This document shows positions 1 to 64,000 of a DNA stretch of 64,000 bases, one piece after another. The notes under the pieces are model-generated. The model searched no databases. It was not told where the DNA came from and worked only from the letters and a program-made list of their open reading frames with translations. The stretch lies in the NCBI GenBank assembly GCA_047601445.1, contig JASGJH010000001.1, forward strand, positions 2,048,001 to 2,112,000, given 5' to 3'. Each line of letters starts with the position of its first letter. Within the stretch, counting starts at the first letter, position 1. Source of the DNA: Myxococcales bacterium (GTDB lineage Bacteria > Myxococcota_A > Polyangia > Polyangiales > DASUME01). The position numbers and the translations under genes are program-made.

Positions 1-1103
1 TCGAGGGCCTTGCCGGGCGTGCCCGCACGCGCGTAGGGCATCACCAACTCGCGGCGCGACTGCTTGACGAGGTTCGTCACGTCGCGACCTTCGGGGTTGC
101 TCTTGCCGTACTCGATGACCTCGACGAACTTCTGCAGAGAGCCCTTGAAGTCGTCCAAGTTGTACAAACACCAGGCTTGCTTGTAGAGCGCGTAGCCGTA
201 CACGGCGTTGCGTTCCGGCGGGAACTCGGTGACCTTGCCGTAGAACTTGGTGGCAGCGGTCATGTCGCCCTGGGCGAAGTAGTGCTCTGCGAACGACAGA
301 TAGGCGTTCGGCACGAACTTGCTCTCGGGGAAGTTCTTGATCAGGCGGTAGTAGACCTCGCGCGCCTTGTCGTTCTGCTTCATCTCGTCGAGCGAGAAGC
401 CCAACGCGAAGAGCACTTCGTCCATACGCTTGAAGTTCGGGTGGTCCTGCACGAGGGTCGCGTAGGCCTTGATGGCCTCCTTGCGGTACTCCTCGTTCTT
501 CTTCCCCAGGTTCTTCTGCTGGTCCTGGAGCTGCTTGACCTTCTCCTTATTCTTCGCCTGCTGCGCCTGGTAGATCGGCTCGTCCAGCGCGCGCAGCTTG
601 GAGTTGGTGGTCTGTTGCAGCTCGAAGAAGGTCTCGGCGAGACGCAAGACAACGTCCGGACGCTTCGGAGAGTCGACCGGGTAGTTCTTGATCATGCGCT
701 TGAGAACGGTGATTTCCTTCTCGAGTAGCGCATCGGCTCGGGCCTGCGTCGCCGTCTGGTTGCGCAGCGTGGCGGCGTCGATGGTGATCGACGGTCCCTT
801 CTGCTGTTCCTTGGCCGCATCCTTCTTGCGGGCCGAGCTGGCGAGGTTCGACTTGGGCGCCTGCGACTTGCCGAGCAAGCTACCGCCCTTGTCGAAACGG
901 GGCGCGTTCGCGGGACACTCTTCGACCGAGGTTACGATGGAGGGAGATACACAAGCCCCGCCGCTCGCACCTGCACCTGCAGAAGAAGCCGTAGAGGCCT
1001 TCTTGCTGTCCGATTCTTTGCCCGACTGAGCGCCGACCCAAAGCGGACTCGACCCGATGACCACTGCGAAAGCAGTGGCTGCAACGATCCTGACGTGACG
1101 CAT
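1..1103 (-). CDS. TPR-repeat gliding motility protein, GltD/AgmU-like (partial, runs off the window start)
   Basis: Read manually from ATG at 1103: signal peptide MRHVRIVAATAFAVVIG, then TPR-like helices (MDEVLFALGFSL, FVPNAYLSFAEHYF, YGYALYKQAWCLYNL). Lies directly downstream of the gltC-like gene. Absent from the ORF track because there is no stop in the window. Confidence 0.65.
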   Translation of the reverse strand, partial: MRHVRIVAATAFAVVIGSSPLWVGAQSGKESDSKKASTASSAGAGASGGACVSPSIVTSVEECPANAPRFDKGGSLLGKSQAPKSNLASSARKKDAAKEQQKGPSITIDAATLRNQTATQARADALLEKEITVLKRMIKNYPVDSPKRPDVVLRLAETFFELQQTTNSKLRALDEPIYQAQQAKNKEKVKQLQDQQKNLGKKNEEYRKEAIKAYATLVQDHPNFKRMDEVLFALGFSLDEMKQNDKAREVYYRLIKNFPESKFVPNAYLSFAEHYFAQGDMTAATKFYGKVTEFPPERNAVYGYALYKQAWCLYNLDDFKGSLQKFVEVIEYGKSNPEGRDVTNLVKQSRRELVMPYARAGTPGKAL

Positions 1104-1124
1104 TCTTCGATCCTTCCGCCTAAA

Positions 1125-2840
1125 TCAACGCCGGCACTGAGACGTAACTTGCTGGCGATAGAAGCCCAGCTCATCGCGCCAGTACTCGCCATCAAAAGGC
1201 CAGACTTGGTGCTCTTCATCGACTTCGACTTTGCCGCCCGCGGAGCTTCCCGGAGGAGCCTGCTCCTGCAGAGATGCGGTCAGCTCGCCGCGTTCGTAGG
1301 TGGCGACTTCAAGGTCCACCGCGTCGATCTGGTTCATGAAATCCTGGAGCTCGCTAACGAGACGCGTGTAGCGACCGCGCGCGAGATCGCCCGTCTGTTC
1401 CACCGCGAACGACTTCGCCAGTGCGGCGTCCTGCAGGATGCGCGCACCCACGCTGGAGCTCTTGAACGCGACTGGCTCAGCCTTCAGCTTCGCCTCTTCG
1501 GCTTCGAGTTGTTTCACGTATTCCAGATGGCGAAGCACGGTGCGGTCCGACAACGCGGTCGACACGATGCCGCGGATAGCGGGGGAGAGGCGAGTCTCCT
1601 CGCCGTCGCGGACCTTGGTCAAGAACTTGTAGAACGACTCGTTGTCCTTGAATTCCGAGAGCTTTGCTTGCAGCTCGGTCTGGACGGGATCGTACCGCTC
1701 GTGGAACTTCGTCACCATCGCGGACGCGTTCTCCATCTGGCAGTTGTAGAAGAAGATCACCGACTTCAGGACCAGCGCTTCCGGATAGTAGGAGTTCTCG
1801 AAGTAGGGCGAGAACACCGTGTGGATGTTGCCCATGGCGCGCGAGAACTCGTCCGCCAGGAAGAACGCGAACGATCCCTCGAAGAGCGCGTCGAGCCAGT
1901 ACTCGCTGCCCGGATCCACGCGGCTCCAGGCGTCGACCGCGGCGCCCAGCAGGCGACCGTCGACATCGCGCTCACCGGTCTCCTGATCGACCTTGTTGGC
2001 AGCCGTGTAGTACACGCGCGCCAGCGAGAGCCAGGCGAGGTCGTGCACGCGATCCTGCTCGTCCGTCTCGAGATCGCCCGACTCGAGGGCTTCGACGATG
2101 GCGCGGAAGGCCTGGATGGCAGGGCGAGCCTGGCGCATGCGCACGTAGCTGATGCCCTTGAACATGCTGGCCTGGACGTACCACTTCGAGTTCGAGGGCA
2201 CCTTGTCGAACAGCTCGATGGCCTGCTCGAACTCGCCCTGCGCGTACTTGGAGCGACCGAGCAGGTAAAGCAGCTGGGCGTAGATGGCCTTGCCCTCGCC
2301 GTTGTTGAACTGCTCGATCTGCGCGAGATCGTAGCGGCCCACCTTCTCGATGATGCCTGCCGGCTCGGGCAACTGCGAGGCGAGCTGCGCCAGCCACTGC
2401 AGGCTCTGCTCGAAGAAGAGGTGCCCCGTGCCCTGCTGGCTGATCTCGTCGAAGATCGCGAGCGCCGACTGGTAGTAGCCGAGGTGGTAGAGCGACTTGC
2501 CCAGGAAGAACTGCGCCTTCTGCTGGTTGCCGGGCGTGTCGGGCGTTTCGCCTTCCACGATGCGCTGCAGCTGCACGGACGCCTCCTGATGGCGATCGTC
2601 CTGGTAGAGCTTGAGCGCGCCGGCGAGGGCGGCGGAGGGAGGGCCTTCTTCGGGAGGCGGCTTCGGCGCGGACTTCTCAACCTTGGCAGGCGCGCCCTTC
2701 CCCGGCTTTGCCGGTGCCGCCTCTTCGGTCTCCTCCATGTCGAAGCTCATGTCCTGAGCTGCGACCTGGGACGTTCCCAGGGCGAGCATCACTGCGATCG
2801 CCTTGTGCGCTGCCGACTTCACAACCTGGCTGTGCCTCAT
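1125..2840 (-). CDS. gltC: Adventurous gliding motility TPR protein GltC-like
   Basis: 571 aa with signal peptide and TPR repeats. C-terminus WPFDGEYWRDELGFY resembles my recollection of myxobacterial GltC. Glt gene neighbourhood. Confidence 0.7.
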   Translation of the reverse strand: MRHSQVVKSAAHKAIAVMLALGTSQVAAQDMSFDMEETEEAAPAKPGKGAPAKVEKSAPKPPPEEGPPSAALAGALKLYQDDRHQEASVQLQRIVEGETPDTPGNQQKAQFFLGKSLYHLGYYQSALAIFDEISQQGTGHLFFEQSLQWLAQLASQLPEPAGIIEKVGRYDLAQIEQFNNGEGKAIYAQLLYLLGRSKYAQGEFEQAIELFDKVPSNSKWYVQASMFKGISYVRMRQARPAIQAFRAIVEALESGDLETDEQDRVHDLAWLSLARVYYTAANKVDQETGERDVDGRLLGAAVDAWSRVDPGSEYWLDALFEGSFAFFLADEFSRAMGNIHTVFSPYFENSYYPEALVLKSVIFFYNCQMENASAMVTKFHERYDPVQTELQAKLSEFKDNESFYKFLTKVRDGEETRLSPAIRGIVSTALSDRTVLRHLEYVKQLEAEEAKLKAEPVAFKSSSVGARILQDAALAKSFAVEQTGDLARGRYTRLVSELQDFMNQIDAVDLEVATYERGELTASLQEQAPPGSSAGGKVEVDEEHQVWPFDGEYWRDELGFYRQQVTSQCRR

Positions 2841-3214
2841 CCGATCCTCTTCTCAGGCGGGGGGTGTCTGCGGAGGTCCTTGCGTCACCGCAAGCGACTT
2901 ATGGAGCCCGATGTTCCGCTGCCAACAGCGGATTACACGGGGCTCCTAGAACTTCCCAAATTTCCAAGCAAAATCAGTCACTTAGGCCGCAGAGTGCGAG
3001 TGATGATATCGACGCACAATGTTGCGTGTCAACGAAAAAGGTGGGTGAAGAAACAGGGGTACACGTCTCACCGCGCGAGCGTGAGCACGCGCCAACTTGG
3101 GGGATGGAGTGAGACAGTACACCGCTCTTGACACTGCCTCTCCACGCGAACTAGCGTGCGGCGCCTGCGGCAGAGAAAGTGCTGCTAAAGACGAGCTCGG
3201 TAGGAAGAGGCAGG

Positions 3215-3706
3215 ATGCAACTCTCGGTATCGAAATTCGGCGCGTTCGCGCTACTTGGCTTCTTGGTCACCGCCTGCACCGATGAGGGCGTGGGAGATCC
3301 GTGTATCCCTGAAACGATTCCCTGCACGGAAGCCACGGACACGACCCCCAAGCGCTGCGGGTTTAACCTTCAAGAGTCCTACATCGAGTCCAGCTCGGTG
3401 CAGTGCCGCAGTCGCCTGTGCATCGTGCACCGCCTCGACAACCACACCGACGGCAAGACCCCGGCGGACCCGACGCAGATCTGCAAGACGGGTGAGGACC
3501 GCACCGATCGCGGCTGCGTCACCGAGCCCGAAATCAGCCAGTCCATCTTCTGCACGTGCCGCTGCGACGGCCCCTCCACCAGCGTGGACTTCTGCCAGTG
3601 TCCGGACGGCTTCCAGTGCAAGGAAGTGCTGACCCTGGGCGGCGACGGCATCCGCGGCAGCTACTGCGTGAAGCCCGAGCAGAAGACCGTCGGCGACCAG
3701 AACTGA
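3215..3706 (+). CDS. Cys-rich lipoprotein, CglC/GltK-like
   Basis: ATG at 3215 after a purine-rich RBS. Lipobox VTAC, about 15 Cys. Pattern C-x5-GDPC...YIESSSVQC-x4-C resembles CglC. Divergent from gltC. Confidence 0.55.
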   Translation: MQLSVSKFGAFALLGFLVTACTDEGVGDPCIPETIPCTEATDTTPKRCGFNLQESYIESSSVQCRSRLCIVHRLDNHTDGKTPADPTQICKTGEDRTDRGCVTEPEISQSIFCTCRCDGPSTSVDFCQCPDGFQCKEVLTLGGDGIRGSYCVKPEQKTVGDQN

Positions 3707-3713
3707 GCCCGGC

Positions 3714-4067
3714 ATGACCCTGCGCCAGGTCACGGGCGACTTAGGAGAGTCGCTCGTGGCGGCGCATCTAGAGCGTCACGGCTTCCAGATCGTGGCCCGC
3801 AACGCGCGGGTCGGACGGCTGGAGCTCGATGTGATCGCAAAGCGTGACGACCTGCTGGTGTTTTGCGAAGTCAGAGCACGCCGCAGTCGGGCATTCTTGA
3901 ACCCCATCGAGTCTATCGACCACCAGAAGGTAGCGCGCATCCGCCGCGCAGCTGCCCAGTGGCTGGCCGCACATCCCCAGGGGACGCGCCAGATTCGCTT
4001 CGACGCAGCGGCCGTCGTCTTCGACCGCGAGCCACCGGCGATCGAGTACTACGAAGCGGCTTTTTAG
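3714..4067 (+). CDS. YraN/UPF0102 family protein
   Basis: GDLGESLVAAHL, ARNAR, ELDVIA, FCEVRAR and IRFDA motifs; ends YYEAAF. Confidence 0.9.
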   Translation: MTLRQVTGDLGESLVAAHLERHGFQIVARNARVGRLELDVIAKRDDLLVFCEVRARRSRAFLNPIESIDHQKVARIRRAAAQWLAAHPQGTRQIRFDAAAVVFDREPPAIEYYEAAF

Positions 4068-4096
4068 GGGACCTGCGGCGGGGGGCGGCCAGGAGC

Positions 4097-4717
4097 TCAG
4101 TCGAGCTCGGCCTGCATACGCTCGCGGATCTGCCGGAAGGTGGTGAGGACCTCCTGCGGCGTGCCTGCTTTTTCCGCCTTCACCAGCGCCTCGTCGAGCA
4201 GGGCGATCTCGCCCGCCTGACGTGAGCGCAGGGTGTTGACCATGTCGTTGAAGGCGTTGAACACGTCCTGCAGTTCGTCGCCCTTGCGCAGCCCACCGTC
4301 CACCCGCAGGTGTCCGGCCGCGACCCGAGCGAGCAACAGGCGCATCTTGTAGGCCGGTCCGACCATCTTGTGGGTCACCACGATGCCCGTGAGCGCCAGT
4401 GCGATGACCAGCGCGGCGATGCCACCCACGATGCCCACCAAGATCTGCTGGTCACGCTGCTTGCCGAACGCCTCGAGGCTGGCGACTGCCTGCGGGTCCA
4501 AGTCCGGCTGCATGGCGAGCTGGACCTGCATGGCTTCGGTCTGGCCCTGAGATTCGCGATAGGCGAGCGCGCCCAGGATGGAGGCGACGATCAGGGTCAC
4601 GCCGACCACCATGCCGGTGTATTTGAGCTGAAAGCGCTTATCGAGGAGGTAGTTCCTCAGTTTGCGCTTCGGTGCACCTGCAGCGGGACGCACCGACCTG
4701 GCTTCGACGCCCATCAC
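4097..4717 (-). CDS. Membrane protein with two TM helices and a HAMP domain
   Basis: RNYLLDKRFQLKY N-terminus, two hydrophobic segments, THKMVGP...LRKGDELQDVFNAFNDMV HAMP signature. Confidence 0.8.
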   Translation of the reverse strand: MMGVEARSVRPAAGAPKRKLRNYLLDKRFQLKYTGMVVGVTLIVASILGALAYRESQGQTEAMQVQLAMQPDLDPQAVASLEAFGKQRDQQILVGIVGGIAALVIALALTGIVVTHKMVGPAYKMRLLLARVAAGHLRVDGGLRKGDELQDVFNAFNDMVNTLRSRQAGEIALLDEALVKAEKAGTPQEVLTTFRQIRERMQAELD

Positions 4718-4778
4718 CTAACTCTCCCGTTTCTCGAGACTAGGCCAAGGCCCACATGTACACAACAAAGCGCGTGTT

Positions 4779-5657
4779 TCATTCAGCACGCGCCAAACCG
4801 GCCTGCATGGCCTGCGGCAGCCGCCGCAGAGCGCCCGTGAAAGCCGCCTGGACGGCCTGCACCTTGGCGGCCTCGGTGGTACCGCCTCCCGAAACGGTGG
4901 CGGCGCCCGAGAGCATGGCCCTGATGTCGCGGCCCGGATAGGTGCCGATCACCACGGAAACCTGCGCGCGCACCGAGCCGTCGGGTCGCGCTTCCACCTT
5001 GGTCACGGAGCTATCCACGAAGTACCCGACCAGCTTGGCCGAGCCGATCACCTTTTGGGCTGCCTTCTGGTCCTCGTTCTCCGGGGCCAGCCGCACGCCC
5101 TGCATCTGCGTGACCTCCTTGACCACGTGCTCACGCAGCGCGTGCAAGGCTGGCTGCGAGAGGCCGACCTGGCTGCCCGGCACCCCCACCCCCACGTAGT
5201 AGGTCGCCGGTCCCGATGGCGCGTAGCTCGTGGACGACGAGGAGCTACCGGAGGTCGACTTGGTGGCGCCGCTGCTGGCGGCAGCAGAGGCGACTGCGCC
5301 CAGCGAATCGAGGGCGCCGCGCACGGCGGCACGCACCGAGCTGTCACGGTCGTTTTGGGCGACCTTCAAGGCCGAGATGGCCGTGGGATCTTTCAGGCGT
5401 CCCAGGGAAGCGGCGCTCGCTGCGCGTACCGCGGGGTGCTCGTCCGACAGGGCCTTCGAGAGCGCCTGCGTGACCGCGGCGGCCTGCTGCTGTCCGCCGA
5501 GGGCCAACGCAGCCTGCGTGCGAACCCTGAACTGCGCCGAAGTACCCAACATCCGGATCAGGAAATCGGTCCTGGCGTCTGCCGCGGCCACACCCGAGAA
5601 CAGCGAGCCACAGGCCAGTAAGACGGCTACGAGGAGGAAGTTGCGACGAGGCACCAT
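4779..5657 (-). CDS. Secreted HEAT-repeat protein
   Basis: Signal peptide from MVPRRNF. HEAT repeats (VRTQAALALG, VRAASAASLG), Ser-rich linker, C-terminal alpha/beta domain. Confidence 0.75.
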   Translation of the reverse strand: MVPRRNFLLVAVLLACGSLFSGVAAADARTDFLIRMLGTSAQFRVRTQAALALGGQQQAAAVTQALSKALSDEHPAVRAASAASLGRLKDPTAISALKVAQNDRDSSVRAAVRGALDSLGAVASAAASSGATKSTSGSSSSSTSYAPSGPATYYVGVGVPGSQVGLSQPALHALREHVVKEVTQMQGVRLAPENEDQKAAQKVIGSAKLVGYFVDSSVTKVEARPDGSVRAQVSVVIGTYPGRDIRAMLSGAATVSGGGTTEAAKVQAVQAAFTGALRRLPQAMQAGLARAE

Positions 5658-5887
5658 TCGCACTGAGTTTCGGACCGGGCTCACGCGACGCTCCGCGGGC
5701 AAGTGGGACCGCGCGAGTCGCCGCGCGGGCAAGTCCTGGTGACGCTGGAGTCGAAGCGGGCGGTTCCGCCCGCGAGCAAAACCGGAGCGCTGAACTTGAC
5801 GCTGATAGTGCGCATCGAAAGGTATGAACGGACCGCCACGAGCGAAGCTTCAGCGAGTATGGCAGTCGGCCGTGCGAAGCCGCAACG

Positions 5888-7684
5888 ATGATTGTCCCCT
5901 GGATCGCAAGGCGGTGGGATGCTGTGCGTGCGGGCGGTGTTTGCTGCAACAACGTCGCGGAATTCGGCTACCTTGACGGCGTGTTACTGCGCACCAAGGC
6001 AACGCTCTCGGGACTGCTGGTGGGCCTGAGTTTTGGGATGGCAGCCCACGCGCGCGCGGAGCCTTTGGTGCGCGTCAGAGCCGAAAGCCGGATTGAGTTA
6101 GGTGTCGCCCACCAGGATGTGGGTATGTCGATCAGCGGCGCTCTACGGGACGAGCTCGGCAACCCTCTGCGCGCGCGGGCGATGGGCATCGAAGCCTTCG
6201 CGATCGGTGACGAAGCGCATCCACTCCGCAACCAGCTGACCACCGACGATGCGGGTCGGTTTGCGCTCGAGCTACCCGACACGGAGCACGATTACCGTCT
6301 GTTGGCCACCTTTGCGGGCGATGCCACTCACCGCGGCGTGCGCGTCGAACGCCGCGTCGAGCGCGCCCGCGCCGACGTCCGACTGGAGCTGCGACTGCCC
6401 AGCGAGAGCACGCTCGATCTCGATGCGCCGAACCTGATGGTGGACGCCATCGCCGAGTCGGACGCAGGAGGCGACGGCATCGCGATGCGACTCTCCGACG
6501 AAGAGGGACGCACCGTGGCGAGCGGGGTCACCGGTCCGGACGGGAGGCTGTCGCTGCGGATCTCACCCGACTCGGCAGGCTCGCCAGGCCCGGGCCTGCT
6601 GCGGCTCGAGTCGGCGCGGGACGATCGGCGGGCCGAGGCGCAGACTGAAGCGCGCGTGGTTCGGCGTCGCGCGGTGTTCATCGAGATGCGGCCGGACGGC
6701 GAGCACTTCGAGGCCGGCAGCTTGCTCAGGGTGAGAGGCCACGTGCGCACCCGGGTCGGCCCGCGCGACGGGGTGCCGGTGGGGCTGTATGCGGGCGAGA
6801 GCCACCTGGAGACCGTCCTCACCAATACTCAGGGCGACTTCGTGGCGGAGCTATGGATCGACGCAGCGCCGGGTGAGCTCGCGATTCAAGCGCGCACGGA
6901 GGCCGACGCCACCGGGGCATACCCCGCGGCCGAAACACAGCTCGTGGTCCACATCGAACCACCCCAGCCAGTGCCCGTGCTGTGGCTGGTTGGCGCAAGC
7001 GCACTGCTGGCGGGCCTGTTGTTCCTGCTCGGCCGGGCCCGGCGCGAACGCGGCGAGCTCGAACCGGCCGCCAACATGGAGAACCTGGGCTCGAGCGTCC
7101 ACCCTGCCCGGCGCCACGGCCGGCGGGACCGCCACCGCATCAACGGTCGCGCGGTGCAGGCGCGCAGCGACGCCCCCCTGGCCCATGCAAGCATCCAGAT
7201 CGTCCACGAACAAGCCATGGGCTCCTGCACCTTGGTGTCCGATGCTCACGGTCGCTTCGCCTCCCCTGTCCTGCCCGCCGGCCGGGCGCGCATGCTGGTG
7301 GATGCCCCCGGCCACGTGGCCACCCAGGTGGAGCTCGAGATCCCGCACCGCGGCGAATGGACGTCTTTCGTGGTCAGGCTCGAGAGCCTGCGGGACCGCG
7401 CGCTGTCGCCCTTCCGGCGGCTGACCATGCGGGTGCTCCCCTCCCCTCGCGCCTGGGGCATCTGGACCAACCGCGAGGCGCGCGAGTGGCTCGCTCAGCG
7501 CGCCCCCGCGCAACAGGCGATGCTCGGGCAGCTGACCGCAGACGTCGAACGTGCGTGCTATGCGCGCGAGGACCCGTCGGAAGCCGAGGTCGCACAGATC
7601 GAGCAGTCCTCGACGCTGATCGAAGGCAGTATTTCGACTGACAACCGCCGGGAATCCGCTGAAGAAACGCGTGCGGTGCGTTGA
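5888..7684 (+). CDS. Membrane-anchored protein with Ig/carboxypeptidase-regulatory-like beta-sandwich repeats
   Basis: Repeated T-D-x-x-G-x-F motifs (TTDDAGRF, TNTQGDF, SDAHGRF) and one internal TM helix. True start possibly GTG at 5981. Confidence 0.6.
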   Translation: MIVPWIARRWDAVRAGGVCCNNVAEFGYLDGVLLRTKATLSGLLVGLSFGMAAHARAEPLVRVRAESRIELGVAHQDVGMSISGALRDELGNPLRARAMGIEAFAIGDEAHPLRNQLTTDDAGRFALELPDTEHDYRLLATFAGDATHRGVRVERRVERARADVRLELRLPSESTLDLDAPNLMVDAIAESDAGGDGIAMRLSDEEGRTVASGVTGPDGRLSLRISPDSAGSPGPGLLRLESARDDRRAEAQTEARVVRRRAVFIEMRPDGEHFEAGSLLRVRGHVRTRVGPRDGVPVGLYAGESHLETVLTNTQGDFVAELWIDAAPGELAIQARTEADATGAYPAAETQLVVHIEPPQPVPVLWLVGASALLAGLLFLLGRARRERGELEPAANMENLGSSVHPARRHGRRDRHRINGRAVQARSDAPLAHASIQIVHEQAMGSCTLVSDAHGRFASPVLPAGRARMLVDAPGHVATQVELEIPHRGEWTSFVVRLESLRDRALSPFRRLTMRVLPSPRAWGIWTNREAREWLAQRAPAQQAMLGQLTADVERACYAREDPSEAEVAQIEQSSTLIEGSISTDNRRESAEETRAVR

Positions 7685-7777
7685 CTCGGCACAGGTCCCG
7701 TTCTTATATGCGGGCTCATCGAGAGCTTCGCGCGCGCGCTCGCGCGCCTCGGCTCATCGAGCGATGCAGAGGGTGAC

Positions 7778-9046
7778 ATGGGTTCCGAGTTGATCATCGC
7801 GCTAGTGGTCGTCGCCGTGGTGGTGGCCGTCCTCATATTCGCGCGCTCCAAGACGCCAAAGCTGCCACCGGCTCAGCCGCCGGAGGCCCTTCCGCCCACG
7901 GCGGCGCCTCGCGCAACTCCGGCGGCCCCGGCCAAGCCCGCCGCAGCCCCCGCCGCGAAGCCCGCGGCCCCGGGCAAGCCCGCTGCCAAGGAACCCGAGA
8001 TCTCGGTCGACGAGCCGGTCCGCGGCACCATGGAGCTCACACGGGACGAGCTGGTCACCCCTCCCCCGCCTCCGCCCCGCTTCCGTGAGCCGGAGCCCAA
8101 GCGTCCCTCCGCCGAAGATCTCGCCTCCCTCAAGAAGGGCCTGGCATCCACGCGCGGCGGCTTCATCGCGCGCCTATCGCGGCTCTTCGGCGGCAAGCCC
8201 GAGATCGATCCCCAGCTGATCGAGCAGATCGAAGAAGTGCTGATCACTGCTGACATCGGGACGAAGACCACCCAACGCATCCTCGACCGCCTGCGCGATC
8301 GCCTCTCACGCAAGGAACTCACCGACGAAGAGCGCGTGTGGGCTTCGCTGCGCGACGAGGCGCGCTCGATCCTCGGCTCGAGCACCGGTCGACTGGCCTT
8401 CAAGGGTCGTCCTGCCGTGCTGCTCGTGATCGGCGTGAACGGCGTCGGAAAGACCACCACCATCGGCAAGTTGGCCAGCCGGCTTTCAGCGCAGGGCGCC
8501 AAAATCATGCTCGTGGCCGCCGATACCTTCCGCGCAGCAGCCGTGCTGCAGCTCGAAGTGTGGGGCAAGCGCGTAGGTTGCCCCGTAGTGAAGGGCAAAG
8601 AGAACGCCGATCCGTCCTCCGTGGTGTTCGATGCGCTCAAGCGCGCCGAAAGCGAGGGGATCGATCTCGTGATCGTCGACACCGCCGGGCGCTTGCACAC
8701 CAAGGCTCCCCTCATGGAGGAGCTCAAGAAGCTGGGGCGCACGGTGGAGAAAGCGCTGGGGCGACCGGCCGATGAGATCTTGTTGGTGCTCGACTCCACC
8801 AATGGTCAGAACGCGCTTCAGCAGGCAGCGATGTTCCGCGAGGCTCTACCGATTACCGGCATTGTTCTCACCAAGTTGGACGGAACAGCCAAAGGTGGCG
8901 TGGTCCTGGGCATCGTAGACGAGCAACAACTGCCCATTCGGTTCATTGGCATCGGTGAACGAGTGGAGGATCTTCGCGAGTTCGACCCCCAGAGCTTCGT
9001 GGATGCGTTGTTCGAGAGACCCGACAGCGAGACGTCCGCTGCGTAG
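7778..9046 (+). CDS. ftsY: Signal recognition particle receptor FtsY
   Basis: GVNGVGKTTTIGKLA, DTFRAAA, DTAGRLHT and TKLDGTAKGG motifs. N-terminal TM anchor plus Pro/Ala linker. Confidence 0.97.
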   Translation: MGSELIIALVVVAVVVAVLIFARSKTPKLPPAQPPEALPPTAAPRATPAAPAKPAAAPAAKPAAPGKPAAKEPEISVDEPVRGTMELTRDELVTPPPPPPRFREPEPKRPSAEDLASLKKGLASTRGGFIARLSRLFGGKPEIDPQLIEQIEEVLITADIGTKTTQRILDRLRDRLSRKELTDEERVWASLRDEARSILGSSTGRLAFKGRPAVLLVIGVNGVGKTTTIGKLASRLSAQGAKIMLVAADTFRAAAVLQLEVWGKRVGCPVVKGKENADPSSVVFDALKRAESEGIDLVIVDTAGRLHTKAPLMEELKKLGRTVEKALGRPADEILLVLDSTNGQNALQQAAMFREALPITGIVLTKLDGTAKGGVVLGIVDEQQLPIRFIGIGERVEDLREFDPQSFVDALFERPDSETSAA

Positions 9047-9083
9047 TTTTCGCCCCCGCGTGGGACCACGCAGTTCGACGCCG

Positions 9084-9113
9084 TTGATTGTGTGAGATTC
9101 ACCGTGATATAGT
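9084..9113 (+). promoter_or_regulatory. Putative sigma70-type promoter for the outer-membrane barrel pair
   Basis: TTGATT (9084-9089), 18-bp spacer, extended -10 TG-A-TATAGT (9105-9113), in an AT-richer intergenic stretch. Confidence 0.5.
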
Positions 9114-9254
9114 CGCCGGCGCTTTGCGTTTAACGGCAGATTCCCGAGCGATTTCAAAAGGTTGCGCCCCGATCAGCCTGAGCACAAAGATGTGTCGTCA
9201 ATGCATGTAGATGCCGCGGATAGGGTCGCTGTGCGGAGTTTCAAAGAGGTATGC

Positions 9255-10193
9255 ATGACTAAGTCTCGATTGGTGGCGTGGCTCGCGCTTATCGTTAGCT
9301 CCCAAGTAAGCGCGTTAGCCTCCGCCCAGGACATGAGCTTCGGCCTCGAAGAGACGGAATCGGCCGGTGCAGAAGGTGACGCCGCGGGTGAAGCGGCGAC
9401 TAGTGGAGAGGCGGAGGGTAGTGCCGGTGGCGATGTCATCGGCGACCTGGCGGGCGATGACAGCTCGTCCACACCGAAGGCTGCAGCGCAGTCGACGGGC
9501 CCGAAGCTCAAGGAAGTCAGCGAGGAGATCTATGCGGTGCAGCAGATTTACGCGCTGCGCAACAACCGCCTGGAGTTGATGCCCTCGTTCGGCTTCACCT
9601 TGAACGATCCCTACGTGAGCCACCCGAACATCGGCGTCGGTCTCAACTACTGGATCACCAACGTGCTCGCGGTTGGCGCGAACATGAACTGGTACCAGGG
9701 CCTGGAGGACGAGTCGGATCTCAACTTCCACGTGCGTCGTTCGACGCGCCTCGCCACGCGCCCAACCGAGTTCCAGTTCGGCGCTTCCTTGAACTTCACG
9801 TACGTGCCCTTCTACGGCAAGTTCTCGATGTTCAACCGCTACATCTTCCAGTGGGACGCCTACGTGGTCGGCGGCGTCGGCGTCATGCGCACGCGCCCGG
9901 TTCCGGTGGTGGATCCCGAGTACCGCAGCTTCGACTACTCCTACAAGTTGTCGATCGGCAACCCCGGCATCGGCTTGCGCATCTTCCTCAGCAAGTGGCT
10001 CACCGTGTTCATGGAGGGCCGCACCTATCCCTATCTCGAGAAACTCGAGAACTTGTCTGTCGCGCTCGGAGCGGACCGCAAGAGTCCGTCTACTTGGAAG
10101 GACAGCTCGAACACCCTGGTATGGAACGTGGTCGCTTCAGTGGGCATGACCATCTACTTCCCCTTCAAGTTCGACTACAAGCTGCCCAAGTAA
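9255..10193 (+). CDS. Outer-membrane beta-barrel protein, GltA/GltB-type
   Basis: Signal peptide, acidic linker, amphipathic strands (RLELMPSFGFTLNDPY, PFYGKF, DAYVVGGVG), C-terminal aromatic strand. Confidence 0.75.
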   Translation: MTKSRLVAWLALIVSSQVSALASAQDMSFGLEETESAGAEGDAAGEAATSGEAEGSAGGDVIGDLAGDDSSSTPKAAAQSTGPKLKEVSEEIYAVQQIYALRNNRLELMPSFGFTLNDPYVSHPNIGVGLNYWITNVLAVGANMNWYQGLEDESDLNFHVRRSTRLATRPTEFQFGASLNFTYVPFYGKFSMFNRYIFQWDAYVVGGVGVMRTRPVPVVDPEYRSFDYSYKLSIGNPGIGLRIFLSKWLTVFMEGRTYPYLEKLENLSVALGADRKSPSTWKDSSNTLVWNVVASVGMTIYFPFKFDYKLPK

Positions 10194-10244
10194 GCCCTGA
10201 AAGCGCCAACGATGCCTACCATCCAATCGCAATCGAGGAAGTCT

Positions 10245-11174
10245 ATGAACACTGCATCGCGCTTTGTCCTGGGGCTGCTACTGGCAGCTGCAGGCTTCTT
10301 GCTCGACGCATCCGACGTCAAAGCCCAGGAGGTCCAGGTCACGGGTCCTCTGGCAGGTCAGCCGGCAGTGCGTCACATGCGCATTTACCGCGACGGGCGC
10401 TTTCAGATTCAGCCGTCTTTCGGTGTGACCATCGCAGACGACTTCGCCCGCGCCATGTTGGCGGGCGTGCAGCTTGGCTACCACTTCACGGACTGGATCG
10501 GCCTGAGCGCGTTCTTCGACTACAACTTGGTCCAGGGCGGCGGCATCGGTAACACCGGCCTCACCGACCAGATCACCGACCACGGCCAGACCACCAACCT
10601 GAACCGTCTGAGCTTGCCCAGCGCCGCTGGCTTCTCCGATCAGGTCGGCCGCATCAACTACCTGGCCGGTGTGCAGGCCACCTTCATCCCGCTCCGCGGC
10701 AAGCTCTCGCTGTTCCAGGCGCTGTTCGTCGATACGGACTTCTACCTGTTCGGCGGCGTGGCCTTCGCGGGCGTCGAAGAGCGCCAGAACATCCTCAAGA
10801 ACGCGATGGGCGACACGGCCTGTGACAACGCGCAGTTCGAGTCGGCGTCCAGCACGCCCGGCGCCGCTGCACAGTGCGTCCAGACCCAGAGCGCCCGCGC
10901 TTCGCGCATGGCCATCGCCCCCACCTTCGGCGTGGGCTTGTCCATGTACTTCACGGACTACTTGGCGCTGACCCTCGAGTACCGCGCGTTCCCCTTCAAG
11001 TGGAACACCTCGGGCACCGACGAAGGCGGTCAGAACAAGAACCGCCAGGCCGACAACAGCGGTCAGTTCCCCGATGGCCAGATCAACGAGGCCGACCGCA
11101 TCTTCCACTTCAACCAGATGTTCAAACTCGGCTTGGCCTTCTACCTGCCCTTCCAGGGCCGGATCACCGAATAG
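10245..11174 (+). CDS. Outer-membrane beta-barrel protein, GltA/GltB-type (tandem paralog)
   Basis: Signal peptide; RFQIQPSFGVT, PLRGKLSLF, DFYLFGGVAF, C-terminal LGLAFYLP. Paralogous to the upstream barrel. Confidence 0.75.
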   Translation: MNTASRFVLGLLLAAAGFLLDASDVKAQEVQVTGPLAGQPAVRHMRIYRDGRFQIQPSFGVTIADDFARAMLAGVQLGYHFTDWIGLSAFFDYNLVQGGGIGNTGLTDQITDHGQTTNLNRLSLPSAAGFSDQVGRINYLAGVQATFIPLRGKLSLFQALFVDTDFYLFGGVAFAGVEERQNILKNAMGDTACDNAQFESASSTPGAAAQCVQTQSARASRMAIAPTFGVGLSMYFTDYLALTLEYRAFPFKWNTSGTDEGGQNKNRQADNSGQFPDGQINEADRIFHFNQMFKLGLAFYLPFQGRITE

Positions 11175-11208
11175 CCCGAGCGTCCGGGCCTCAAGCCCCG
11201 AACGCACG

Positions 11209-11247
11209 AACGCGCTGGTGAGCTCTTCACCAGCGCGTTTTGCTTTT
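11209..11247 (+). terminator. Rho-independent terminator
   Basis: Perfect 13-bp stem AACGCGCTGGTGA/TCACCAGCGCGTT with a 5-nt loop, followed by TTGCTTTT. Confidence 0.85.
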
Positions 11248-11278
11248 GGGGGCTGCCCCTTCCGAGTGGTTCCGAGAG

Positions 11279-11995
11279 CTAGCGGCGACGCGGAAGCCCG
11301 CTGGGATCGAGCGCAAAGCCATCGGGCAGACGGCCAGCCCGTGCCGGATCCACGGACCAGGCGCGCGTGGTGAAGCCGTCGAGCAGTCGGGCCTTGGTGC
11401 GCATGCTGTCCTCGCGGCCCAGGAGCTCCAGGAGCGCCTCGCGGGCCTCCGACGCGTCTTCCTCCTGTGCGAACAGCGCCCCCACGGCGTGGAAGCGAGC
11501 CGTCTCGTTCACGTCCTTGAGGAAGGGCAAAACCACCTGGACCACACCCGGCCCCCGCCGGCTCTCGAGCTCGGCCAAGAGCTGCAGCTTGCGGGTGGGG
11601 TCGCGCTCGTACTCGGTATCCATGGAGCCCATCAGCTCGAGCAGGATGGCCAACACATCGTCGGCCGGGAGTACGCGGTCCAGCATCTTGAGCGGCCACG
11701 AGAGCGACTCGGACTTGCGGATGAAGCGCTTCAGCGGAGCCGCAGCCAGGGTGCCCTTGGCCACGATGGACTCGAAGACGCTGTCCTTCTCCTCCTGGTC
11801 CGTGATGCTCGGATCCACATAGAAGGTGAAGCGGTGCAAGAGCGCTTCGATGGCTTCTTCACTCTCGATGCGCGAGAGGGCCTGCAGGGCCTCCCAGCGA
11901 TCGGGCGCCATCCCCCGCTTGTCGGCGGCCTTGACGGCCAGCTTCTGGACCGGAGAGGAAGGGCTTTTCTTATTTAGGAAGTCGAACAGTCCCAC
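11279..11995 (-). CDS. HEAT-repeat protein
   Basis: 238 aa, helical; PFLKDVNETARFHAVGAL HEAT-like motif. Follows the MXAN_5187-like gene. Confidence 0.7.
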   Translation of the reverse strand: MGLFDFLNKKSPSSPVQKLAVKAADKRGMAPDRWEALQALSRIESEEAIEALLHRFTFYVDPSITDQEEKDSVFESIVAKGTLAAAPLKRFIRKSESLSWPLKMLDRVLPADDVLAILLELMGSMDTEYERDPTRKLQLLAELESRRGPGVVQVVLPFLKDVNETARFHAVGALFAQEEDASEAREALLELLGREDSMRTKARLLDGFTTRAWSVDPARAGRLPDGFALDPSGLPRRR

Positions 11996-12099
11996 GAGAT
12001 TGGCGATGGCTTACCCGACCCCCAAGCCGACCGCAACGCGTTTGCCGTGGGGAGCCTCGATCGGAACCGTGCGGCTCCGTAGGCCCGCCCACGCGGCGT

Positions 12100-13605
12100 T
12101 CAGCGGATGAGCACCGGCTGGAGGTTTACCTGGGCGCCGTTCTTCTGGACCACGAAGCGCACGCCGCGTACGCCGTGCTTCTTGACCAGGGCTTGCTCGT
12201 TGCCCTTCAGGCGCTGGGTGAAGCGATCTTCGGGGATGTTGATGTTCTCGCCGAGGGCCTTCTTGGCCGCCACGTACTCCTGGAAGACGCGCTTGTAATA
12301 GGTGTCCTCCGGCTCGGCGCTCAGACGCTGCGCGAGCGCCGGATCGTCGATGGGCTCGTTGCCGCCGGACGTGGTGCCCGTGCTGAAGCCACCACCGCCC
12401 GCGGCAGCCTGCCCCTGTCCAGCGTCGGTGAACGCCGAGTCCTTCCAGTCCTGCTGGCGGACGTTGGAAACGCGGCCCTCGGAGTCCTCCGACTCCCCCT
12501 CGGAAACGCCGGTAAAGACGTTGAGCAGCTGGTTGATGCGGTACGCGAGACCGCCGAGATCGGGGTTGGTTGTGTCGAGGCGCACATCGGTGTTGCCGTT
12601 GATGGCGGCCAGCACGCCCTCCTCGATTTGCTCGATGGGCTTCACGATGCTGTTGCCCACCATGAATCCGTAGCCGAGCACCACGAGCCCGAAGACCAGG
12701 GTCAGCATGAGGATGGTGCTCGTCACGCCGCTCACCTCGGAGGCCTCGCGCGAGCGGTCAGCAATGACCGCGTAGGCGACCTTGGCCGAAGCAGCAAACG
12801 GCAGGGGCGCCACCTTACCGACCAGGTTGGTGCCGTCGACCGAAGCCTCGAAGGTTGGGCTGACGGTGCCGCCCATGGCTGCTTCGGTGGCGGCCTTGCC
12901 GGCGCCGAACAGGTAGCCGCGCAGCTGCTTGGCCACCGACTCCGAGAACGAGGAGCTGTACACCTTGTCGTCGACGAGGAAGGCCACGTCGCGGCCGCCG
13001 AGGCGCTGACCTTCGGCGCGCGCGAGGCCGTTCGAGAGGTCGTAGCCCACGACCAAGGCGCCCACGATGTTGCCGCCGTCGCCGCGCACCGCAGCCACCG
13101 ACAGTTCGAGCAGCTTGCCCTCGTCGTCCTTCTTCCAGACGTCGTGATGGGCGCCGCCGTCCTTCACCGCCGCGCGGACCGCAGGCAGGGCCGTGTCCAG
13201 ACGCGAGCCGTACATGCGGTTGCGATCGGCGTTGCGCGCCAGCACCTTGCCCGCGTCGTCGGTGATGACGACGATGTCGGGATTTCCCCTGGAGCCGCGC
13301 GCCGGGTCGCCGAACCACGCTGCGCTACGTTCAGCAGCGTCGAAGGCGCGCGTTCGGCGGCCTTCTTCGTCGAGCGCGGCGAACACACCGACCACGTCGG
13401 AGTCGCTCGCGCGCTGCTTGACGAGATCCTTGAACTCGAGTGCGGTCAGTCGCAGCGAGCGATCGATCAAGACTTGGTCATTGCCGATCTGCGCGGTGAC
13501 CTTGCCTGAGAGCTCCTGTCGAAGATCCGAACCCACAATCGCATACGACACGAGTCCCAGAAGCAGCACGGCCACTAGGTTCCCCGCGATAATCTTCAGC
13601 CGCAT
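12100..13605 (-). CDS. MXAN_5187-like membrane protein (Cache-like periplasmic domain, HAMP, conserved C-terminal domain)
   Basis: Two TM helices, HAMP-like segment, C-terminal YYKRVFQEYVAAKKALGE...VRFVVQKNG domain recognised from myxobacterial proteins. Confidence 0.7.
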   Translation of the reverse strand: MRLKIIAGNLVAVLLLGLVSYAIVGSDLRQELSGKVTAQIGNDQVLIDRSLRLTALEFKDLVKQRASDSDVVGVFAALDEEGRRTRAFDAAERSAAWFGDPARGSRGNPDIVVITDDAGKVLARNADRNRMYGSRLDTALPAVRAAVKDGGAHHDVWKKDDEGKLLELSVAAVRGDGGNIVGALVVGYDLSNGLARAEGQRLGGRDVAFLVDDKVYSSSFSESVAKQLRGYLFGAGKAATEAAMGGTVSPTFEASVDGTNLVGKVAPLPFAASAKVAYAVIADRSREASEVSGVTSTILMLTLVFGLVVLGYGFMVGNSIVKPIEQIEEGVLAAINGNTDVRLDTTNPDLGGLAYRINQLLNVFTGVSEGESEDSEGRVSNVRQQDWKDSAFTDAGQGQAAAGGGGFSTGTTSGGNEPIDDPALAQRLSAEPEDTYYKRVFQEYVAAKKALGENINIPEDRFTQRLKGNEQALVKKHGVRGVRFVVQKNGAQVNLQPVLIR

Positions 13606-13884
13606 ATCGGCATCTCCCCCGCGGTCGGTGGTATCACCGACGCTCGATTCTGGTCAAGAGTCTCAACAGTTTAGGGAGCTTCGGTGCCCGTGGAAACAAA
13701 CGAGCAATCCCCGTCGCACAAAAAGTCGCACCGGCCCTCGCCAAGCCCCCGCACATGATGCCCCAAAACTCGCAGAAGCGGAGAGCGCACGTCTATGCTG
13801 CGCACGGACTTTTGCTCGCGGCCCGGGCATTCTGCTCGCGCGCAGGCCCAGTGTGCTCCCCAAGTCGCCCATGCCCTCTGCTCC

Positions 13885-15213
13885 ATGACCACTCGAAGCT
13901 GCCCTGTCTTTTGTGAAACTGCGGAGCTCGCGGTCGAGGCCGCAGCGATCGCGCAGGGGCTCGCTCTCGGCGTTCAGACCCAGCTCTCGTCGAACCCGCT
14001 GGACGCCGCGGCGCGCGCGGCCCGGCCCGGTGAGCCCGCGGTTGCGCTCTGCCTGTCGGTTCCGGAGCCAGCAGCGCTGGTTTCCGCACTGGACGCTTGT
14101 TCCGCGACCGATCTGGTGGTCTTGGCCGCCATCGCCGATCGCGAGGCGCACGCACGCGGGCTGGCCGCGGACCTGGGATTCGCGTGCGTGACGGAGGTCG
14201 GCCCCGCGCTCGCCGCGGCGGCGCTGCTCCAGAGCGGCGTGGCCCGTCCGTGGAAGGCGAGCGTCCGCAAGACCTCGGTCGTGGACAAGCTACGGCTCGA
14301 AGGTGCTCTCGGCACCAGCGAACGCGGTGCCGGCAAGCTGCTATCGGTGGGGGCGGATGGCCTGGCTTTCCAGGCTACCGACGAGTCGCCCGCCATCGCG
14401 CTCGGTCATGCGCGCGCGGCCGCGGCGGCGTTGCGGGCGCTGGCCCACCGACAGACGGGTGTGCGTGCCGTGAACCGCCCTGCGCTGCCCCACGATCTGA
14501 GCGCGGCGCGCGATGTGCTCTTCGGGCCGCCGAGGCTGCTCTCGGACCCGGCGAGCAAGGCCGCCCTGTTGCCCTTCGGGCTACCCATGCCCCAGGAAGA
14601 ACTGTGTACGAGTCCGTCGCGCGCGGCGGGCGAGGCGGCACGCATCGGCTTCCCGGTGCGCATAGCCCTGGCTTCCCCGGACCTGCGTGTGTGGGACCAC
14701 CCGGACCTGTCCGTCGACGGCGTGGACAACGCAGCGCGCGTCCGCGACGTGTACCGCCAGCTCATGTCCGTCGCGGAGGAGCGAGCCCCCAAGGCTCGAG
14801 TTTTGGGCGTCACCGTGACCGCCACGACGCTTGCGCGGGCCCTGGTCCGGGTCACGGCGCGACCGATGGCGGGCGGACGTTGTCTGTTGCGCGTGGGCTT
14901 CGCCGATCCACACGGAGCGGTCGTGCGCGATGCGACGACGACGCTGCTTCCGGCCAATGAAGAGGGCATCCAGCGCGCCATCACGCGGCTCGCCGGCCAC
15001 GCCTTGCTGCTCGGAGAGAGCGCGGCAGAACGGGAGCGCAATCTCCACCTCTTGAGCGATCTGTTCGGCCGCGTCGGTGCGTTCGTGGAAGCCTTTGGAC
15101 GTGAGATCGAGCGCGTCGACCTGCATCCGCTCGCGTTGTTGGTGGGTGAAGGCGCGGAGATCCGCGAAGCCGCCATCCAGGTGACCGACGCCTTCGTGCG
15201 AGAGCTCGGTTAG
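13885..15213 (+). CDS. Acetate-CoA ligase-like ATP-grasp protein (degenerate)
   Basis: LLSDPASKAALLPFGLPMP...IGFPVRI and IERVDLHPL match the ATP-grasp domain of ADP-forming acyl-CoA synthetases. Confidence 0.7.
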   Translation: MTTRSCPVFCETAELAVEAAAIAQGLALGVQTQLSSNPLDAAARAARPGEPAVALCLSVPEPAALVSALDACSATDLVVLAAIADREAHARGLAADLGFACVTEVGPALAAAALLQSGVARPWKASVRKTSVVDKLRLEGALGTSERGAGKLLSVGADGLAFQATDESPAIALGHARAAAAALRALAHRQTGVRAVNRPALPHDLSAARDVLFGPPRLLSDPASKAALLPFGLPMPQEELCTSPSRAAGEAARIGFPVRIALASPDLRVWDHPDLSVDGVDNAARVRDVYRQLMSVAEERAPKARVLGVTVTATTLARALVRVTARPMAGGRCLLRVGFADPHGAVVRDATTTLLPANEEGIQRAITRLAGHALLLGESAAERERNLHLLSDLFGRVGAFVEAFGREIERVDLHPLALLVGEGAEIREAAIQVTDAFVRELG

Positions 15214-18054
15214 CTCGCCTCGGCGAGCGCGCGGGCCAGGTAGTGTCCGGTGTGGGAGCGGGCTTCGCGGGCCACCTCCTCGGGTGTGCCAGCCGCCACG
15301 ACCTCACCACCGCGCGGTCCGCCCTCCGGCCCCATGTCGAGCACGAAGTCGGCGCAGCGGATCAAATCGAGCTGGTGCTCCACCACAATCACCGTGTTGC
15401 CGGCGGCCACCAAGCGATCGAGCAGCTCGATCAGCAGCGCGACGTCCTGGAAATGCAGGCCAGTGGTGGGTTCGTCGAGCACCAGCAGCGTACGACCGGT
15501 CACCTTGCGGGCCAGCTCCCGGGCCAGCTTGATGCGCTGGGCCTCGCCCCCCGAAAGGGTGTTGGCGGGCTGACCGAGCGCCAGGTAGCCGAGCCCTACC
15601 TCCGAGAGCGCCGCCAGCTTGGCAGCTAGCTTGGGCACGGGCGCGAAGAGCTCGCGTGCATCCTGAATGCTCATCCGCAGCACGTCGGCCACGCTGTAAC
15701 CGCGGTAGCGCACCTCGAGGGTCTCGCGATCGTAGCGCTGGCCACCGCAGCTCTCGCAGACCACGAACACATCCGGCAGGAACTGCATGTCCACGCGGAC
15801 GAGGCCGTCGCCTTTGCACACCTCGCAGCGCCCGCCTTTGACGTTGAAACTGAAACGCGCGGGACCGTATGCGCGCGCCCGCGCCTCGGGCAAGGTCGCG
15901 AACAATTCGCGGATGTCGTCGAAGGCACCCACGTACGAGGCCGGGCTCGAGCGCGGCGTGCGCCCGATGGGGGCCTGATCGACTTCGATCACCCGGTCGA
16001 AACGCTCGGCGCCGCGTAGCTCCACACCCAGGGGCATTTCGCCGCGCAGCACACCCTTGGCCGCTGGCAACAACGTGTCCACGATCAACGAGGACTTGCC
16101 GCTGCCGCTCACACCCGTGACGCAGCTCAGTGCCGCGATGGGCAGGCGCACCGAGACGTCCTTCAGGTTGTGCAACCGCGCGCCGCGCAGCTCGAGCCAC
16201 TGGCTAGGGACCCGCCTTCGACTTGGCGTCTTGATGCGTGTACGCCCGCTCAGATAGGCCCCCGTGGGTGACTCGGCCACGCGTGCGATCTCGCCGGGGC
16301 CCCCCTGCGCGATCACGCGGCCGCCCTGCACGCCGGCGCCCGGTCCCAGGTCGATCACGTGATCCGCCGCGCGAATGGTGGCCTCGTCGTGCTCCACCAC
16401 CAGCACGCTATTGCCCTGATCCCGCAATCGTTCGAGGCTCGCCACCAGTCGTTCGTTGTCCCGCGCGTGCAGGCCCGCAGAAGGCTCGTCGAGCACGTAG
16501 AGCACGCTCACCAGTCCGGAGCCGATCTGCGTGGCGAGCCGGATGCGCTCCACCTCCCCCCCGGACAGCGTGGACGCGCTGCGGTCGAGCGAGAGGTAGT
16601 CGAGCCCGAGATCGAGCAAGGCCGTCACGCGAGACCCGATATCGCGCAGGAGGCGCTCGGTGACCGGATTCTTGAGGTTGGGAGAAGAGAGCTCTGACAG
16701 GTAGGCTCCGAGACTCGCGAGCGATCGCGAGCACAGCGAAGGCAGCGTCTCGCCTTGCACCGTCACATGGCGCGCGAGCGCGTTGAGGCGGCTCCCGTGA
16801 CATTCCGGACAGGCCGTTTCGCGCGCGTAGCGCTGCAGCTCTTCTTCGAGGTATTGGAGGGTTTCCGCCAGGTCCTCCGCACGCTTGCGACGTCCGAACT
16901 CGTGGCTGCGCCGCTTCAGCCCCGGGATAACGCCCTCGTAGCCGGTTCCCTTGCCGGTTTTTGCAGGTGCATCCCCGAACAGCACCCGTTCTCGCGTGGC
17001 CTTCGGGAGCTTGGACCACGGTGCTTCGAGATTCACTTTCAGGGAGCCCGCGAGGATCGCCAACTCGCGTTGGTAAAAGGCCCCCTCTGCCCTACCCCAC
17101 GCCGCGATGGCCCCGTCCTGAAGCGACAGCTCCGCCTCCGGAACCACGAGCTCAGGCACGTAGTCCTGCGTGACGCCGAGCCCGCCGCACGTGGGGCAAG
17201 CCCCTTCCGGGCTGTTGAACGAAAAGCTCCGCGGCGTGAGCTCCGGGAAGCTCTCGCCCGTATCCACGCACACGAGGCGTTCCGACGCGAGCCAGTCGAA
17301 GCCGTCCTCCGTGGTGAAATGGGCGAACCCGCCGCTCAGCTTGTAGGCCAACTCGGTGGCCTCGCCGATGCGCTGCCGCGAACTCCCCTTGACGCGCACC
17401 CGATCCACCTGGACCTCGATGCTGTGCTGGCGTCGCGGATTCGAGCGTAATTTCCTCACCGAGGTCGCGCACTACGCCATCGATTTCGACGCGCACGAAA
17501 CCATCCTTGCGCAGGCGACTGAGCTCCTTCTCGAAGCCACCCACGCTGTCCTTGACCAGCGGGGCACCGATCACCAAGCGCACGTCCTCGGGCAGTGCGA
17601 GGATGCGGTCCACCGCCTGCTGCACGGAGAAAGCGCGCATTTCTTTGCCGCTGGTCGGGCTGTGAGGCACCCCCACCCGAGCAAAGAGGAGGCGCAAATA
17701 GTCGTAAGCCTCGGTCAACGTTCCCACGGTCGAGCGCGGGCTACGGTGACTCCCTTGCTGACGAACGCTGATGGCGGGCGACAAGCCGTCGATGCCGTCG
17801 ACGTCGGGTTTGGGCATCTGTCCGAGGAACTGCCGCGCGTACACACTCAGCGACTCCACGTAGCGGCGCTGCGCTTCCGCGTAGATGGTGTCGAAGGCGA
17901 GTGAAGACTTCCCCGACCCGCTCGGCCCCGTGATCACCACCAGCCGATTGCGTGGAATCGTGACGTGGACGTTCTTCAGATTGTGCTGCCGTGCGCCACG
18001 AACCACCAAGCTTTGCTCGCGTGGGCCGCCCACTCCCTCGCGGTCAGCCGACAT
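15210..18054 (-). CDS. uvrA: Excinuclease ABC subunit A (frameshifted at about 17440)
   Basis: [10 protein letters not shown], Walker A GPSGSGKS and GVSGSGKS, two LSGGE signatures, CxxC zinc fingers. Split across ORFs 17152..18054 and 15210..17459 by one extra base. Confidence 0.93.
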
Positions 18055-19063
18055 CGCTGCCCTGGGTCAACCGCAATGCCATGTGCATGGCGGCTAGCAT
18101 ACCGTCCGCATCTGCCTGATTGGCGCGCGCTGCGTCGTAGGCCACGCCGTGGTCCACACTGGTCCGCACGAACGGCAAGCCCCAGGTGGTATTCACGGCG
18201 GCCCCCCAATCCAGGAGCTTCGAGGCGAGCGTGGCCTGGTCGTGGAACATCGCGACGACCCCCTCGATGTCTCCCCGCTGGGCCGCTCGAAACACGGACT
18301 CGGCCGGCTCCGGCCCCTTCAACACGAGCTCTCCGCTGGCGAAGGCTGGTTCCATCGCGCTGCTTCTCAGCGCCGGCTCGATGACCTCGATCTCTTCGCG
18401 CCCGAACAGTCCGCCTTCGCCCGCATGGGGGTTCAGTCCGACCACGGTCAGGCGCCGCGGACTACGCGGGTAGAGCCGCAGCAAGGCCTCGCCCAGGTGG
18501 CGGACCGTACGTGCGACGCGCGCACCCGTGATGGCGCGGGGCAAGTCGGCCACAGCGAGGTGCGTCGTCACCAGCGCCACCCGCAGCTTCGGCCCCAAGA
18601 ACATCATGGTGACGGCGTCGTCCGCGAGTCCGGAAGCTTTCGCGAGGTATTCGGTCTGCCCGACGAACGGCTGCCCCGCGCTCACGATTGCAGCCTTGCT
18701 GGTGGGTCCCGTCACGATCGCGCGCGCCCGCCCGGCGCGCACGGCGACCGTCGCCGCCGCCAGCGCAGCCAATTGCTGGCGCCCGCCTTCGGCCGATGGG
18801 GCCCGGCATTGGATGATCTCCTCTGCGACGCTGCCCGTGTGTATGAGTCCAACCCGGCCTGGCTCGAGGCTGGTCAGCGCACCCGCATCGAGACGCTGCG
18901 CGGGTAGGCCGTGCGCGTCCGCCAGGCTGGCGAGCTGCTGCGCATCCCCAAAGAGCGCAATCGGTACAGACTCGAAAAGCTGAAGAGCAGCTTGAACGGC
19001 AACCATCGGCCCCACCCCGGCCGGGTCACCCACCGGCACGGCGAGGGGAAACGATGCGTTCAC
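18044..19063 (-). CDS. pdxA: 4-hydroxythreonine-4-phosphate dehydrogenase
   Basis: [36 protein letters not shown] and RTSVDHG motifs. Confidence 0.93.
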
Positions 19064-19737
19064 GGAGCCTTCATTTTATAGCCTGCGCCGCGGACCGTCT
19101 CGATGGGATCCGCGGAGGAGCCGAGCTTCATGCGCAGACGGCGCACGTGGATGTCCACGGTGCGGCTGCCGCCGTAGTAGTCCACGCCCCACACGCGATC
19201 CAACAGCTGCTCACGGCTGAACACCCGTCCGCGGTTTTGGCTGAGGAATGCGAGCAACGCGAACTCCTGGTGCGTTAGCTCAATCAAGCGTCCATCGACG
19301 GTAACTTCGTGGGCCGCCAGGTCGATGCACATCGAGGCGATCTTGATGCGCTCCTTGCCGGCGAACTCACTGCGCTTCCACTCTGCGCGGCGAATTCGGG
19401 TGTAGAGCTCTACTGGGACGTAGGGCACCAACACGAAATCATCGAAACCATCGTTCGGATCCAATCGCTGTGTGGCATTGACCGTGACAGCGATCAGGGC
19501 GGGCACCTCGGCGAGGGCCGGAACTGCCCGCAATCTCATGACTGCAGCACGTCCAGCCTCGACTTGATCGATGGCTTCGACGAGGATCACGCTCGGAGGA
19601 TCCGCGGCGAAATCGTGCGCCTCCAGGTTGTCCCACAGGTCGACGGATCGCATGCGGCAACCCAATTCGCCCAAAGTTGCCATGCCCCCATCAGGACGCT
19701 CAAGAACAGCGGCACCACCGACGACTAAGATCCACAT
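19060..19737 (-). CDS. OmpR-family winged-helix regulator with atypical receiver domain
   Basis: C-terminal LTHQEFALL...SRTVDIHVRRLRMKLG...ETVRGAGY. Receiver lacks canonical catalytic residues. Confidence 0.9.
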   Translation of the reverse strand: MWILVVGGAAVLERPDGGMATLGELGCRMRSVDLWDNLEAHDFAADPPSVILVEAIDQVEAGRAAVMRLRAVPALAEVPALIAVTVNATQRLDPNDGFDDFVLVPYVPVELYTRIRRAEWKRSEFAGKERIKIASMCIDLAAHEVTVDGRLIELTHQEFALLAFLSQNRGRVFSREQLLDRVWGVDYYGGSRTVDIHVRRLRMKLGSSADPIETVRGAGYKMKAP

Positions 19738-19873
19738 GCCTTATATGCCTCGCGGGTTTCGCCCGGTTGGGAACGGAAAAAGACTAGCGATCCGCAAGGG
19801 ATGGCGCAAATGCACAAAAGGCGAAAGAACATCAGTTTTCGCTCATGTTTCCAATGCGTTCGCTTGACCCAAG

Positions 19874-21938
19874 GTGTCAGGGATGACTAGAACCAAATCG
19901 GCACGACCAGGCCCCCCTTTGGAAGCCCATCCCGGGAGTGCCCCACGGAGCAGCTTGGCAGGGAGTACTTGGAAACTGGTGGTTACCCCACTGAACGGGT
20001 CCACCGAAACGCTCGAAGTCCTGGTGGAGGCCGAGAACTGGCTCTCTGCGCTGCGTTTGGCGCGCAAGGAGCTCGGTGAAGAGGGCGGCATGCCCCCTGG
20101 CGCCAGCTGCGTGATGAGCGCGACGGGCGAAGTCACCATCCTCGATGCCGCCCAGCACCGCCGTTACGTGCTCACCCGGGGCTCCAACCTGCCACCCGCA
20201 CCGGTGGCTTCGGTACGCCCGAGCGCGGAACCCGCGCACCCTCCGGCAGACAATCAGCAGACTTGGTCTGCTCCCGCCCCCAGCCCGGCGCCCTCCGTGG
20301 GTCCGGCTCCCACCCCTGCTCGGCGCTCTGCGACGCTCGCGTACTCGCCCGAAGAGTCCGCCGAGGCACGCCGCCTCCTACTCGCTGCCCGCCCCGGCAT
20401 GGCGCCGGAGCAATCCGCTCCGCCCCCGACGAATCAGCCGTCCGTCGGTTTCCAACTCGCACGGCCCGAGCCTGTGTCGGCTGCGCCCGCCCCCCAGGCG
20501 CCCAGCGTGAGTCCCCAGGTCCCGGTCCCAGCCCCAGCCCCAGCCCCGAAGCGTTCGACAACCGTCGCGTACTCTCCGGAGGAGTCTGCCGATTTCAGGC
20601 GTCAGCTGCAGGCCGCGGCCCAGGTGCGCAACCAACAGCGCGCGGCCAGCGAACCTCCCCTGCCGCCGCCCGATGCCCCCGTGATGGCTCCGCCTGCTCC
20701 GCCTGTGCCCCCGACCGCGCAAGCACTGCCGCCCCAGCCGATGCAGCTGCCTGAGCCGCCAGTGGCCGGCAACTCGAGGAAGGCCACGGTCGCCTACCTG
20801 CAATCGCCGTTCTCGCCCGGCGGAGAGCTCGTGACGCTGCAGTCACGTGATGAGGGCCCGAGCGCCTCGTCACCGCTGACCTATCGCGAGCGCAGCTATT
20901 TCGCGCCCACCCCCCTCGACCCAGGCCGCCTCGAAGCGCTGCTGCGCAGCGAGCTCGAGAGCATGATGCGCGAACTCGCGAGCAGCGCCCGGGGCCAGTT
21001 CGTGAACCTGGCGGTCTTCGATCACGCGTTTCAAGGACGCCCTCAGCGCCCCCCCATTGCCACGCTGCAGTGGAAGGATTGGCGCGGTGCCCCGGTGTTC
21101 GCGATGGCAGGAGCCCAACCGCTTCCGTCGTGGCGCCCCACCCCGTCTGGTGCGCCCGTGGTGACCTCGTTTGCCCCACCGGCTGCGCCGGCTCCGCAGG
21201 TCACGTCGGTTCCCGTGGCGCCCGTGTCCGTGCCCATGCCCATGGCGCCTCCCGTTGCCCCGGTCGCATTCGCGCCCGCAGGCCCCTCCGCGCCGCATGT
21301 GCAGCCCGCAGCGCCGCACGTGCAACCGGCGCCGCCGCCCGCGGCGCGCGCCCCCAGCTCGCCGATCGTGACGCCCGCGCGGGGACTCCACGAGCCCGTG
21401 AATGAGTTCGGACACGAGCCCACCGGCGATCAAGAATCGGCGCTTGGCCATCGCCTTCGAAGCGAGCCAGGACCTGTACTTCCTCGGGACCCCTGTGGAA
21501 GGGCTCGAGTTCGCAGTGAAGCTCCTGTCGGATCTCGTGCCGTGCGACGCGGTGAGCGCCTGCATCTACGACATCAACACCGACGAGTTCCGCTTCGTGG
21601 CCCTCACGGGTCCCGGCGGCTCCGAACGCCGTGCCGAAGCCGTGCCCTCCACCGAGGGCCTCCTCGCAGCCGCCGTGCGCGCCGGCAAGGACACTTTCGT
21701 CGCCAGCAACGTCGAGAACGATCCGCGCTACGACCCTGCAGTCGATGGCCGCGTCGGACTGACGGTGGACACCATCGCCTATCTGCTGCTGCAAAAGGGC
21801 GACAACCTGCTCGGCATTTTGCAACTCATCAACCGCAGGAACCGCACTGGCTTCACCGACGCCGATATGGCGGTGGCGGGCTATCTGTCGTCGCAGGTCG
21901 CGGAGTTCTTGCAGGCGCGCCGCGGCGGCCGGCGCTGA
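19874..21938 (+). CDS. Pro-rich multidomain protein with C-terminal GAF domain (frameshifted at about 21435)
   Basis: ORF 19874 joins ORF 21402..21938 if one A is removed (reads EPTGDQDRRLAIAF). GAF motifs NVENDPRYDPAVD, LLGILQLINR, FTDAD. Confidence 0.75.
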
Positions 21939-21939
21939 C

Positions 21940-22455
21940 TCATTTCGCGTCGAGCAGTGCGCTGATCTCACGCTCCAGGGCTTCGGCATCCGAAGCCTTG
22001 AAGCCCGCGTGAACGTGGCGCACCAGGCCGCGTCGGTCGATGAGATACGAGGACGGCATCTTCTGAGGTGCGTAAGCCGAGGCCACGCTGCGGCCGGCAT
22101 CGTGCAGCACCGGGAAGCTCAACGGAGAGCGCCGCAAGAACTTCTCGGCGTTCGCGCGCTCCTCGTCCTGGTTGATGCCGACGACCTCGAACCCACGTGC
22201 TTTGTACTTCTTGTACAGGCCCTGGAGCACCGGCAGCTCCTGCTTGCAGGGCGCACACCACGAGGCCCAGAAGTCCACCAACACGACCTTCCCGGAGAGC
22301 GAGCCCCAAGCAAAGCTCTTGCCCGACAGATCCTTGAGCGCAATGGGCGGAGCCTTACTGCCCGGGCCCAGCGCATGGGCGCTCAGCGCAAAGGCCGCGA
22401 TCATGAGCATGGAGAGCATGGGGAGCACGAAACGACGCAGGTTCATCGGCTGCAT
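21940..22455 (-). CDS. TlpA-family thiol-disulfide reductase
   Basis: VLVDFWASWCAPCKQELP and MPSSYLIDR; signal peptide. Confidence 0.92.
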   Translation of the reverse strand: MQPMNLRRFVLPMLSMLMIAAFALSAHALGPGSKAPPIALKDLSGKSFAWGSLSGKVVLVDFWASWCAPCKQELPVLQGLYKKYKARGFEVVGINQDEERANAEKFLRRSPLSFPVLHDAGRSVASAYAPQKMPSSYLIDRRGLVRHVHAGFKASDAEALEREISALLDAK

Positions 22456-22577
22456 AGGGTACTCGATCTGCGACGCCCCTCGGGCGCCCAGATTCACCGG
22501 GCCCGCCGCGCAAACCTCGTGCACGCCGCGCACCCAGACGCCCCTACATCACAGCGCGAGGCAGCCCACGCCCGTCG

Positions 22578-23453
22578 CTACTCGCCGAGTTCCTCGCGCA
22601 GATACTTGCCGAGGTTCTGTAGCGACTCCTGGTACTGGTGGCCGTCCACGAACAGCGTCGGGGTGCCCTCGATCTTGACGCGGGCCCCTTCCTGCTTGTC
22701 TTGGGCCACGCGTGCGCGCACGGCGTCGGATGCGACGTCGGCGTCGAACTTGGCCATGTCGAGCCCCACACTCTGCGCCAGCTCGCGGATCTTCTCGGGG
22801 CTCAGCTCGCGCTGGTGCTCGAACAGCTTATCCGCCAGCTCCCAGAACTTGCCCTGCTTGCCGGCGGCCACGGCCGCGAGCGCGGCGGGCATCGCGTTCT
22901 TGTGTCCGTCGAGTGGGTAGTTCTTGAAGACGAGGTTCACCTTGCCATCGAACTCTTGGAGGATGCCGCTCAGCACCGGATGCGCCGCACCGCAGTGGGG
23001 ACACTCGAAGTCGCTGAACTCGACGATGGTCACCTTGGCCATCGGAGCACCGCGCACCGGCGAGTCCGACAGATCGAGCGCGACCTTCTTCTTGGCGTCG
23101 AAGCGCGCCGAGAACAGCTCCTCGATCTCGCGCTTTTCGTAGCCTTCCGACACCAGGCGCACGAGGTAGCGCGCCGCTGGCACGCAGCTGCTACAGGAGC
23201 GCGCTTCGGAGACGCATTGCGCCACACTCACCGGATCTCCGCACGGCGAGAGCTGCTCGTTCACCAGGTCGACCCAGGTGCGACGCTCGCCATCGGTCAG
23301 TCCGCCGGTCTCGACCTGGGGCAGCTTCTCGATTTTGGCGGCGCTAGCGCTGGTTTGGCCGGGTCCGGGATCTTTGCCGCCGTTGCAACTCGCTCCCAGC
23401 GAGAACAGGCCCAACAAGGCCAAGACCAGAAATGGGAGCGTAGGCGAGCGCAT
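22578..23453 (-). CDS. DsbA-like thioredoxin lipoprotein
   Basis: Lipobox GASC; extra Cys-rich N-domain; VEFSDFECPHC and cis-Pro GTPT loop. Confidence 0.88.
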   Translation of the reverse strand: MRSPTLPFLVLALLGLFSLGASCNGGKDPGPGQTSASAAKIEKLPQVETGGLTDGERRTWVDLVNEQLSPCGDPVSVAQCVSEARSCSSCVPAARYLVRLVSEGYEKREIEELFSARFDAKKKVALDLSDSPVRGAPMAKVTIVEFSDFECPHCGAAHPVLSGILQEFDGKVNLVFKNYPLDGHKNAMPAALAAVAAGKQGKFWELADKLFEHQRELSPEKIRELAQSVGLDMAKFDADVASDAVRARVAQDKQEGARVKIEGTPTLFVDGHQYQESLQNLGKYLREELGE

Positions 23454-23514
23454 GGTGGCGCGGATGCTAGCAGCGGGTAAATCCGAGCGCAAAACTCGAA
23501 AAGCGAAGGGTTAC

Positions 23515-23769
23515 TCAGCTTTCGCTGTATGTGACGAGTTGTTCACGGATGACATCTTCCGTCACCCCCACCTGGATGTATTCCTTCAGCACGTCAGCCA
23601 GCGCGAGAAGCAGATCGTCGATTCCCTTGTCCTCGATGAGCTTGGCGAGCAGAGCCCGCGACTCACGACTGTCATCCTCGCGCAGGAATTGCCGCACCTG
23701 GTCCATGGCGATGTCGCCACGAAAATCGATGTAGGCGTTTTCCAAGAGATACCGAACTAGTTCCCTCAC
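23515..23769 (-). CDS. Small acidic helical hypothetical protein
   Basis: 84-aa ORF, GTG start preceded by GGGAGGG RBS, coding-like codon usage. Confidence 0.7.
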   Translation of the reverse strand: MRELVRYLLENAYIDFRGDIAMDQVRQFLREDDSRESRALLAKLIEDKGIDDLLLALADVLKEYIQVGVTEDVIREQLVTYSES

Positions 23770-23971
23770 GAGGGCCCTCCCTACGGGACAACGTTGTCAC
23801 TCAGTGCAGGTTTGTAGACCCCCCGCTCCCTGCGGCGCAAGGGGATTCCTAGTTTGCACCGGGCGCCCCATTTGCGCCCGTTTTAAGCAGGACCTTCGCT
23901 CGGATAGGCGCTGCACGAGGGGCCGCGGCGCGATATGACGAGGCGGCCCACGTGGAAGGACTCCGACCGGG

Positions 23972-24649
23972 ATGTTGAACGACTCCTTGCTTGAGCGCGC
24001 ACTGCGCTGGCTTTTGGGCCATATCGGCGAGGCCCAAGTGCTCTCGGCTCGTCGTCAATTCGAGGAGGCCACGGGCCCTATCCTCGAGGGGGCCCCCGAC
24101 TACGAATCCCGGATCGCGCATTTTTTCGAACAGTATTTGTGCGGAGCGGCGCAGGGGGAGCGAGCCCCGCTAGGACGCTTCGCCGAGCAAGCTCCCGAGC
24201 TCTCGCAAGAGGATCGCACCCAGTTGGCGGGCTGGCTGCGCAGCCATCGCAGCCTGTTCGCCTTCGAGGGCTGGGAGCCGGAGTCGCGCCTGGGGCGAGT
24301 GCGTGACCTTTGGTTGGGTGGGACGTATCGGGTGTGCGGCCGGCCCGAGGACCGGCAGCTTGCGCAAGGCGATCGCTTCGATGGGCGCCTGATCGCCGTC
24401 TCGGGCAGCCTCTGGCTAAGCCCGGGACGTGTGTTCCATCCGCGGGCGGCGCACGGTGCCATCGACGAGCTGCTGCAGGGCATCGGCGAGGGTCGCAGCG
24501 ACACGGCGGGCTTCCTGAATGGGTTGTTGCGCATGCGAGCCCGCTACTATCAATTCGAGAGCATCCGCGCGGAGCACGTGTATCGGCTCGATGCGCTGCC
24601 CGAACCAGCGTTTGCAGCTCCCTGGGCCAGTCCGGCTAGGCGTCGCTGA
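23972..24649 (+). CDS. Hypothetical protein
   Basis: 225-aa ORF filling the gap before rnpB; no motif recognised. Confidence 0.6.
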   Translation: MLNDSLLERALRWLLGHIGEAQVLSARRQFEEATGPILEGAPDYESRIAHFFEQYLCGAAQGERAPLGRFAEQAPELSQEDRTQLAGWLRSHRSLFAFEGWEPESRLGRVRDLWLGGTYRVCGRPEDRQLAQGDRFDGRLIAVSGSLWLSPGRVFHPRAAHGAIDELLQGIGEGRSDTAGFLNGLLRMRARYYQFESIRAEHVYRLDALPEPAFAAPWASPARRR

Positions 24650-24702
24650 GCACCGCCCCCGAGAGCCTTCGAGGAGGGGCCGCTACGACTTGGCGAAAGT
24701 GC

Positions 24703-24743
24703 AAAAGCCGAGCTCCCCGCACCGGTGGGTGCGAGGAACTCGG
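24703..24743 (-). terminator. Rho-independent terminator of rnpB
   Basis: On the minus strand, a 16-bp stem (two G-U pairs) followed by CUUUUGC, immediately after the rnpB 3' end. Confidence 0.8.
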
Positions 24744-25140
24744 GCCAAAGGGCCGATAAGCCGGGTTTTGTTCCTGCCGTTCGTCACCGAACGACGGGTG
24801 GCGATCATTCATCTAGGGCGTCCGTTGCCGAACGCCTCGAGCGACGATACCCGGAAGCATCGGGCGGGCCGCCCTCGAACGCTTCCCTATTCCGTCTTGC
24901 TCCGGATGGGGTTTGCCGTGCGACCTGCGTCGCCGCAGGCCCGGTGAGCTCTTACCTCACCGTTTCACCCTTACCGCGCGGATCCTTGCGGAAGAGCACG
25001 GCGGTCTGCTTTCTGTGGCACTTTCCTCGGGGTCGCCCCCACTCGCCGTTAGCGAGCATCCTGCCCTGTGGAGCCCGGACTTTCCTCCCGCATCCCTTGC
25101 TTGCGCAAGCGACGCCGGCGAACGCCTTAGCCGCTTTGGC
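24744..25140 (-). ncRNA. rnpB: RNase P RNA (bacterial type A)
   Basis: Reverse strand has GAGGAAAGTCCGGGCTCC, GGAAAGTGCCACAGAAA, GGTAAGGGTGAAACGG, GGCAAACCCCATCCGGAGCAAG and AACAAAACCCGGCTTA. Ends pair (GCCAAAG/CTTTGGC). Confidence 0.97.
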
Positions 25141-25184
25141 GGCGCAAGTGTGATGCCAGAGCCGGGCCCAGCAAGTCGGGAAAT

Positions 25185-26481
25185 TTGCCGAGCCGAACCC
25201 CGCTGTCTAGCGTCCAGCGGGTGTTGAGCAGGATTACGTCCTCGCCGAGCCTCCGACTGGGTTCCGCAGGTCTCTTGTGGGCCATGGCGATCGCGTGCGA
25301 TGGGGGCCCTCAGCCCTCGGCCGCCGACGCGAGAGTCCCTGTGCTGCCGCGCTCGACCGAAGCTGCGGCCCCTCGCGCGGAAGCGGCGAAAACCGCGCGT
25401 TCCGACTCGGCCCCGACGGCTTCGACCGCTTCTCAGGGGGCGCCACGGGCCAAGCAGGAGATCTCGATCCCGGCAGGCGTGCTGCGCCTCGGCAGCCCCA
25501 CTGGCAGCCCCGACCGCAACCCCAGCCGCGAAGCCGACGACATCCCGCGCGACGTGCCCGCGTTTCGAGATCGATGCCCTGCCCTACCCGAACGATCCGC
25601 AGCTTCCAGCCCGTCGAATGGTGACCCGCAGCGAGGCCAGCGCCCTGTGCGAGGCCGAAGGCAAGCGGCTGTGCAGCGAGTTCGAGTGGGAGCGTGCCTG
25701 CAAGGGCGACGAGGGCCGCGAGTATCCGGGAGCCCCATTCGACGCCAAGAAATGCGCTCAAGACGGGACGTCCTGTGCCTCTCCCTTCGGTGTCTTCGCG
25801 CTGGGAACGCTCGGCCGCGAATGGACCGAAAGCCGCGCCGGACGCGGAGTCGGCGACGCGCTGCGCAATGCCGTCGTGCGGGGGGCCGGCAGCGAGGCGC
25901 CCGCCAGCGCCCACCGCTGTGCCGCGCGCGACGCCGCGACGCCCGACAGCAAGAGCGAGTCGTTGCTCTTCCGATGTTGCCGAGGATCCAAAACCGACCT
26001 GGTTTACCCCGAAGAATCGACAAGCGAGCCATTCCGGGAACAGGCCCTGACCAGCGAGCAATTGAAGACGCTACTCGCGGGCATGCCCGAGACGCAACGC
26101 TGGGCCGACGACTTCCGTCCTTTTTCCGGGGAGCAAGTAAGCCAACGTCTGTCAGCTTCGGGACGCTCGCAAACCTCGATCGCGCCTTGGGTGCTGGCGC
26201 CGAAGGGGCTCGCCTGGTCGCCGCTGCACGGGGAACAACTGGGCGTTGTCGCAGGGGACACGTCGGCGGGAGCGCTGTTGGTTGTCTACTACCAGGAAGC
26301 CTCAGGGAAGCTGCGCTTCGGAGCCAGCTATCAGACGCGCGGCGAACACGACGCGATCCTCGTGGCCTACAAGCCGGATGTTCCACGCGAGGTGTTGTTC
26401 AGCACCTGTTGGGGATGCGGTGGCGAAGGCGGAGCCATCGAGTTGGGGCCGGACACGCGCGTAAGGATCTCCCAGCGCTGA
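25185..26481 (+). CDS. Formylglycine-generating-enzyme (SUMF1/FGE-sulfatase) domain lipoprotein (frameshifted at about 25564)
   Basis: GKRLCSEFEWERACKG, SPFGV...LGREWT, LLFRCC. The N-terminal ORF with lipobox AIAC joins ORF 25300..26481 if one T is removed. Start uncertain. Confidence 0.75.
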
Positions 26482-26550
26482 GCGTCCATGGCCGGGAATC
26501 GGCTTAAACAGGGGTTTGCTGCGGGCGAATTAGCGCGGAATCTGTGAGGA

Positions 26551-28809
26551 GTGGCCCGTTCTCCTTTTGCTCGCCCGCGCGTGCAGTGTCTGGCGCTGCT
26601 CTCGATTTGGACCCTCGCCTGCGACGGCGCGCCTGCCGCGCCTGCCGCTCCCGCAGCCCGGACCACGGAGTTCGCCGCGGCGAACCGTACTCCTGGCGCG
26701 AGCGGAGCGGAGGCCGATGACGCCGAACACAGCGTGCGCGGAACCGAACAAGGTCTGATCGGCGGGACCTTCTTCGACGACGCCATGGTCGAAGAAAACG
26801 GGGCCTCCGTGCCCGGTTGCTCCGACGACGACAAGGCCATGTTCCGACAGATCATGACGCTGGGTCGGACCGTCGCGCTGGGCTCGGCGATCCGTGACTG
26901 CGTACGAATGATCCTGGTGCAGGGCGATGGCACCTTCGGGCCCTACCATACCTGCCCGAGCGACCCTTACGTGCGCGACTCTATCGAGCAGCAAGTCCAG
27001 GGCGTGCTCGATGTCTTGACCACGCCGAACCCGGTGAAGATCACCTGCACGACGGGCAACATCGGAGTCACCCGGGTCGCCGGTCGACATGATCTACCTG
27101 CCCAGATCCACGAGCCGTTCGAGATCCCCAACCCGCCGCTCGATCAGCTCTTCGATGCCGACTGGTTGAGCGCCGGCGGCGGCTCCGGCTCTGCGACCCG
27201 CGAAGAGCTCGACTTTCGTGCGCGCATCTTCTTGATCGCGCCGCGCTCGGCGCTGGTGTGGCACGAGGCGATGCACGTCCATGCCTATCGCCACGATTGC
27301 CCGAACCAAACCTACTTTCAGAGCGTGCCGTACATGGTCCAGTACTGCCTGCAGCAGGTGGCCCAGAAGTCGGTCGATCGCTGCGACATGCGCGGAGGCT
27401 GCGCCACGGGAGGCGAGCGCGCCATCATCGATAGCTATCCCGTGACGGCCGACACGGGCTGCGAGTGCCTGCGTGATGCCGTCTCGCAGGGAAAGACGGA
27501 TCTCCCGGCCACGCCCATCCTGGATACCAGCGAGCCCGGTGATCGCTTCGGCGCCGCGCTCGCCGCGGGCGACTTCAACGGTGACGGCTTCGCGGATCTG
27601 GCCGTGGGTGCGCCTGGCGAGGATGGCGCGAGCGGCAAGGTGTTCGTGTACCTCGGGTCCGTGCTCGGGTTGTACGCGGAACGAGTCATCGACCAATCCG
27701 AGCTCGGTCAAAACGAGGCCGGCGACGAGTTCGGGACGAGTCTGGTGGCGTTCGACCTCGATCGAGACCAGCTCGACGACTTGGTGGTCGGAGCGCCTGG
27801 CGAAGATCTCCAGACTGGCGCGGTGTATCTGTTTCGTGGAACCCGTGATGGCCTGACGGCGCAGGTGGCGCTCGGCGGCAAGGCGCAGACTGCGTTCGGC
27901 GCGGGCTCTCGCTATGGAGAGGCCCTCGCGGCGAGCACTTTCCTCGACGTCACTCGGCCGGTGCTCGCGGTGGGCGCACCCGGTCTGAAAGGTGGCAAGC
28001 AGGCAGGCACGGTGCATCTCCTGCAAGGAGCGGACGTCGATCAGGCACTCGTCACCGGCCTGGCGACCTTGCAACCAGCGGCACCCGCCGGACACCCAGG
28101 CGATCGCTTCGGCGCCGCGCTGGCTTTCGGCAGCCTCGCGAGCGCCACGCCCGCGGCCCTGGCGGTGGGCGCACCCGAAGCGACGGGAGGAGGTGCGGTC
28201 TACGTGCTCTTGCCGCTCCAATCGAGCACCGTGGTCGTAAACGCAAGGTTGGAACCCAGCTATGCGCTGCAGTCCGGCTCCGGAGAGCCAGAAGGCTTCG
28301 GGCGGGCGTTGGCGTTCGGGCGCGCGGCTGGGCCCGGCACCCTGCTGGTCGGCGCGCCACGCGCAAGCGCGAGCAATCTGGACGACAGCGGACGAGTCTA
28401 TCTGTGGCGTGCCTCCTCTGCGGACGCCGCGCTGCTGCACACCCTCGACGGCGACGCGCAGGGAGGGCAACTCGGGAGCGCGCTGCTCGCGACCGGCCGT
28501 TACCAGGTGTTCGACGAGTTCCTCGCCAGCGCGCCCTTCAGTGACCACGCGGCGGTGAAGCTCGCGAAGGCAGCGTTCGACGAGGAGGCGCTCGATTTCC
28601 GGGCACAGTGGGGCGCGGCGCCGGAAAGCACTGGCCCCATGGCATTTACGCGCGGCGACTTCGACGGCAGCGGGATGCTCGACTTGGTGGTCGGCGTGCC
28701 GGATGAGCCGGCGACATCGCGCGGCCCCGTGGGCGGCTACATCGAAGTCTATCGTAGGACCGACGACGGCAGCTGGGCGCCCTGGGGACACTACCGACAA
28801 GGCGAGTGA
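26551..28809 (+). CDS. Lipoprotein with zincin-like N-domain and FG-GAP/integrin-alpha repeats
   Basis: LAC lipobox; HEAMHVHAYRH; repeated FG-x-x-L-A...D-x-D-G-x-x-D-L-x-VGAP units. Confidence 0.8.
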   Translation: MARSPFARPRVQCLALLSIWTLACDGAPAAPAAPAARTTEFAAANRTPGASGAEADDAEHSVRGTEQGLIGGTFFDDAMVEENGASVPGCSDDDKAMFRQIMTLGRTVALGSAIRDCVRMILVQGDGTFGPYHTCPSDPYVRDSIEQQVQGVLDVLTTPNPVKITCTTGNIGVTRVAGRHDLPAQIHEPFEIPNPPLDQLFDADWLSAGGGSGSATREELDFRARIFLIAPRSALVWHEAMHVHAYRHDCPNQTYFQSVPYMVQYCLQQVAQKSVDRCDMRGGCATGGERAIIDSYPVTADTGCECLRDAVSQGKTDLPATPILDTSEPGDRFGAALAAGDFNGDGFADLAVGAPGEDGASGKVFVYLGSVLGLYAERVIDQSELGQNEAGDEFGTSLVAFDLDRDQLDDLVVGAPGEDLQTGAVYLFRGTRDGLTAQVALGGKAQTAFGAGSRYGEALAASTFLDVTRPVLAVGAPGLKGGKQAGTVHLLQGADVDQALVTGLATLQPAAPAGHPGDRFGAALAFGSLASATPAALAVGAPEATGGGAVYVLLPLQSSTVVVNARLEPSYALQSGSGEPEGFGRALAFGRAAGPGTLLVGAPRASASNLDDSGRVYLWRASSADAALLHTLDGDAQGGQLGSALLATGRYQVFDEFLASAPFSDHAAVKLAKAAFDEEALDFRAQWGAAPESTGPMAFTRGDFDGSGMLDLVVGVPDEPATSRGPVGGYIEVYRRTDDGSWAPWGHYRQGE

Positions 28810-28845
28810 GGGAGCGCGCACCAGGCTTCTGCTAGCCTCTGGCAC

Positions 28846-29601
28846 ATGAAGCTCGTGCGCATTCAGACCTCGGCCGGCCCTCGCTACGCGTACGCCCGCG
28901 CGGATGGTGACTTCGATCTCTTGGGCGCCGCCCCATGGCTGGGCGGCGAACGCACGGGCGAGACCTTCCAGGCGCCAGGCGTGCTGCTGACCCCGGTCGA
29001 CCCGAGCAAGATCGTGTGTGTGGGCCGCAACTACGGGGCCCATGCGCGCGAGCTCGGCAACCAAGTGCCCGACGAGCCCCTGCTCTTCCTCAAGCCCCCG
29101 ACGGCGCTGTGCGGCCCGGACACGGCCATCGAGCTGCCCGAGATGAGTGCGCGCGTCGAACACGAAGCCGAGCTCGGTGTGGTGATTGGAAAGCGCCTCA
29201 AGCATGCGAGCATCGACGAAGTACGCGAGGCCATCTTCGGGCTCACCTGTGTAAACGACGTGACGGCGCGCGACCTTCAGCGCAAGGAAGTGCAGTTCAC
29301 CCGCGCCAAGGGCTTCGACACCTTCTGCCCCGTCGGCCCCCACGTGGAAAGCGAGCGCCTCGACCTGACGAACCTCAGCGTGTCCGCACGAGTCAACGGG
29401 GCACAGCGCCAACACGGCAACACTCGGGACATGGTCTTCCCGGTGCTGGAGCTCGTGTCCTTCATCAGCCGCGTGATGACGCTGCTACCAGGCGATTTGG
29501 TCTCCACCGGAACGCCCGAGGGCGTGGGCCCGCTCGCGCGCGGGGACGTCGTGGAGATCGAAGTCGCTGGAGTCGGCGTCCTGCGCAACACCGTGCGCTA
29601 G
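28846..29601 (+). CDS. Fumarylacetoacetate hydrolase family protein
   Basis: KIVCVGRNY, EHEAELGVVIG, NDVTARD, RAKGFDTF and TGTPEGVG motifs. Confidence 0.93.
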   Translation: MKLVRIQTSAGPRYAYARADGDFDLLGAAPWLGGERTGETFQAPGVLLTPVDPSKIVCVGRNYGAHARELGNQVPDEPLLFLKPPTALCGPDTAIELPEMSARVEHEAELGVVIGKRLKHASIDEVREAIFGLTCVNDVTARDLQRKEVQFTRAKGFDTFCPVGPHVESERLDLTNLSVSARVNGAQRQHGNTRDMVFPVLELVSFISRVMTLLPGDLVSTGTPEGVGPLARGDVVEIEVAGVGVLRNTVR

Positions 29602-29613
29602 CCGTCACCGGCT

Positions 29614-31188
29614 TCAGAGCAAGTCGATCATCTTCTTGACGGGCGAACCACTACGCATGATCAGGCGCATGATTCGGCTCATTGTCCCGTAGGTGGCGCG
29701 GCGGTACGGGAACCAAACTGGCTCCCGCTTGATGGGCGGCACGCGGTTGTAGTTCACGTGTCGGGTCTCGCACATCTCGCGCAAGCCCTCGTCGCCGTGC
29801 ACGCGCCCATGGCCGCTATCTTTGAGCCCGCCGAACGGCGCTTCCGGGGTTGCATAGGCAGTGAAGACATCGTTGACCATCACCGTGCCGGCGACGACGC
29901 GCTCAGCCAGGGCTCGGCCGCGCCCCTTGTCGCGCGTGAACACGTAGCCCATGAGGCCCAGGTTCGAGTCGTTCGCGTGCATGATGGCCTCGTCATCACT
30001 GGCCACCGACATGATCGGCACGATGGGCCCAAAGATCTCGTCGCGCATCACGCGCATGTCGTGGGAGCAGCCCGTGAGGATGGTGGGCTCGAAGAAGTGT
30101 CCCTTGCCAGGCCTGCGCTTGCCGCCGGTGCGCACGTGGGCCCCCTTGCTGACGGCGTCCCGCAACAACGCCTCGAGCGTCTCAATTTGGCGCGGGTAGA
30201 TCATGGCGCCGACGTCGACGTTGCCTGACTTGGGGTCACCTTGACGCAAGTCGCGCGTCAGCCTGATGACACGCTCGACCAAGGCATCGTGAATGGCGGC
30301 ATGAGCATACACCCGCTCCACGCTGATGCAGACCTGACCGCTGTTGGCGAAGCCCGCCCATACGATGGCGCGCGCTGCGCGCTCGAGGTCCGCGTCGTCG
30401 CATACGATGAGGGCAGCCTTGCCCCCCAACTCGAGCGTGCATGGGATGAGTCGTTCGCCGCAGGCCGCAGCGACTCGGCGTCCCGTGGCAACGGCGCCGG
30501 TGAACATGATCTTGTCGGGATGGGCGTCGATCAGTGCGGCGCCCGTGGAGCCGTCGCCGGTGATGACCTGGAACAGGTCCTTCGGCAGACCACTGGCGTC
30601 GAAGATCTCCTTGAACTTGAGGGCTACGAGGGGCGTCACCTCGCTCGGCTTGAGCACGGCGGCGTTGCCCGCGATGAGCGCGGTGATGGCGTCGCCGATG
30701 GGGATGACCAGCGGGAAGTTCCAGGGCGCAATGATGCCCACCACGCCGCGCGGCGCGTAGTGTACGTAGCTGCGGCGGTGCTTGAACAGGTGGAGGTCGA
30801 TCTCTCGGGGCGCGAGGATCTTGGTGGCTCGCTTGCCGTAGTAGGTGGCCAAATCGGCGATGACCATGACCTCCTGCACCAGCGCTTCGAGGCGAGGCTT
30901 GCCGCACTCCGCGCTGAGCAGCTCGACCAAATCGTCGGCGCGGTCCACCACGGCATCACGCAGAGCCAGGATGCGCTCGCAGCGCTCCTCGAGCGACACG
31001 TCGGCCCACACGGCCTGGGCCGCTCGCGCGCGGGCCAGTACCTCGCGGACGCGGTCACTCGAGTAAATCGGGACTTCGCCGAGCACCTCGCCGGTCGCAG
31101 GTGCGTAGCTGACGATACGACGGGAACTGCCACTGTCTGAAGCGGAGATACTGTCGATGCGCGGCTCGATACCTGAGTGCCAGACCAT
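29614..31188 (-). CDS. Aldehyde dehydrogenase family protein
   Basis: PWNFP, LKPSE, LELGGK, NSGQVC and EIFGP motifs. Start uncertain (31188 or 31227). Confidence 0.93.
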   Translation of the reverse strand: MVWHSGIEPRIDSISASDSGSSRRIVSYAPATGEVLGEVPIYSSDRVREVLARARAAQAVWADVSLEERCERILALRDAVVDRADDLVELLSAECGKPRLEALVQEVMVIADLATYYGKRATKILAPREIDLHLFKHRRSYVHYAPRGVVGIIAPWNFPLVIPIGDAITALIAGNAAVLKPSEVTPLVALKFKEIFDASGLPKDLFQVITGDGSTGAALIDAHPDKIMFTGAVATGRRVAAACGERLIPCTLELGGKAALIVCDDADLERAARAIVWAGFANSGQVCISVERVYAHAAIHDALVERVIRLTRDLRQGDPKSGNVDVGAMIYPRQIETLEALLRDAVSKGAHVRTGGKRRPGKGHFFEPTILTGCSHDMRVMRDEIFGPIVPIMSVASDDEAIMHANDSNLGLMGYVFTRDKGRGRALAERVVAGTVMVNDVFTAYATPEAPFGGLKDSGHGRVHGDEGLREMCETRHVNYNRVPPIKREPVWFPYRRATYGTMSRIMRLIMRSGSPVKKMIDLL

Positions 31189-31385
31189 TGCCCACCCTTT
31201 CGCTCGAGAGGTTTCCTCAGGTTCCAACGAACACCCGAAGGAAAGAAAGCGAAAGTAGCAGGGCTCGGGCAGCGTCGCGAGCTTCGAAAGGCGTCAGGAC
31301 GAGCGAGCAGCGCCCCCCACTCCACTTTCAACGCTCTGCGTCAGACCCGTATCGTCGCAGAAATCGGCCGCGCCCGTGCGCCAGC

Positions 31386-31979
31386 TCAGTCGTCGACGTA
31401 GTCGCGCAGCGTGTCGACTTCGTCGAGCCCCTGCAGACGGGCCAGCCCCTGCGTCTCCACCTGCCGCACGCGCTCGCGCGTCAGATTCATGATCTCGCCC
31501 ACTTCTTCGAGCGTGATGCCGCCGCGGTCGGCGATATCGAGGGCGCAGGTGTCAGTCATCTCCCAAACCTCGAGGTCCGGGAAGTTGATCTTGATGGAGC
31601 CGCGCACCGGGTGGACGTCGATGTAGAGATGGTAGCGGCACGAGACGAACGGACAGGGCCGCTCCATGTCCGCGCACTCGCCGCGGTTCTGCGGACGCCA
31701 GTACTCCTCTTCGGGGTACATCATGCGTCCCAGGTTGAGCTCAGTCTTGCTCAGCCGACGGATGGAGATGGTACGCGCGCGAGCCCGAGCGCGACGACGA
31801 CGGCGTCCCCGCTCGTCACTCTCGTCGCCCTCGAAGTCATCCTCTACCTCGCGCAACGCCAGCGCCAAGGACCCCTCGGTCGCCGCCGTTGCTTCGGCCA
31901 CGTCCAAGTCTTCCTCGCGCACGGATCCGCGTACGTCGCCCCCCCAGGTGCCGCCGCCGATTACCCCCTGCTCAGCCAT
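31386..31979 (-). CDS. Sigma70 region-4-like HTH DNA-binding protein with Cys/His cluster
   Basis: C-terminal [21 protein letters not shown]. Upstream C-x6-C-x4-C-x2-H...C. No sigma region 2. Confidence 0.8.
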
Positions 31980-32041
31980 CGTATCCTCCCACTTCCTTCG
32001 TTCTTCGATGCCCCGAAGTCCCGAACAGAATTCCTCGCTGC

Positions 32042-32542
32042 TCAAACCGCAGCCCGTTCCAACCGCGCCTGCACGTTCATGCGGCGCTCGATGTCGCGAA
32101 GTTTCTCGACCAGCAGCGCGGAGAGCCTGCGGGCCTCCTCCACTTCGCGCCGAATCAGCGCATCTGCCGTCTCTGGTGCGCGCTCAAGTTGGGACAGCAT
32201 CCGATCGACTTCGCGACCGAGCGCATCGATGTCCCCACGTACGAACAAAAAGCGCGTCTGAATCTCTTCGATGGTGAAGCCCTGCCCCATCAGGCGGCGG
32301 ATCAGCTGCACCTGGCGAACGGTGCTCGCCGGGTAGAGTCCCTGCGACCCGCGGTGCTTGCCCTTCTTGCCCACGCGCACACTGCGCGGCAGCAGACCGA
32401 GCTGGACGTACTTGCGGAACGTGGCCTCGGTGAGCTTTTCCCCGCTCGCGGCGCACGCGTCGACAATCTGCTGCACGCTCATCCCTTCCGGATGCGTGAG
32501 CTCGATTTCCTCGTGCTTTCCGTCGTCTGCGAGCTGTCTCAA
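32042..32542 (-). CDS. MerR-like transcriptional regulator
   Basis: [13 protein letters not shown]...GLY...[14 protein letters not shown] winged-HTH. Confidence 0.8.
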
Positions 32543-32902
32543 GGGTCCCCACCCGGCTGAGTTCGCTTGAATATATTCGTTTCAGTGGCGGCTCTGTTGA
32601 AGAAACCGCTGCGTATCTGTGCGCCCAAGCTATTCCACTGAATAGAGCATGGTCAACGATTTTTTTTTGGTAGATCTCGCTCGAGACGCTTTTCGATCAC
32701 GATCGATCGATCACGCTCGTAGCCGCACAGTTGCCTATTCAGGCATGTTTGGCAAGCGTATATGTAGGACAAAGTGATCCTAGAACTGGATCGTATCAAC
32801 AGAAGCACGATCGCCGTGTAGGGCTCAAGGCGCCAGGTCCTGGCTTGGGGCGTTTTTCAGACGCGCCGGGCGGGCTCGGGCATAGTTGGCGGCAGACGAG
32901 GC

Positions 32903-33751
32903 ATGGGAGATCCGCGGGCGATCCGGCGTTTCAGGCAAAACCCAGGCGCCCGGGTCGGCGCTGTCCTGGTCGGCTTCATCGGGCTCTGGGCCCTGCTCGG
33001 GCCGCTGCTCGCGCCGCACGCGCCGGAACAGCAGTTTCGCGAGGGCATCGGCGCCTACGGCTTGCCGCAGGCCCCCAGCAAGGCCTTCTGGCTCGGCACC
33101 GACCTGCTCGGGCGCGACGAACTCTCACGCCTCCTTCATGGCGGCACCATCTCGCTACAGGTCGCCCTGTTCGCGACCCTGCTGGCGGTGGGCATCGGGC
33201 TCGTGATCGGTGTGACGAGCGGCTACTTTGGCGGGCGGCTCGACGACCTGTGCATGCGTGTCGTGGACGTCTTGCTGTCGGTGCCCTTTCTATTGATCGC
33301 GATCGCCATCCAGCGCTCCCTGGGCAACCCGGGGCTGGGCAGCCTGTGCGTGCTGTTGGGCGCCCTCTCCTGGCCCTCGCTGGCCCGTGTCATGCGCGCC
33401 AAGGTGATGGAGCTCAAGTCCCGCGACTTCGTGCAAGCCGCCCGGGCGCTCGGCGCGAGCACGCCGCACGTGCTGTGGCGGCACGTGGTTCCCAATGTAA
33501 TGGGCCCGCTGATCGTGCTGGGAACGACCCTCGTGGCCGAGATGATCATCGCCGAATCGGCGATGAGTTTCCTGGGGCTCGGCGTGCAACCTCCCGGGGC
33601 CAGTTGGGGCACCATGCTCCACGACGGGCGCGACATGCTGGTGCACGCGCCTCACCTCCTGCTCGCGCCGGGAGCGCTGATCGCGGCCGCGGTGTTCGGG
33701 TTCAACCTGCTGGGCGAGGGCTTGCGCGATGCGCTCGATCCCAAGAGCTAG
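32903..33751 (+). CDS. Peptide ABC transporter permease (OppC/DppC type)
   Basis: WLGTDLLGRD, EAA loop FVQAARALGA, FNLLGEGLRDALDP. Confidence 0.92.
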   Translation: MGDPRAIRRFRQNPGARVGAVLVGFIGLWALLGPLLAPHAPEQQFREGIGAYGLPQAPSKAFWLGTDLLGRDELSRLLHGGTISLQVALFATLLAVGIGLVIGVTSGYFGGRLDDLCMRVVDVLLSVPFLLIAIAIQRSLGNPGLGSLCVLLGALSWPSLARVMRAKVMELKSRDFVQAARALGASTPHVLWRHVVPNVMGPLIVLGTTLVAEMIIAESAMSFLGLGVQPPGASWGTMLHDGRDMLVHAPHLLLAPGALIAAAVFGFNLLGEGLRDALDPKS

Positions 33752-35450
33752 CTGGAGTTGGTTGCTGCTTTCGTGGGTCCTTGCAGCCTGTCCCGGGCTG
33801 CCGGACGGCCCGCGCTACGAGGGCGCAGGCAAGCCGGGGCCGCGGCGCGGGGGCACCTTGATGCTGTCCGAGCAGCAGCGAGTCCGCAGCCTGGATCCGC
33901 ACCTGGTCCACGACGTGATCTCGGGCGCCGTGATCGAGATGTTGTTCGACGGCCTGTATGAGTTCGACGCCCAGATGAAGCTCTCCCCGGACATCGCGGC
34001 GGAGCTGCCCGTGTACGCGAACGACGGCAAGGTGCTGCGCATCCGTTTGCGCCAGGGCGTACGTTTCCAAAACGGACGCGAGATCACCGCCGAGGACGTG
34101 GTGTGGTCCCTCGAGCGCATGCTTCATCCTCGAACGCACTCGCCCGGAGCCCTGTTCTATCGATTGATCGTGGGCTTCGAGGAGTACCGGGCCGGCAAGG
34201 CTTCGCACGTCGAAGGACTACGCGTACTCGAGCGCTACCAGTTCGAGATTCGGCTCTCGGAGGCGGACCAGACTTTCGCCCCTTTGTTGGCCATGCGCTT
34301 CGCCACCCCGGTACCGCGCGAGGAGGTGCTGAGCCGCGGCGCGGAGTTCGCGCGGCGTCCGGTGGGCAGCGGACCGTTTCGGCTTGCGAGCTGGGACCCG
34401 GGCGTGCGCTTGGTGCTGGAGCGAAACCCGCGGTACGGCGCGGGCTTGCCCCACGTGGACCGCGTGGTGGTCGAAGAAGCCATCGCGCTTGAGACGGCGT
34501 TCTTGCGCTTTCGCAACGCCGAAGTGGACGTGATGACGCGCGTCACGCCGGCCGACCGCGCGGTGCTCCAGGGCTCGCGCAAATGGCGCCCCTACTTCGA
34601 GGCATCGCCGAGCGTGGACATCTGGGGCCTGGTGATGAACTGCGAGCTGCCCCCCTTCGACAACGTGCACGTACGGCGCGCCGTGGCCTCTGCCATCGAC
34701 CGGGAACGCTGGGTCAAGGTGCGTAGCGGCAATCTGCGGGCTGCCGGTCAGATGGTGCCGCCACAGCTCATCGGATACGACCCAAAGCTGCCGCACCTTC
34801 AAGTTCTGGATTTGGCGAATGCCCATCGCGAAATGGCTTTGGCCGGGTTTCCCAACGGCTGGCCCGAGCCGGTGACCCTGTGGATCCCGGAAAGCGCCAC
34901 GGCGCGCATTTACGCCGAACTGGCCCAGGCCGACCTCGCTGCCATCGGCATCCGGGCGGAGATCAAAGGCACGACGTTTCCCGTGTTCCTCGAGTCCCAG
35001 GGCACGCCCAAGACCGTGCAGCTGTCGCTCTCGGGCTGGCAGATGGACTATCCTGATCCCTCGAACTTTCTGGGGCTCTTGCACTCGAAGTCACGCGGCG
35101 AGCGCTCGTCCATCAACCGCGCGTTCTACTCGAGCCCCACCCTCGATGGGTTGCTCGACCGAGCGCGCGTGGAGCCCGATCCGACGCAACGTGCACGGCT
35201 CTACCGAGACGCCAACGATCTGGTGGCGCACGACGCACCGTGGGCGTTCTTCGGCAACAACCTGGTGCCTCAAGCCTGGCAACCCTACGTGAAGAACTAT
35301 CGACCGCACGCGGTGTACTGGATGCCCGTGAACGAAGTGTGGCTGGATTTGCCGAAGCGCAAGCTGGAGCAGCTCGCCCAAGCGCTGTCGCCCCTACCCG
35401 GCGCCCGCGTGGAGATGCAGCGCGCCTTCGCGATTCGGGGACGACCATGA
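33729..35450 (+). CDS. Peptide ABC transporter substrate-binding lipoprotein (family 5)
   Basis: Lipobox LAAC; SLDP, LRQGVRFQNG, PVGSGPF and VRRAVASAIDR motifs. Confidence 0.92.
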   Translation: MRSIPRASWSWLLLSWVLAACPGLPDGPRYEGAGKPGPRRGGTLMLSEQQRVRSLDPHLVHDVISGAVIEMLFDGLYEFDAQMKLSPDIAAELPVYANDGKVLRIRLRQGVRFQNGREITAEDVVWSLERMLHPRTHSPGALFYRLIVGFEEYRAGKASHVEGLRVLERYQFEIRLSEADQTFAPLLAMRFATPVPREEVLSRGAEFARRPVGSGPFRLASWDPGVRLVLERNPRYGAGLPHVDRVVVEEAIALETAFLRFRNAEVDVMTRVTPADRAVLQGSRKWRPYFEASPSVDIWGLVMNCELPPFDNVHVRRAVASAIDRERWVKVRSGNLRAAGQMVPPQLIGYDPKLPHLQVLDLANAHREMALAGFPNGWPEPVTLWIPESATARIYAELAQADLAAIGIRAEIKGTTFPVFLESQGTPKTVQLSLSGWQMDYPDPSNFLGLLHSKSRGERSSINRAFYSSPTLDGLLDRARVEPDPTQRARLYRDANDLVAHDAPWAFFGNNLVPQAWQPYVKNYRPHAVYWMPVNEVWLDLPKRKLEQLAQALSPLPGARVEMQRAFAIRGRP

Positions 35451-36382
35451 CCAAGCACTTGTTGCAGCGACTGCTATGGGCCGTGTTCGTATTGTGGGTG
35501 GTGATGAGCGGCGTGTTCCTGCTCGTGAACGTGCTGGGAGATCCCGCCGTGGCCACCCTGGGGCCGAACGCGGGGCCCGCACAGCTCACGGACTTTCGCG
35601 AACAACACGGGCTGACGCGGCCGCTTCCGCAGCGCTACCTGGAGTACATGACGAGCCTGCTGCGCTTGGATCTGGGACGCTCGTTTCAAGACGATCGGGA
35701 GGTGCTGGATCTGATCGCGACTCGTCTGCCGCGCACCATGCTGCTGGGGGGCCTCACGCTGCTGTTGGAGCTGGCGATTGGCCTCGGGCTCGGGACACTG
35801 GCGGCCGTGCGTCGCAATAGCTGGCTCGATAGCGGGATCATGGGCTTGACCTTCCTCGGCGTGAGCACGCCCACCTTCGTGTCGGGGCTGCTGTTCTTGA
35901 GCTACTTCGCCGTGCGACTCGGGTGGTTTCCGGTGGGGGGTTACGGGGCCGGTACCTGGGACCACCTGAGGCACGCGTGCTTGCCTGCCCTCACCTTGGC
36001 CCTGGCGGGAGCGTCCACCTATGCACGCCTGATGCGCAGCGAGCTCATCGAGGTCCTCGGCAGCGACTTCGTACGAACCGCGCGCGCCAAGGGGCTGTCG
36101 TATCCGCGGGTGGTGCTGGTGCACGGGGTTCGCAACGCACTGTTGCCGGTCATCACCATGCTCGGACTCTCCCTGCGCATCCTGGTCTCGGGAGCCATCA
36201 TCACCGAAGCCGTGTTCGGCTGGCCCGGCATGGGCCTGCTGGCGGTGCAGGCCATCAGCGGTCTCGACCTGCCGGTGGTGCTCGGAATCGTGTTCGTCAC
36301 CTGTGGCTTTGTGCAGCTTGGGAATGTGCTGGCCGATGGATGCGTGGCAATCTTGGATCCACGCGTGCGCGCGGCGGACTAG
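35447..36382 (+). CDS. Peptide ABC transporter permease (OppB/DppB type)
   Basis: ATG at 35447 overlaps the upstream stop; [32 protein letters not shown]. Confidence 0.92.
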
Positions 36383-36417
36383 CCCGCGCAGCGCGACGAA
36401 CAGGACGGCGGGAGCCC

Positions 36418-37710
36418 ATGCATCGCTACATCGAGAATTTGGCAGACGTTGTGGACCAGGAGGTCACGCTCAAGGGCTGGGTGCGCGGCATTCGCTCGAG
36501 CGGAAAGCTGCATTTCATCACCTTGCGCGACGGTTCGGGCGACGTGCAGTGCGTGGTCTTCAAGGGCGACGTCTCGCCCGAGGTGTTCGAGAAGGCTGGC
36601 ACGCTGAAGCAGGAGGCGGCGGTGGCCATCACCGGCCTCGTCAAGAAGCATCCGAAGCTGGCCGACGAGTTCGAAGTTGGCGTGAAGGACCTGGAGATCT
36701 ACGCCCTCCCAAGCGGGGACTTCCCCATCTCGCCCAAGGAGCACGGCACCGACTTCTTGATGGACCACCGCCACTTGTGGCTCCGCTCGCGCAGGCAGCA
36801 CGCCATCACGCGTATTCGCCACGAGATCATCTCCGCGGTGCGTGGTTTCTTCGATTCGAACGGGTTCACGCTGGTGGACGCGCCTATCTTCACGCCCAAC
36901 GCCTGCGAGGGCACGTCCACCTTGTTCGAGACGGACTACCACGGCGAGCCCGCCTATCTCACCCAGTCCGGGCAGCTCTACGGCGAGGCCGCCGCGGCGG
37001 CTTTCGGCAAGATCTACGTGTTCGGACCGACCTTTCGGGCCGAGAAGTCCAAGACGCGCCGGCACCTGGCGGAGTTCTGGATGGTGGAGCCCGAGGTGGC
37101 CTTCATGGACCTGGCGGGCGACATGGATCTGGCCGAGGACTTTCTCTCGCACATCGTGCAGAAGGTGCTGGCGAACCGGAAGAAGGAGCTCGCCATCCTC
37201 GAGCGCAACCTGGCGCCGCTCGAGCGCGTGAACAAGCCTTTCCCGCGCATTCGCTACAAAGAGGCCGCCGAGATCCTGCGAGCCAAGAACATCCCGTTCA
37301 ACTACGGCGACGACTTCGGCGCGCCCGAGGAGACCGCCATCAGCGAGAGCTTCGACCGGCCTGTGATCGTGACTCACTACCCGATCGACCTGAAGGCCTT
37401 CTACTTCAAGCGCGACCCGAGCGACCCGAGCGTGGCCCTCAACATGGACGTGCTAGCGCCCGAGGGCTACGGCGAGATCATCGGGGGCGGACAACGTGAG
37501 GACGACCTGGCGCGCCTCGAGAAGTCCATCGACGAGCACAAGCTGCCGCCCGAAGCGTTCAGCTGGTACCTCGACCTGCGCCGCTACGGGAGCTTCCCCC
37601 ACGCGGGCTTCGGCCTCGGCATCGAGCGCACGGTGGCCTGGGTGTGCGGCCTCGAGCATGTACGGGAGACCATCCCCTTCCCGCGCATGTTGAGCCGCCT
37701 GCGTCCGTGA
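36418..37710 (+). CDS. asnS: Asparagine-tRNA ligase
   Basis: OB-fold N-terminus; [35 protein letters not shown] and [11 protein letters not shown] motifs. Confidence 0.95.
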
Positions 37711-37719
37711 CCAGCCCGG

Positions 37720-38379
37720 CTAGGCGGCGCCGCCGCCCTTGATTCGCCTGTCCTTGGCCTCCACGGCCTCGAGGAACAGCTTCACGTATTCGCCAGCGCT
37801 GGTGACGGCGAAGAACAGGCTCAGGTAAAGCAGCCAGAGCCCCGCGGTGTTGAAGTCGACCCACTCCGTGAAGAACCAGAAATTGATTCGGTAACGGTGG
37901 TGCAGCATGAGGAACAGCACCGAGACCATCTGCAGAGCGGTCTTGGCCTTGCCACCCTCGCCCGCCGCGATGACCACGCCTTCACTGATGGCGATGGTGC
38001 GCAGCATGCTGATCGAGAGCTCACGCGCCAGGATTAACACGACCACCCAGGCGGGCACGCGGCCCATGCCCACCATCAGCACCAGCGTGGCCATCACGAG
38101 TAGCTTGTCGGCCAGTGGATCCAGGAACTTGCCCACCACACTCACCAGCCCGCGCTTGCGTGCCAGATAGCCATCGAGGGCGTCGGTGATGGTGGCCGCG
38201 GTGTAGGCCCAACCGGCCCAAAAGTTCATCACCGGTGTCCCGTCGTACAGGAGCGCCATCACCCCCGGAATCATCACGATGCGGAACATCGTGAGCAGGT
38301 TGGGAAGGTTGAAGGCGTCTTCCTTCAACCCCGAGACCTTCTGGGTGCGTGCTTCCCTGTCGAGACTGGCTTTCGTCAT
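37720..38379 (-). CDS. pgsA: CDP-diacylglycerol-glycerol-3-phosphate 3-phosphatidyltransferase
   Basis: NLPNLLTMFR; TDALDGYLAR...GKFLDPLADK CDP-alcohol phosphotransferase motif; GKAKT. Confidence 0.92.
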   Translation of the reverse strand: MTKASLDREARTQKVSGLKEDAFNLPNLLTMFRIVMIPGVMALLYDGTPVMNFWAGWAYTAATITDALDGYLARKRGLVSVVGKFLDPLADKLLVMATLVLMVGMGRVPAWVVVLILARELSISMLRTIAISEGVVIAAGEGGKAKTALQMVSVLFLMLHHRYRINFWFFTEWVDFNTAGLWLLYLSLFFAVTSAGEYVKLFLEAVEAKDRRIKGGGAA

Positions 38380-38634
38380 AGTTTTGCCTGCGCGCCCGCC
38401 CGAGCCTAGCCCACGGCCGAGACTCAGCCATGGCACGGCGAGGCGCGGGACACCAGGGGTGCGGGCCCCGATGAACGCTGATTCGTTGCGCCCCAGGCCG
38501 TACCGGGTCACAAACGCCCGGCACCGGCCGCCAGTTCTTTGACCCCCCCTGGGCCGCCAGTGATAACGGACAGACCAGGCGCACGCTGTTTTCCGGGGCC
38601 AGGCCCGGATCGGCGCCTGACATGGAGTGGCGGC

Positions 38635-39615
38635 GTGACGACCAAGCGAGTGGGCATCCTGATGGGCGGTGTGAGCTCGGAGCGCGAGGTCTCCTTGAGC
38701 ACGGGCGAAGCGATCTACAACGCGCTTCACGAGCGCGGCCACGACGTGGTGAAGGTGCTCGTAGACCGCGACATCGACAGCGCGCTACGCAGCACGCCGA
38801 TCGACGTGGCGTTCCTCGCGCTGCACGGGACGTACGGAGAGGACGGCTGCCTCCAGGGGCTGCTGGAGATGCGCGGCATTCCGTACACGGGCTCGAGCGT
38901 GATGGCGAGCGCGCTCGCAATGGACAAGTTCAAGTCCAAGCAGCTGTTCCGGCTCTACAACGTGCCGACCCCCCCCTACTACGTCGTGTCTGCCGACAAG
39001 CTCGGGCAGCTCGAAGAGATCCACGGCTCCTTCGGCTTTCCTGCGTTCGTCAAGCCACGCTGCCAGGGCTCGAGTGTCGGCGCCGGCAAGGCCACCGACT
39101 TTGCCGAGCTCAAGCGTCTGTGCGAGCAGGCGCTGATCTTCGACGAGTACGCGCTGGTGGAGCGCTTCGTGGCGGGCCGCGAGGTCTCGGTAGGCGTGCT
39201 GGATGGCAAGGCCCTGGGCGCCATCGAGATCGTGCCCAAGGGCGCGTTCTACGACTACAAGACCAAGTACACGGCGGGCAGCAGCGAATACCACTTCCCG
39301 GCGCGACTCTCGCCCACCCGTTACAAGAACGTGCTCAGCCTCGCCGAACGCGCCGCCGAGGCTCTCGACGTGCATGGAGCGGTCCGCGTGGACTTGCTGA
39401 TCACCGAGGGAGAGAACGAGTACGTGCTCGAGCTCAACACGCTGCCCGGCATGACGCCGACGTCGCTGCTACCCAAGATCGCCAAGGGCGCTGCCGGCAT
39501 GGACTTCGGGGTGCTGTGCGAGGAGATTCTCAAGCGAGCCCGCCTGCACCAGCGTCGTCCGGAGGACTCTCGGGCGGCCAGTCAGGCTGCGCAGAAGCAA
39601 GCGGCCGATCAGTGA
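38635..39615 (+). CDS. ddl: D-alanine-D-alanine ligase
   Basis: GGVSSEREVSL, LHGTYGEDG, GSSVG, YDYKTKY and ELNTLPGMT motifs. Confidence 0.95.
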   Translation: MTTKRVGILMGGVSSEREVSLSTGEAIYNALHERGHDVVKVLVDRDIDSALRSTPIDVAFLALHGTYGEDGCLQGLLEMRGIPYTGSSVMASALAMDKFKSKQLFRLYNVPTPPYYVVSADKLGQLEEIHGSFGFPAFVKPRCQGSSVGAGKATDFAELKRLCEQALIFDEYALVERFVAGREVSVGVLDGKALGAIEIVPKGAFYDYKTKYTAGSSEYHFPARLSPTRYKNVLSLAERAAEALDVHGAVRVDLLITEGENEYVLELNTLPGMTPTSLLPKIAKGAAGMDFGVLCEEILKRARLHQRRPEDSRAASQAAQKQAADQ

Positions 39616-40892
39616 TGGGCGCTGTCTGGTTCGACGGCCTTGGGGTCTTCGGCCTGACCTAGCAAGCTCACCCGCCCAAAACCGGCGCGTCCCGTGACGC
39701 TCACGCGCAGCGCACCGTGCCGTCCGCAGAACGCCACCTCGGCCACCATCGCCGAGCTCTCGGCCTGGCCGTACAGGGAACCATCGAGTCCCTCGATGCG
39801 CAGGGTGGCGCGCGAGAGCCCGGGCTCCAGGAGCGCTCGCCAGCGCTCGCAGGCGCCGAGCGGAACCTTGTGCTCGAGCTCCACCACGGCGCCCTGCGAC
39901 AGGGGGAATTCCTGGGCGAACGTGGACTTGTCCGCGCCCTGGGTTGTTTGCTGGGCCGAGCTCGTCTGCTTGGCTGCCCGCCAGGCCTCGCGCGAGGGCG
40001 AAGGTTCGCCCAACCACATGGCGTGGGGCCCTCCGACGGCGGCCTGAGCCGCCCTGAAGCGGGCGATGCGCACCATGCCTTCGCCCGTGCTCGCGCTCAC
40101 CTCCAGCGCCAACTCACGCGCTTGGTCTGCACAGTACTGCAGCGACGCGAGGCGCTCCGCGGCGACCCCGTGACCGAGTTCGTTGTCGCCATCGAGCAAG
40201 CGCAGACTGACTCCGCCGAGTCCTGCGGCGCTCTCGGTGGCGACCGTGTAGCAATCGCCGGCGCGAGCCGAGATGGCCACACGCAACGGCTGCCCGGCGT
40301 TGAGCTGGGCCTCGACGCGCGGTCCTGCGTCCTCGAAGCCGCGCTTGTGCAGTGTCTTGGCGAGCTCGTTGAGGGCAGACTCGCGGGCGGGTTCGGAGAT
40401 GGTCAGCAAGTCATCGGTCTGGATGGCGGGTCTCACGAACTGCGCTGTCGCGTAGGCCCCGACGCCCTGGTAGGCGTGGAGCGAGTAGTAGCCGTCGACG
40501 CGCGTGTCCCCCGCGCACAGCATCAAGCTGGGCCGCGCGTCCGAGCCATCGTCTTCGAGCAGCGCCGTGCCATCCGAGCGATACAAGGAAGCGTCGAGGT
40601 CGATCACGCTCGGCGTGGCCACCGCCACGAAGCGGGCGCAGGTGTGAGGGTCGATGGTCACGGCCCGCGTGGCGCGGCCGTTGGTCGGGAGAAAGCCGCG
40701 ATCCTGGAAGGGAGCGCGCGTGAAGCCCTGATCCCGCAGCGCTCGGGCAGCGGCCTCGACGCGTAGTTCGAGCGCGTCTTCGGTGCCTTCGAGGGCAGTC
40801 ACGGGCGGCGGCGTCGTGCTCAGCACCGGGTTCGCACTCGCGCCCCCGCATCCCAGTCCCAGCACGCAGACGGCAAGCAAGCTCGCCTTCAT
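39609..40892 (-). CDS. Lipoprotein with tandem Cys-bracketed beta-sandwich (PPC-like) repeats
   Basis: Lipobox LGC; three repeats of C-x-x-(F/V)...D-x-D-x-x-L...C. Paralogous to the upstream gene. Confidence 0.65.
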   Translation of the reverse strand: MKASLLAVCVLGLGCGGASANPVLSTTPPPVTALEGTEDALELRVEAAARALRDQGFTRAPFQDRGFLPTNGRATRAVTIDPHTCARFVAVATPSVIDLDASLYRSDGTALLEDDGSDARPSLMLCAGDTRVDGYYSLHAYQGVGAYATAQFVRPAIQTDDLLTISEPARESALNELAKTLHKRGFEDAGPRVEAQLNAGQPLRVAISARAGDCYTVATESAAGLGGVSLRLLDGDNELGHGVAAERLASLQYCADQARELALEVSASTGEGMVRIARFRAAQAAVGGPHAMWLGEPSPSREAWRAAKQTSSAQQTTQGADKSTFAQEFPLSQGAVVELEHKVPLGACERWRALLEPGLSRATLRIEGLDGSLYGQAESSAMVAEVAFCGRHGALRVSVTGRAGFGRVSLLGQAEDPKAVEPDSAHH

Positions 40893-42241
40893 GGAGTCAC
40901 CATGCCCTGCTCGTGGGCCGGAGGTACGATGGGCGTCGTGCCTACCCACACGGAGACGGCGCCGTCTTGGCCGCGCGCGCGCAAGATGAGGCGAGCGCGC
41001 TGGTCGCGCGTCGCACAGGTGAACAAGAGGGGGACGTTGCGACGCCCTTCATTGCGCGCCACGAGCAGCCCCTCGGCGTCGATCAGTCTGACGTCCACAG
41101 CAGGTGCACCGCCCTCCGCAATACCAGCGAAGGCGTAGCAAAAGCCTGCCTTCAAGGACACCGGCCATGTGTGCGGCATGCTGGCCTCGACCCAGGCATC
41201 CCCAAGCGGCGCCAGCGTGAACCCGCGCGCCTTGGCCACCACGTTGGCCTCGGCCCAAGTCAGCGCGCGTGCGGCCCCCAGTGCCCGGATGGCCGGCGCG
41301 GAGGCCCCCTCGTGCTCGAACGCGCGCACGATGACCACGCCGCGCATGGGACGCGCCTGCACGCGCACGGAGTAGACCCCGGCGAGCTCGGTGCAGATGG
41401 GAAGCTCCACCCGGTCATCCTGGGCCGCCCGAGCGTCCCACTTGCGCTCGGAGGGGCTGGGCGCAGCGACCTCCACCAGCACGCCGCGCGAGACCGGCAC
41501 GTAGGCCACCACTCGATAGCAGCGCTGCGCCTCGAGGATGAGCCCCCCTTCCGCCACTCCAGCGCGCAGCTCGAGCGCGTTGGCCCGGCCTTGCGCGCGA
41601 TAGCCCAGCTCGCGCAGCGCGCTCTCGGCCTGCTCGAGCTTGAGGTCCAGCATCAGCTCGTCCGGAGCACCGCCCACGCCGCGCGTCTGCTCGGCACGGC
41701 CGCCGGCGCTGACGGCGAACTGGATTGCTTCGGGAAGTCGCTCCACGCCACGCGGACCGTCATCGACGCGCAGCAGCAGGAGCTCGCCGCGGCCAGCGTA
41801 GAGCGTGGCGCTGACGTACATCACGAGCCCGGCCGCGCCGCACACGCGCGCGTAGGCCAGCGGCTGTTGCGCAAGGTCTTCGGCGAGCGGTTGGCCCGCC
41901 CGCGTATGCACCGCTAGGTCCACGTCGCGCACCTCGCCCGTACCCAGCGCCAAGAACCCAACGCATTCGTCGCGCTCGAGGCGAACTTCGTGCACCGAGG
42001 CTTCGCTTTCGAACAGGAACGCGCGCGCAACCTCCGATACGCCCGAGGCCCCATGCTCGAGGAGGTGACGTTTCACGGCTGGCAACAGCGCGTCGAGGTG
42101 ATGCTCCGTTGTCGCGGGGCGCACCGCAGGAGCCGGTGAGGTTCGCTGACCTCCGCGTGTCTCGGCTGCGGCGGGACTCAGGGCCGCCCACCAGCACAAA
42201 CCGCCGAGCAACCAGGTCGAGAACCGCCGCGTTGATTTCAC
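40889..42241 (-). CDS. Secreted protein with tandem Cys-bracketed beta-sandwich (PPC-like) repeats
   Basis: Signal peptide; repeats ECVGFLA..DVDLAV, RCYRVVA, FCYAFAG..VDVRL. Confidence 0.65.
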   Translation of the reverse strand: MKSTRRFSTWLLGGLCWWAALSPAAAETRGGQRTSPAPAVRPATTEHHLDALLPAVKRHLLEHGASGVSEVARAFLFESEASVHEVRLERDECVGFLALGTGEVRDVDLAVHTRAGQPLAEDLAQQPLAYARVCGAAGLVMYVSATLYAGRGELLLLRVDDGPRGVERLPEAIQFAVSAGGRAEQTRGVGGAPDELMLDLKLEQAESALRELGYRAQGRANALELRAGVAEGGLILEAQRCYRVVAYVPVSRGVLVEVAAPSPSERKWDARAAQDDRVELPICTELAGVYSVRVQARPMRGVVIVRAFEHEGASAPAIRALGAARALTWAEANVVAKARGFTLAPLGDAWVEASMPHTWPVSLKAGFCYAFAGIAEGGAPAVDVRLIDAEGLLVARNEGRRNVPLLFTCATRDQRARLILRARGQDGAVSVWVGTTPIVPPAHEQGMVTP

Positions 42242-43176
42242 TTGGGCTTGGCTTGCGCGCCGTCGCTGGTCTTACTGGCCTGCGCGCGCGCCACGATGGA
42301 AGCGATGGCTTCGTTGGCGGCCTTGCGCACCGAGGGCGGCGACCCCGGCGCGGCATAGGGCCTGAGCTTGGGCGTGGCGTCGGACGTACCCACCTGGCCC
42401 AGCGCCGCGATCAGTCGCAGCCGTTGCGCTTGATCTTGGTTCGCGGCGGCCAGCAGCTTGAACAGCGCATCGCTCTTCTGGGGACTCTTGATGGCCGCGA
42501 TGGAATTGGTGACTTCCGCCTTCTCCTCGTCGTCGCGCTCCCCCTTGGACACGTACTGCACCAGCGGCTCGAGAGCGGCCGGATCGCCGATGCGCCCCAG
42601 GCTCAGCACCGCCGAGACGCGCACCGAGCGCACGGGATCGGAGAGCAGGCGAATCACGTCGTGGGTCACGCGAGGCTCACCGATCACGCCGAGCGCCTGC
42701 ACCGACCACTCTCGCACCGCGGGTTCCGAATCGGACAAGTGACGGACCAACGCATCGATGGCCGAGGGGTCCGGCAAGCGCCAGAGGGCCGCCGCCGCCA
42801 CCACACGCACGTCGGGACTCTTGTCTTCGAGGGCCGCAATCAAGTCGGGCACCGCGTCTCGCACGCCAAGCCGGCCCAGGGCTCTGCCCGCCGCAGCGCG
42901 CACCAGCGGCTCGGGATCGCTCTTGAGCAGTGGGCGCAGCACATTGGCGATCTCGTGCCGGACGCGATAGCCGCGACGCCCCATCTCGTCCGCCGCGGAC
43001 GCGCGATCGGCGGCGTTGGGAGACTTGAGGCGCTCGAGGGCAGAACGAAAGGCTTCTTCGTTCTGCCCGCCCGGGACCTGGGCTGGTGCCGGAGCCTGCG
43101 CCCGCGCCGAACCCGCACCAGCCAGCGTCGCCCCCAGCAAGCAGCCGCACAAAGACAAGCGAATTACCCAGCCCAT
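42238..43176 (-). CDS. Secreted HEAT-repeat protein
   Basis: Signal peptide; six or more L-x-D-x-x-x-x-V-R-x-x-A repeats. Confidence 0.85.
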   Translation of the reverse strand: MGWVIRLSLCGCLLGATLAGAGSARAQAPAPAQVPGGQNEEAFRSALERLKSPNAADRASAADEMGRRGYRVRHEIANVLRPLLKSDPEPLVRAAAGRALGRLGVRDAVPDLIAALEDKSPDVRVVAAAALWRLPDPSAIDALVRHLSDSEPAVREWSVQALGVIGEPRVTHDVIRLLSDPVRSVRVSAVLSLGRIGDPAALEPLVQYVSKGERDDEEKAEVTNSIAAIKSPQKSDALFKLLAAANQDQAQRLRLIAALGQVGTSDATPKLRPYAAPGSPPSVRKAANEAIASIVARAQASKTSDGAQAKPK

Positions 43177-43286
43177 GCTCCCCGACCTCGTCGACCCATC
43201 TTCCGCTCGGCCTGGCGCGTCCTCGCGCCCACCGAGCCGGGTCGCACCCTCCCACGACGCGAGGCCGTCGTCATGATTCAGGGGAC

Positions 43287-45068
43287 TCATCGACCCGGCT
43301 TCGCGCGGGTGGAGGTCTCGCCCTTACCGGGAGCCGGCAAACGTGCGGTAGACAACACATCTCGCACCGAAGGTAGGGCACTGAGCGCGCGAACCACCGG
43401 TTCGGCGGCGTCCTGGATGCCGCCCAGGACGCGAGATAGCTCGGTCTCGAGCTCCTCGACCCGTTGCCGCACCTGCTGAAGCTCGGCCTCGGCCTCGGCC
43501 GTGACGATACCGAGTCGCCCTTTGAGCTGCGCGACCTGGAAGTTGAGGTCTTCCCGCTCCCGCTCGGCCGAATGCACGCGTGCACGCAGCGCGGGCAGCT
43601 GCGCCTCCGCCTCGAGCCAAAGCGCCGCCTGTCCTCCGATTTGGCGCAGGCGCTCGGCCAGGGCAGTGTTCATCGCCAGACGTCCGACGCGCGGCTGCGC
43701 CAGCTCGTACACCGCGGAGAACAGTGGCTGAGCCAGCTCGTTCAAGCGCGACTCGGCTTGCGCATAGCCCTCGGCGGCGTCGGCGATACGGCGTGCCACG
43801 CGCGACTCATCTTGCCCCAGTTCATCGACCGCGCGGCCCATCCGCAGACGCGAGGCACGCACGTGATCCTCGTGCTCCTTGGCCCGCAGCAAGTTGTCCC
43901 CGAGTTCCTTGCGCATGGCGCGCGCGCGGTTCACCAACTGTTGCAGCTCGGTCATGCTGGCCCGCACCTCGTTCGGCGGGCTGCCGCTCGGATAGGCGCG
44001 GGGCAACATGTCCTGATACAGGTCCACGCGCGCAGCCCAGCTCTCCTCGGCGGCGTCGAGCCACGGCTGCGTGGCCTGCGGCTCGATCATCGGAACGGAC
44101 ATCATCCCGGAGCGTCGCGGTGGACGCGAAGGGCGGCTGCCTTGCAGCTCGTCCAGGATGGAACTCAGCTCGTCGGCCAAGTGGTACGCGTCGGAGAAGC
44201 GCTCCCCCGGGTGCTTGGCGAGCATGCGCAGCACGAGCGCGTCGATCTTGCCTCGCAGCGGCAGATCCGGGCGCAGCGACGACGGTGGACTCGGCGGCAC
44301 CTGCAGGTGCTTGAGCACCACCTCCGGGCTCGGCCCCTCGAACGGCAAACTGCCCGTCAGCATCTCGTAGAGCACGCAGCCGAGGGCGTACTGGTCCGCC
44401 TGACCCGTCAACGGCTCGCCTCGCGCCTGCTCCGGCGCCAGGTACTCGGGGGTGCCGAAGACCTTCCCGGTGGCGGTGAGCCGGTGTTCGCCGACCACCT
44501 TTGCCAAACCGAAATCCAGCAGCTTCACGAAGTCCGCGCCGCGCCGCTGCTGTACGAAGACGTTGTCGGGCTTGACGTCGCGGTGGATCACGTCGAGTTC
44601 GTGGGCGCGTGCCAGCGCCGTGGCCAACTGGTGGGCAATGGTCAGCGCTCGAACCGGCTCCAGCGGGCCCGCTCCGATGACCTTGCCGAGCGGCTCGCCC
44701 TCCAGGTACTCCATCACCAGGAAGACCAGACCATCGGAGGTCTCGCCAAAGTCCGTGATGTCGATGATGTGCTCGTGATCGATGCGGTTGGCGGCTCTGG
44801 CTTCGCGCAAGAAACGCTCGCGTGCAGCCGGATCACGGGCATAGCGGGGTGACAGGAACTTGAGCGCGACATCGCGGCCCACCAGCTGATGGCGACCTCG
44901 ATAGACCGCCCCCATGCCGCCCGTGCCGATTAACTCGGACACCACGTAGCGCCCGCCGATCGTGCGACCGACAAGGGGATCGGGCAGCGGCTCGAGCTGC
45001 GTGCCGTCGAACGGACAAACCCGTGCCTCAGATGTGAATCGTGATTGGCAGACCGGGCAGTGCTGCAA
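43287..45068 (-). CDS. Hanks-type Ser/Thr protein kinase with N-terminal zinc ribbon and C-terminal coiled coil
   Basis: IGTGGMG, VALK, HRDVKPDN, DFG, GTPEYLAPE; N-terminal CPVC...CPFDG. Start uncertain (TTG 45068 or 45131). Confidence 0.93.
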   Translation of the reverse strand: MQHCPVCQSRFTSEARVCPFDGTQLEPLPDPLVGRTIGGRYVVSELIGTGGMGAVYRGRHQLVGRDVALKFLSPRYARDPAARERFLREARAANRIDHEHIIDITDFGETSDGLVFLVMEYLEGEPLGKVIGAGPLEPVRALTIAHQLATALARAHELDVIHRDVKPDNVFVQQRRGADFVKLLDFGLAKVVGEHRLTATGKVFGTPEYLAPEQARGEPLTGQADQYALGCVLYEMLTGSLPFEGPSPEVVLKHLQVPPSPPSSLRPDLPLRGKIDALVLRMLAKHPGERFSDAYHLADELSSILDELQGSRPSRPPRRSGMMSVPMIEPQATQPWLDAAEESWAARVDLYQDMLPRAYPSGSPPNEVRASMTELQQLVNRARAMRKELGDNLLRAKEHEDHVRASRLRMGRAVDELGQDESRVARRIADAAEGYAQAESRLNELAQPLFSAVYELAQPRVGRLAMNTALAERLRQIGGQAALWLEAEAQLPALRARVHSAEREREDLNFQVAQLKGRLGIVTAEAEAELQQVRQRVEELETELSRVLGGIQDAAEPVVRALSALPSVRDVLSTARLPAPGKGETSTRAKPGR

Positions 45069-45142
45069 CGGATCCCCCTCAAACACGTCGAGCGAGCGAA
45101 GACGATAGCGCTCATGGGAATGCCCGAGCAACTGAGCAGGAG

Positions 45143-45174
45143 ATTCTTGACTTTTCCGATGGGTGAACTAGGGT
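45143..45174 (+). promoter_or_regulatory. Putative promoter / Rrf2 operator of the sulfur operon
   Basis: TTGACT-N16-TAGGGT. The ATTCTTGACT half-site resembles IscR/CymR-type boxes. Confidence 0.35.
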
Positions 45175-45197
45175 TGTCCGGTTTTCGTGAGGTCTGC

Positions 45198-45656
45198 GTG
45201 AAGCTCTCCAGCCGGGGTCGCTACAGCGTCCGTGCCATGTTCGATATCGCGTTCCACGGCGAAGGCGCCGCGGCGCAGATCAAGGACATCGCCGAGCGCC
45301 AGGGCATCCCGCCGCGGTTCCTGGAGCAGATCTTCCAGGACCTGAGGCGAGCAGGCCTGGTCTCGAGCAAGCGCGGCCCCCGCGGCGGCTACCACCTCGC
45401 CCGAGCTGCCCGTGAGATTTCGGTGGGCGAAATCGTGCGCGCTGTGGAAGGGCCCCTGAGCCTGTGCGCCGGGGAGGAAGACGCAGCAGATAGCGGCGAC
45501 GTCGCGAGCATCGGGGTCACCGAGAACATGTTCCGCGACCTATCCGCGCGCGTGGCCGCCTGTTTCGACCAGGTCACGCTCGAGGACCTCTCGGACCAGG
45601 CCCAGCGCCAAGGTGTTCGCCGGGGCAATCCCGGCGGCTATGTCTACGTCATCTAG
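45198..45656 (+). CDS. Rrf2-family regulator, CymR-like
   Basis: IAERQGIPPRFLEQI, SKRGPRGGYHL. Lacks the IscR three-Cys motif; ends YVYVI; directly upstream of cysK. Confidence 0.9.
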   Translation: MKLSSRGRYSVRAMFDIAFHGEGAAAQIKDIAERQGIPPRFLEQIFQDLRRAGLVSSKRGPRGGYHLARAAREISVGEIVRAVEGPLSLCAGEEDAADSGDVASIGVTENMFRDLSARVAACFDQVTLEDLSDQAQRQGVRRGNPGGYVYVI

Positions 45657-45671
45657 TAGAGTTCGAACCCC

Positions 45672-46598
45672 ATGACAGCTCCGGTCGTCGACAACGTCCT
45701 CTCTCTCATCGGCAACACGCCCCTGGTGCGCCTGCGACGGGTCGTGCCGGAAGGCGCCGCGGCGGTGTGGGCGAAGTGTGAGCAGCTGAATCCCGGCGGA
45801 TCGGTCAAAGACCGCATCGCGCTTGCGATGATCGAAGCGGCGGAGCGCGACGGCAGACTCAAGCCCGGGGACACGGTGGTGGAGCCCACCAGCGGCAACA
45901 CCGGCATCGGTCTGGCCCTGGTGTGCGCGCGCAAGGGCTACAAGCTCGTGCTGACCATGCCCGAAAGCATGTCGCTCGAGCGCCGCGCGCTGCTGGAGGC
46001 CTATGGGGTCGAGATCGTGCTCACGGCGGCCGAGCGCGTGATGGAAGGGGCCATCGAGGCCGCCCAGGAAATCCTGGCCGAGCGCAAGGCCTTCATGCCG
46101 AGTCAGTTCGACAACCCCGAGAATCCGAACGCCCATCGCCGGCAAACGGCCCAGGAGATTTTGGCGGCGCTCGAGGGCGAACCGCTGCACGCGCTGGTGG
46201 CCGCGGTGGGCACGGGTGGAACCGTAAGCGGCGTGGGCGAGGAGCTCAAGGCCAAGCACCCGAGCCTCAAGGTGATCGCTGTGGAGCCCGAGGCGAGCCC
46301 CGTGCTGGCGGGCGGCGAGCCAGGTCCCACCAAGATTCAGGGCATCGGCGCAGGCTTCGTCCCGGGCAACTTCCATCACCAGGTGGTGGACGAGATCCGC
46401 CAGGTGGCCGATCGAGATGCCTACGAGATGAAGATCCGGCTAGCCAAGGAAGAAGGCCTGCTGGTGGGTATCAGCGCCGGCGCCAACGTGCGCGTGGCCG
46501 CGCAGCTGGCCAAGGAGTTGGGCCCCGGAAAAACGGTGGTCACGGTGCTGTGCGACACCGGTGAGCGCTACTTCAGCCTGGACGAGTACTTCAAGTGA
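45672..46598 (+). CDS. cysK: Cysteine synthase A
   Basis: NPGGSVKDR (PLP Lys), EPTSGNTG, GTGGT, KIQGIGAG and DTGERY motifs. Confidence 0.93.
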   Translation: MTAPVVDNVLSLIGNTPLVRLRRVVPEGAAAVWAKCEQLNPGGSVKDRIALAMIEAAERDGRLKPGDTVVEPTSGNTGIGLALVCARKGYKLVLTMPESMSLERRALLEAYGVEIVLTAAERVMEGAIEAAQEILAERKAFMPSQFDNPENPNAHRRQTAQEILAALEGEPLHALVAAVGTGGTVSGVGEELKAKHPSLKVIAVEPEASPVLAGGEPGPTKIQGIGAGFVPGNFHHQVVDEIRQVADRDAYEMKIRLAKEEGLLVGISAGANVRVAAQLAKELGPGKTVVTVLCDTGERYFSLDEYFK

Positions 46599-47344
46599 AC
46601 GCAACGGCACAGACAGTCACGAGCGCCGCGGATGGACGCGGCGTGCTGGTGATCGGAGTCGGCGGACTCTCGTCACCCGCGCTGTCCGTGCTGGTGGAAA
46701 GCGGCGTGCGACGTCTGACGCTGATCGACGCGGACCGCGTGGACGAGACCAACTTGCAGCGCCAAACCCTGTTCTCCGAGGCCGACGTTGGCCGCCCCAA
46801 GGTGGAAGCCGCCGCGGAACGCCTGCGCTCGCTGAGCCCGGAGCCGCTGCAGCTGGAGCTCATCGAGGGCCGTTTTGCCCCCGAAAACGCCCGGGACGTC
46901 GTGGCGGGACATCGCTTGGTGCTCGAAGGAGCCGACAACTACGCCACCAAGTTCCTGGCGGCGGACACCGCCAAGCTCGAAGGACTATCGGTGGTACAGG
47001 CCGGCGCCGTACGACTCTCGGGGTGGGCCCTGGCGGCCCTGCCCGATGCAGGTCCCTGTCTGCGCTGCGTGTTCGAAGACATCCCACGCGGACAGCCCGA
47101 GACCTGCGCGGTCGCGGGCGTGCTCGGTCCGGTGGTGGGCGTGCTCGGTGCGCTCGAAGCGGCCCTCGCGGTTCAGCTCCTGCTCGGTCAGACTCGCGCC
47201 GCCGGCGTGCTCTGGAGCTACGATGCGCCGGCCGGGCGCCTGCGCAGGCGTCGTGTGTCCCCCAGGGCAGGCTGCGCGCTGTGCAGCGGCGAAATCACCA
47301 CGCTCGACCTCGAGCGCTACGACAGCAACCACTGCGCTGCCTAG
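46595..47344 (+). CDS. ThiF/MoeB-family adenylyltransferase (E1), lacking the N-terminal Arg-finger segment and rhodanese domain
   Basis: VIGVGGLS, DADRVDETNLQRQ, GADN, zinc pairs CLRC/CALC, central Cys in ETCAVAG. Confidence 0.9.
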   Translation: MNATAQTVTSAADGRGVLVIGVGGLSSPALSVLVESGVRRLTLIDADRVDETNLQRQTLFSEADVGRPKVEAAAERLRSLSPEPLQLELIEGRFAPENARDVVAGHRLVLEGADNYATKFLAADTAKLEGLSVVQAGAVRLSGWALAALPDAGPCLRCVFEDIPRGQPETCAVAGVLGPVVGVLGALEAALAVQLLLGQTRAAGVLWSYDAPAGRLRRRRVSPRAGCALCSGEITTLDLERYDSNHCAA

Positions 47345-47376
47345 CGGCGCAAACACCTTCTGCAAAGGAGCCATCG

Positions 47377-47652
47377 ATGCCTATTACCGTTCGAATCCCA
47401 ACCCCCCTGCGCACCCTCACCGGCGGAGCCGACGAAGTCACCATCGAAGGCGGCAACGTCGGAGAGGTCATCGAGAACCTCGAAAAAAAGCACCCGGGCA
47501 TCAAGGAGCGTCTCTGCGACGAAAAGGGCAACGTACGCCGCTTCGTCAACGTCTACGCCAACGAAGAGGACATCCGCTTCCTCGACAACCTGGCGACGAC
47601 TCTCAAAGAGGGCGACTCGGTGAGCATCGTCCCCGCCATCGCGGGCGGCTGA
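47377..47652 (+). CDS. MoaD/ThiS/CysO-type ubiquitin-fold sulfur carrier
   Basis: AAGGAG RBS; VRIPTPLR...FVNVYANEEDIRFL...VPAIAGG with free C-terminal GG. Confidence 0.92.
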   Translation: MPITVRIPTPLRTLTGGADEVTIEGGNVGEVIENLEKKHPGIKERLCDEKGNVRRFVNVYANEEDIRFLDNLATTLKEGDSVSIVPAIAGG

Positions 47653-47666
47653 AGGAAGAACTCGTC

Positions 47667-48041
47667 GTGCCGCTCAACGCTCGCCAGCGCACTCGCTATG
47701 CACGCCACCTGCTCCTGCCCGAAGTGGGCCTTGTGGGGCAGGAGCGTCTGGTGGAAGCGCGTTTGGGGCTGGGCGAGAGCGCCGATCCGCGCGCTGCCAA
47801 GGTGGCGCAGCTGTATCTCGAGCGGGCCGGCGTGAGCGTGGAGAGCGACGCTGCGCTGCGCGTTCGAGTGGCCGACACCGACTCGGTCCGCCGCCTGGCG
47901 GGAAGCCCCGCGCTCGAGCCAGCGGCAGCGGCACTAGCGGGCGCGCTCGGCGCCGTGGAAGCCATCAAAGAAGTGTTGCAGTTGGGAGCCAAAGGCGACG
48001 TGTCGCTGGCTCCGCTGTCTCTGGTACCGGAGGACGTGTGA
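47667..48041 (+). CDS. Minimal inactive ThiF/MoeB-like protein (pseudo-E1)
   Basis: 124 aa from GTG after GAAGGAAG. Has RYARHLLLPEVGLVGQERL, LYLERAGV and GALGAVEAIK, but no GxGxxG, NLxRQ or zinc Cys. Confidence 0.75.
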   Translation: MPLNARQRTRYARHLLLPEVGLVGQERLVEARLGLGESADPRAAKVAQLYLERAGVSVESDAALRVRVADTDSVRRLAGSPALEPAAAALAGALGAVEAIKEVLQLGAKGDVSLAPLSLVPEDV

Positions 48042-48964
48042 GCCGCTTCAAGCGCATCGATTCGATCGTCGAGGCCGTGGGCAACACGCCGTTGGTGCGC
48101 CTGCGCAGCATCGAGCGCGACGCCCCCGGCGTGAAGATCTACCTCAAGCTCGAGTACACCAACCCGGGTGGCTCGGTGAAAGACCGCCCTGCCCTGCAGA
48201 TGCTCACCGATGCGATCAAGGACGGGCGCTTCACCAGGGACAAGATCCTCGTGGACGCCACCAGCGGCAACACGGGCGTCGCGCTCTCTTTATTCGGCGC
48301 TTGCCTCGGCTACCGCATCGCGCTGGTGATGCCTTCCAACGTCTCGCAAGCCCGCAAGAACATCACCCAGGCCTTCGGCACCCAGCTCATCTACAGCGAT
48401 CCCATGGAGGGCTCCGACGGCGCCATCCGCCTGGTGCGCAAGCTGGTGGCCGAGGAACCCGACAAGTACTTCTACTCGGACCAGTACTCGAACCCGAGCA
48501 ACCCCAGGGCACATTACCTCGGGACCGGTCGGGAGATCCTCGAGCAGGTGGGCGACGAGATCACCCACTTCGTGACCGGACTCGGCACCAGCGGCACCAT
48601 GATGGGGACCACCCGTCGTCTGCGGGAGCACTCGCGGAAGATCACCTGCATCGCCGCCGAGCCCGCGGAGGCGCTGCATGGCCTTGAGGGGCTCAAGCAC
48701 ATGCCGAGCTCCATCGTGCCGAACATTTACGACCCGAACCTCGCCGACGAGCTCTTGCCCGTGCCCACCGAGGGCGGCTGGGACATGGCGGACCGCCTCG
48801 CGCGCGAGGAAGGACTGCACGTGGGGCACTCGACCGGCGCCAACGTGTGGGCCGCGCTCACCGTGGCCAAGCGAGTCAAAGAAGGCTGCGTGGTGACCAT
48901 CGCCTGCGACCGCGGCGACCGCTACTTCGCTCCGATGCGCTGGGAGAAGCAGTATGAGTGGTGA
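48038..48964 (+). CDS. cysM: Cysteine synthase B / CysM-like PLP enzyme
   Basis: NPGGSVKDR, ATSGNTG, GTSGT, DRGDRY. Lies between the carrier and JAMM genes, recalling mycobacterial mec-cysO-cysM. Confidence 0.75.
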   Translation: MSRFKRIDSIVEAVGNTPLVRLRSIERDAPGVKIYLKLEYTNPGGSVKDRPALQMLTDAIKDGRFTRDKILVDATSGNTGVALSLFGACLGYRIALVMPSNVSQARKNITQAFGTQLIYSDPMEGSDGAIRLVRKLVAEEPDKYFYSDQYSNPSNPRAHYLGTGREILEQVGDEITHFVTGLGTSGTMMGTTRRLREHSRKITCIAAEPAEALHGLEGLKHMPSSIVPNIYDPNLADELLPVPTEGGWDMADRLAREEGLHVGHSTGANVWAALTVAKRVKEGCVVTIACDRGDRYFAPMRWEKQYEW

Positions 48965-49451
48965 TCGTCCCTGGATCGCGGGTGACCTGGAGATCTCGCG
49001 CGAAGTGCTGGCTGAAATCGAGGCCCACGCGCTCGCGACCTATCCGAGCGAGTGTTGCGGCTTCGTGAGCGGGCCCCAGAGCCAGGCCAAGCTGCTCGAC
49101 GCCTACGTGCGCGAAGAGAACGAGGCCGACAAATATCACAAGCTCGACCCGGAGACGTTCCCGCGGACGTCACGGACGTACTTCAAGATCAACGAGCTCA
49201 GGGCCGCCAAGGCCTTCGACGCCGGCGACAAGAACGGCCGCCCGATCAAGGTCATCTATCATTCGCACTGTGACGCCGGCGCTTACTTCTCGCAGGAAGA
49301 CGCCGCCACGTTCGCCTCCGACAAACAGCTGATGTGGCCCTGCGCCTTCATCGTGGTGAGCGTGCAGAACGGCCAGCTCGCCGAGCGAAAGCTGTGGATC
49401 CACGTGCCCGGTACCAACGATTTCCGCGAATCCTCCCTGACCGTCCGATGA
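48954..49451 (+). CDS. JAMM/MPN+ metallopeptidase (Mec-like)
   Basis: YPSECCG and YHSHCDAGAYFSQED, matching E...HxH-x7-S-x2-D. Confidence 0.92.
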   Translation: MSGDRPWIAGDLEISREVLAEIEAHALATYPSECCGFVSGPQSQAKLLDAYVREENEADKYHKLDPETFPRTSRTYFKINELRAAKAFDAGDKNGRPIKVIYHSHCDAGAYFSQEDAATFASDKQLMWPCAFIVVSVQNGQLAERKLWIHVPGTNDFRESSLTVR

Positions 49452-51205
49452 ACGACATCGAAGAGCTTAGTTGCGATCTCCTGATCATCGGCGGCGGTGC
49501 GGCCGGCTGCGTCGCCGCCGTGGAGGCGCGTGAGAAGGCCCCGGACCTCGACGTCCTCTTGGTCGAGAAGGCCCACATCTACCGCAGTGGCTGTCTGGCC
49601 GCCGGCATCAGCGCCATCAACGCGTACCTGACGCCCGGAGAGACCGCCGAATCGTTCCTGCGCTACACCATCCGCGACACCCACGGCATCGTGCGCGACG
49701 ATCTGGTGCTGAGCATGGCGCGTGAGCTCAACGCGCAGTCCCACCGCGTGGAGAAGTGGGGCCTGCCCATCCCGCGCGACGAGAATGGCCACCCGCTCAA
49801 GCGCGGCCGTGCCTCGATCAAGATCCTGGGTGAGCGCATCAAGCCCATCATCGGCAAGGCCACCGAGGCCAGCGGCGCGCGCATCATGAACCGCGTGAAC
49901 ATCACCGGCCTGGCCACGCATCGTGGCCGCGTGATCGGCGCCTTCGGATTCAACATCCGCACCGGGAAGTTCATCTCCATCCGCGCCAAGGCGACCCTGC
50001 TCTGCACGGGGGGCACCGCGGGCCTGTATCGCCCCAACAACCCGGGCATGGCCTCTCACCGCATGTGGTACTCGCCCTTCAACACGGGCGCCGGCCTCGC
50101 GATGGGCATCCGCAGCGGCGCGGAGATGACGAGCTTCGAGTTCCGCTTCATCCCTCTGCGCATCAAGGACGCAATCGCTCCGACCGGCGAGATCGCACAG
50201 TGGCTCGGCGCCAAGCAGATCAACGCGCGCGGCGAGGCCTACCTGGACAAGTACTACCAGCACCTCGGCGGCTCTCGCATGACCACCCAGGATCGCCTCT
50301 ACGCGACGCTGCAAGAGAAGATGGCCGGTCGTGGACCTTGCTATCTGGACATCAGCAACGTGGACCCGCGCAAGCTGGAGGGCACCACGCGCTCGTACCT
50401 CTCGATGGCACCGCCGGCTGCGATGCTGCTGCAGGACGAGATGTACTACGGGCGGGGCGGCGGCTCGATGGCGCCGGTGGAAATCACGGGCAGCGAACCG
50501 CACGTCGTCGGCGGCCACGGTCTCTCGGGCTACTGGGTCGACGTGTCGCGCAAGACGACCCTGCCTGGTCTGTGGGCGGCGGGTGACGTGGCCGGTGGCT
50601 CGCCCAAGAAGTACGCGTCGGGAGCCTGGGCCGAAGGCGTGCTGGCGATTCGCGACATGATCGACGACGTGCGCACGCGGAAGTCTGTGGAGCTCGACGA
50701 GGAGCAGATCCTCAAGGAGCGTGACCGCGTGTTCGCGCCGTTCGAGGACAAGCCCGGCACTTCACCGCGTGAGCTGGAGGAGCGCCTGCAAAAGGTGATG
50801 GACGAGTACGCCGGCGGCATCAGCCAGATGTACATGTACTCGGAGGGCGAGCTGAAAATCGCCGAGATTCACCTCAAGCGTCTCGAGCAGGAGTTCAACG
50901 CCATCACCGCGGGTAGCTTGCACGAGCTGTTGCATGCTCACGAGTTGATGGATCGCGTGACCGTGGCGCAGACGCTGGTAGCTCACATGCTGCATCGCCA
51001 GGAGACACGCTGGCACTGCTATCAGGAGCGTGTGGACTATCCGCAGCGCGACGACGCTCGTTGGAGCGTATTCGTAAACTCGGTTCGCAAGGGCGACCGT
51101 ATCGAGATGGTGGAACGGCCGGTAGAGCGCGCGAATGTCGAAGTCGTGCTGCCAGAGCTCGCCGATGGCGCCATCATTCGTCACAGCACGAGTTCTTCGG
51201 AGTAG
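49448..51205 (+). CDS. aprA: Adenylylsulfate (APS) reductase alpha subunit (flavoprotein)
   Basis: IIGGGAAG, EKAHIYRSGCLAAGISAINAY, WYSPFNTGAG, FRFIPLRIKD and RQETRW motifs. Confidence 0.85.
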   Translation: MNDIEELSCDLLIIGGGAAGCVAAVEAREKAPDLDVLLVEKAHIYRSGCLAAGISAINAYLTPGETAESFLRYTIRDTHGIVRDDLVLSMARELNAQSHRVEKWGLPIPRDENGHPLKRGRASIKILGERIKPIIGKATEASGARIMNRVNITGLATHRGRVIGAFGFNIRTGKFISIRAKATLLCTGGTAGLYRPNNPGMASHRMWYSPFNTGAGLAMGIRSGAEMTSFEFRFIPLRIKDAIAPTGEIAQWLGAKQINARGEAYLDKYYQHLGGSRMTTQDRLYATLQEKMAGRGPCYLDISNVDPRKLEGTTRSYLSMAPPAAMLLQDEMYYGRGGGSMAPVEITGSEPHVVGGHGLSGYWVDVSRKTTLPGLWAAGDVAGGSPKKYASGAWAEGVLAIRDMIDDVRTRKSVELDEEQILKERDRVFAPFEDKPGTSPRELEERLQKVMDEYAGGISQMYMYSEGELKIAEIHLKRLEQEFNAITAGSLHELLHAHELMDRVTVAQTLVAHMLHRQETRWHCYQERVDYPQRDDARWSVFVNSVRKGDRIEMVERPVERANVEVVLPELADGAIIRHSTSSSE

Positions 51206-51244
51206 TGGTTCGCGCGCCGCGTCGCGTGAACGCAGGAGGAGCAG

Positions 51245-51586
51245 ATGGGTATCTTCGTAGACGAGAACGTGTGCAACGGCTGCGGCATCGCCGAGGAGCC
51301 CATGTGCGTGCGCGACTGTCCCGGCGACCTGATGATCCTCAAAGAGAATCGTAAGGCCATCATCCGGGACAACCGCGACTGCTGGGACTGCGCCGCGTGC
51401 GTGAAAGTGTGTCCGACTCAGGCCATCGCCATGCAGCTGCCGAGCTCGGTGATCGTGCGAGGCGTCAAGCTCAAGGGCCGCGCCATCAAGCACAAGACGA
51501 CTTGGAAGCTCAAGCTACGCGACGGCACGGAGCGCGCTTACGAGACGCCCAGCACGGGCAACGCTCCGTTCAACCCGAGCCTGTAG
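51245..51586 (+). CDS. aprB: APS reductase beta subunit (2x[4Fe-4S] ferredoxin)
   Basis: CNGC-x7-C-x3-CPGDLM and CWDCAACVKVCP; follows aprA; GGAGGAG RBS. Confidence 0.85.
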   Translation: MGIFVDENVCNGCGIAEEPMCVRDCPGDLMILKENRKAIIRDNRDCWDCAACVKVCPTQAIAMQLPSSVIVRGVKLKGRAIKHKTTWKLKLRDGTERAYETPSTGNAPFNPSL

Positions 51587-51654
51587 CGGGCGATGTCGAT
51601 CGCCGGGCAGGCCACACACGGGGCCTGCCCGTAGCGCGGCGGTCGCGACGGCCC

Positions 51655-51689
51655 CAAAGCAAAACGGCGAACCCACTGGGTCCGCCGTT
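51655..51689 (-). terminator. Rho-independent terminator of the rplS operon
   Basis: Minus-strand hairpin AACGGCGGACCC/GGGTTCGCCGTT followed by TTGCTTT. Confidence 0.7.
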
Positions 51690-51726
51690 CCTGCACACGT
51701 ATCGAGCCCGCTCGGGGCTCGCTCGC

Positions 51727-52113
51727 TCAGCCCTCGGAGGCCGCCGCAGCAGACACGTGCGAGCGGTTGCTCTCGCGGAGGCGGGCCTTCTTGCCCTCGA
51801 GACCGCGCATGTAGTAGAGGCGCGAGCGGCGAACGCGGCCGCGGAAGCCGATTTCGATCTTCTCGATGCGAGGCGAGTTGATGGGGAAGATACGCTCCAC
51901 GCCAACGCCGTAGGACACCTTGCGCACCGCGAAGGTGGCGCCGACGCTGCCCTTGGACTTGCGAATGACGGTGCCCTGGAAGACCTGAACGCGGTCCTTC
52001 TCGCCTTCGCTGATGCGGAAGTGGATCTTCACCGTGTCACCGACGCGGAAATCCGGGAGGGTACGAACCTGTGCCTGCTCGATGGCGGCAATCTGAGGAA
52101 TGGTGCTGGCCAT
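51727..52113 (-). CDS. rplS: 50S ribosomal protein L19
   Basis: [25 protein letters not shown] and [10 protein letters not shown] motifs. Confidence 0.97.
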
Positions 52114-52305
52114 GGCCTGGTTTCTCCGTCCGACACACGCGCGAGTCGCGGCGTGAGTGATCAAGGTGACGCGCGCGGGTCTACGGCGCGAGCGACATTA
52201 GGGCCGCCTTCTTGACATGCCCGATGGGGGGCGTCAATCGCCCGCCGGAACTTGGCGAGTTTCCAGGCTCTTGAGCGGTTCCAAGAGCCAAAACTCCGGC
52301 GTTTC

Positions 52306-53613
52306 TCAGGATGCGCCCAGATCTCCGAACAGGCGGTCGAGAATAATTGCGCAAGCAGCGCGCACGGACAGGTGGTTGTAGGTGCCGGGGCGAATCGGGG
52401 GAAGCGCCAGATCCGCCTGCTCCAGGACTTCCTGGGCCAACCCGTGGCCAGTCCCGAACAGGAGCAGCCAGGGGCGGTTCTCGCGGGCCATCTCGGCCCG
52501 CACTTCGCGGAAGGGGGTCGCAGCCACCCCACCCGGCAAGCGGGCTGCCGTGACCACCAGGCGCGGCCGCTGGCCGTGTGCGGCCTCGATGGCGGCAATG
52601 GTGGCGGCAATCGAGTCGATGGGCCGGGCCAGGGACAGGGCGACCCCGCGCTCTGGTACGCGCCGCTTGCCGCTGCCCTCCACCCAGTGCTCGAGGATCT
52701 TGTCCACCAGCGCCCGCTGGGCCTCGATGGGCGTGATCACGTAGTAGCCCGCGAGACCGAACGAACGGCTCGAGCGCGAGATGTCGTGCACGTCGAGGTT
52801 CGTGACGGCGGTGGTCACGATGTTGCCCTCGCGGTCCTTCACCGGATAGTGCACCAGGCCCACGTAGATGGGCGCGCGCTCGGGGGCCCCGCGTTCCCGC
52901 TCGAGCTCGCTCAGCAGCGTGCGGTCCTCGGCACTCAGTGAGGCCTGCCCGAAGAGATCCGGGCGCTGGGTCCGCGTGCGCCGCAGCACCTCCTTGCGGC
53001 GGTAGCGAGCCACGGCGCCGTGATCGCCCGAGAGCAGCACTTCGGGCACACGCTGTTCACGAAACTCGGGCGGACGCGTGTACTGCGGATACTCCAGCAT
53101 GCCGTGGGAATGGCTCTCCTCGTGGGTGCTCTCCATGTTCCCGAGCACCCCGGGCAACAGCCGCGCCGTCGCCTCGATGACCGCCATGGCCGCGACCTCG
53201 CCGCCCGTCATCACGAAGTCGCCGAGTGAAATCTGTTCGTCCATCGCCTCGCGGACACGCTCGTCCACGCCCTCGTAGCGGCCGCACACGAGCGCGATGC
53301 CAGGGTAGGTGGCGAGCCGACGCGCCGTGGCCTGATCGAAGGGCTTTCCCTGCGGAGTGAGCAACACGCGGTGCAAGCGTCCCGTGGTCTCGCGGGACTC
53401 CAGGGCCTCGAGGATGGGGCCCGGCATCATCACCATGCCGCTGCCGCCGCCGTAGGGCGCGTCATCGACGGACTTGTGCTTGTTCTTGGTGAAGTCCCGG
53501 ATGTTGGTGCACTCGACGCGAATAAGGCCGTTCTCGTGCGCCTTGGCGACCAGGCCCTTCTGCAGGAAAGAGGCAAACAGCTCGGGGAAGATCGTGATGA
53601 CTTCGAAGCGCAT
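52306..53613 (-). CDS. trmD: tRNA (guanine37-N1)-methyltransferase fused to a second SPOUT-type RNA methyltransferase domain
   Basis: VDDAPYGGGSGM, CGRYEGVDER, SLGDFVMTGGE, EYPQYTRP. C-terminal domain LVHYPV..TNLDVHDISR..FGTGHG..YNHLSVR. Confidence 0.93.
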   Translation of the reverse strand: MRFEVITIFPELFASFLQKGLVAKAHENGLIRVECTNIRDFTKNKHKSVDDAPYGGGSGMVMMPGPILEALESRETTGRLHRVLLTPQGKPFDQATARRLATYPGIALVCGRYEGVDERVREAMDEQISLGDFVMTGGEVAAMAVIEATARLLPGVLGNMESTHEESHSHGMLEYPQYTRPPEFREQRVPEVLLSGDHGAVARYRRKEVLRRTRTQRPDLFGQASLSAEDRTLLSELERERGAPERAPIYVGLVHYPVKDREGNIVTTAVTNLDVHDISRSSRSFGLAGYYVITPIEAQRALVDKILEHWVEGSGKRRVPERGVALSLARPIDSIAATIAAIEAAHGQRPRLVVTAARLPGGVAATPFREVRAEMARENRPWLLLFGTGHGLAQEVLEQADLALPPIRPGTYNHLSVRAACAIILDRLFGDLGAS

Positions 53614-54161
53614 CAGTCGGCCTTGGTGTGCAGCACGTCGAGCTCATCGAGGTGATCGACGACCACGAATCCCGCCTCGACGTCGATCTCCACGAGATAG
53701 CGCTCGGTGTCGGGCACCTCCCAAGCCCCGCCCTCGCCCTTCACCAGCAGGCAGGCGATGCTCGGGTACTGCACGATGTCCTCCACGCGCCCGAACGCCG
53801 CGCCCTGCGCGTCGCGGGCTTCGAGGCCCACGAGATCGACGAGGTACACCTCGCCCTCTTCGGGTTCGGGAAGCGCGGAGCGAGGCACGCAAACCAAGCT
53901 GCCCCGCAGGGCCTCGGACGTGTTGCGGTCCGTCACGCCTTCGAGCGCCAGGATGAGCTGATCGGCGTGGCCCCGGGCACCGCGCACGGCGTAGCTACGC
54001 GTCGTGCCGTCCGGCTGCTTGAGCACGATCTGCTCGAGTTCGCGCAAGAGCTCGCTTTCCGGATTGAACGGCTTGAGCGAGAGCTCTCCGCGCAGTCCGT
54101 GGGCTCGCACCACGGCGGCGAGCTCGACCAGCTCGTCTTGGCCGACAGGCGCACGGGCCAC
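53613..54161 (-). CDS. rimM: Ribosome maturation factor RimM
   Basis: RAHGLRGEL and EGEVYLVDLVGL; canonical operon position. Confidence 0.93.
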   Translation of the reverse strand: MARAPVGQDELVELAAVVRAHGLRGELSLKPFNPESELLRELEQIVLKQPDGTTRSYAVRGARGHADQLILALEGVTDRNTSEALRGSLVCVPRSALPEPEEGEVYLVDLVGLEARDAQGAAFGRVEDIVQYPSIACLLVKGEGGAWEVPDTERYLVEIDVEAGFVVVDHLDELDVLHTKAD

Positions 54162-54172
54162 TTGAACCCGCC

Positions 54173-54412
54173 TTATTCGAGGATCTCGAGCACCGCGCGG
54201 CGCTGACGCCGGGCGCTCGCTGCAGCCAACAAGGTGCGAATGGCGCGGGCCGTGCGACCTTCGCGACCGATCACCTTGCCCAGGTCGCTCTTGGCGACCG
54301 TCAGCTCCACCACGATGGTGTTGTCACCGTCGATGGCTTCGACTTCGACCGCGTCCGGGTCATCCACGAGAGAGCGTGCGATGTACCCGATGAGCTCTTC
54401 GATTTGCTCCAT
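54173..54412 (-). CDS. khpA: KH-domain RNA-binding protein
   Basis: DLGKVIGREGRTARAIRTLL; between rpsP and rimM. Confidence 0.92.
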   Translation of the reverse strand: MEQIEELIGYIARSLVDDPDAVEVEAIDGDNTIVVELTVAKSDLGKVIGREGRTARAIRTLLAAASARRQRRAVLEILE

Positions 54413-54434
54413 CAGAAGCCTCTTCGCGGGCGCC

Positions 54435-54683
54435 TCAGGCGCTCGCGGCCTTCTTCTTCTCGCGCACGATGTGGCTCACGCGCTCGGAAAGCTGCGCGCC
54501 GACGCCAACCCAGTAGTCGAGACGGTCGAACTGGATGTTCGCGGAAGCATCGGGCTCGTGCGGGTCGTAGGTGCCCAGCTGCTCGATGAAGCGGCCGTCA
54601 CGGCAGCTCGCGTTGTCGGTGGCGACGATGTGATAGAACGGGCGCTGCTTGGTGCCACGACGGGCCAAACGGACGATGACCAT
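54435..54683 (-). CDS. rpsP: 30S ribosomal protein S16
   Basis: MVIVRLARRGTKQRPFYHIV, RDGRFIEQLGTYDP and GAQLSERV motifs. Confidence 0.96.
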   Translation of the reverse strand: MVIVRLARRGTKQRPFYHIVATDNASCRDGRFIEQLGTYDPHEPDASANIQFDRLDYWVGVGAQLSERVSHIVREKKKAASA

Positions 54684-54959
54684 GCTGCTCTCTTCTCGCT
54701 GGCGCGCCCGAAGCGCGCTTTGACTTGGGTGTGCGGCCACGTGCCCGGACCGCTCGCACGCTCGAGCGACGGGGCTCGAACGAGGGGCGGGAAGCTAGCC
54801 GCTGGTCGCCCGCCGGTCAAGTGAGCTTACAGGTGCAGTTACGGGGCAGTTCCGGCTCGAGCAGTGGATCTGGGCAGGCGATCCGGGTCGCTGGAGCGAG
54901 GCGCGAATATCCCCGAGTGGGTGGCGTTAAGCGCCAGAAGTCCCAGGAATGCCTCTTGA

Positions 54960-56597
54960 ATGCGCTATGGTCCCCAATCTGTGCAGCGGTTCAGCCTACC
55001 CCATCTCTGGTTGCTCCTCTTTGTTTCGTCCTGCGCCTGGATGGGCCGCTGTGACGGCAAGACCCAGCCCAGCAAGCTGGCCCCGCCGCGCCCGCCCGCC
55101 GATCTGCGGCTGGTGGTGCTGACCGATCCCAAGGGCTACCTCGAGCCTTGCGGCTGCCAGATGCGCCCCCTCGGCGGCATCGACAAGCTGGCCACCGAGC
55201 TCGAGCAAGCGCGCCGGGGCAAGGCGCCCGTGGTGGCGGTGGCCGCGGGAGATCTCACGTTCGGCACCGTGCTGCGAGCGGAGGACGCCGCGCGTTCCCA
55301 GACGCAGGAGGACTGGCGCGCGGAGACCTTGGTCGACGTGTGGAGTGGGCTGGGTTTGGCCGCTGCCACCCCGGGGCCGGCCGATTTCGGGCAAAAGCCG
55401 GAGACGCTCGCCGGACTCGTGACGCGCAGCAAGTTCCCGTGGCTGGCCGAGAACCTGACCGGACCGGGCACCGATCAGCTCGGCCGCGCGCGCGTGATCG
55501 ACGCGGGAAGCATCAAGGTCGGTCTATTCGGGCTCGTGGCTCCCTCGCCGGCGCTTCACCTACCGAGCGAAGTCACGCTCGACCCGAAGCTCGGCGAGGT
55601 CGCGCGCAAGACCAGCGACGCCCTACGCGCCCAGGGCGCACGCGTGGTCGTGGCCCTGCTCACGGGGGACCGCAAGAGCGCGCGCGAAGTCGCGGAAGCG
55701 GGTGCCGACGTGGTGGTACTCGGCGGCGTCGATCAAGAGAAGCCGCTCGCGCCCGTGCTGGTGGGAGACAGGGGCATCGTGATCAATGCCGGCTACCAGG
55801 GCCAGCGCATGGTCACGCTCGACCTCGAGCTGGACGCCCAGGGCGCCTGGCACGATGCCAGCGAGTGGACCCTGCGCGAGAGCCGCAAGGATCTGGAGCG
55901 CGACGCGTCGGAGCTGGAGCAGAAGATCGCGGCTTGGTCGAAGGATACGCACGTGAAGGCCTCCGATCTCGACGCGCAACGCGGGCGCTTGGCGAGCCTG
56001 CAGAACGAGCTCAAAGCGCGCAGCGTGCCGAGCTACAGCGGGCGCTGGTTCGCAGCCGACGTGACCGAGCTCTCGCCCGACGTGAAGGACAACGCGGAGA
56101 TCCGTAAGCAGATCGACGAGTACAATCGGCGCATCAACGAGCACAACAAGAAGGTCTTCGCGGACGTCAAACCTGTGCCGGCGCCCGAGGGCAGCGCTCA
56201 CTATGCGGGGTCCGAGTCGTGCCAGAGCTGCCATGCCGAAGCCTACGCGTGGTGGAAGAACACCAAGCACGGACGCGCCTACGCGACGCTCGAGAACGTT
56301 CACAAGGAGTTCAACACCACCTGCGTGGGCTGTCATGTCACGGGCTACAACAAGCCCGGCGGGAGCACGGTTGCCTACGTGGACGGACTCAAAGACGTGG
56401 GTTGTGAGAACTGCCATGGCCCTGGCAGCCTGCACAATGCGGCGCCCGACAAACCGGGGCTTGTCGCGCGAGACGCTCCTGAAGCAGTATGCGTGGGTTG
56501 TCACAATCACGAGCACAGCGACCGCTTCGTCTACGAGGCCTTCAAGCCCTTGCTGGTCGTGCCCGGTCATGGCTTGCCCAAGGCCAAGGCGAACTGA
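54960..56597 (+). CDS. Multiheme c-type cytochrome with N-terminal 5'-nucleotidase-like domain
   Basis: Four CxxCH motifs (CQSCH, CVGCH, CENCH, CVGCH). N-domain GYLEPCGC..LGG, AAGD. Lipoprotein-like signal. Confidence 0.85.
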   Translation: MRYGPQSVQRFSLPHLWLLLFVSSCAWMGRCDGKTQPSKLAPPRPPADLRLVVLTDPKGYLEPCGCQMRPLGGIDKLATELEQARRGKAPVVAVAAGDLTFGTVLRAEDAARSQTQEDWRAETLVDVWSGLGLAAATPGPADFGQKPETLAGLVTRSKFPWLAENLTGPGTDQLGRARVIDAGSIKVGLFGLVAPSPALHLPSEVTLDPKLGEVARKTSDALRAQGARVVVALLTGDRKSAREVAEAGADVVVLGGVDQEKPLAPVLVGDRGIVINAGYQGQRMVTLDLELDAQGAWHDASEWTLRESRKDLERDASELEQKIAAWSKDTHVKASDLDAQRGRLASLQNELKARSVPSYSGRWFAADVTELSPDVKDNAEIRKQIDEYNRRINEHNKKVFADVKPVPAPEGSAHYAGSESCQSCHAEAYAWWKNTKHGRAYATLENVHKEFNTTCVGCHVTGYNKPGGSTVAYVDGLKDVGCENCHGPGSLHNAAPDKPGLVARDAPEAVCVGCHNHEHSDRFVYEAFKPLLVVPGHGLPKAKAN

Positions 56598-57022
56598 TCG
56601 TCCGCCTCGTCCTGCTGGGCTTCGTCCTGATCGCCGCTGGCTCCTGCTGCTCGGGAATCCGCAGCTCGCGCGCGACGCAGGCCAGCACCACCACGACACC
56701 ACCGCCGCCGGTCGACCCCGCTGGCGGTGAGGTCCTGCGCGGTCAGGCAAGCTTTTACGCGAACTCCCTGCGCGGTCATCCGACCGCGAGCGGCGAGCGC
56801 TACGATCCGCGCAAGCTCACGGCAGCCAATCGCACCCTTCCCTTCGGCACCCGCCTGCGCGTCACGCGGCTCGACAATGGGAAGTCCGTGGTGGTTACGG
56901 TCAACGACCGCGGTCCGTTCGGGCACCGACGCCGCATCCTGGACCTCTCGCGCGCGGCCGCGGAGCAGCTCGACATGCTCGGGGCGGGCGTCGTGCAAGT
57001 GCAAGCCCAAGTCGTTCCGTGA
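56594..57022 (+). CDS. rlpA: Septal-ring lytic transglycosylase RlpA family protein
   Basis: GQASFY, TASGERYD, TAANRTLPFGT, VNDRGPF, ILDLSRAAA. Start codon unclear (no canonical start at the signal peptide). Confidence 0.85.
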   Translation: MIVRLVLLGFVLIAAGSCCSGIRSSRATQASTTTTPPPPVDPAGGEVLRGQASFYANSLRGHPTASGERYDPRKLTAANRTLPFGTRLRVTRLDNGKSVVVTVNDRGPFGHRRRILDLSRAAAEQLDMLGAGVVQVQAQVVP

Positions 57023-57035
57023 AGCTCGCGGCGAG

Positions 57036-57455
57036 CTAAGGGCGCGATTGGACGTTGTCGCGCACCCACTGCACGATGACGTCGAGCGGTGTGCCTGGCG
57101 AGAAAATCCCGCTCACACCGAGGCCGCGCAGGCGCTCCGCGTCTTCCTCCGGAATGATGCCACCACCGAATACCGCGATGTCCTCGGCCCCCCGTGCGCG
57201 CAGGGCCTCCATCACGGCGGGAAACAGCACATTGTGGGCTCCGGACATGATTGAGAGCCCCACGCAGTCCACGTCCTCCTGCAGCGCCGTGGCGGCGATC
57301 ATCTCGGGCGTCTGGTGAAGCCCCGTGTAGATGACCTCGAAGCCCGCGTCCCGCAGGGCGCGTGCCACGACCTTGGCGCCGCGGTCGTGGCCGTCGAGGC
57401 CGGGCTTGGCCACCAGGACACGAATCGATTTGGGTGCCTGCGAGGAATCCGTCAT
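57036..57455 (-). CDS. Stand-alone cobalamin-binding subunit (methylmalonyl-CoA mutase small-subunit type)
   Basis: [13 protein letters not shown] (DxHxxG), [14 protein letters not shown]. Confidence 0.93.
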
Positions 57456-58774
57456 GTCACTCGGCGCAGTGAGAAGCGCCCTTCGCGCTTCAGCAGCATG
57501 CTGGTGGGACGTAACACGAGCCCCCGGGCCAGACCGGTGAGACGTCCGCCGATCCAGACGACCTCATCTCCTTCGGCCATGGCGCGCAACGTGTCGGTCA
57601 TCGGGACATCCGCGTCGTCGACCAACTCGATCCCCGCGTGCGACGCGTCCCGCACATGGATGGGCTCGAGCCCGAGCTTACGCCCGGCAGGCTCGAACAA
57701 GACGAAGGGCTCGGAGGTCCCGGGCGCCCGGCGCGCGATGCTCGCGTAGTAGCTGGCCAGATCGCTGACCTTGGTGCGCGCGAATTCGCTGACACGGCTC
57801 CACTGCTCCTGAGTGGCCTCGGGTGAAACGGTGTACTGCAGGAGACGCAGGCGGCGCGGCTGGACCGCGTCGTCGATCTCGGCGTAGGCGACCTGGACCG
57901 CGCGTGGACAGGGGCCCACGGACGCGTCTTGTTCACCGCGCCGACGCTCCTCGCTGTAGACCTCGCCATCGTGCAGGTCGAGCAGGTAGCGACGCTCGAT
58001 CGACGCGCGGGAGGTGCCCGCGAGCCACTCGCGACCGACCTCGACCAAGGTGCTGTCGGCCAAAGCGTCCAGCGCTTCGCCCTCGCGACGCCCAAGCCAG
58101 CTGCGAAACTGCGCGACCGACTTCGGCGCGGGTTTCTCGGCCTGCACGTCGAAGGCGAGGCGCTGCGCGCCGTCCAGCAGGCGCGCCACCTTGCCGACCT
58201 CCCCCACTGCCAGGGCTTCCGTGACGCGACCGACCCAACGAGCCAACGTGAGGCTCAGAGGGCGCGGCGCGCGCTCGAGCACCTGGTCCAACGCCTGGCG
58301 GATCGAGGGCGAATCGGGGGCGTCGATCCCGGTGCGGGCCATGGCCAGGCAGAGCTCGTCCAGCGCGGTCGCGAGCCCGGTGATCTCCATGAGCATGGAG
58401 GGCGGCGGCGGGCGCAACGAGGAGCGGACGGGAGCCTCGCCGAAGTTGGGAGCGGCGTTGGGCACAGCAGAACCCTCGAGCCCCAGAAAGCTCGCGGCGA
58501 TCTTCTGATGCTCGCAGACCTCAGCGGGCGATTCGCGCGTCCCGAGGCGCTCCTGCGACTCGCGCCCCGCGGCCCCGCGTAGCTCACTGACCTCGCGTGC
58601 GACGCTGCGCGAGTCCGCGGCGCTGCACGTGCACTGCGCGCGCAGCTTGCCGTGGCGCACGAAGAAGCTGACCTGCTCGCCGTTTACCTCGCAGGAAACA
58701 CGGCGCAGGCCTGCGTCAGCGTGCACGAGAAAGCGGGCCACGGCCGGCTCGTGGGCGGCAAACTCCGTGGTCAT
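57452..58774 (-). CDS. Hypothetical protein with SWIM-like zinc finger
   Basis: CTC...CEH with a long insert; ATG at 58774 overlaps the upstream stop. Confidence 0.6.
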
Positions 58775-60474
58775 CCAGCCCCCAGGACGCGCAGGGTCTC
58801 GTGACGCCGCCCGATCTCGAAGCGCAGAGAGCTCGGCGCGCGCCGCAGGTCGAGCGCCAAGACCTCGTCCAGCAACCCACGCGCGATGGCCAGGCGTCCA
58901 TCGCGCTCCACTTGCTCGGAGCGACGCAGGAAACAACGCGCGACGGCTCGGATCAGCAGCGGATTGCGCTCCACCCGCGCGCGCTCCACCTCGATGGCGC
59001 GCCGGAACAGGGCCAGCGCCTGCGCGTACTCGTCGCGCGCAGCGTGCATCAGGCCCGCGACGATGATCGGCAATGCCCAGTCCGGACGACAGCTCGCAGC
59101 CGCCTCGAAGCGTGCGAGCGCGCGGCCGGTCGCCCCCAGGATGAGCCAGATGCGTCCGCTCAGATAGTGGCGGAACGAGCGCAGCCGGACGCCAAAGGAC
59201 GGCAGCGTGGGCTCGGTGTCTCGATCGCGCTCGGTGCTCAGCACGAGGCCTCCCTCGCCCGGGGGTTCCTCGCCGCGCAGCACCAGACGGGCGCGCGTCT
59301 GATCGGCCGCCTCCTCCGCCGCAGCACGCAGCGCACCGCTCGAGGACTCACGCGCGACGCGCACGAGCTCGAGCAGCGCTCTCCCATCCGCGATGCGCCC
59401 CAGCGTATGGGCGGCCTTGCTGGAGAGCACGTGGTCATCGCCGCGCAGAAAGGGCAGCACCGCCGGCACGTCCTCGGGACCGCCGACCGTGCGCAGGGCT
59501 TCGATCGCGCGCACGAGCACGTGACGGTCCTGGCTGCGCAGCTGCGCCCGCACGTAGTCCGCGGCGCGCACATCTCCGAAACGACCGAGCGCCGCCCCCA
59601 GCGCGATGCGCTCGATGTCGACCACGCTGCGCTCGTAGGCCCGCAAGAGCGCCGGCCAGACTCGCGGGTCGTCGATGCGGCTGATCGCCCGCGCCGCTTC
59701 GATCACCATGCTGCTCTCGCGCTCCTCGAGCAGGGAGACCAGCGACGCTACCAGGCGCGTGTCCCCGGCATAGCGCACCGCCGAGAGCACCGACCTCTGC
59801 AGCTCCACATCGATGGATGTGGTGTTACCCTCGATCAAGGCAGCCACGTGGGCCAGCACCAGGTCGCTCAGTTCCCGGGCGTGCAAGAGCAGGAGCGCGC
59901 GCGCGTCGCCCGACAGCCCCAGCAGTGGGTCCTCGCTGGAATCACCCTCCCAGTAGCGGCGCACGTTGGTCTCCAGCTTGCCAGCCAACGACCTCACTTC
60001 TTGCGCCGTCTCCAGCGCGTCCTTGGCGCGCGGCCCCGACAGCAGCTGCTGGCAGGCGCGCAGCTCAGGCGCGATCTCCACGTCGAGCAGGTGCTCGAGG
60101 ACTTCCTGGATTTGATGGCGATCCTCGGTGTCGAGATCGTCTTCACTCAAGCGCTCGGCCAACCGCCGCGCCGCGACCCGGCGCTGCCACAGCGAACCTG
60201 CCCGAAGCACCGCGAGCAAGGTCGGCACGTGACCCAGCTCCGCCAGGCTCTGCTGGCCAGCCCGACTGCCCTCCGACTGCAGACGCCCCAGGAACGAGCG
60301 ATCGGGGCCCGCCACCGGCGCCGGTAGCTGACTCTCACGCGGCTCGGAAGCCGAGAGCCGCGCAGGCTCCGTGCGCTCGAGCCGGGCGACGTCCGCCGCC
60401 GCGACCCCCGCGATGAGAGCCCGCGAAAGCGCCCGGTCATCCGCCCCCTCGCCCGCGGACAAGGACTCACGCAA
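58771..60474 (-). CDS. HEAT-repeat and TPR protein
   Basis: HEAT-like repeats in the middle, TPR-like C-terminus. The frame stays open upstream to a TAG at 60553-60555, so the true start is uncertain. Confidence 0.75.
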   Translation of the reverse strand: MRESLSAGEGADDRALSRALIAGVAAADVARLERTEPARLSASEPRESQLPAPVAGPDRSFLGRLQSEGSRAGQQSLAELGHVPTLLAVLRAGSLWQRRVAARRLAERLSEDDLDTEDRHQIQEVLEHLLDVEIAPELRACQQLLSGPRAKDALETAQEVRSLAGKLETNVRRYWEGDSSEDPLLGLSGDARALLLLHARELSDLVLAHVAALIEGNTTSIDVELQRSVLSAVRYAGDTRLVASLVSLLEERESSMVIEAARAISRIDDPRVWPALLRAYERSVVDIERIALGAALGRFGDVRAADYVRAQLRSQDRHVLVRAIEALRTVGGPEDVPAVLPFLRGDDHVLSSKAAHTLGRIADGRALLELVRVARESSSGALRAAAEEAADQTRARLVLRGEEPPGEGGLVLSTERDRDTEPTLPSFGVRLRSFRHYLSGRIWLILGATGRALARFEAAASCRPDWALPIIVAGLMHAARDEYAQALALFRRAIEVERARVERNPLLIRAVARCFLRRSEQVERDGRLAIARGLLDEVLALDLRRAPSSLRFEIGRRHETLRVLGAG

Positions 60475-60603
60475 GCTGGCGTCTGGATCGCAGCCCAGGC
60501 CAGCGCGCAGACCACGGACGAGGACTTCGGTGTTGGCTGCGCGATCCGTAGGCTACTCCTTCCAAGAACTCAGCAAGCTTTGCGGCGGACGCTACGAGGA
60601 CCT

Positions 60604-61149
60604 TCAAGGCAGGAGATCGGAGCTCAGCTCATCTCCTAATTCGTTGGCGCTCTCCTCTTCGTCCTCATCATCGATCGCGCGCTTCTCGAGCAACCCGTCC
60701 TCGTCGCCGTCCAAGTCGAGTCCGTCCACCATCGGGTCGTCCACTCCCTCGAGTCCGCCGTCATCGGTCAACGATTCGTCGTCGTCCAGGTCCAAGTCGT
60801 CACCGAGGGCGCTCCCCATCCCCTCGCTGTCTTCTGTCCAGCGCTCGTCCTCATCGTCGAGATCGAGCTCGTCCTCGATCTCCAACGATTTCTCGTCCAG
60901 GCTCCAGCGCGACTCCCCGTCGTCGAGGTCGTCCGCATCGAGGAGCTCCGCACCGAGGGCGCCTTCGCCGCGCTCGTCCGCGCCTGTCTCCGCATCGAGC
61001 CCGATCTCCTCTGGGCCGCCCCCGATGTCCGCGAGCACGATGTCGTCCGCGTCCGGGGTTCCCACGAGTTCTTCGTCGCCCTCAAGCTGCGTGTCTTCGT
61101 CGTCTTCCAGATCCGGGAAGACGAGCTCGTCAGGAAGAACTTTGCCCAC
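60604..61149 (-). CDS. Extremely acidic low-complexity protein
   Basis: From GTG 61149: 181 aa, about 75 Asp/Glu against about 7 Lys/Arg by manual count. Confidence 0.7.
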   Translation of the reverse strand: MGKVLPDELVFPDLEDDEDTQLEGDEELVGTPDADDIVLADIGGGPEEIGLDAETGADERGEGALGAELLDADDLDDGESRWSLDEKSLEIEDELDLDDEDERWTEDSEGMGSALGDDLDLDDDESLTDDGGLEGVDDPMVDGLDLDGDEDGLLEKRAIDDEDEEESANELGDELSSDLLP

Positions 61150-61202
61150 GATTTCGAGGCTACCAGCCTTGTTGCGTGCTTGCACGCACGGCTGACGGCC
61201 GC

Positions 61203-62012
61203 TCACGGGGTGTCGCGCAGCCGAGCCATCACTTTCTGCAGGTCCTCCCACACGGGGCGCTTGAATTCAGGGCTCCGGAGCAGAAATGCCGGGTGATACG
61301 TCGGCATCACGGGCACCCCGCGAAACATCCCCCAGCGGCCGCGCCAGCCCCCACCCGCGGGGACCAGCCCCATGTTTTCGGCGGCGCAGCGCCCGAGAGC
61401 CACGATGACGCGCGGGGCCACCAAATCCAGCTGCTCCTCCAGGAACGGAGAGCAAGCGCCCGCTTCCGAGGGCAAGGGCGTCCGGTTCCCCGGGGGACGA
61501 CACTTCACCACATTGCAGATGTAGACGTCTTCGCGGCCGTAGCCCATGGCGGCGACCATCTTGTCGAGCAGCTTGCCGGCGGCGCCCACGAACGGAAGGC
61601 CCTGCAGGTCCTCTTCCTGCCCTGGACCTTCCCCGACGAATACGAGGGGCGACTCCGGGTTGCCGCGCGCGAACACCGTCTGAGTCCGTCCTTTGGCCAG
61701 GTCGCAGCGGGTGCAGCCCCGCACCTCTTCGGAGATCGCCGCTAGACGCACCCGACGGTCGCCGATCGACGGGCTCCCAATGTCCCGCACGAGCTGCGGC
61801 GGAGCGCTCACGGACGCCACCATCGGTGTGTTCGGGAGCTCCGTGGCCGCAGGCGCACCGGTCGCTCGCTCGGCCGCAGGCCCACGCTCCGTGCTGCTGC
61901 GTGCGCTCCGCGTTACCTGCGGAATTCCGATGCCTCCGGTCTGGGCCTCCCACTCCAAGTGGGCCCGAATCTCCCGCAGCACCGCCGTGCGTTCGTCCAG
62001 CGCTCGCGTCAC
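61203..62012 (-). CDS. Uracil-DNA glycosylase family 4
   Basis: CTRCDL, GEGPG..ED..GLPFVG, NVVKCRPPGNR, TYHPAFLLR; GTG start at 62012 with RBS. Confidence 0.92.
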   Translation of the reverse strand: MTRALDERTAVLREIRAHLEWEAQTGGIGIPQVTRSARSSTERGPAAERATGAPAATELPNTPMVASVSAPPQLVRDIGSPSIGDRRVRLAAISEEVRGCTRCDLAKGRTQTVFARGNPESPLVFVGEGPGQEEDLQGLPFVGAAGKLLDKMVAAMGYGREDVYICNVVKCRPPGNRTPLPSEAGACSPFLEEQLDLVAPRVIVALGRCAAENMGLVPAGGGWRGRWGMFRGVPVMPTYHPAFLLRSPEFKRPVWEDLQKVMARLRDTP

Positions 62013-62113
62013 CGCCCCCTCGTACCCGTTGTCCGGAGCGCATGCAATGGCACGCTCGACACGGCCCGCGGTGGCGAGCAGCGCTGCCCTCGTGACGGCT
62101 GCCGACTTCTGCA

Positions 62114-63085
62114 ATGACACGGGCGCGTGCTACGGATGGGCCCAACGTGCGCGCCGCCGTCATCGTCAATCCCAATGCAGGCGCCCTGCGCCGAAACCCC
62201 AAGTTGGCAGATCGCTTGAGGGAATCGTGCCGCGGGCGTGCCGAACTCCTAGTCACGCAGGACGACGCCCATCTGGGGGAAGTCGTGCAGACGATCGCGG
62301 ACCACGGTGTCGAACGCGTGGCCGTAGTCGGCGGCGACGGCACGGCCTCGGTGACCCTCACCAGCCTCTGGAAGGCCTACGCCGATCGCCCGCTTCCGAG
62401 CGTGTCCTTCCTGCGCGGCGGGACCATGAACACGATCGCCAACTCCCTGGGCATCAGCCGACGCAACCCTGGTTGGCTGCTCGACCGAACCCTGCAGGCG
62501 TGGGGCAACGGTGAGAGCAGAAAACTGAAAGCCCGCCCCACGCTGCGCATCGGCGATCGTCTGGGCTTCCTGTTCGGGACGGGGCTGATGTACGGCTACC
62601 TGGCCGAATACTATGCCGTCGGAAACGGCCAACCGACTCCAGTGACCGCCGCGACGGTGCTGGCCAAGGCCGTGGGCAGCGCCCTGGTTGGCGGCAAGAC
62701 CTTCGAGCGCATCCTACAGCCGCGCAAGCTCCAGGTGGTGTTCTCGACCGGGCACTGGGAGACACGCAACTACATGACGATTGGCGCGGGCACCGTGGTG
62801 CAGGCGGGGCTCGGATTTCAGCCTTTCTATCGAGCATTCGAGAGCGACGAGCGCTTCCACTTGCTCGCCGTCAAAGGACGAGCCCACGCGGTCGCTCAGG
62901 ACATGCCGAGGATCTGGCTCGGGCGCGGCTTCCGGCCAGAGACCGCCGAGGAGACCACCACAGAATGGGCAGAGCTCTCCTGCGCCGATGGTGCATTTGG
63001 GTACTTCGTCGACGGCGACCTACTCACCGCCCCGGGACACCTGTCGTTGGGTGTGGGCCCGCGATTCAATATCCTCCGCATTTGA
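62114..63085 (+). CDS. Diacylglycerol/lipid kinase family protein
   Basis: VIVNPNAG, GGDGT, GGTMNTIA and VDGD motifs. Confidence 0.88.
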   Translation: MTRARATDGPNVRAAVIVNPNAGALRRNPKLADRLRESCRGRAELLVTQDDAHLGEVVQTIADHGVERVAVVGGDGTASVTLTSLWKAYADRPLPSVSFLRGGTMNTIANSLGISRRNPGWLLDRTLQAWGNGESRKLKARPTLRIGDRLGFLFGTGLMYGYLAEYYAVGNGQPTPVTAATVLAKAVGSALVGGKTFERILQPRKLQVVFSTGHWETRNYMTIGAGTVVQAGLGFQPFYRAFESDERFHLLAVKGRAHAVAQDMPRIWLGRGFRPETAEETTTEWAELSCADGAFGYFVDGDLLTAPGHLSLGVGPRFNILRI

Positions 63086-63139
63086 CTTCCACCAGTCGTG
63101 GCTGTTAGCGTCAAGCCCGGGTAATTTGGAGGTTTTCTC

Positions 63140-63907
63140 GTGCGTGTAGAAACGGCTGGCGAGACGAACGTCGGCATGAAACGCAATCACAACGAGGACA
63201 ACTACGCCATCCTCAACGACGAAGACCTCTTCATCGTTGCAGACGGCATGGGTGGCCACGCGTCTGGTGAAGTGGCGAGCCAAATGGCGATCGACACCAT
63301 GCGGGACTTCTTCCGCGCGACCAGCAAGGATCCCGAAGCCACTTGGCCTTACAAGATGGACAAGAGCCGTGGCTATCAGGAGAACCGGCTGATCACTGGC
63401 ATCAAGTTGGCCAACCTTCGCATTTTCGAGGCGGCGCAGCGCAACGCGGGGCAGCGCGGCATGGGCACCACCATGGTGTCCTTGCTCGCGGTGGACGACG
63501 GCGTGCTGGTCGGACACGTGGGCGACTCGCGCGTCTATCGGCTGCGAGATGGCAAACTCACGCAGCTCACCGAAGACCACTCGCTGCTCAACGACTACAT
63601 CAAGATGAAGCGCTTGAGCCCCGAGGAGATCGCCAACTTTCCTCACAAGAACGTGATCGTCCGCGCCCTGGGTATGAAGGAGAGCGTCAAGGTCGACTGC
63701 TTCCTCGACAAGCCCGAGGTAGGCGACGTCTACGTGCTGTGCACCGATGGTTTGAGCGGCCCCGTTACCGATGCCGAGATCGCCGAGATCATGCAGAACA
63801 ATCGGCACGACCTCAACGGCGTGAGCAAGGGCCTGATCGAGCGCGCCAACAAGAACGGCGGCCCCGACAACATCACGGTGATCCTGGCCAAGGTCCTCGC
63901 GGCCTGA
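63140..63907 (+). CDS. PP2C-type Ser/Thr phosphatase (Stp1/Pph1-like)
   Basis: RNHNED, VADGMGGH, GMGTT, HVGDSR, LCTDGL and GGPDNIT motifs. Confidence 0.95.
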   Translation: MRVETAGETNVGMKRNHNEDNYAILNDEDLFIVADGMGGHASGEVASQMAIDTMRDFFRATSKDPEATWPYKMDKSRGYQENRLITGIKLANLRIFEAAQRNAGQRGMGTTMVSLLAVDDGVLVGHVGDSRVYRLRDGKLTQLTEDHSLLNDYIKMKRLSPEEIANFPHKNVIVRALGMKESVKVDCFLDKPEVGDVYVLCTDGLSGPVTDAEIAEIMQNNRHDLNGVSKGLIERANKNGGPDNITVILAKVLAA

Positions 63908-63923
63908 GGCCCATGGAGTTGCC

Positions 63924-64000
63924 ATGCTGAGGGGCGCTCATGAGCCGGCCCTCAAGCTCCTGGCGGCAGAGCTCGTGCGGCGCGTGGTGCGCACGCTCAC
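63924..64000 (+). CDS. Partial CDS running off the window end
   Basis: ATG at 63924 after GGAG; open to the window end (MLRGAHEPALKLLAAEL...). Confidence 0.4.
   Translation, partial: MLRGAHEPALKLLAAELVRRVVRTL

Follow-up and report, generated by a model that had tools for sequence, protein, structure and literature searches.

A candidate two-gene E1 heterodimer with a minimal inactive subunit, flanking a CysO-like sulfur carrier in a myxobacterial cysteine operon

The locus described here raises the question of how an E1-like adenylyltransferase without its N-terminal Arg-finger segment might work, and whether a small protein encoded on the other side of the adjoining sulfur carrier gene provides what is missing. 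Enzymes of this fold are known from the structures of E. coli MoeB-MoaD (PDB 1JW9/1JWA) and ThiF-ThiS (1ZUD/1ZFN). Each MoeB/ThiF dimer consists of two copies of the same protomer, both of them fully active (PMC12355090), and the Arg fingers (Arg14 in MoeB, Arg11 in ThiF) act from the neighboring subunit (PMC13139853). How the asymmetric eukaryotic E1 arose from such symmetric homodimers is an open question. The window analyzed is a stretch of 64,000 nucleotides from a Myxococcales bacterium (contig JASGJH010000001.1, positions 2,048,001 to 2,112,000), and positions below are counted from its first letter.

The genes around the carrier all lie on the forward (+) strand. The first is an Rrf2-family regulator (IscR/CymR-like, 45045..45656; Pfam Rrf2 126.9 bits over residues 54-184; NCBIfam rrf2_super 122.8 bits, cut-off 73.3), which probably begins some way downstream of the listed 45045. 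It is followed by cysK, encoding cysteine synthase A (45672..46598; TIGR01139 407.1 bits, cut-off 350.95; Pfam PALP). The stop of cysK is overlapped by the GTG start of the truncated E1-like gene, thiF-short (46595..47344; Pfam ThiF). Next comes the cysO-like gene for a 91-aa sulfur carrier of the ThiS/MoaD/SAMP1 fold (47377..47652; Pfam ThiS 61.2 bits; NCBIfam SAMP1 61.3 bits, cut-off 60). The carrier ends in AIAGG before the stop, so that the Gly-Gly terminus is present, and its gene sits between thiF-short and the gene for the putative mini pseudo-E1 (47667..48041, 124 aa), which is assigned from profile matches to MoeB/ThiF, an AF2 model, and VIA-align. Downstream is a cysM-like gene for cysteine synthase B (48038..48964; Pfam PALP 214.2 bits), for which CysM (TIGR01138) is the top-scoring model at 342.2 bits, yet below its equivalog cut-off of 394.2. 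The remaining genes encode a Mec-like JAMM/JAB peptidase (48954..49451; Pfam Prok-JAB 61.3 bits, cut-off 25), an AprA-like adenylyl-sulfate reductase alpha subunit (49334..51205; NCBIfam NF005331 738.1 bits over residues 41-598, cut-off 557), for which the ATG near 49448 is the more probable start, and an AprB-like 4Fe-4S ferredoxin subunit (51245..51586; Pfam Fer4 families; TIGR02060 67.9 bits, under the cut-off of 135.65).

The product of thiF-short is a complete catalytic body without the Arg-finger helix. This 249-aa protein matches Pfam ThiF (PF00899) with 174.9 bits against a cut-off of 28.1, over profile positions 23-236 of 238. It aligns to residues 30-246 of the 251 of E. coli ThiF (E 7e-35) and to MoeB residues 32-248. 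Because the alignments start there, the first ~30 residues of ThiF and MoeB, with the Y-x-R-Q segment, are absent, and the protein begins at strand beta-1. Its nucleotide-site motifs are the Gly loop G21-x-G23-G24, D45/D47, N53-L54-Q-R56-Q57, K69, and D114, and its cysteines are C155-x-x-C158, C171, and C227-x-x-C230; none of the residues in either group varies across 118 relatives. By the alignment and the residue list in PMC12355090, they include the equivalents in MoeB numbering of the NLQRQ Arg, Lys86, Asp130, Cys187, and the tetracysteine site. The motif [YFH]-x-R-[QH] precedes the Gly loop in none of the 120 best relatives, a set that includes two fragments lacking that loop. The protein does retain the counterpart of the dimer helix of ThiF and MoeB.

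With every own-chain catalytic residue and a dimer-helix homologue, thiF-short could in principle encode a self-sufficient homodimeric E1 that has no Arg finger. The mini protein would then be an accessory or regulatory partner that catalysis does not require, acting for instance by capping the dimer surface or competing for it, by tuning activity, or by bridging to CysM or the sulfur donor. The fingers of MoeB (Arg14) and ThiF (Arg11) are reported to be nonessential and their role is still disputed according to PMC13139853, so thiF-short might work without one. For the same reason the heterodimer proposed below is not called obligate.

The sequence of the mini protein is complementary to that of thiF-short. 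It is homologous to MoeB/ThiF residues ~3-65 and ~198-220, while thiF-short covers ThiF residues 30-246. The mini ORF has no Pfam match at E<=0.1. NCBIfam MoeB/ThiF models match its residues 3-74 at 13.6-32.8 bits, far below their cut-offs of 266-647; the matches to PRK08762 (E 2.8e-8, residues 4-74) and PRK05690 (residues 3-56 on profile positions 5-56 of 250) are likewise under the cut-off. A profile built from the mini family finds ThiF/MoeB chains with E-values of about 7e-7 to 1e-6, its positions 2-66 and 2-93 corresponding to chain residues 3-65 and 4-95, and a second, weak stretch at 92-113 corresponds to chain residues 198-220. The matches of both proteins to ThiF/MoeB are far beyond chance. 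A less reduced relative of 163 aa passes the Pfam ThiF threshold (29.3 bits, cut-off 28.1, profile positions 1-93). Judged by these profiles, the mini protein is a truncated ThiF/MoeB homologue, not a PF00899 member by threshold. The two proteins overlap over beta-1 and alpha-1, so the mini protein has not simply split off from thiF-short but is a paralogue in reduced form.

The mini protein has kept an arginine and lost the catalytic motifs. Neither its sequence nor the family consensus contains a Gly loop, NLQRQ, Cys, or CxxC, and at the expected Gly-loop position it reads GLGESADPR. Its R13, the second R of RYAR, aligns with MoeB Arg14 and is one of 11 columns that are invariant in 83 sequences. 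An earlier, sequence-only reading of this DNA had noted a full set of catalytic elements but no RYxR segment in ORF 46595, had placed the missing segment without any catalytic motif in ORF 47667, and had taken the two genes for complementary halves of an asymmetric E1. The Pfam match, the profile alignments, the 118 relatives, and the motif count of 0 in 120 bear out what was seen, and the two genes do look like such halves. One detail changed: the second R of RYxR is invariant, but the first (R10) is only the majority residue (80-89% of 88 rows).

The mini protein is one of a family of free-standing proteins of ~100-160 aa. There are 87 homologues among proteins of 68-217 aa, and a search of 1.84 billion cluster representatives gave 284 matches at E<=1e-10, with 52 of them reaching E<=1e-30; the 150 top-ranking matches all have lengths of 97-210 aa. 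The protein diverges fast, with 34-62% identity where CysM holds 63-95%, and beta-1/alpha-1 and the long helix 81-104 are its most conserved parts. Long spurious frames are common in this DNA, and several over cysK and cysO are off-frame artefacts, so a mini ORF without a Pfam match could be a chance frame in GC-rich DNA, or else a nonfunctional remnant of a moeB/thiF duplicate. Either origin is very improbable. The mini ORF is intact at ~100-160 aa over many families and has invariant residues, which is at odds with the decaying moeB fragment that the first reading had named as a possible refutation. Its position between cysO and cysM is fixed across loci. The gene begins with GTG preceded on the 5' side by AGGAAG, a plausible ribosome binding site, and it is translationally coupled to cysM, whose start overlaps its own stop. 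GC content by codon position (0.84/0.50/0.77) is similar to that of the neighboring genes. A search for sequencing runs over 45600-49500 found none.

The predicted fold of the mini protein, which is confident and autonomous, resembles the N-terminal part and one interface helix of MoeB. In the AF2 model (pLDDT 87.4, pTM 0.78), an N-terminal helix bears R13, the start of the Rossmann fold is degenerate, and the long helix 81-104 corresponds to MoeB ~199-220. VIA-align matched the model to MoeB (Z 7.6), ThiF (Z 7.4), the NEDD8 E1 chains 3dbh_G (Z 7.5) and 1yov_A (Z 7.4), and the SUMO E1 chain 1y8q_C (Z 7.2), within an overall range of 7.0-7.6, and values below 8 can be unspecific. The top matches have an rmsd of about 3.0 A over 108-110 residues. 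We take 3dbh_G, 1yov_A, and 1y8q_C to be the inactive subunits APPBP1 and SAE1, and the chain lengths fit noncatalytic subunits. A Foldseek search of the PDB found nothing at E<=0.001, and its top rows were ThiF, MoeB, and Uba4 with E about 0.1.

In the model of the mini protein alone, the N-terminal helix has pLDDT 74 and 61 in its first two blocks of ten residues, compared with 90-98 in the core. This lower confidence is expected if the helix needs a partner, and the mini protein holds exactly the segment that thiF-short lacks. Both observations would fit a 2:2 assembly, in which two mini proteins dock only their N-terminal helices on a thiF-short homodimer core as a form of split-protein complementation. 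Such an assembly is quite doubtful, however, as the mini protein keeps far more than the missing segment, namely beta-1/alpha-1 and the long helix. The mini profile was run on proteins of 68-217 aa and 281-2000 aa, with 218-280 aa outside both ranges. It found no mini-ThiF or CysO-mini fusion among those of 281-2000 aa, which is weak evidence against a split protein; the sole match in that range was a ThiF-rhodanese protein of 392 aa (E 1.4e-9).

The thiF-short and mini genes occur together or not at all. The CysO loci surveyed numbered 39, from this genome and 38 relatives of the order. Both genes flank cysO in 26 of them, one of which (G025) has a weak mini match (HMM E 1.4e-3), neither is found in 12, and none has one alone. 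The remaining locus is cut by a contig end, and the mini gene is present there. All 13 of the named Myxococcota MAG loci have the same arrangement of thiF-short, cysO, and mini, and variants occur in another order (G123, the source of the 163-aa relative) and another class (G132). The sequence-only reading had proposed such a survey, and the mini gene was found only where there is a truncated thiF. Full-length MoeZ-like genes are present with or without the pair, and therefore the mini gene goes with thiF-short and not with the MoeZ-like genes. The 12 related operons that work with neither gene favor an accessory role for the mini protein, but the strict pattern in the other loci is unexpected for a dispensable accessory. 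Related loci are not independent, and on the weakly resolved CysM tree, where gains and losses are uncountable, the both/neither label needs at least four changes, of which well-supported branches force one.

The divergence of the mini protein also tracks that of thiF-short. In a mirror-tree comparison of 46 loci the correlation between mini and ThiF was 0.83. The partial correlation given CysM was 0.60 (0 of 2000 permutations were as high), compared with 0.03 for mini and CysO, although correlations of this kind can also stem from shared transfer history or shared rates. No donor of the pair emerged. To the genome's own MoeZ-like E1, thiF-short is only 31% identical, and the mini protein is 33% identical over 108 columns. 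The mini match is best in the N-terminal part, which is the region conserved in all MoeB-like proteins. Two sets of apparent fusions, seen in some loci as stop-to-stop frames of 204-642 aa, were rejected. In the cysK-thiF case the upstream peptide that was read is R/A/G/P-rich off-frame read-through, and for cysO-mini candidates the two genes are in different frames in the three loci checked (L073, L077, and L079).

Structure prediction places the mini protein on the dimer surface of ThiF. The job combined the thiF-short alignment, ATP, and the mini alignment, and modelled the thiF-short/mini heterodimer alone. Three runs gave ipSAE values of 0.92, 0.93, and 0.92, compared with 0.01 for the best control; at least 95% of the contacts agree between runs, and partner pLDDT is 91. 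Of 157 solved complexes 116 scored this high, as did 2 of 215 mismatched pairs, in a calibration that differs from this job, which had its own alignments and ATP riding along. The score may also partly reflect memory of solved MoeB/ThiF homodimers. The predicted contacts join ThiF 28-36 and 171-197 to mini 46-54 and 81-101, with ThiF 183/186 on mini 93/90, and in the model homologous surfaces thus pair about a pseudo-dyad. The list of interface residues contains mini 9-14 as well as ThiF 51-58, where NLQRQ lies, and does not specify mutual contact. The predicted interface takes in 47 of the 124 mini residues and includes 21 of the 28 that are invariant or at least 90% conserved (hypergeometric p 7e-6).

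This placement bears on both the accessory and the 2:2 readings. The mini protein is predicted to lie on the surface of the second ThiF protomer, and therefore the mini protein and a second ThiF should be unable to bind together. Likewise its helices are predicted to pack on the homologous helices of ThiF, which would exclude a ThiF homodimer by the same face. Together with the invariance of R13 in a protein of which much of the remainder is variable, the placement argues against a purely accessory mini protein, a reading that we consider unlikely.

The explanation that we favor, and think somewhat probable, is an E1 heterodimer, pseudo-symmetric and dedicated to CysO, with thiF-short coding for its active and mini for its inactive subunit. 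The anatomy, conservation, strict co-occurrence, and fold behind it are established here, and binding at the dimer surface is predicted. The complementary anatomy of the two proteins and the conservation of the mini protein suggest that the pair probably works like the eukaryotic ubiquitin-activating enzymes. The short ThiF would supply its own-chain active site (the Gly loop, R56 of NLQRQ, K69, D114, C171, and the tetracysteine site) and the C-terminal part that binds the carrier. The mini protein would be a ThiF/MoeB paralogue pared down to what a second protomer contributes, a dimer surface (helices 46-54 and 81-104) and the N-terminal helix. By homology, R13 (MoeB Arg14, ThiF Arg11) would act in trans, reaching the ATP site of its partner, and the stoichiometry would be 1:1:1. 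The pair would adenylate the C-terminal Gly-Gly of CysO. The chemistry of the CysO/CysM/Mec pathway comes from mycobacterial work, and by analogy the CysM-like enzyme would form a CysO-cysteine adduct after thiocarboxylation of CysO, from which the JAMM peptidase would release cysteine.

Several known systems share parts of this arrangement. MoeB-MoaD and ThiF-ThiS have the same fold as thiF-short, own-chain active-site residues, and a ThiS/MoaD-fold carrier with a GG end. In contrast to these homodimers, the Arg-bearing N-terminus and the catalytic body are here on two gene products, and the second chain has 124 aa and no ATP or carrier site. NAE1(APPBP1)-UBA3 and SAE1-UBA2 consist, like the candidate pair, of an active and an inactive adenylation-fold subunit, and the inactive partner supplies the Arg. 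Their inactive subunits, on the other hand, are full-size adenylation domains with insertions (~310 residues modelled in the SUMO E1 and ~520-530 in the NEDD8 E1), and their active subunits, which include Cys and UFD domains, pass the Ubl on to an E2. The pair described here has no E2, Cys domain, or UFD, and its product is presumably a thiocarboxylate. In UBA1, Arg57 belongs to the inactive domain. Arg57 and Arg515 both lie at the gamma-phosphate site (PMC12355090).

Operons with ThiS/MoaD, E1, JAB, and cysteine synthase genes have been described (PMC1779556). The mycobacterial CysO-CysM-Mec system, which is operon type 4c/4d in Iyer et al. 2006, shares the set of carrier, cysteine synthase, and JAMM peptidase genes. 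Its E1 is MoeZ, a full-length ThiF domain fused to rhodanese, whereas the E1 here is an N-truncated, rhodanese-less ThiF with the mini protein. Yeast Tcd1-Tcd2, the ct6A dehydratase, is a heterodimer of ThiF-fold paralogues in which the Tcd1 Arg59 finger completes the active site of the partner (PMC13139853). Unlike the pair here, it acts on tRNA and has two subunits of full size, and in its case the R59A mutation had little effect.

Bacterial asymmetry in this superfamily is already known from BilD, the E1 of the Type II BilABCD antiviral ubiquitination-like systems. In BilD a single polypeptide combines an active adenylation domain with an inactive one that supplies Arg9, and a 2023 preprint describes BilD as the exception among known bacterial E1-like proteins, the others all being homodimers (PMC10557695). 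Like the candidate pair, it is a bacterial inactive/active pseudo-dimer, but its inactive domain is full-size and part of the same chain, it has a Cys domain that is mobile, and it functions in protein conjugation and phage defence. Here two genes flank the carrier, the inactive subunit is minimal, and the setting is a cysteine-biosynthesis operon. As a first of its kind, the prokaryotic parallel to the eukaryotic E1 that was proposed earlier therefore needs qualification in view of BilD as described in PMC10557695. What would be new is the two-gene form, for which no description was found in the literature on CysO, ThiF/MoeB, and the E1-like superfamily; Burroughs et al. 2009 (Proteins) may bear on it. 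Whether myxobacteria evolved, independently of eukaryotes and of the single-chain BilD, an E1 for primary sulfur metabolism with one active subunit and an inactive one of ~100-160 residues is evenly balanced on this evidence.

If the heterodimer is real, the transition from a symmetric to an asymmetric E1 would have a second example, one that is simpler and arose independently. One partner would have been reduced to a trans-acting helix and an interface within a housekeeping sulfur-carrier pathway, and the pair would have been gained and lost as a unit around cysO. The mini protein would be the smallest known pseudo-E1, and would show the essentials of a second protomer to be an Arg-finger helix and two interface helices on a Rossmann-fold stub. 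The pair would also provide a small, tractable system for asking what the Arg finger and the second protomer contribute. The clusters and most source names list members of the mini family as "hypothetical protein", a label that an annotation could replace.

Two neighboring genes, thiF-short and mini, probably encode the unequal subunits of a single E1-like heterodimer. They belong to an operon of tightly packed genes on the plus strand, in a window with a GC content of 0.61-0.71. The operon encodes an Rrf2 regulator (45045-45656, Pfam Rrf2), CysK (45672-46598, TIGR01139, 407 bits, over the cut-off), the ThiF-family protein ThiF-short (46595-47344, Pfam ThiF), the ThiS/MoaD-fold carrier CysO with a GG end (47377-47652, Pfam ThiS), mini (47667-48041, a 124-codon ORF with no Pfam hit), a CysM-like protein (48038-48964, best model CysM at 342 bits, under the 394 cut-off), the Prok-JAB peptidase Mec (48954-49451, Pfam Prok-JAB), and AprA-like (49334-51205, NF005331, over the cut-off) and AprB-like (51245-51586, TIGR02060, under the cut-off) proteins. 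Overlaps of 1-4 bases occur at several junctions, with GTGA at cysK/thiF and GTGTGA at mini/cysM. Judged from sequence, the gene content is that of CysO-dependent cysteine synthesis. Operons of this type are described in the available part of Iyer et al. 2006 (PMC1779556); the E1 there is fused to rhodanese, whereas ThiF-short has no rhodanese domain.

ThiF-short has a complete active site but lacks the N-terminal arginine segment. The Gly loop (G21/G23/G24), D45/D47, N53-L54-x-R56-Q57, K69, and D114, as well as C155/C158, C171, and C227/C230, do not vary across 118 aligned relatives. The Pfam ThiF match begins only at profile position 23, and the protein aligns with residues 30-246 of the 251 in E. 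coli ThiF and with residues 32-248 of MoeB. The best 120 of 1285 relatives at E<=1e-20 (58-100% identity, 210-304 aa) have variable tails of 2-48 residues ahead of strand beta-1, and in none of these 120 is [YFH]-x-R-[QH] found ahead of that strand; two of them are fragments without the Gly loop. The N-terminal truncation is thus a family-wide trait. The genome has three ThiF-family loci, and the two besides thiF-short keep their own N-termini. These lie outside the window, at 2003010-2003720 (minus strand) and 3396204-3396962 (plus strand) of contig C1. One is full-length (profile positions 1-238, 403-aa frame) and about 45 kb upstream of the window, while the other has a 376-aa frame matching positions 3-203. 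ThiF-short shares only about 31% identity with each of them.

Mini is related to the N-terminal part of MoeB and ThiF. A Pfam scan of its 124 residues gave no hit, and NCBIfam MoeB models are matched at their N-termini (for example PRK08762 at E 2.8e-8, and PRK05690 with residues 3-56 on positions 5-56 of 250). The mini-family profile matches solved ThiF/MoeB chains at E of about 7e-7 to 1e-6, with profile positions 2-66 and 2-93 on chain residues 3-65 and 4-95. A second match, a weak one, pairs profile positions 92-113 with chain residues 198-220, a helix with the EAIK motif. The profile alignment places R13 of mini, which is invariant, opposite MoeB Arg14, while the first arginine of "RYAR" is only the majority residue (80-89% of 88 rows). 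The Gly loop, NLQRQ, catalytic Asp, Cys, and CxxC are all absent from the mini sequence. The sequence-only reading had described this division, with the catalytic motifs in one protein and the arginine segment in the other, and the alignments bear it out.

Mini is a real, conserved gene. A word-indexed search among proteins of 68-217 aa gave 87 homologues with 40-99% identity. When all of 1.84 billion cluster representatives were searched with the profile, 3571 matched at E<=0.001, of which 284 reached E<=1e-10 and 52 reached E<=1e-30; every one of the top 150 is 97-210 aa long. Eleven columns are invariant among 83 sequences (R13, Q25, L28, Y50, L51, R53, G55, G92, A96, V97, and E98), and 17 more are at least 90% conserved. 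The nearest ESM Atlas clusters are named "hypothetical protein" (102-122 aa, 61-277 members), and their commonest known phylum is Myxococcota. Homologues in this number and with these invariant columns argue against a decaying moeB fragment, the alternative raised when the gene was first noticed. Mini evolves fast, with 34-62% identity where CysM has 63-95%; this fits equally well with a pseudoenzyme held mainly at its interface and with a loosely constrained accessory.

The predicted fold of mini resembles E1 proteins. AlphaFold2 with the family alignment gave a confident autonomous fold (pLDDT 87.4, pTM 0.78), with helices at 5-14 and 21-30, a strand at 32-35, a helix at 41-53, a strand at 64-66, and helices at 71-78 and 81-104. 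Foldseek with this model found nothing at E<=0.001, and its top rows were ThiF, MoeB, and Uba4. VIA-align on the top rows gave Z scores of 7.6 for MoeB, 7.4 for ThiF, 7.4-7.5 for chains of the APPBP1-UBA3 NEDD8 E1, and 7.2 for a chain of the SAE1-SAE2 SUMO E1, all below 8 and so in the range flagged by the tool; the sequence evidence agrees in direction. These alignments superpose 108-110 of the 124 residues at an rmsd of about 3.0 A. From their lengths, we take the matched NEDD8 and SUMO E1 chains to be the inactive subunits.

The two proteins are predicted to form a 1:1 pseudo-dimer via the canonical E1 dimer face. From an input of ATP plus the alignments for ThiF and mini, three runs gave ipSAE values of 0.92, 0.93, and 0.92, against 0.01 for the best control, with contact agreement between runs of at least 95% and a partner pLDDT of 91. 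In the calibration, 116 of 157 solved complexes attain this ipSAE mark, as do 2 of 215 mismatched pairs; these counts are only rough here given our own alignments and the ligand. High values can also reflect memory of similar solved complexes, and the MoeB and ThiF homodimers are solved; the score therefore shows the likeness of the pair to an E1 dimer and not binding. Predicted contacts run from mini 46-54 and 81-101 to ThiF-short 28-36 and 171-197. By the mini-profile and ThiF/MoeB alignments the contacting helices are homologous, and homologous positions meet in the model (ThiF-short 183/186 with mini 93/90), the pattern that a pseudo-two-fold axis would give with mini as the second protomer. 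The predicted interface also includes mini 9-14, with R13, and ThiF-short 51-58 in the NLQRQ region, which in MoeB binds the ATP phosphates. Its 47 mini residues hold 21 of the 28 most conserved (hypergeometric p 7e-6). In pairwise divergence across 46 loci, mini correlates best with ThiF (r 0.83); given CysM, the partial correlation is 0.60 for mini-ThiF (0 of 2000 permutations as high) and 0.03 for mini-CysO. A transfer history or evolutionary rates common to these genes might also explain the mini-ThiF correlation. Interface conservation and divergence correlation, each weak alone, agree with the complex prediction.

ThiF-short and mini occur together or are both absent in the loci surveyed with CysO. 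The order cysK, thiF-short, cysO, mini, cysM, mec is found in 11 of 11 loci of relatives located with the mini protein and in all 13 named Myxococcota MAG loci (labeled Polyangiales, Sandaracinaceae, or Myxococcales), one truncated at cysM where its contig ends and one with fragmented matches. The scan that gave the MAG loci also covered 15 non-myxobacterial loci, where "mini" corresponds to the start of a full-length ThiF/MoeB or goes undetected by tblastn. A second survey was seeded with CysO, and its loci were thus not selected by the feature being counted; it covered 39 loci, from the window's own genome and 38 relatives of the same order. In 26 loci, cysO is preceded by thiF-short and followed by a mini-like ORF; mini was seen only or mainly by HMM in six of these (E 1.6e-28 to 1e-4), and weakly in one more pair locus, in genome G025 (HMM E 1.4e-3). 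Another 12 loci lack the pair altogether (cysK-cysO-cysM-mec in 11, cysO-mec in 1), and in one the contig begins at cysO and mini is present. Apart from this locus at a contig end, none of the 39 has just one of the two genes.

The pair-less loci are L051, L058-L061, L067, L068, L070-L072, L075, and L076, in genomes G026, G038, G021, G015, G035, G014, G012, G028, G032, G034, G027, and G029. Their CysO is presumably activated by an unlinked full-length MoeZ-like E1. A full-length MoeZ-like gene (about 400 codons) is present in all surveyed genomes, with or without the pair. Since such genes are found in all of these genomes and the other two ThiF-family loci of the window's genome have their own N-termini, mini accompanies thiF-short and not E1s generally. 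At MAG locus L016 (CAWHVG010000003.1, 762435-769824), the cysK, cysM, and mec matches are in 2-3 pieces and thiF, cysO, and mini are unbroken; the breaks may come from frameshifts or from faulty assembly. In one Sandaracinaceae MAG, two contigs (L029 and L032) have mini followed directly by mec after thiF and cysO, without the intervening cysM, and this repeated arrangement could reflect either duplication or an artefact of assembly.

Mini-like genes are concentrated in one order. In a 401-genome sample of the phylum, the 25 best mini places (E 1.6e-43 to 1.9e-18) are all within this order. Genome G123, from another order, has cysK, thiF-short, a PALP enzyme, cysO, a NIL-domain gene, a 163-aa mini-like gene, cysM, and mec, and its mini-like protein barely reaches Pfam ThiF (29.3 vs 28.1 bits, profile 1-93). 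This operon is at about 5581-10970 of locus L112 (G123:C312:14000-31000) and also in L108; the NIL match scores 51.9 bits, and the cysO frame of L112 apparently ends in GGR, not GG. In genome G132, which belongs to another class, the genes are thiF, cysO, mini, and mec. The surveyed relatives are not independent of one another. The CysM tree (40 rows, weakly resolved) requires the pair label to change at least 4 times, and well-supported branches force only 1 change. Because the two genes flank cysO on opposite sides, joint gain or loss takes two events or cassette replacement.

In the proposed mechanism, R13 of mini would complete the ATP site of ThiF-short in trans. MoeB Arg14 and ThiF Arg11 do this within homodimers, according to PMC13139853, and PMC10557695 reports that Arg9 of an inactive domain completes the ATP site of BilD. 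Mini lacks the carrier-binding C-terminal part, so a single CysO would be bound per pair. Later chemistry would be that of the mycobacterial CysO/CysM/Mec route. ThiF-short lacks rhodanese, and the neighboring aprAB-like genes hint at a connection with sulfate reduction. ThiF-short could also be active without mini, because the Arg finger is reported to be non-essential in MoeB and ThiF in PMC13139853, and the pairing may thus not be obligate. For the asymmetric heterodimer proposed by the sequence-only reading, the complementary anatomy, conservation, fold, and co-occurrence of the pair hold, while binding through the dimer face is predicted and the role of R13 is argued from homology.

Asymmetric E1s as such are already known, and in eukaryotes they are textbook examples. 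BilD, a bacterial single-chain asymmetric E1, was described in 2023 (PMC10557695), and that paper gives the other known bacterial E1-like proteins as all homodimers. In yeast, Tcd1-Tcd2 is a ThiF-fold heterodimer in which one partner gives the Arg finger, described in 2026 (PMC13139853, in part). No bacterial E1 that is split over two genes, serves a sulfur-carrier pathway, and has its inactive subunit reduced to about 100-160 residues was found in the literature searched, nor in the available part of Iyer et al. 2006, Burroughs et al. 2009 being outside the scope. The suggested prokaryotic parallel to the eukaryotic split is therefore narrowed: bacterial asymmetry was known from BilD, which is one chain whereas the pair here is two genes, and what appears to be new is the combination of two genes, a sulfur-carrier pathway, and an inactive subunit cut to about 100-160 residues.

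Other genes in and near the operon have minor features of their own. The CysM-like protein falls short of two NCBIfam cut-offs, that of cysM (342.2 vs 394.2) and that of the cysKM subfamily (328.8 vs 344.15), and it may be a distinct subtype of CysO-dependent cysteine synthase. The aprA-like ORF overlaps mec by 118 bases (49334-49451), and its family match starts at residue 41. If translation began instead at the in-frame Met near 49448 (MNDIEEL...), the ORF and the mec stop would overlap by only the 4 bases ATGA, so the start as annotated probably lies too far upstream. The Rrf2 ORF likewise has about 50 surplus N-terminal residues ahead of its family match. Divergent from the operon and upstream of it on the minus strand (42238-45131) are two genes, for a Ser/Thr protein kinase (614 aa, Pfam Pkinase 159 bits, with a long coiled-coil-like C-terminal tail) and a HEAT-repeat protein (350 aa, HEAT_2 130 bits).
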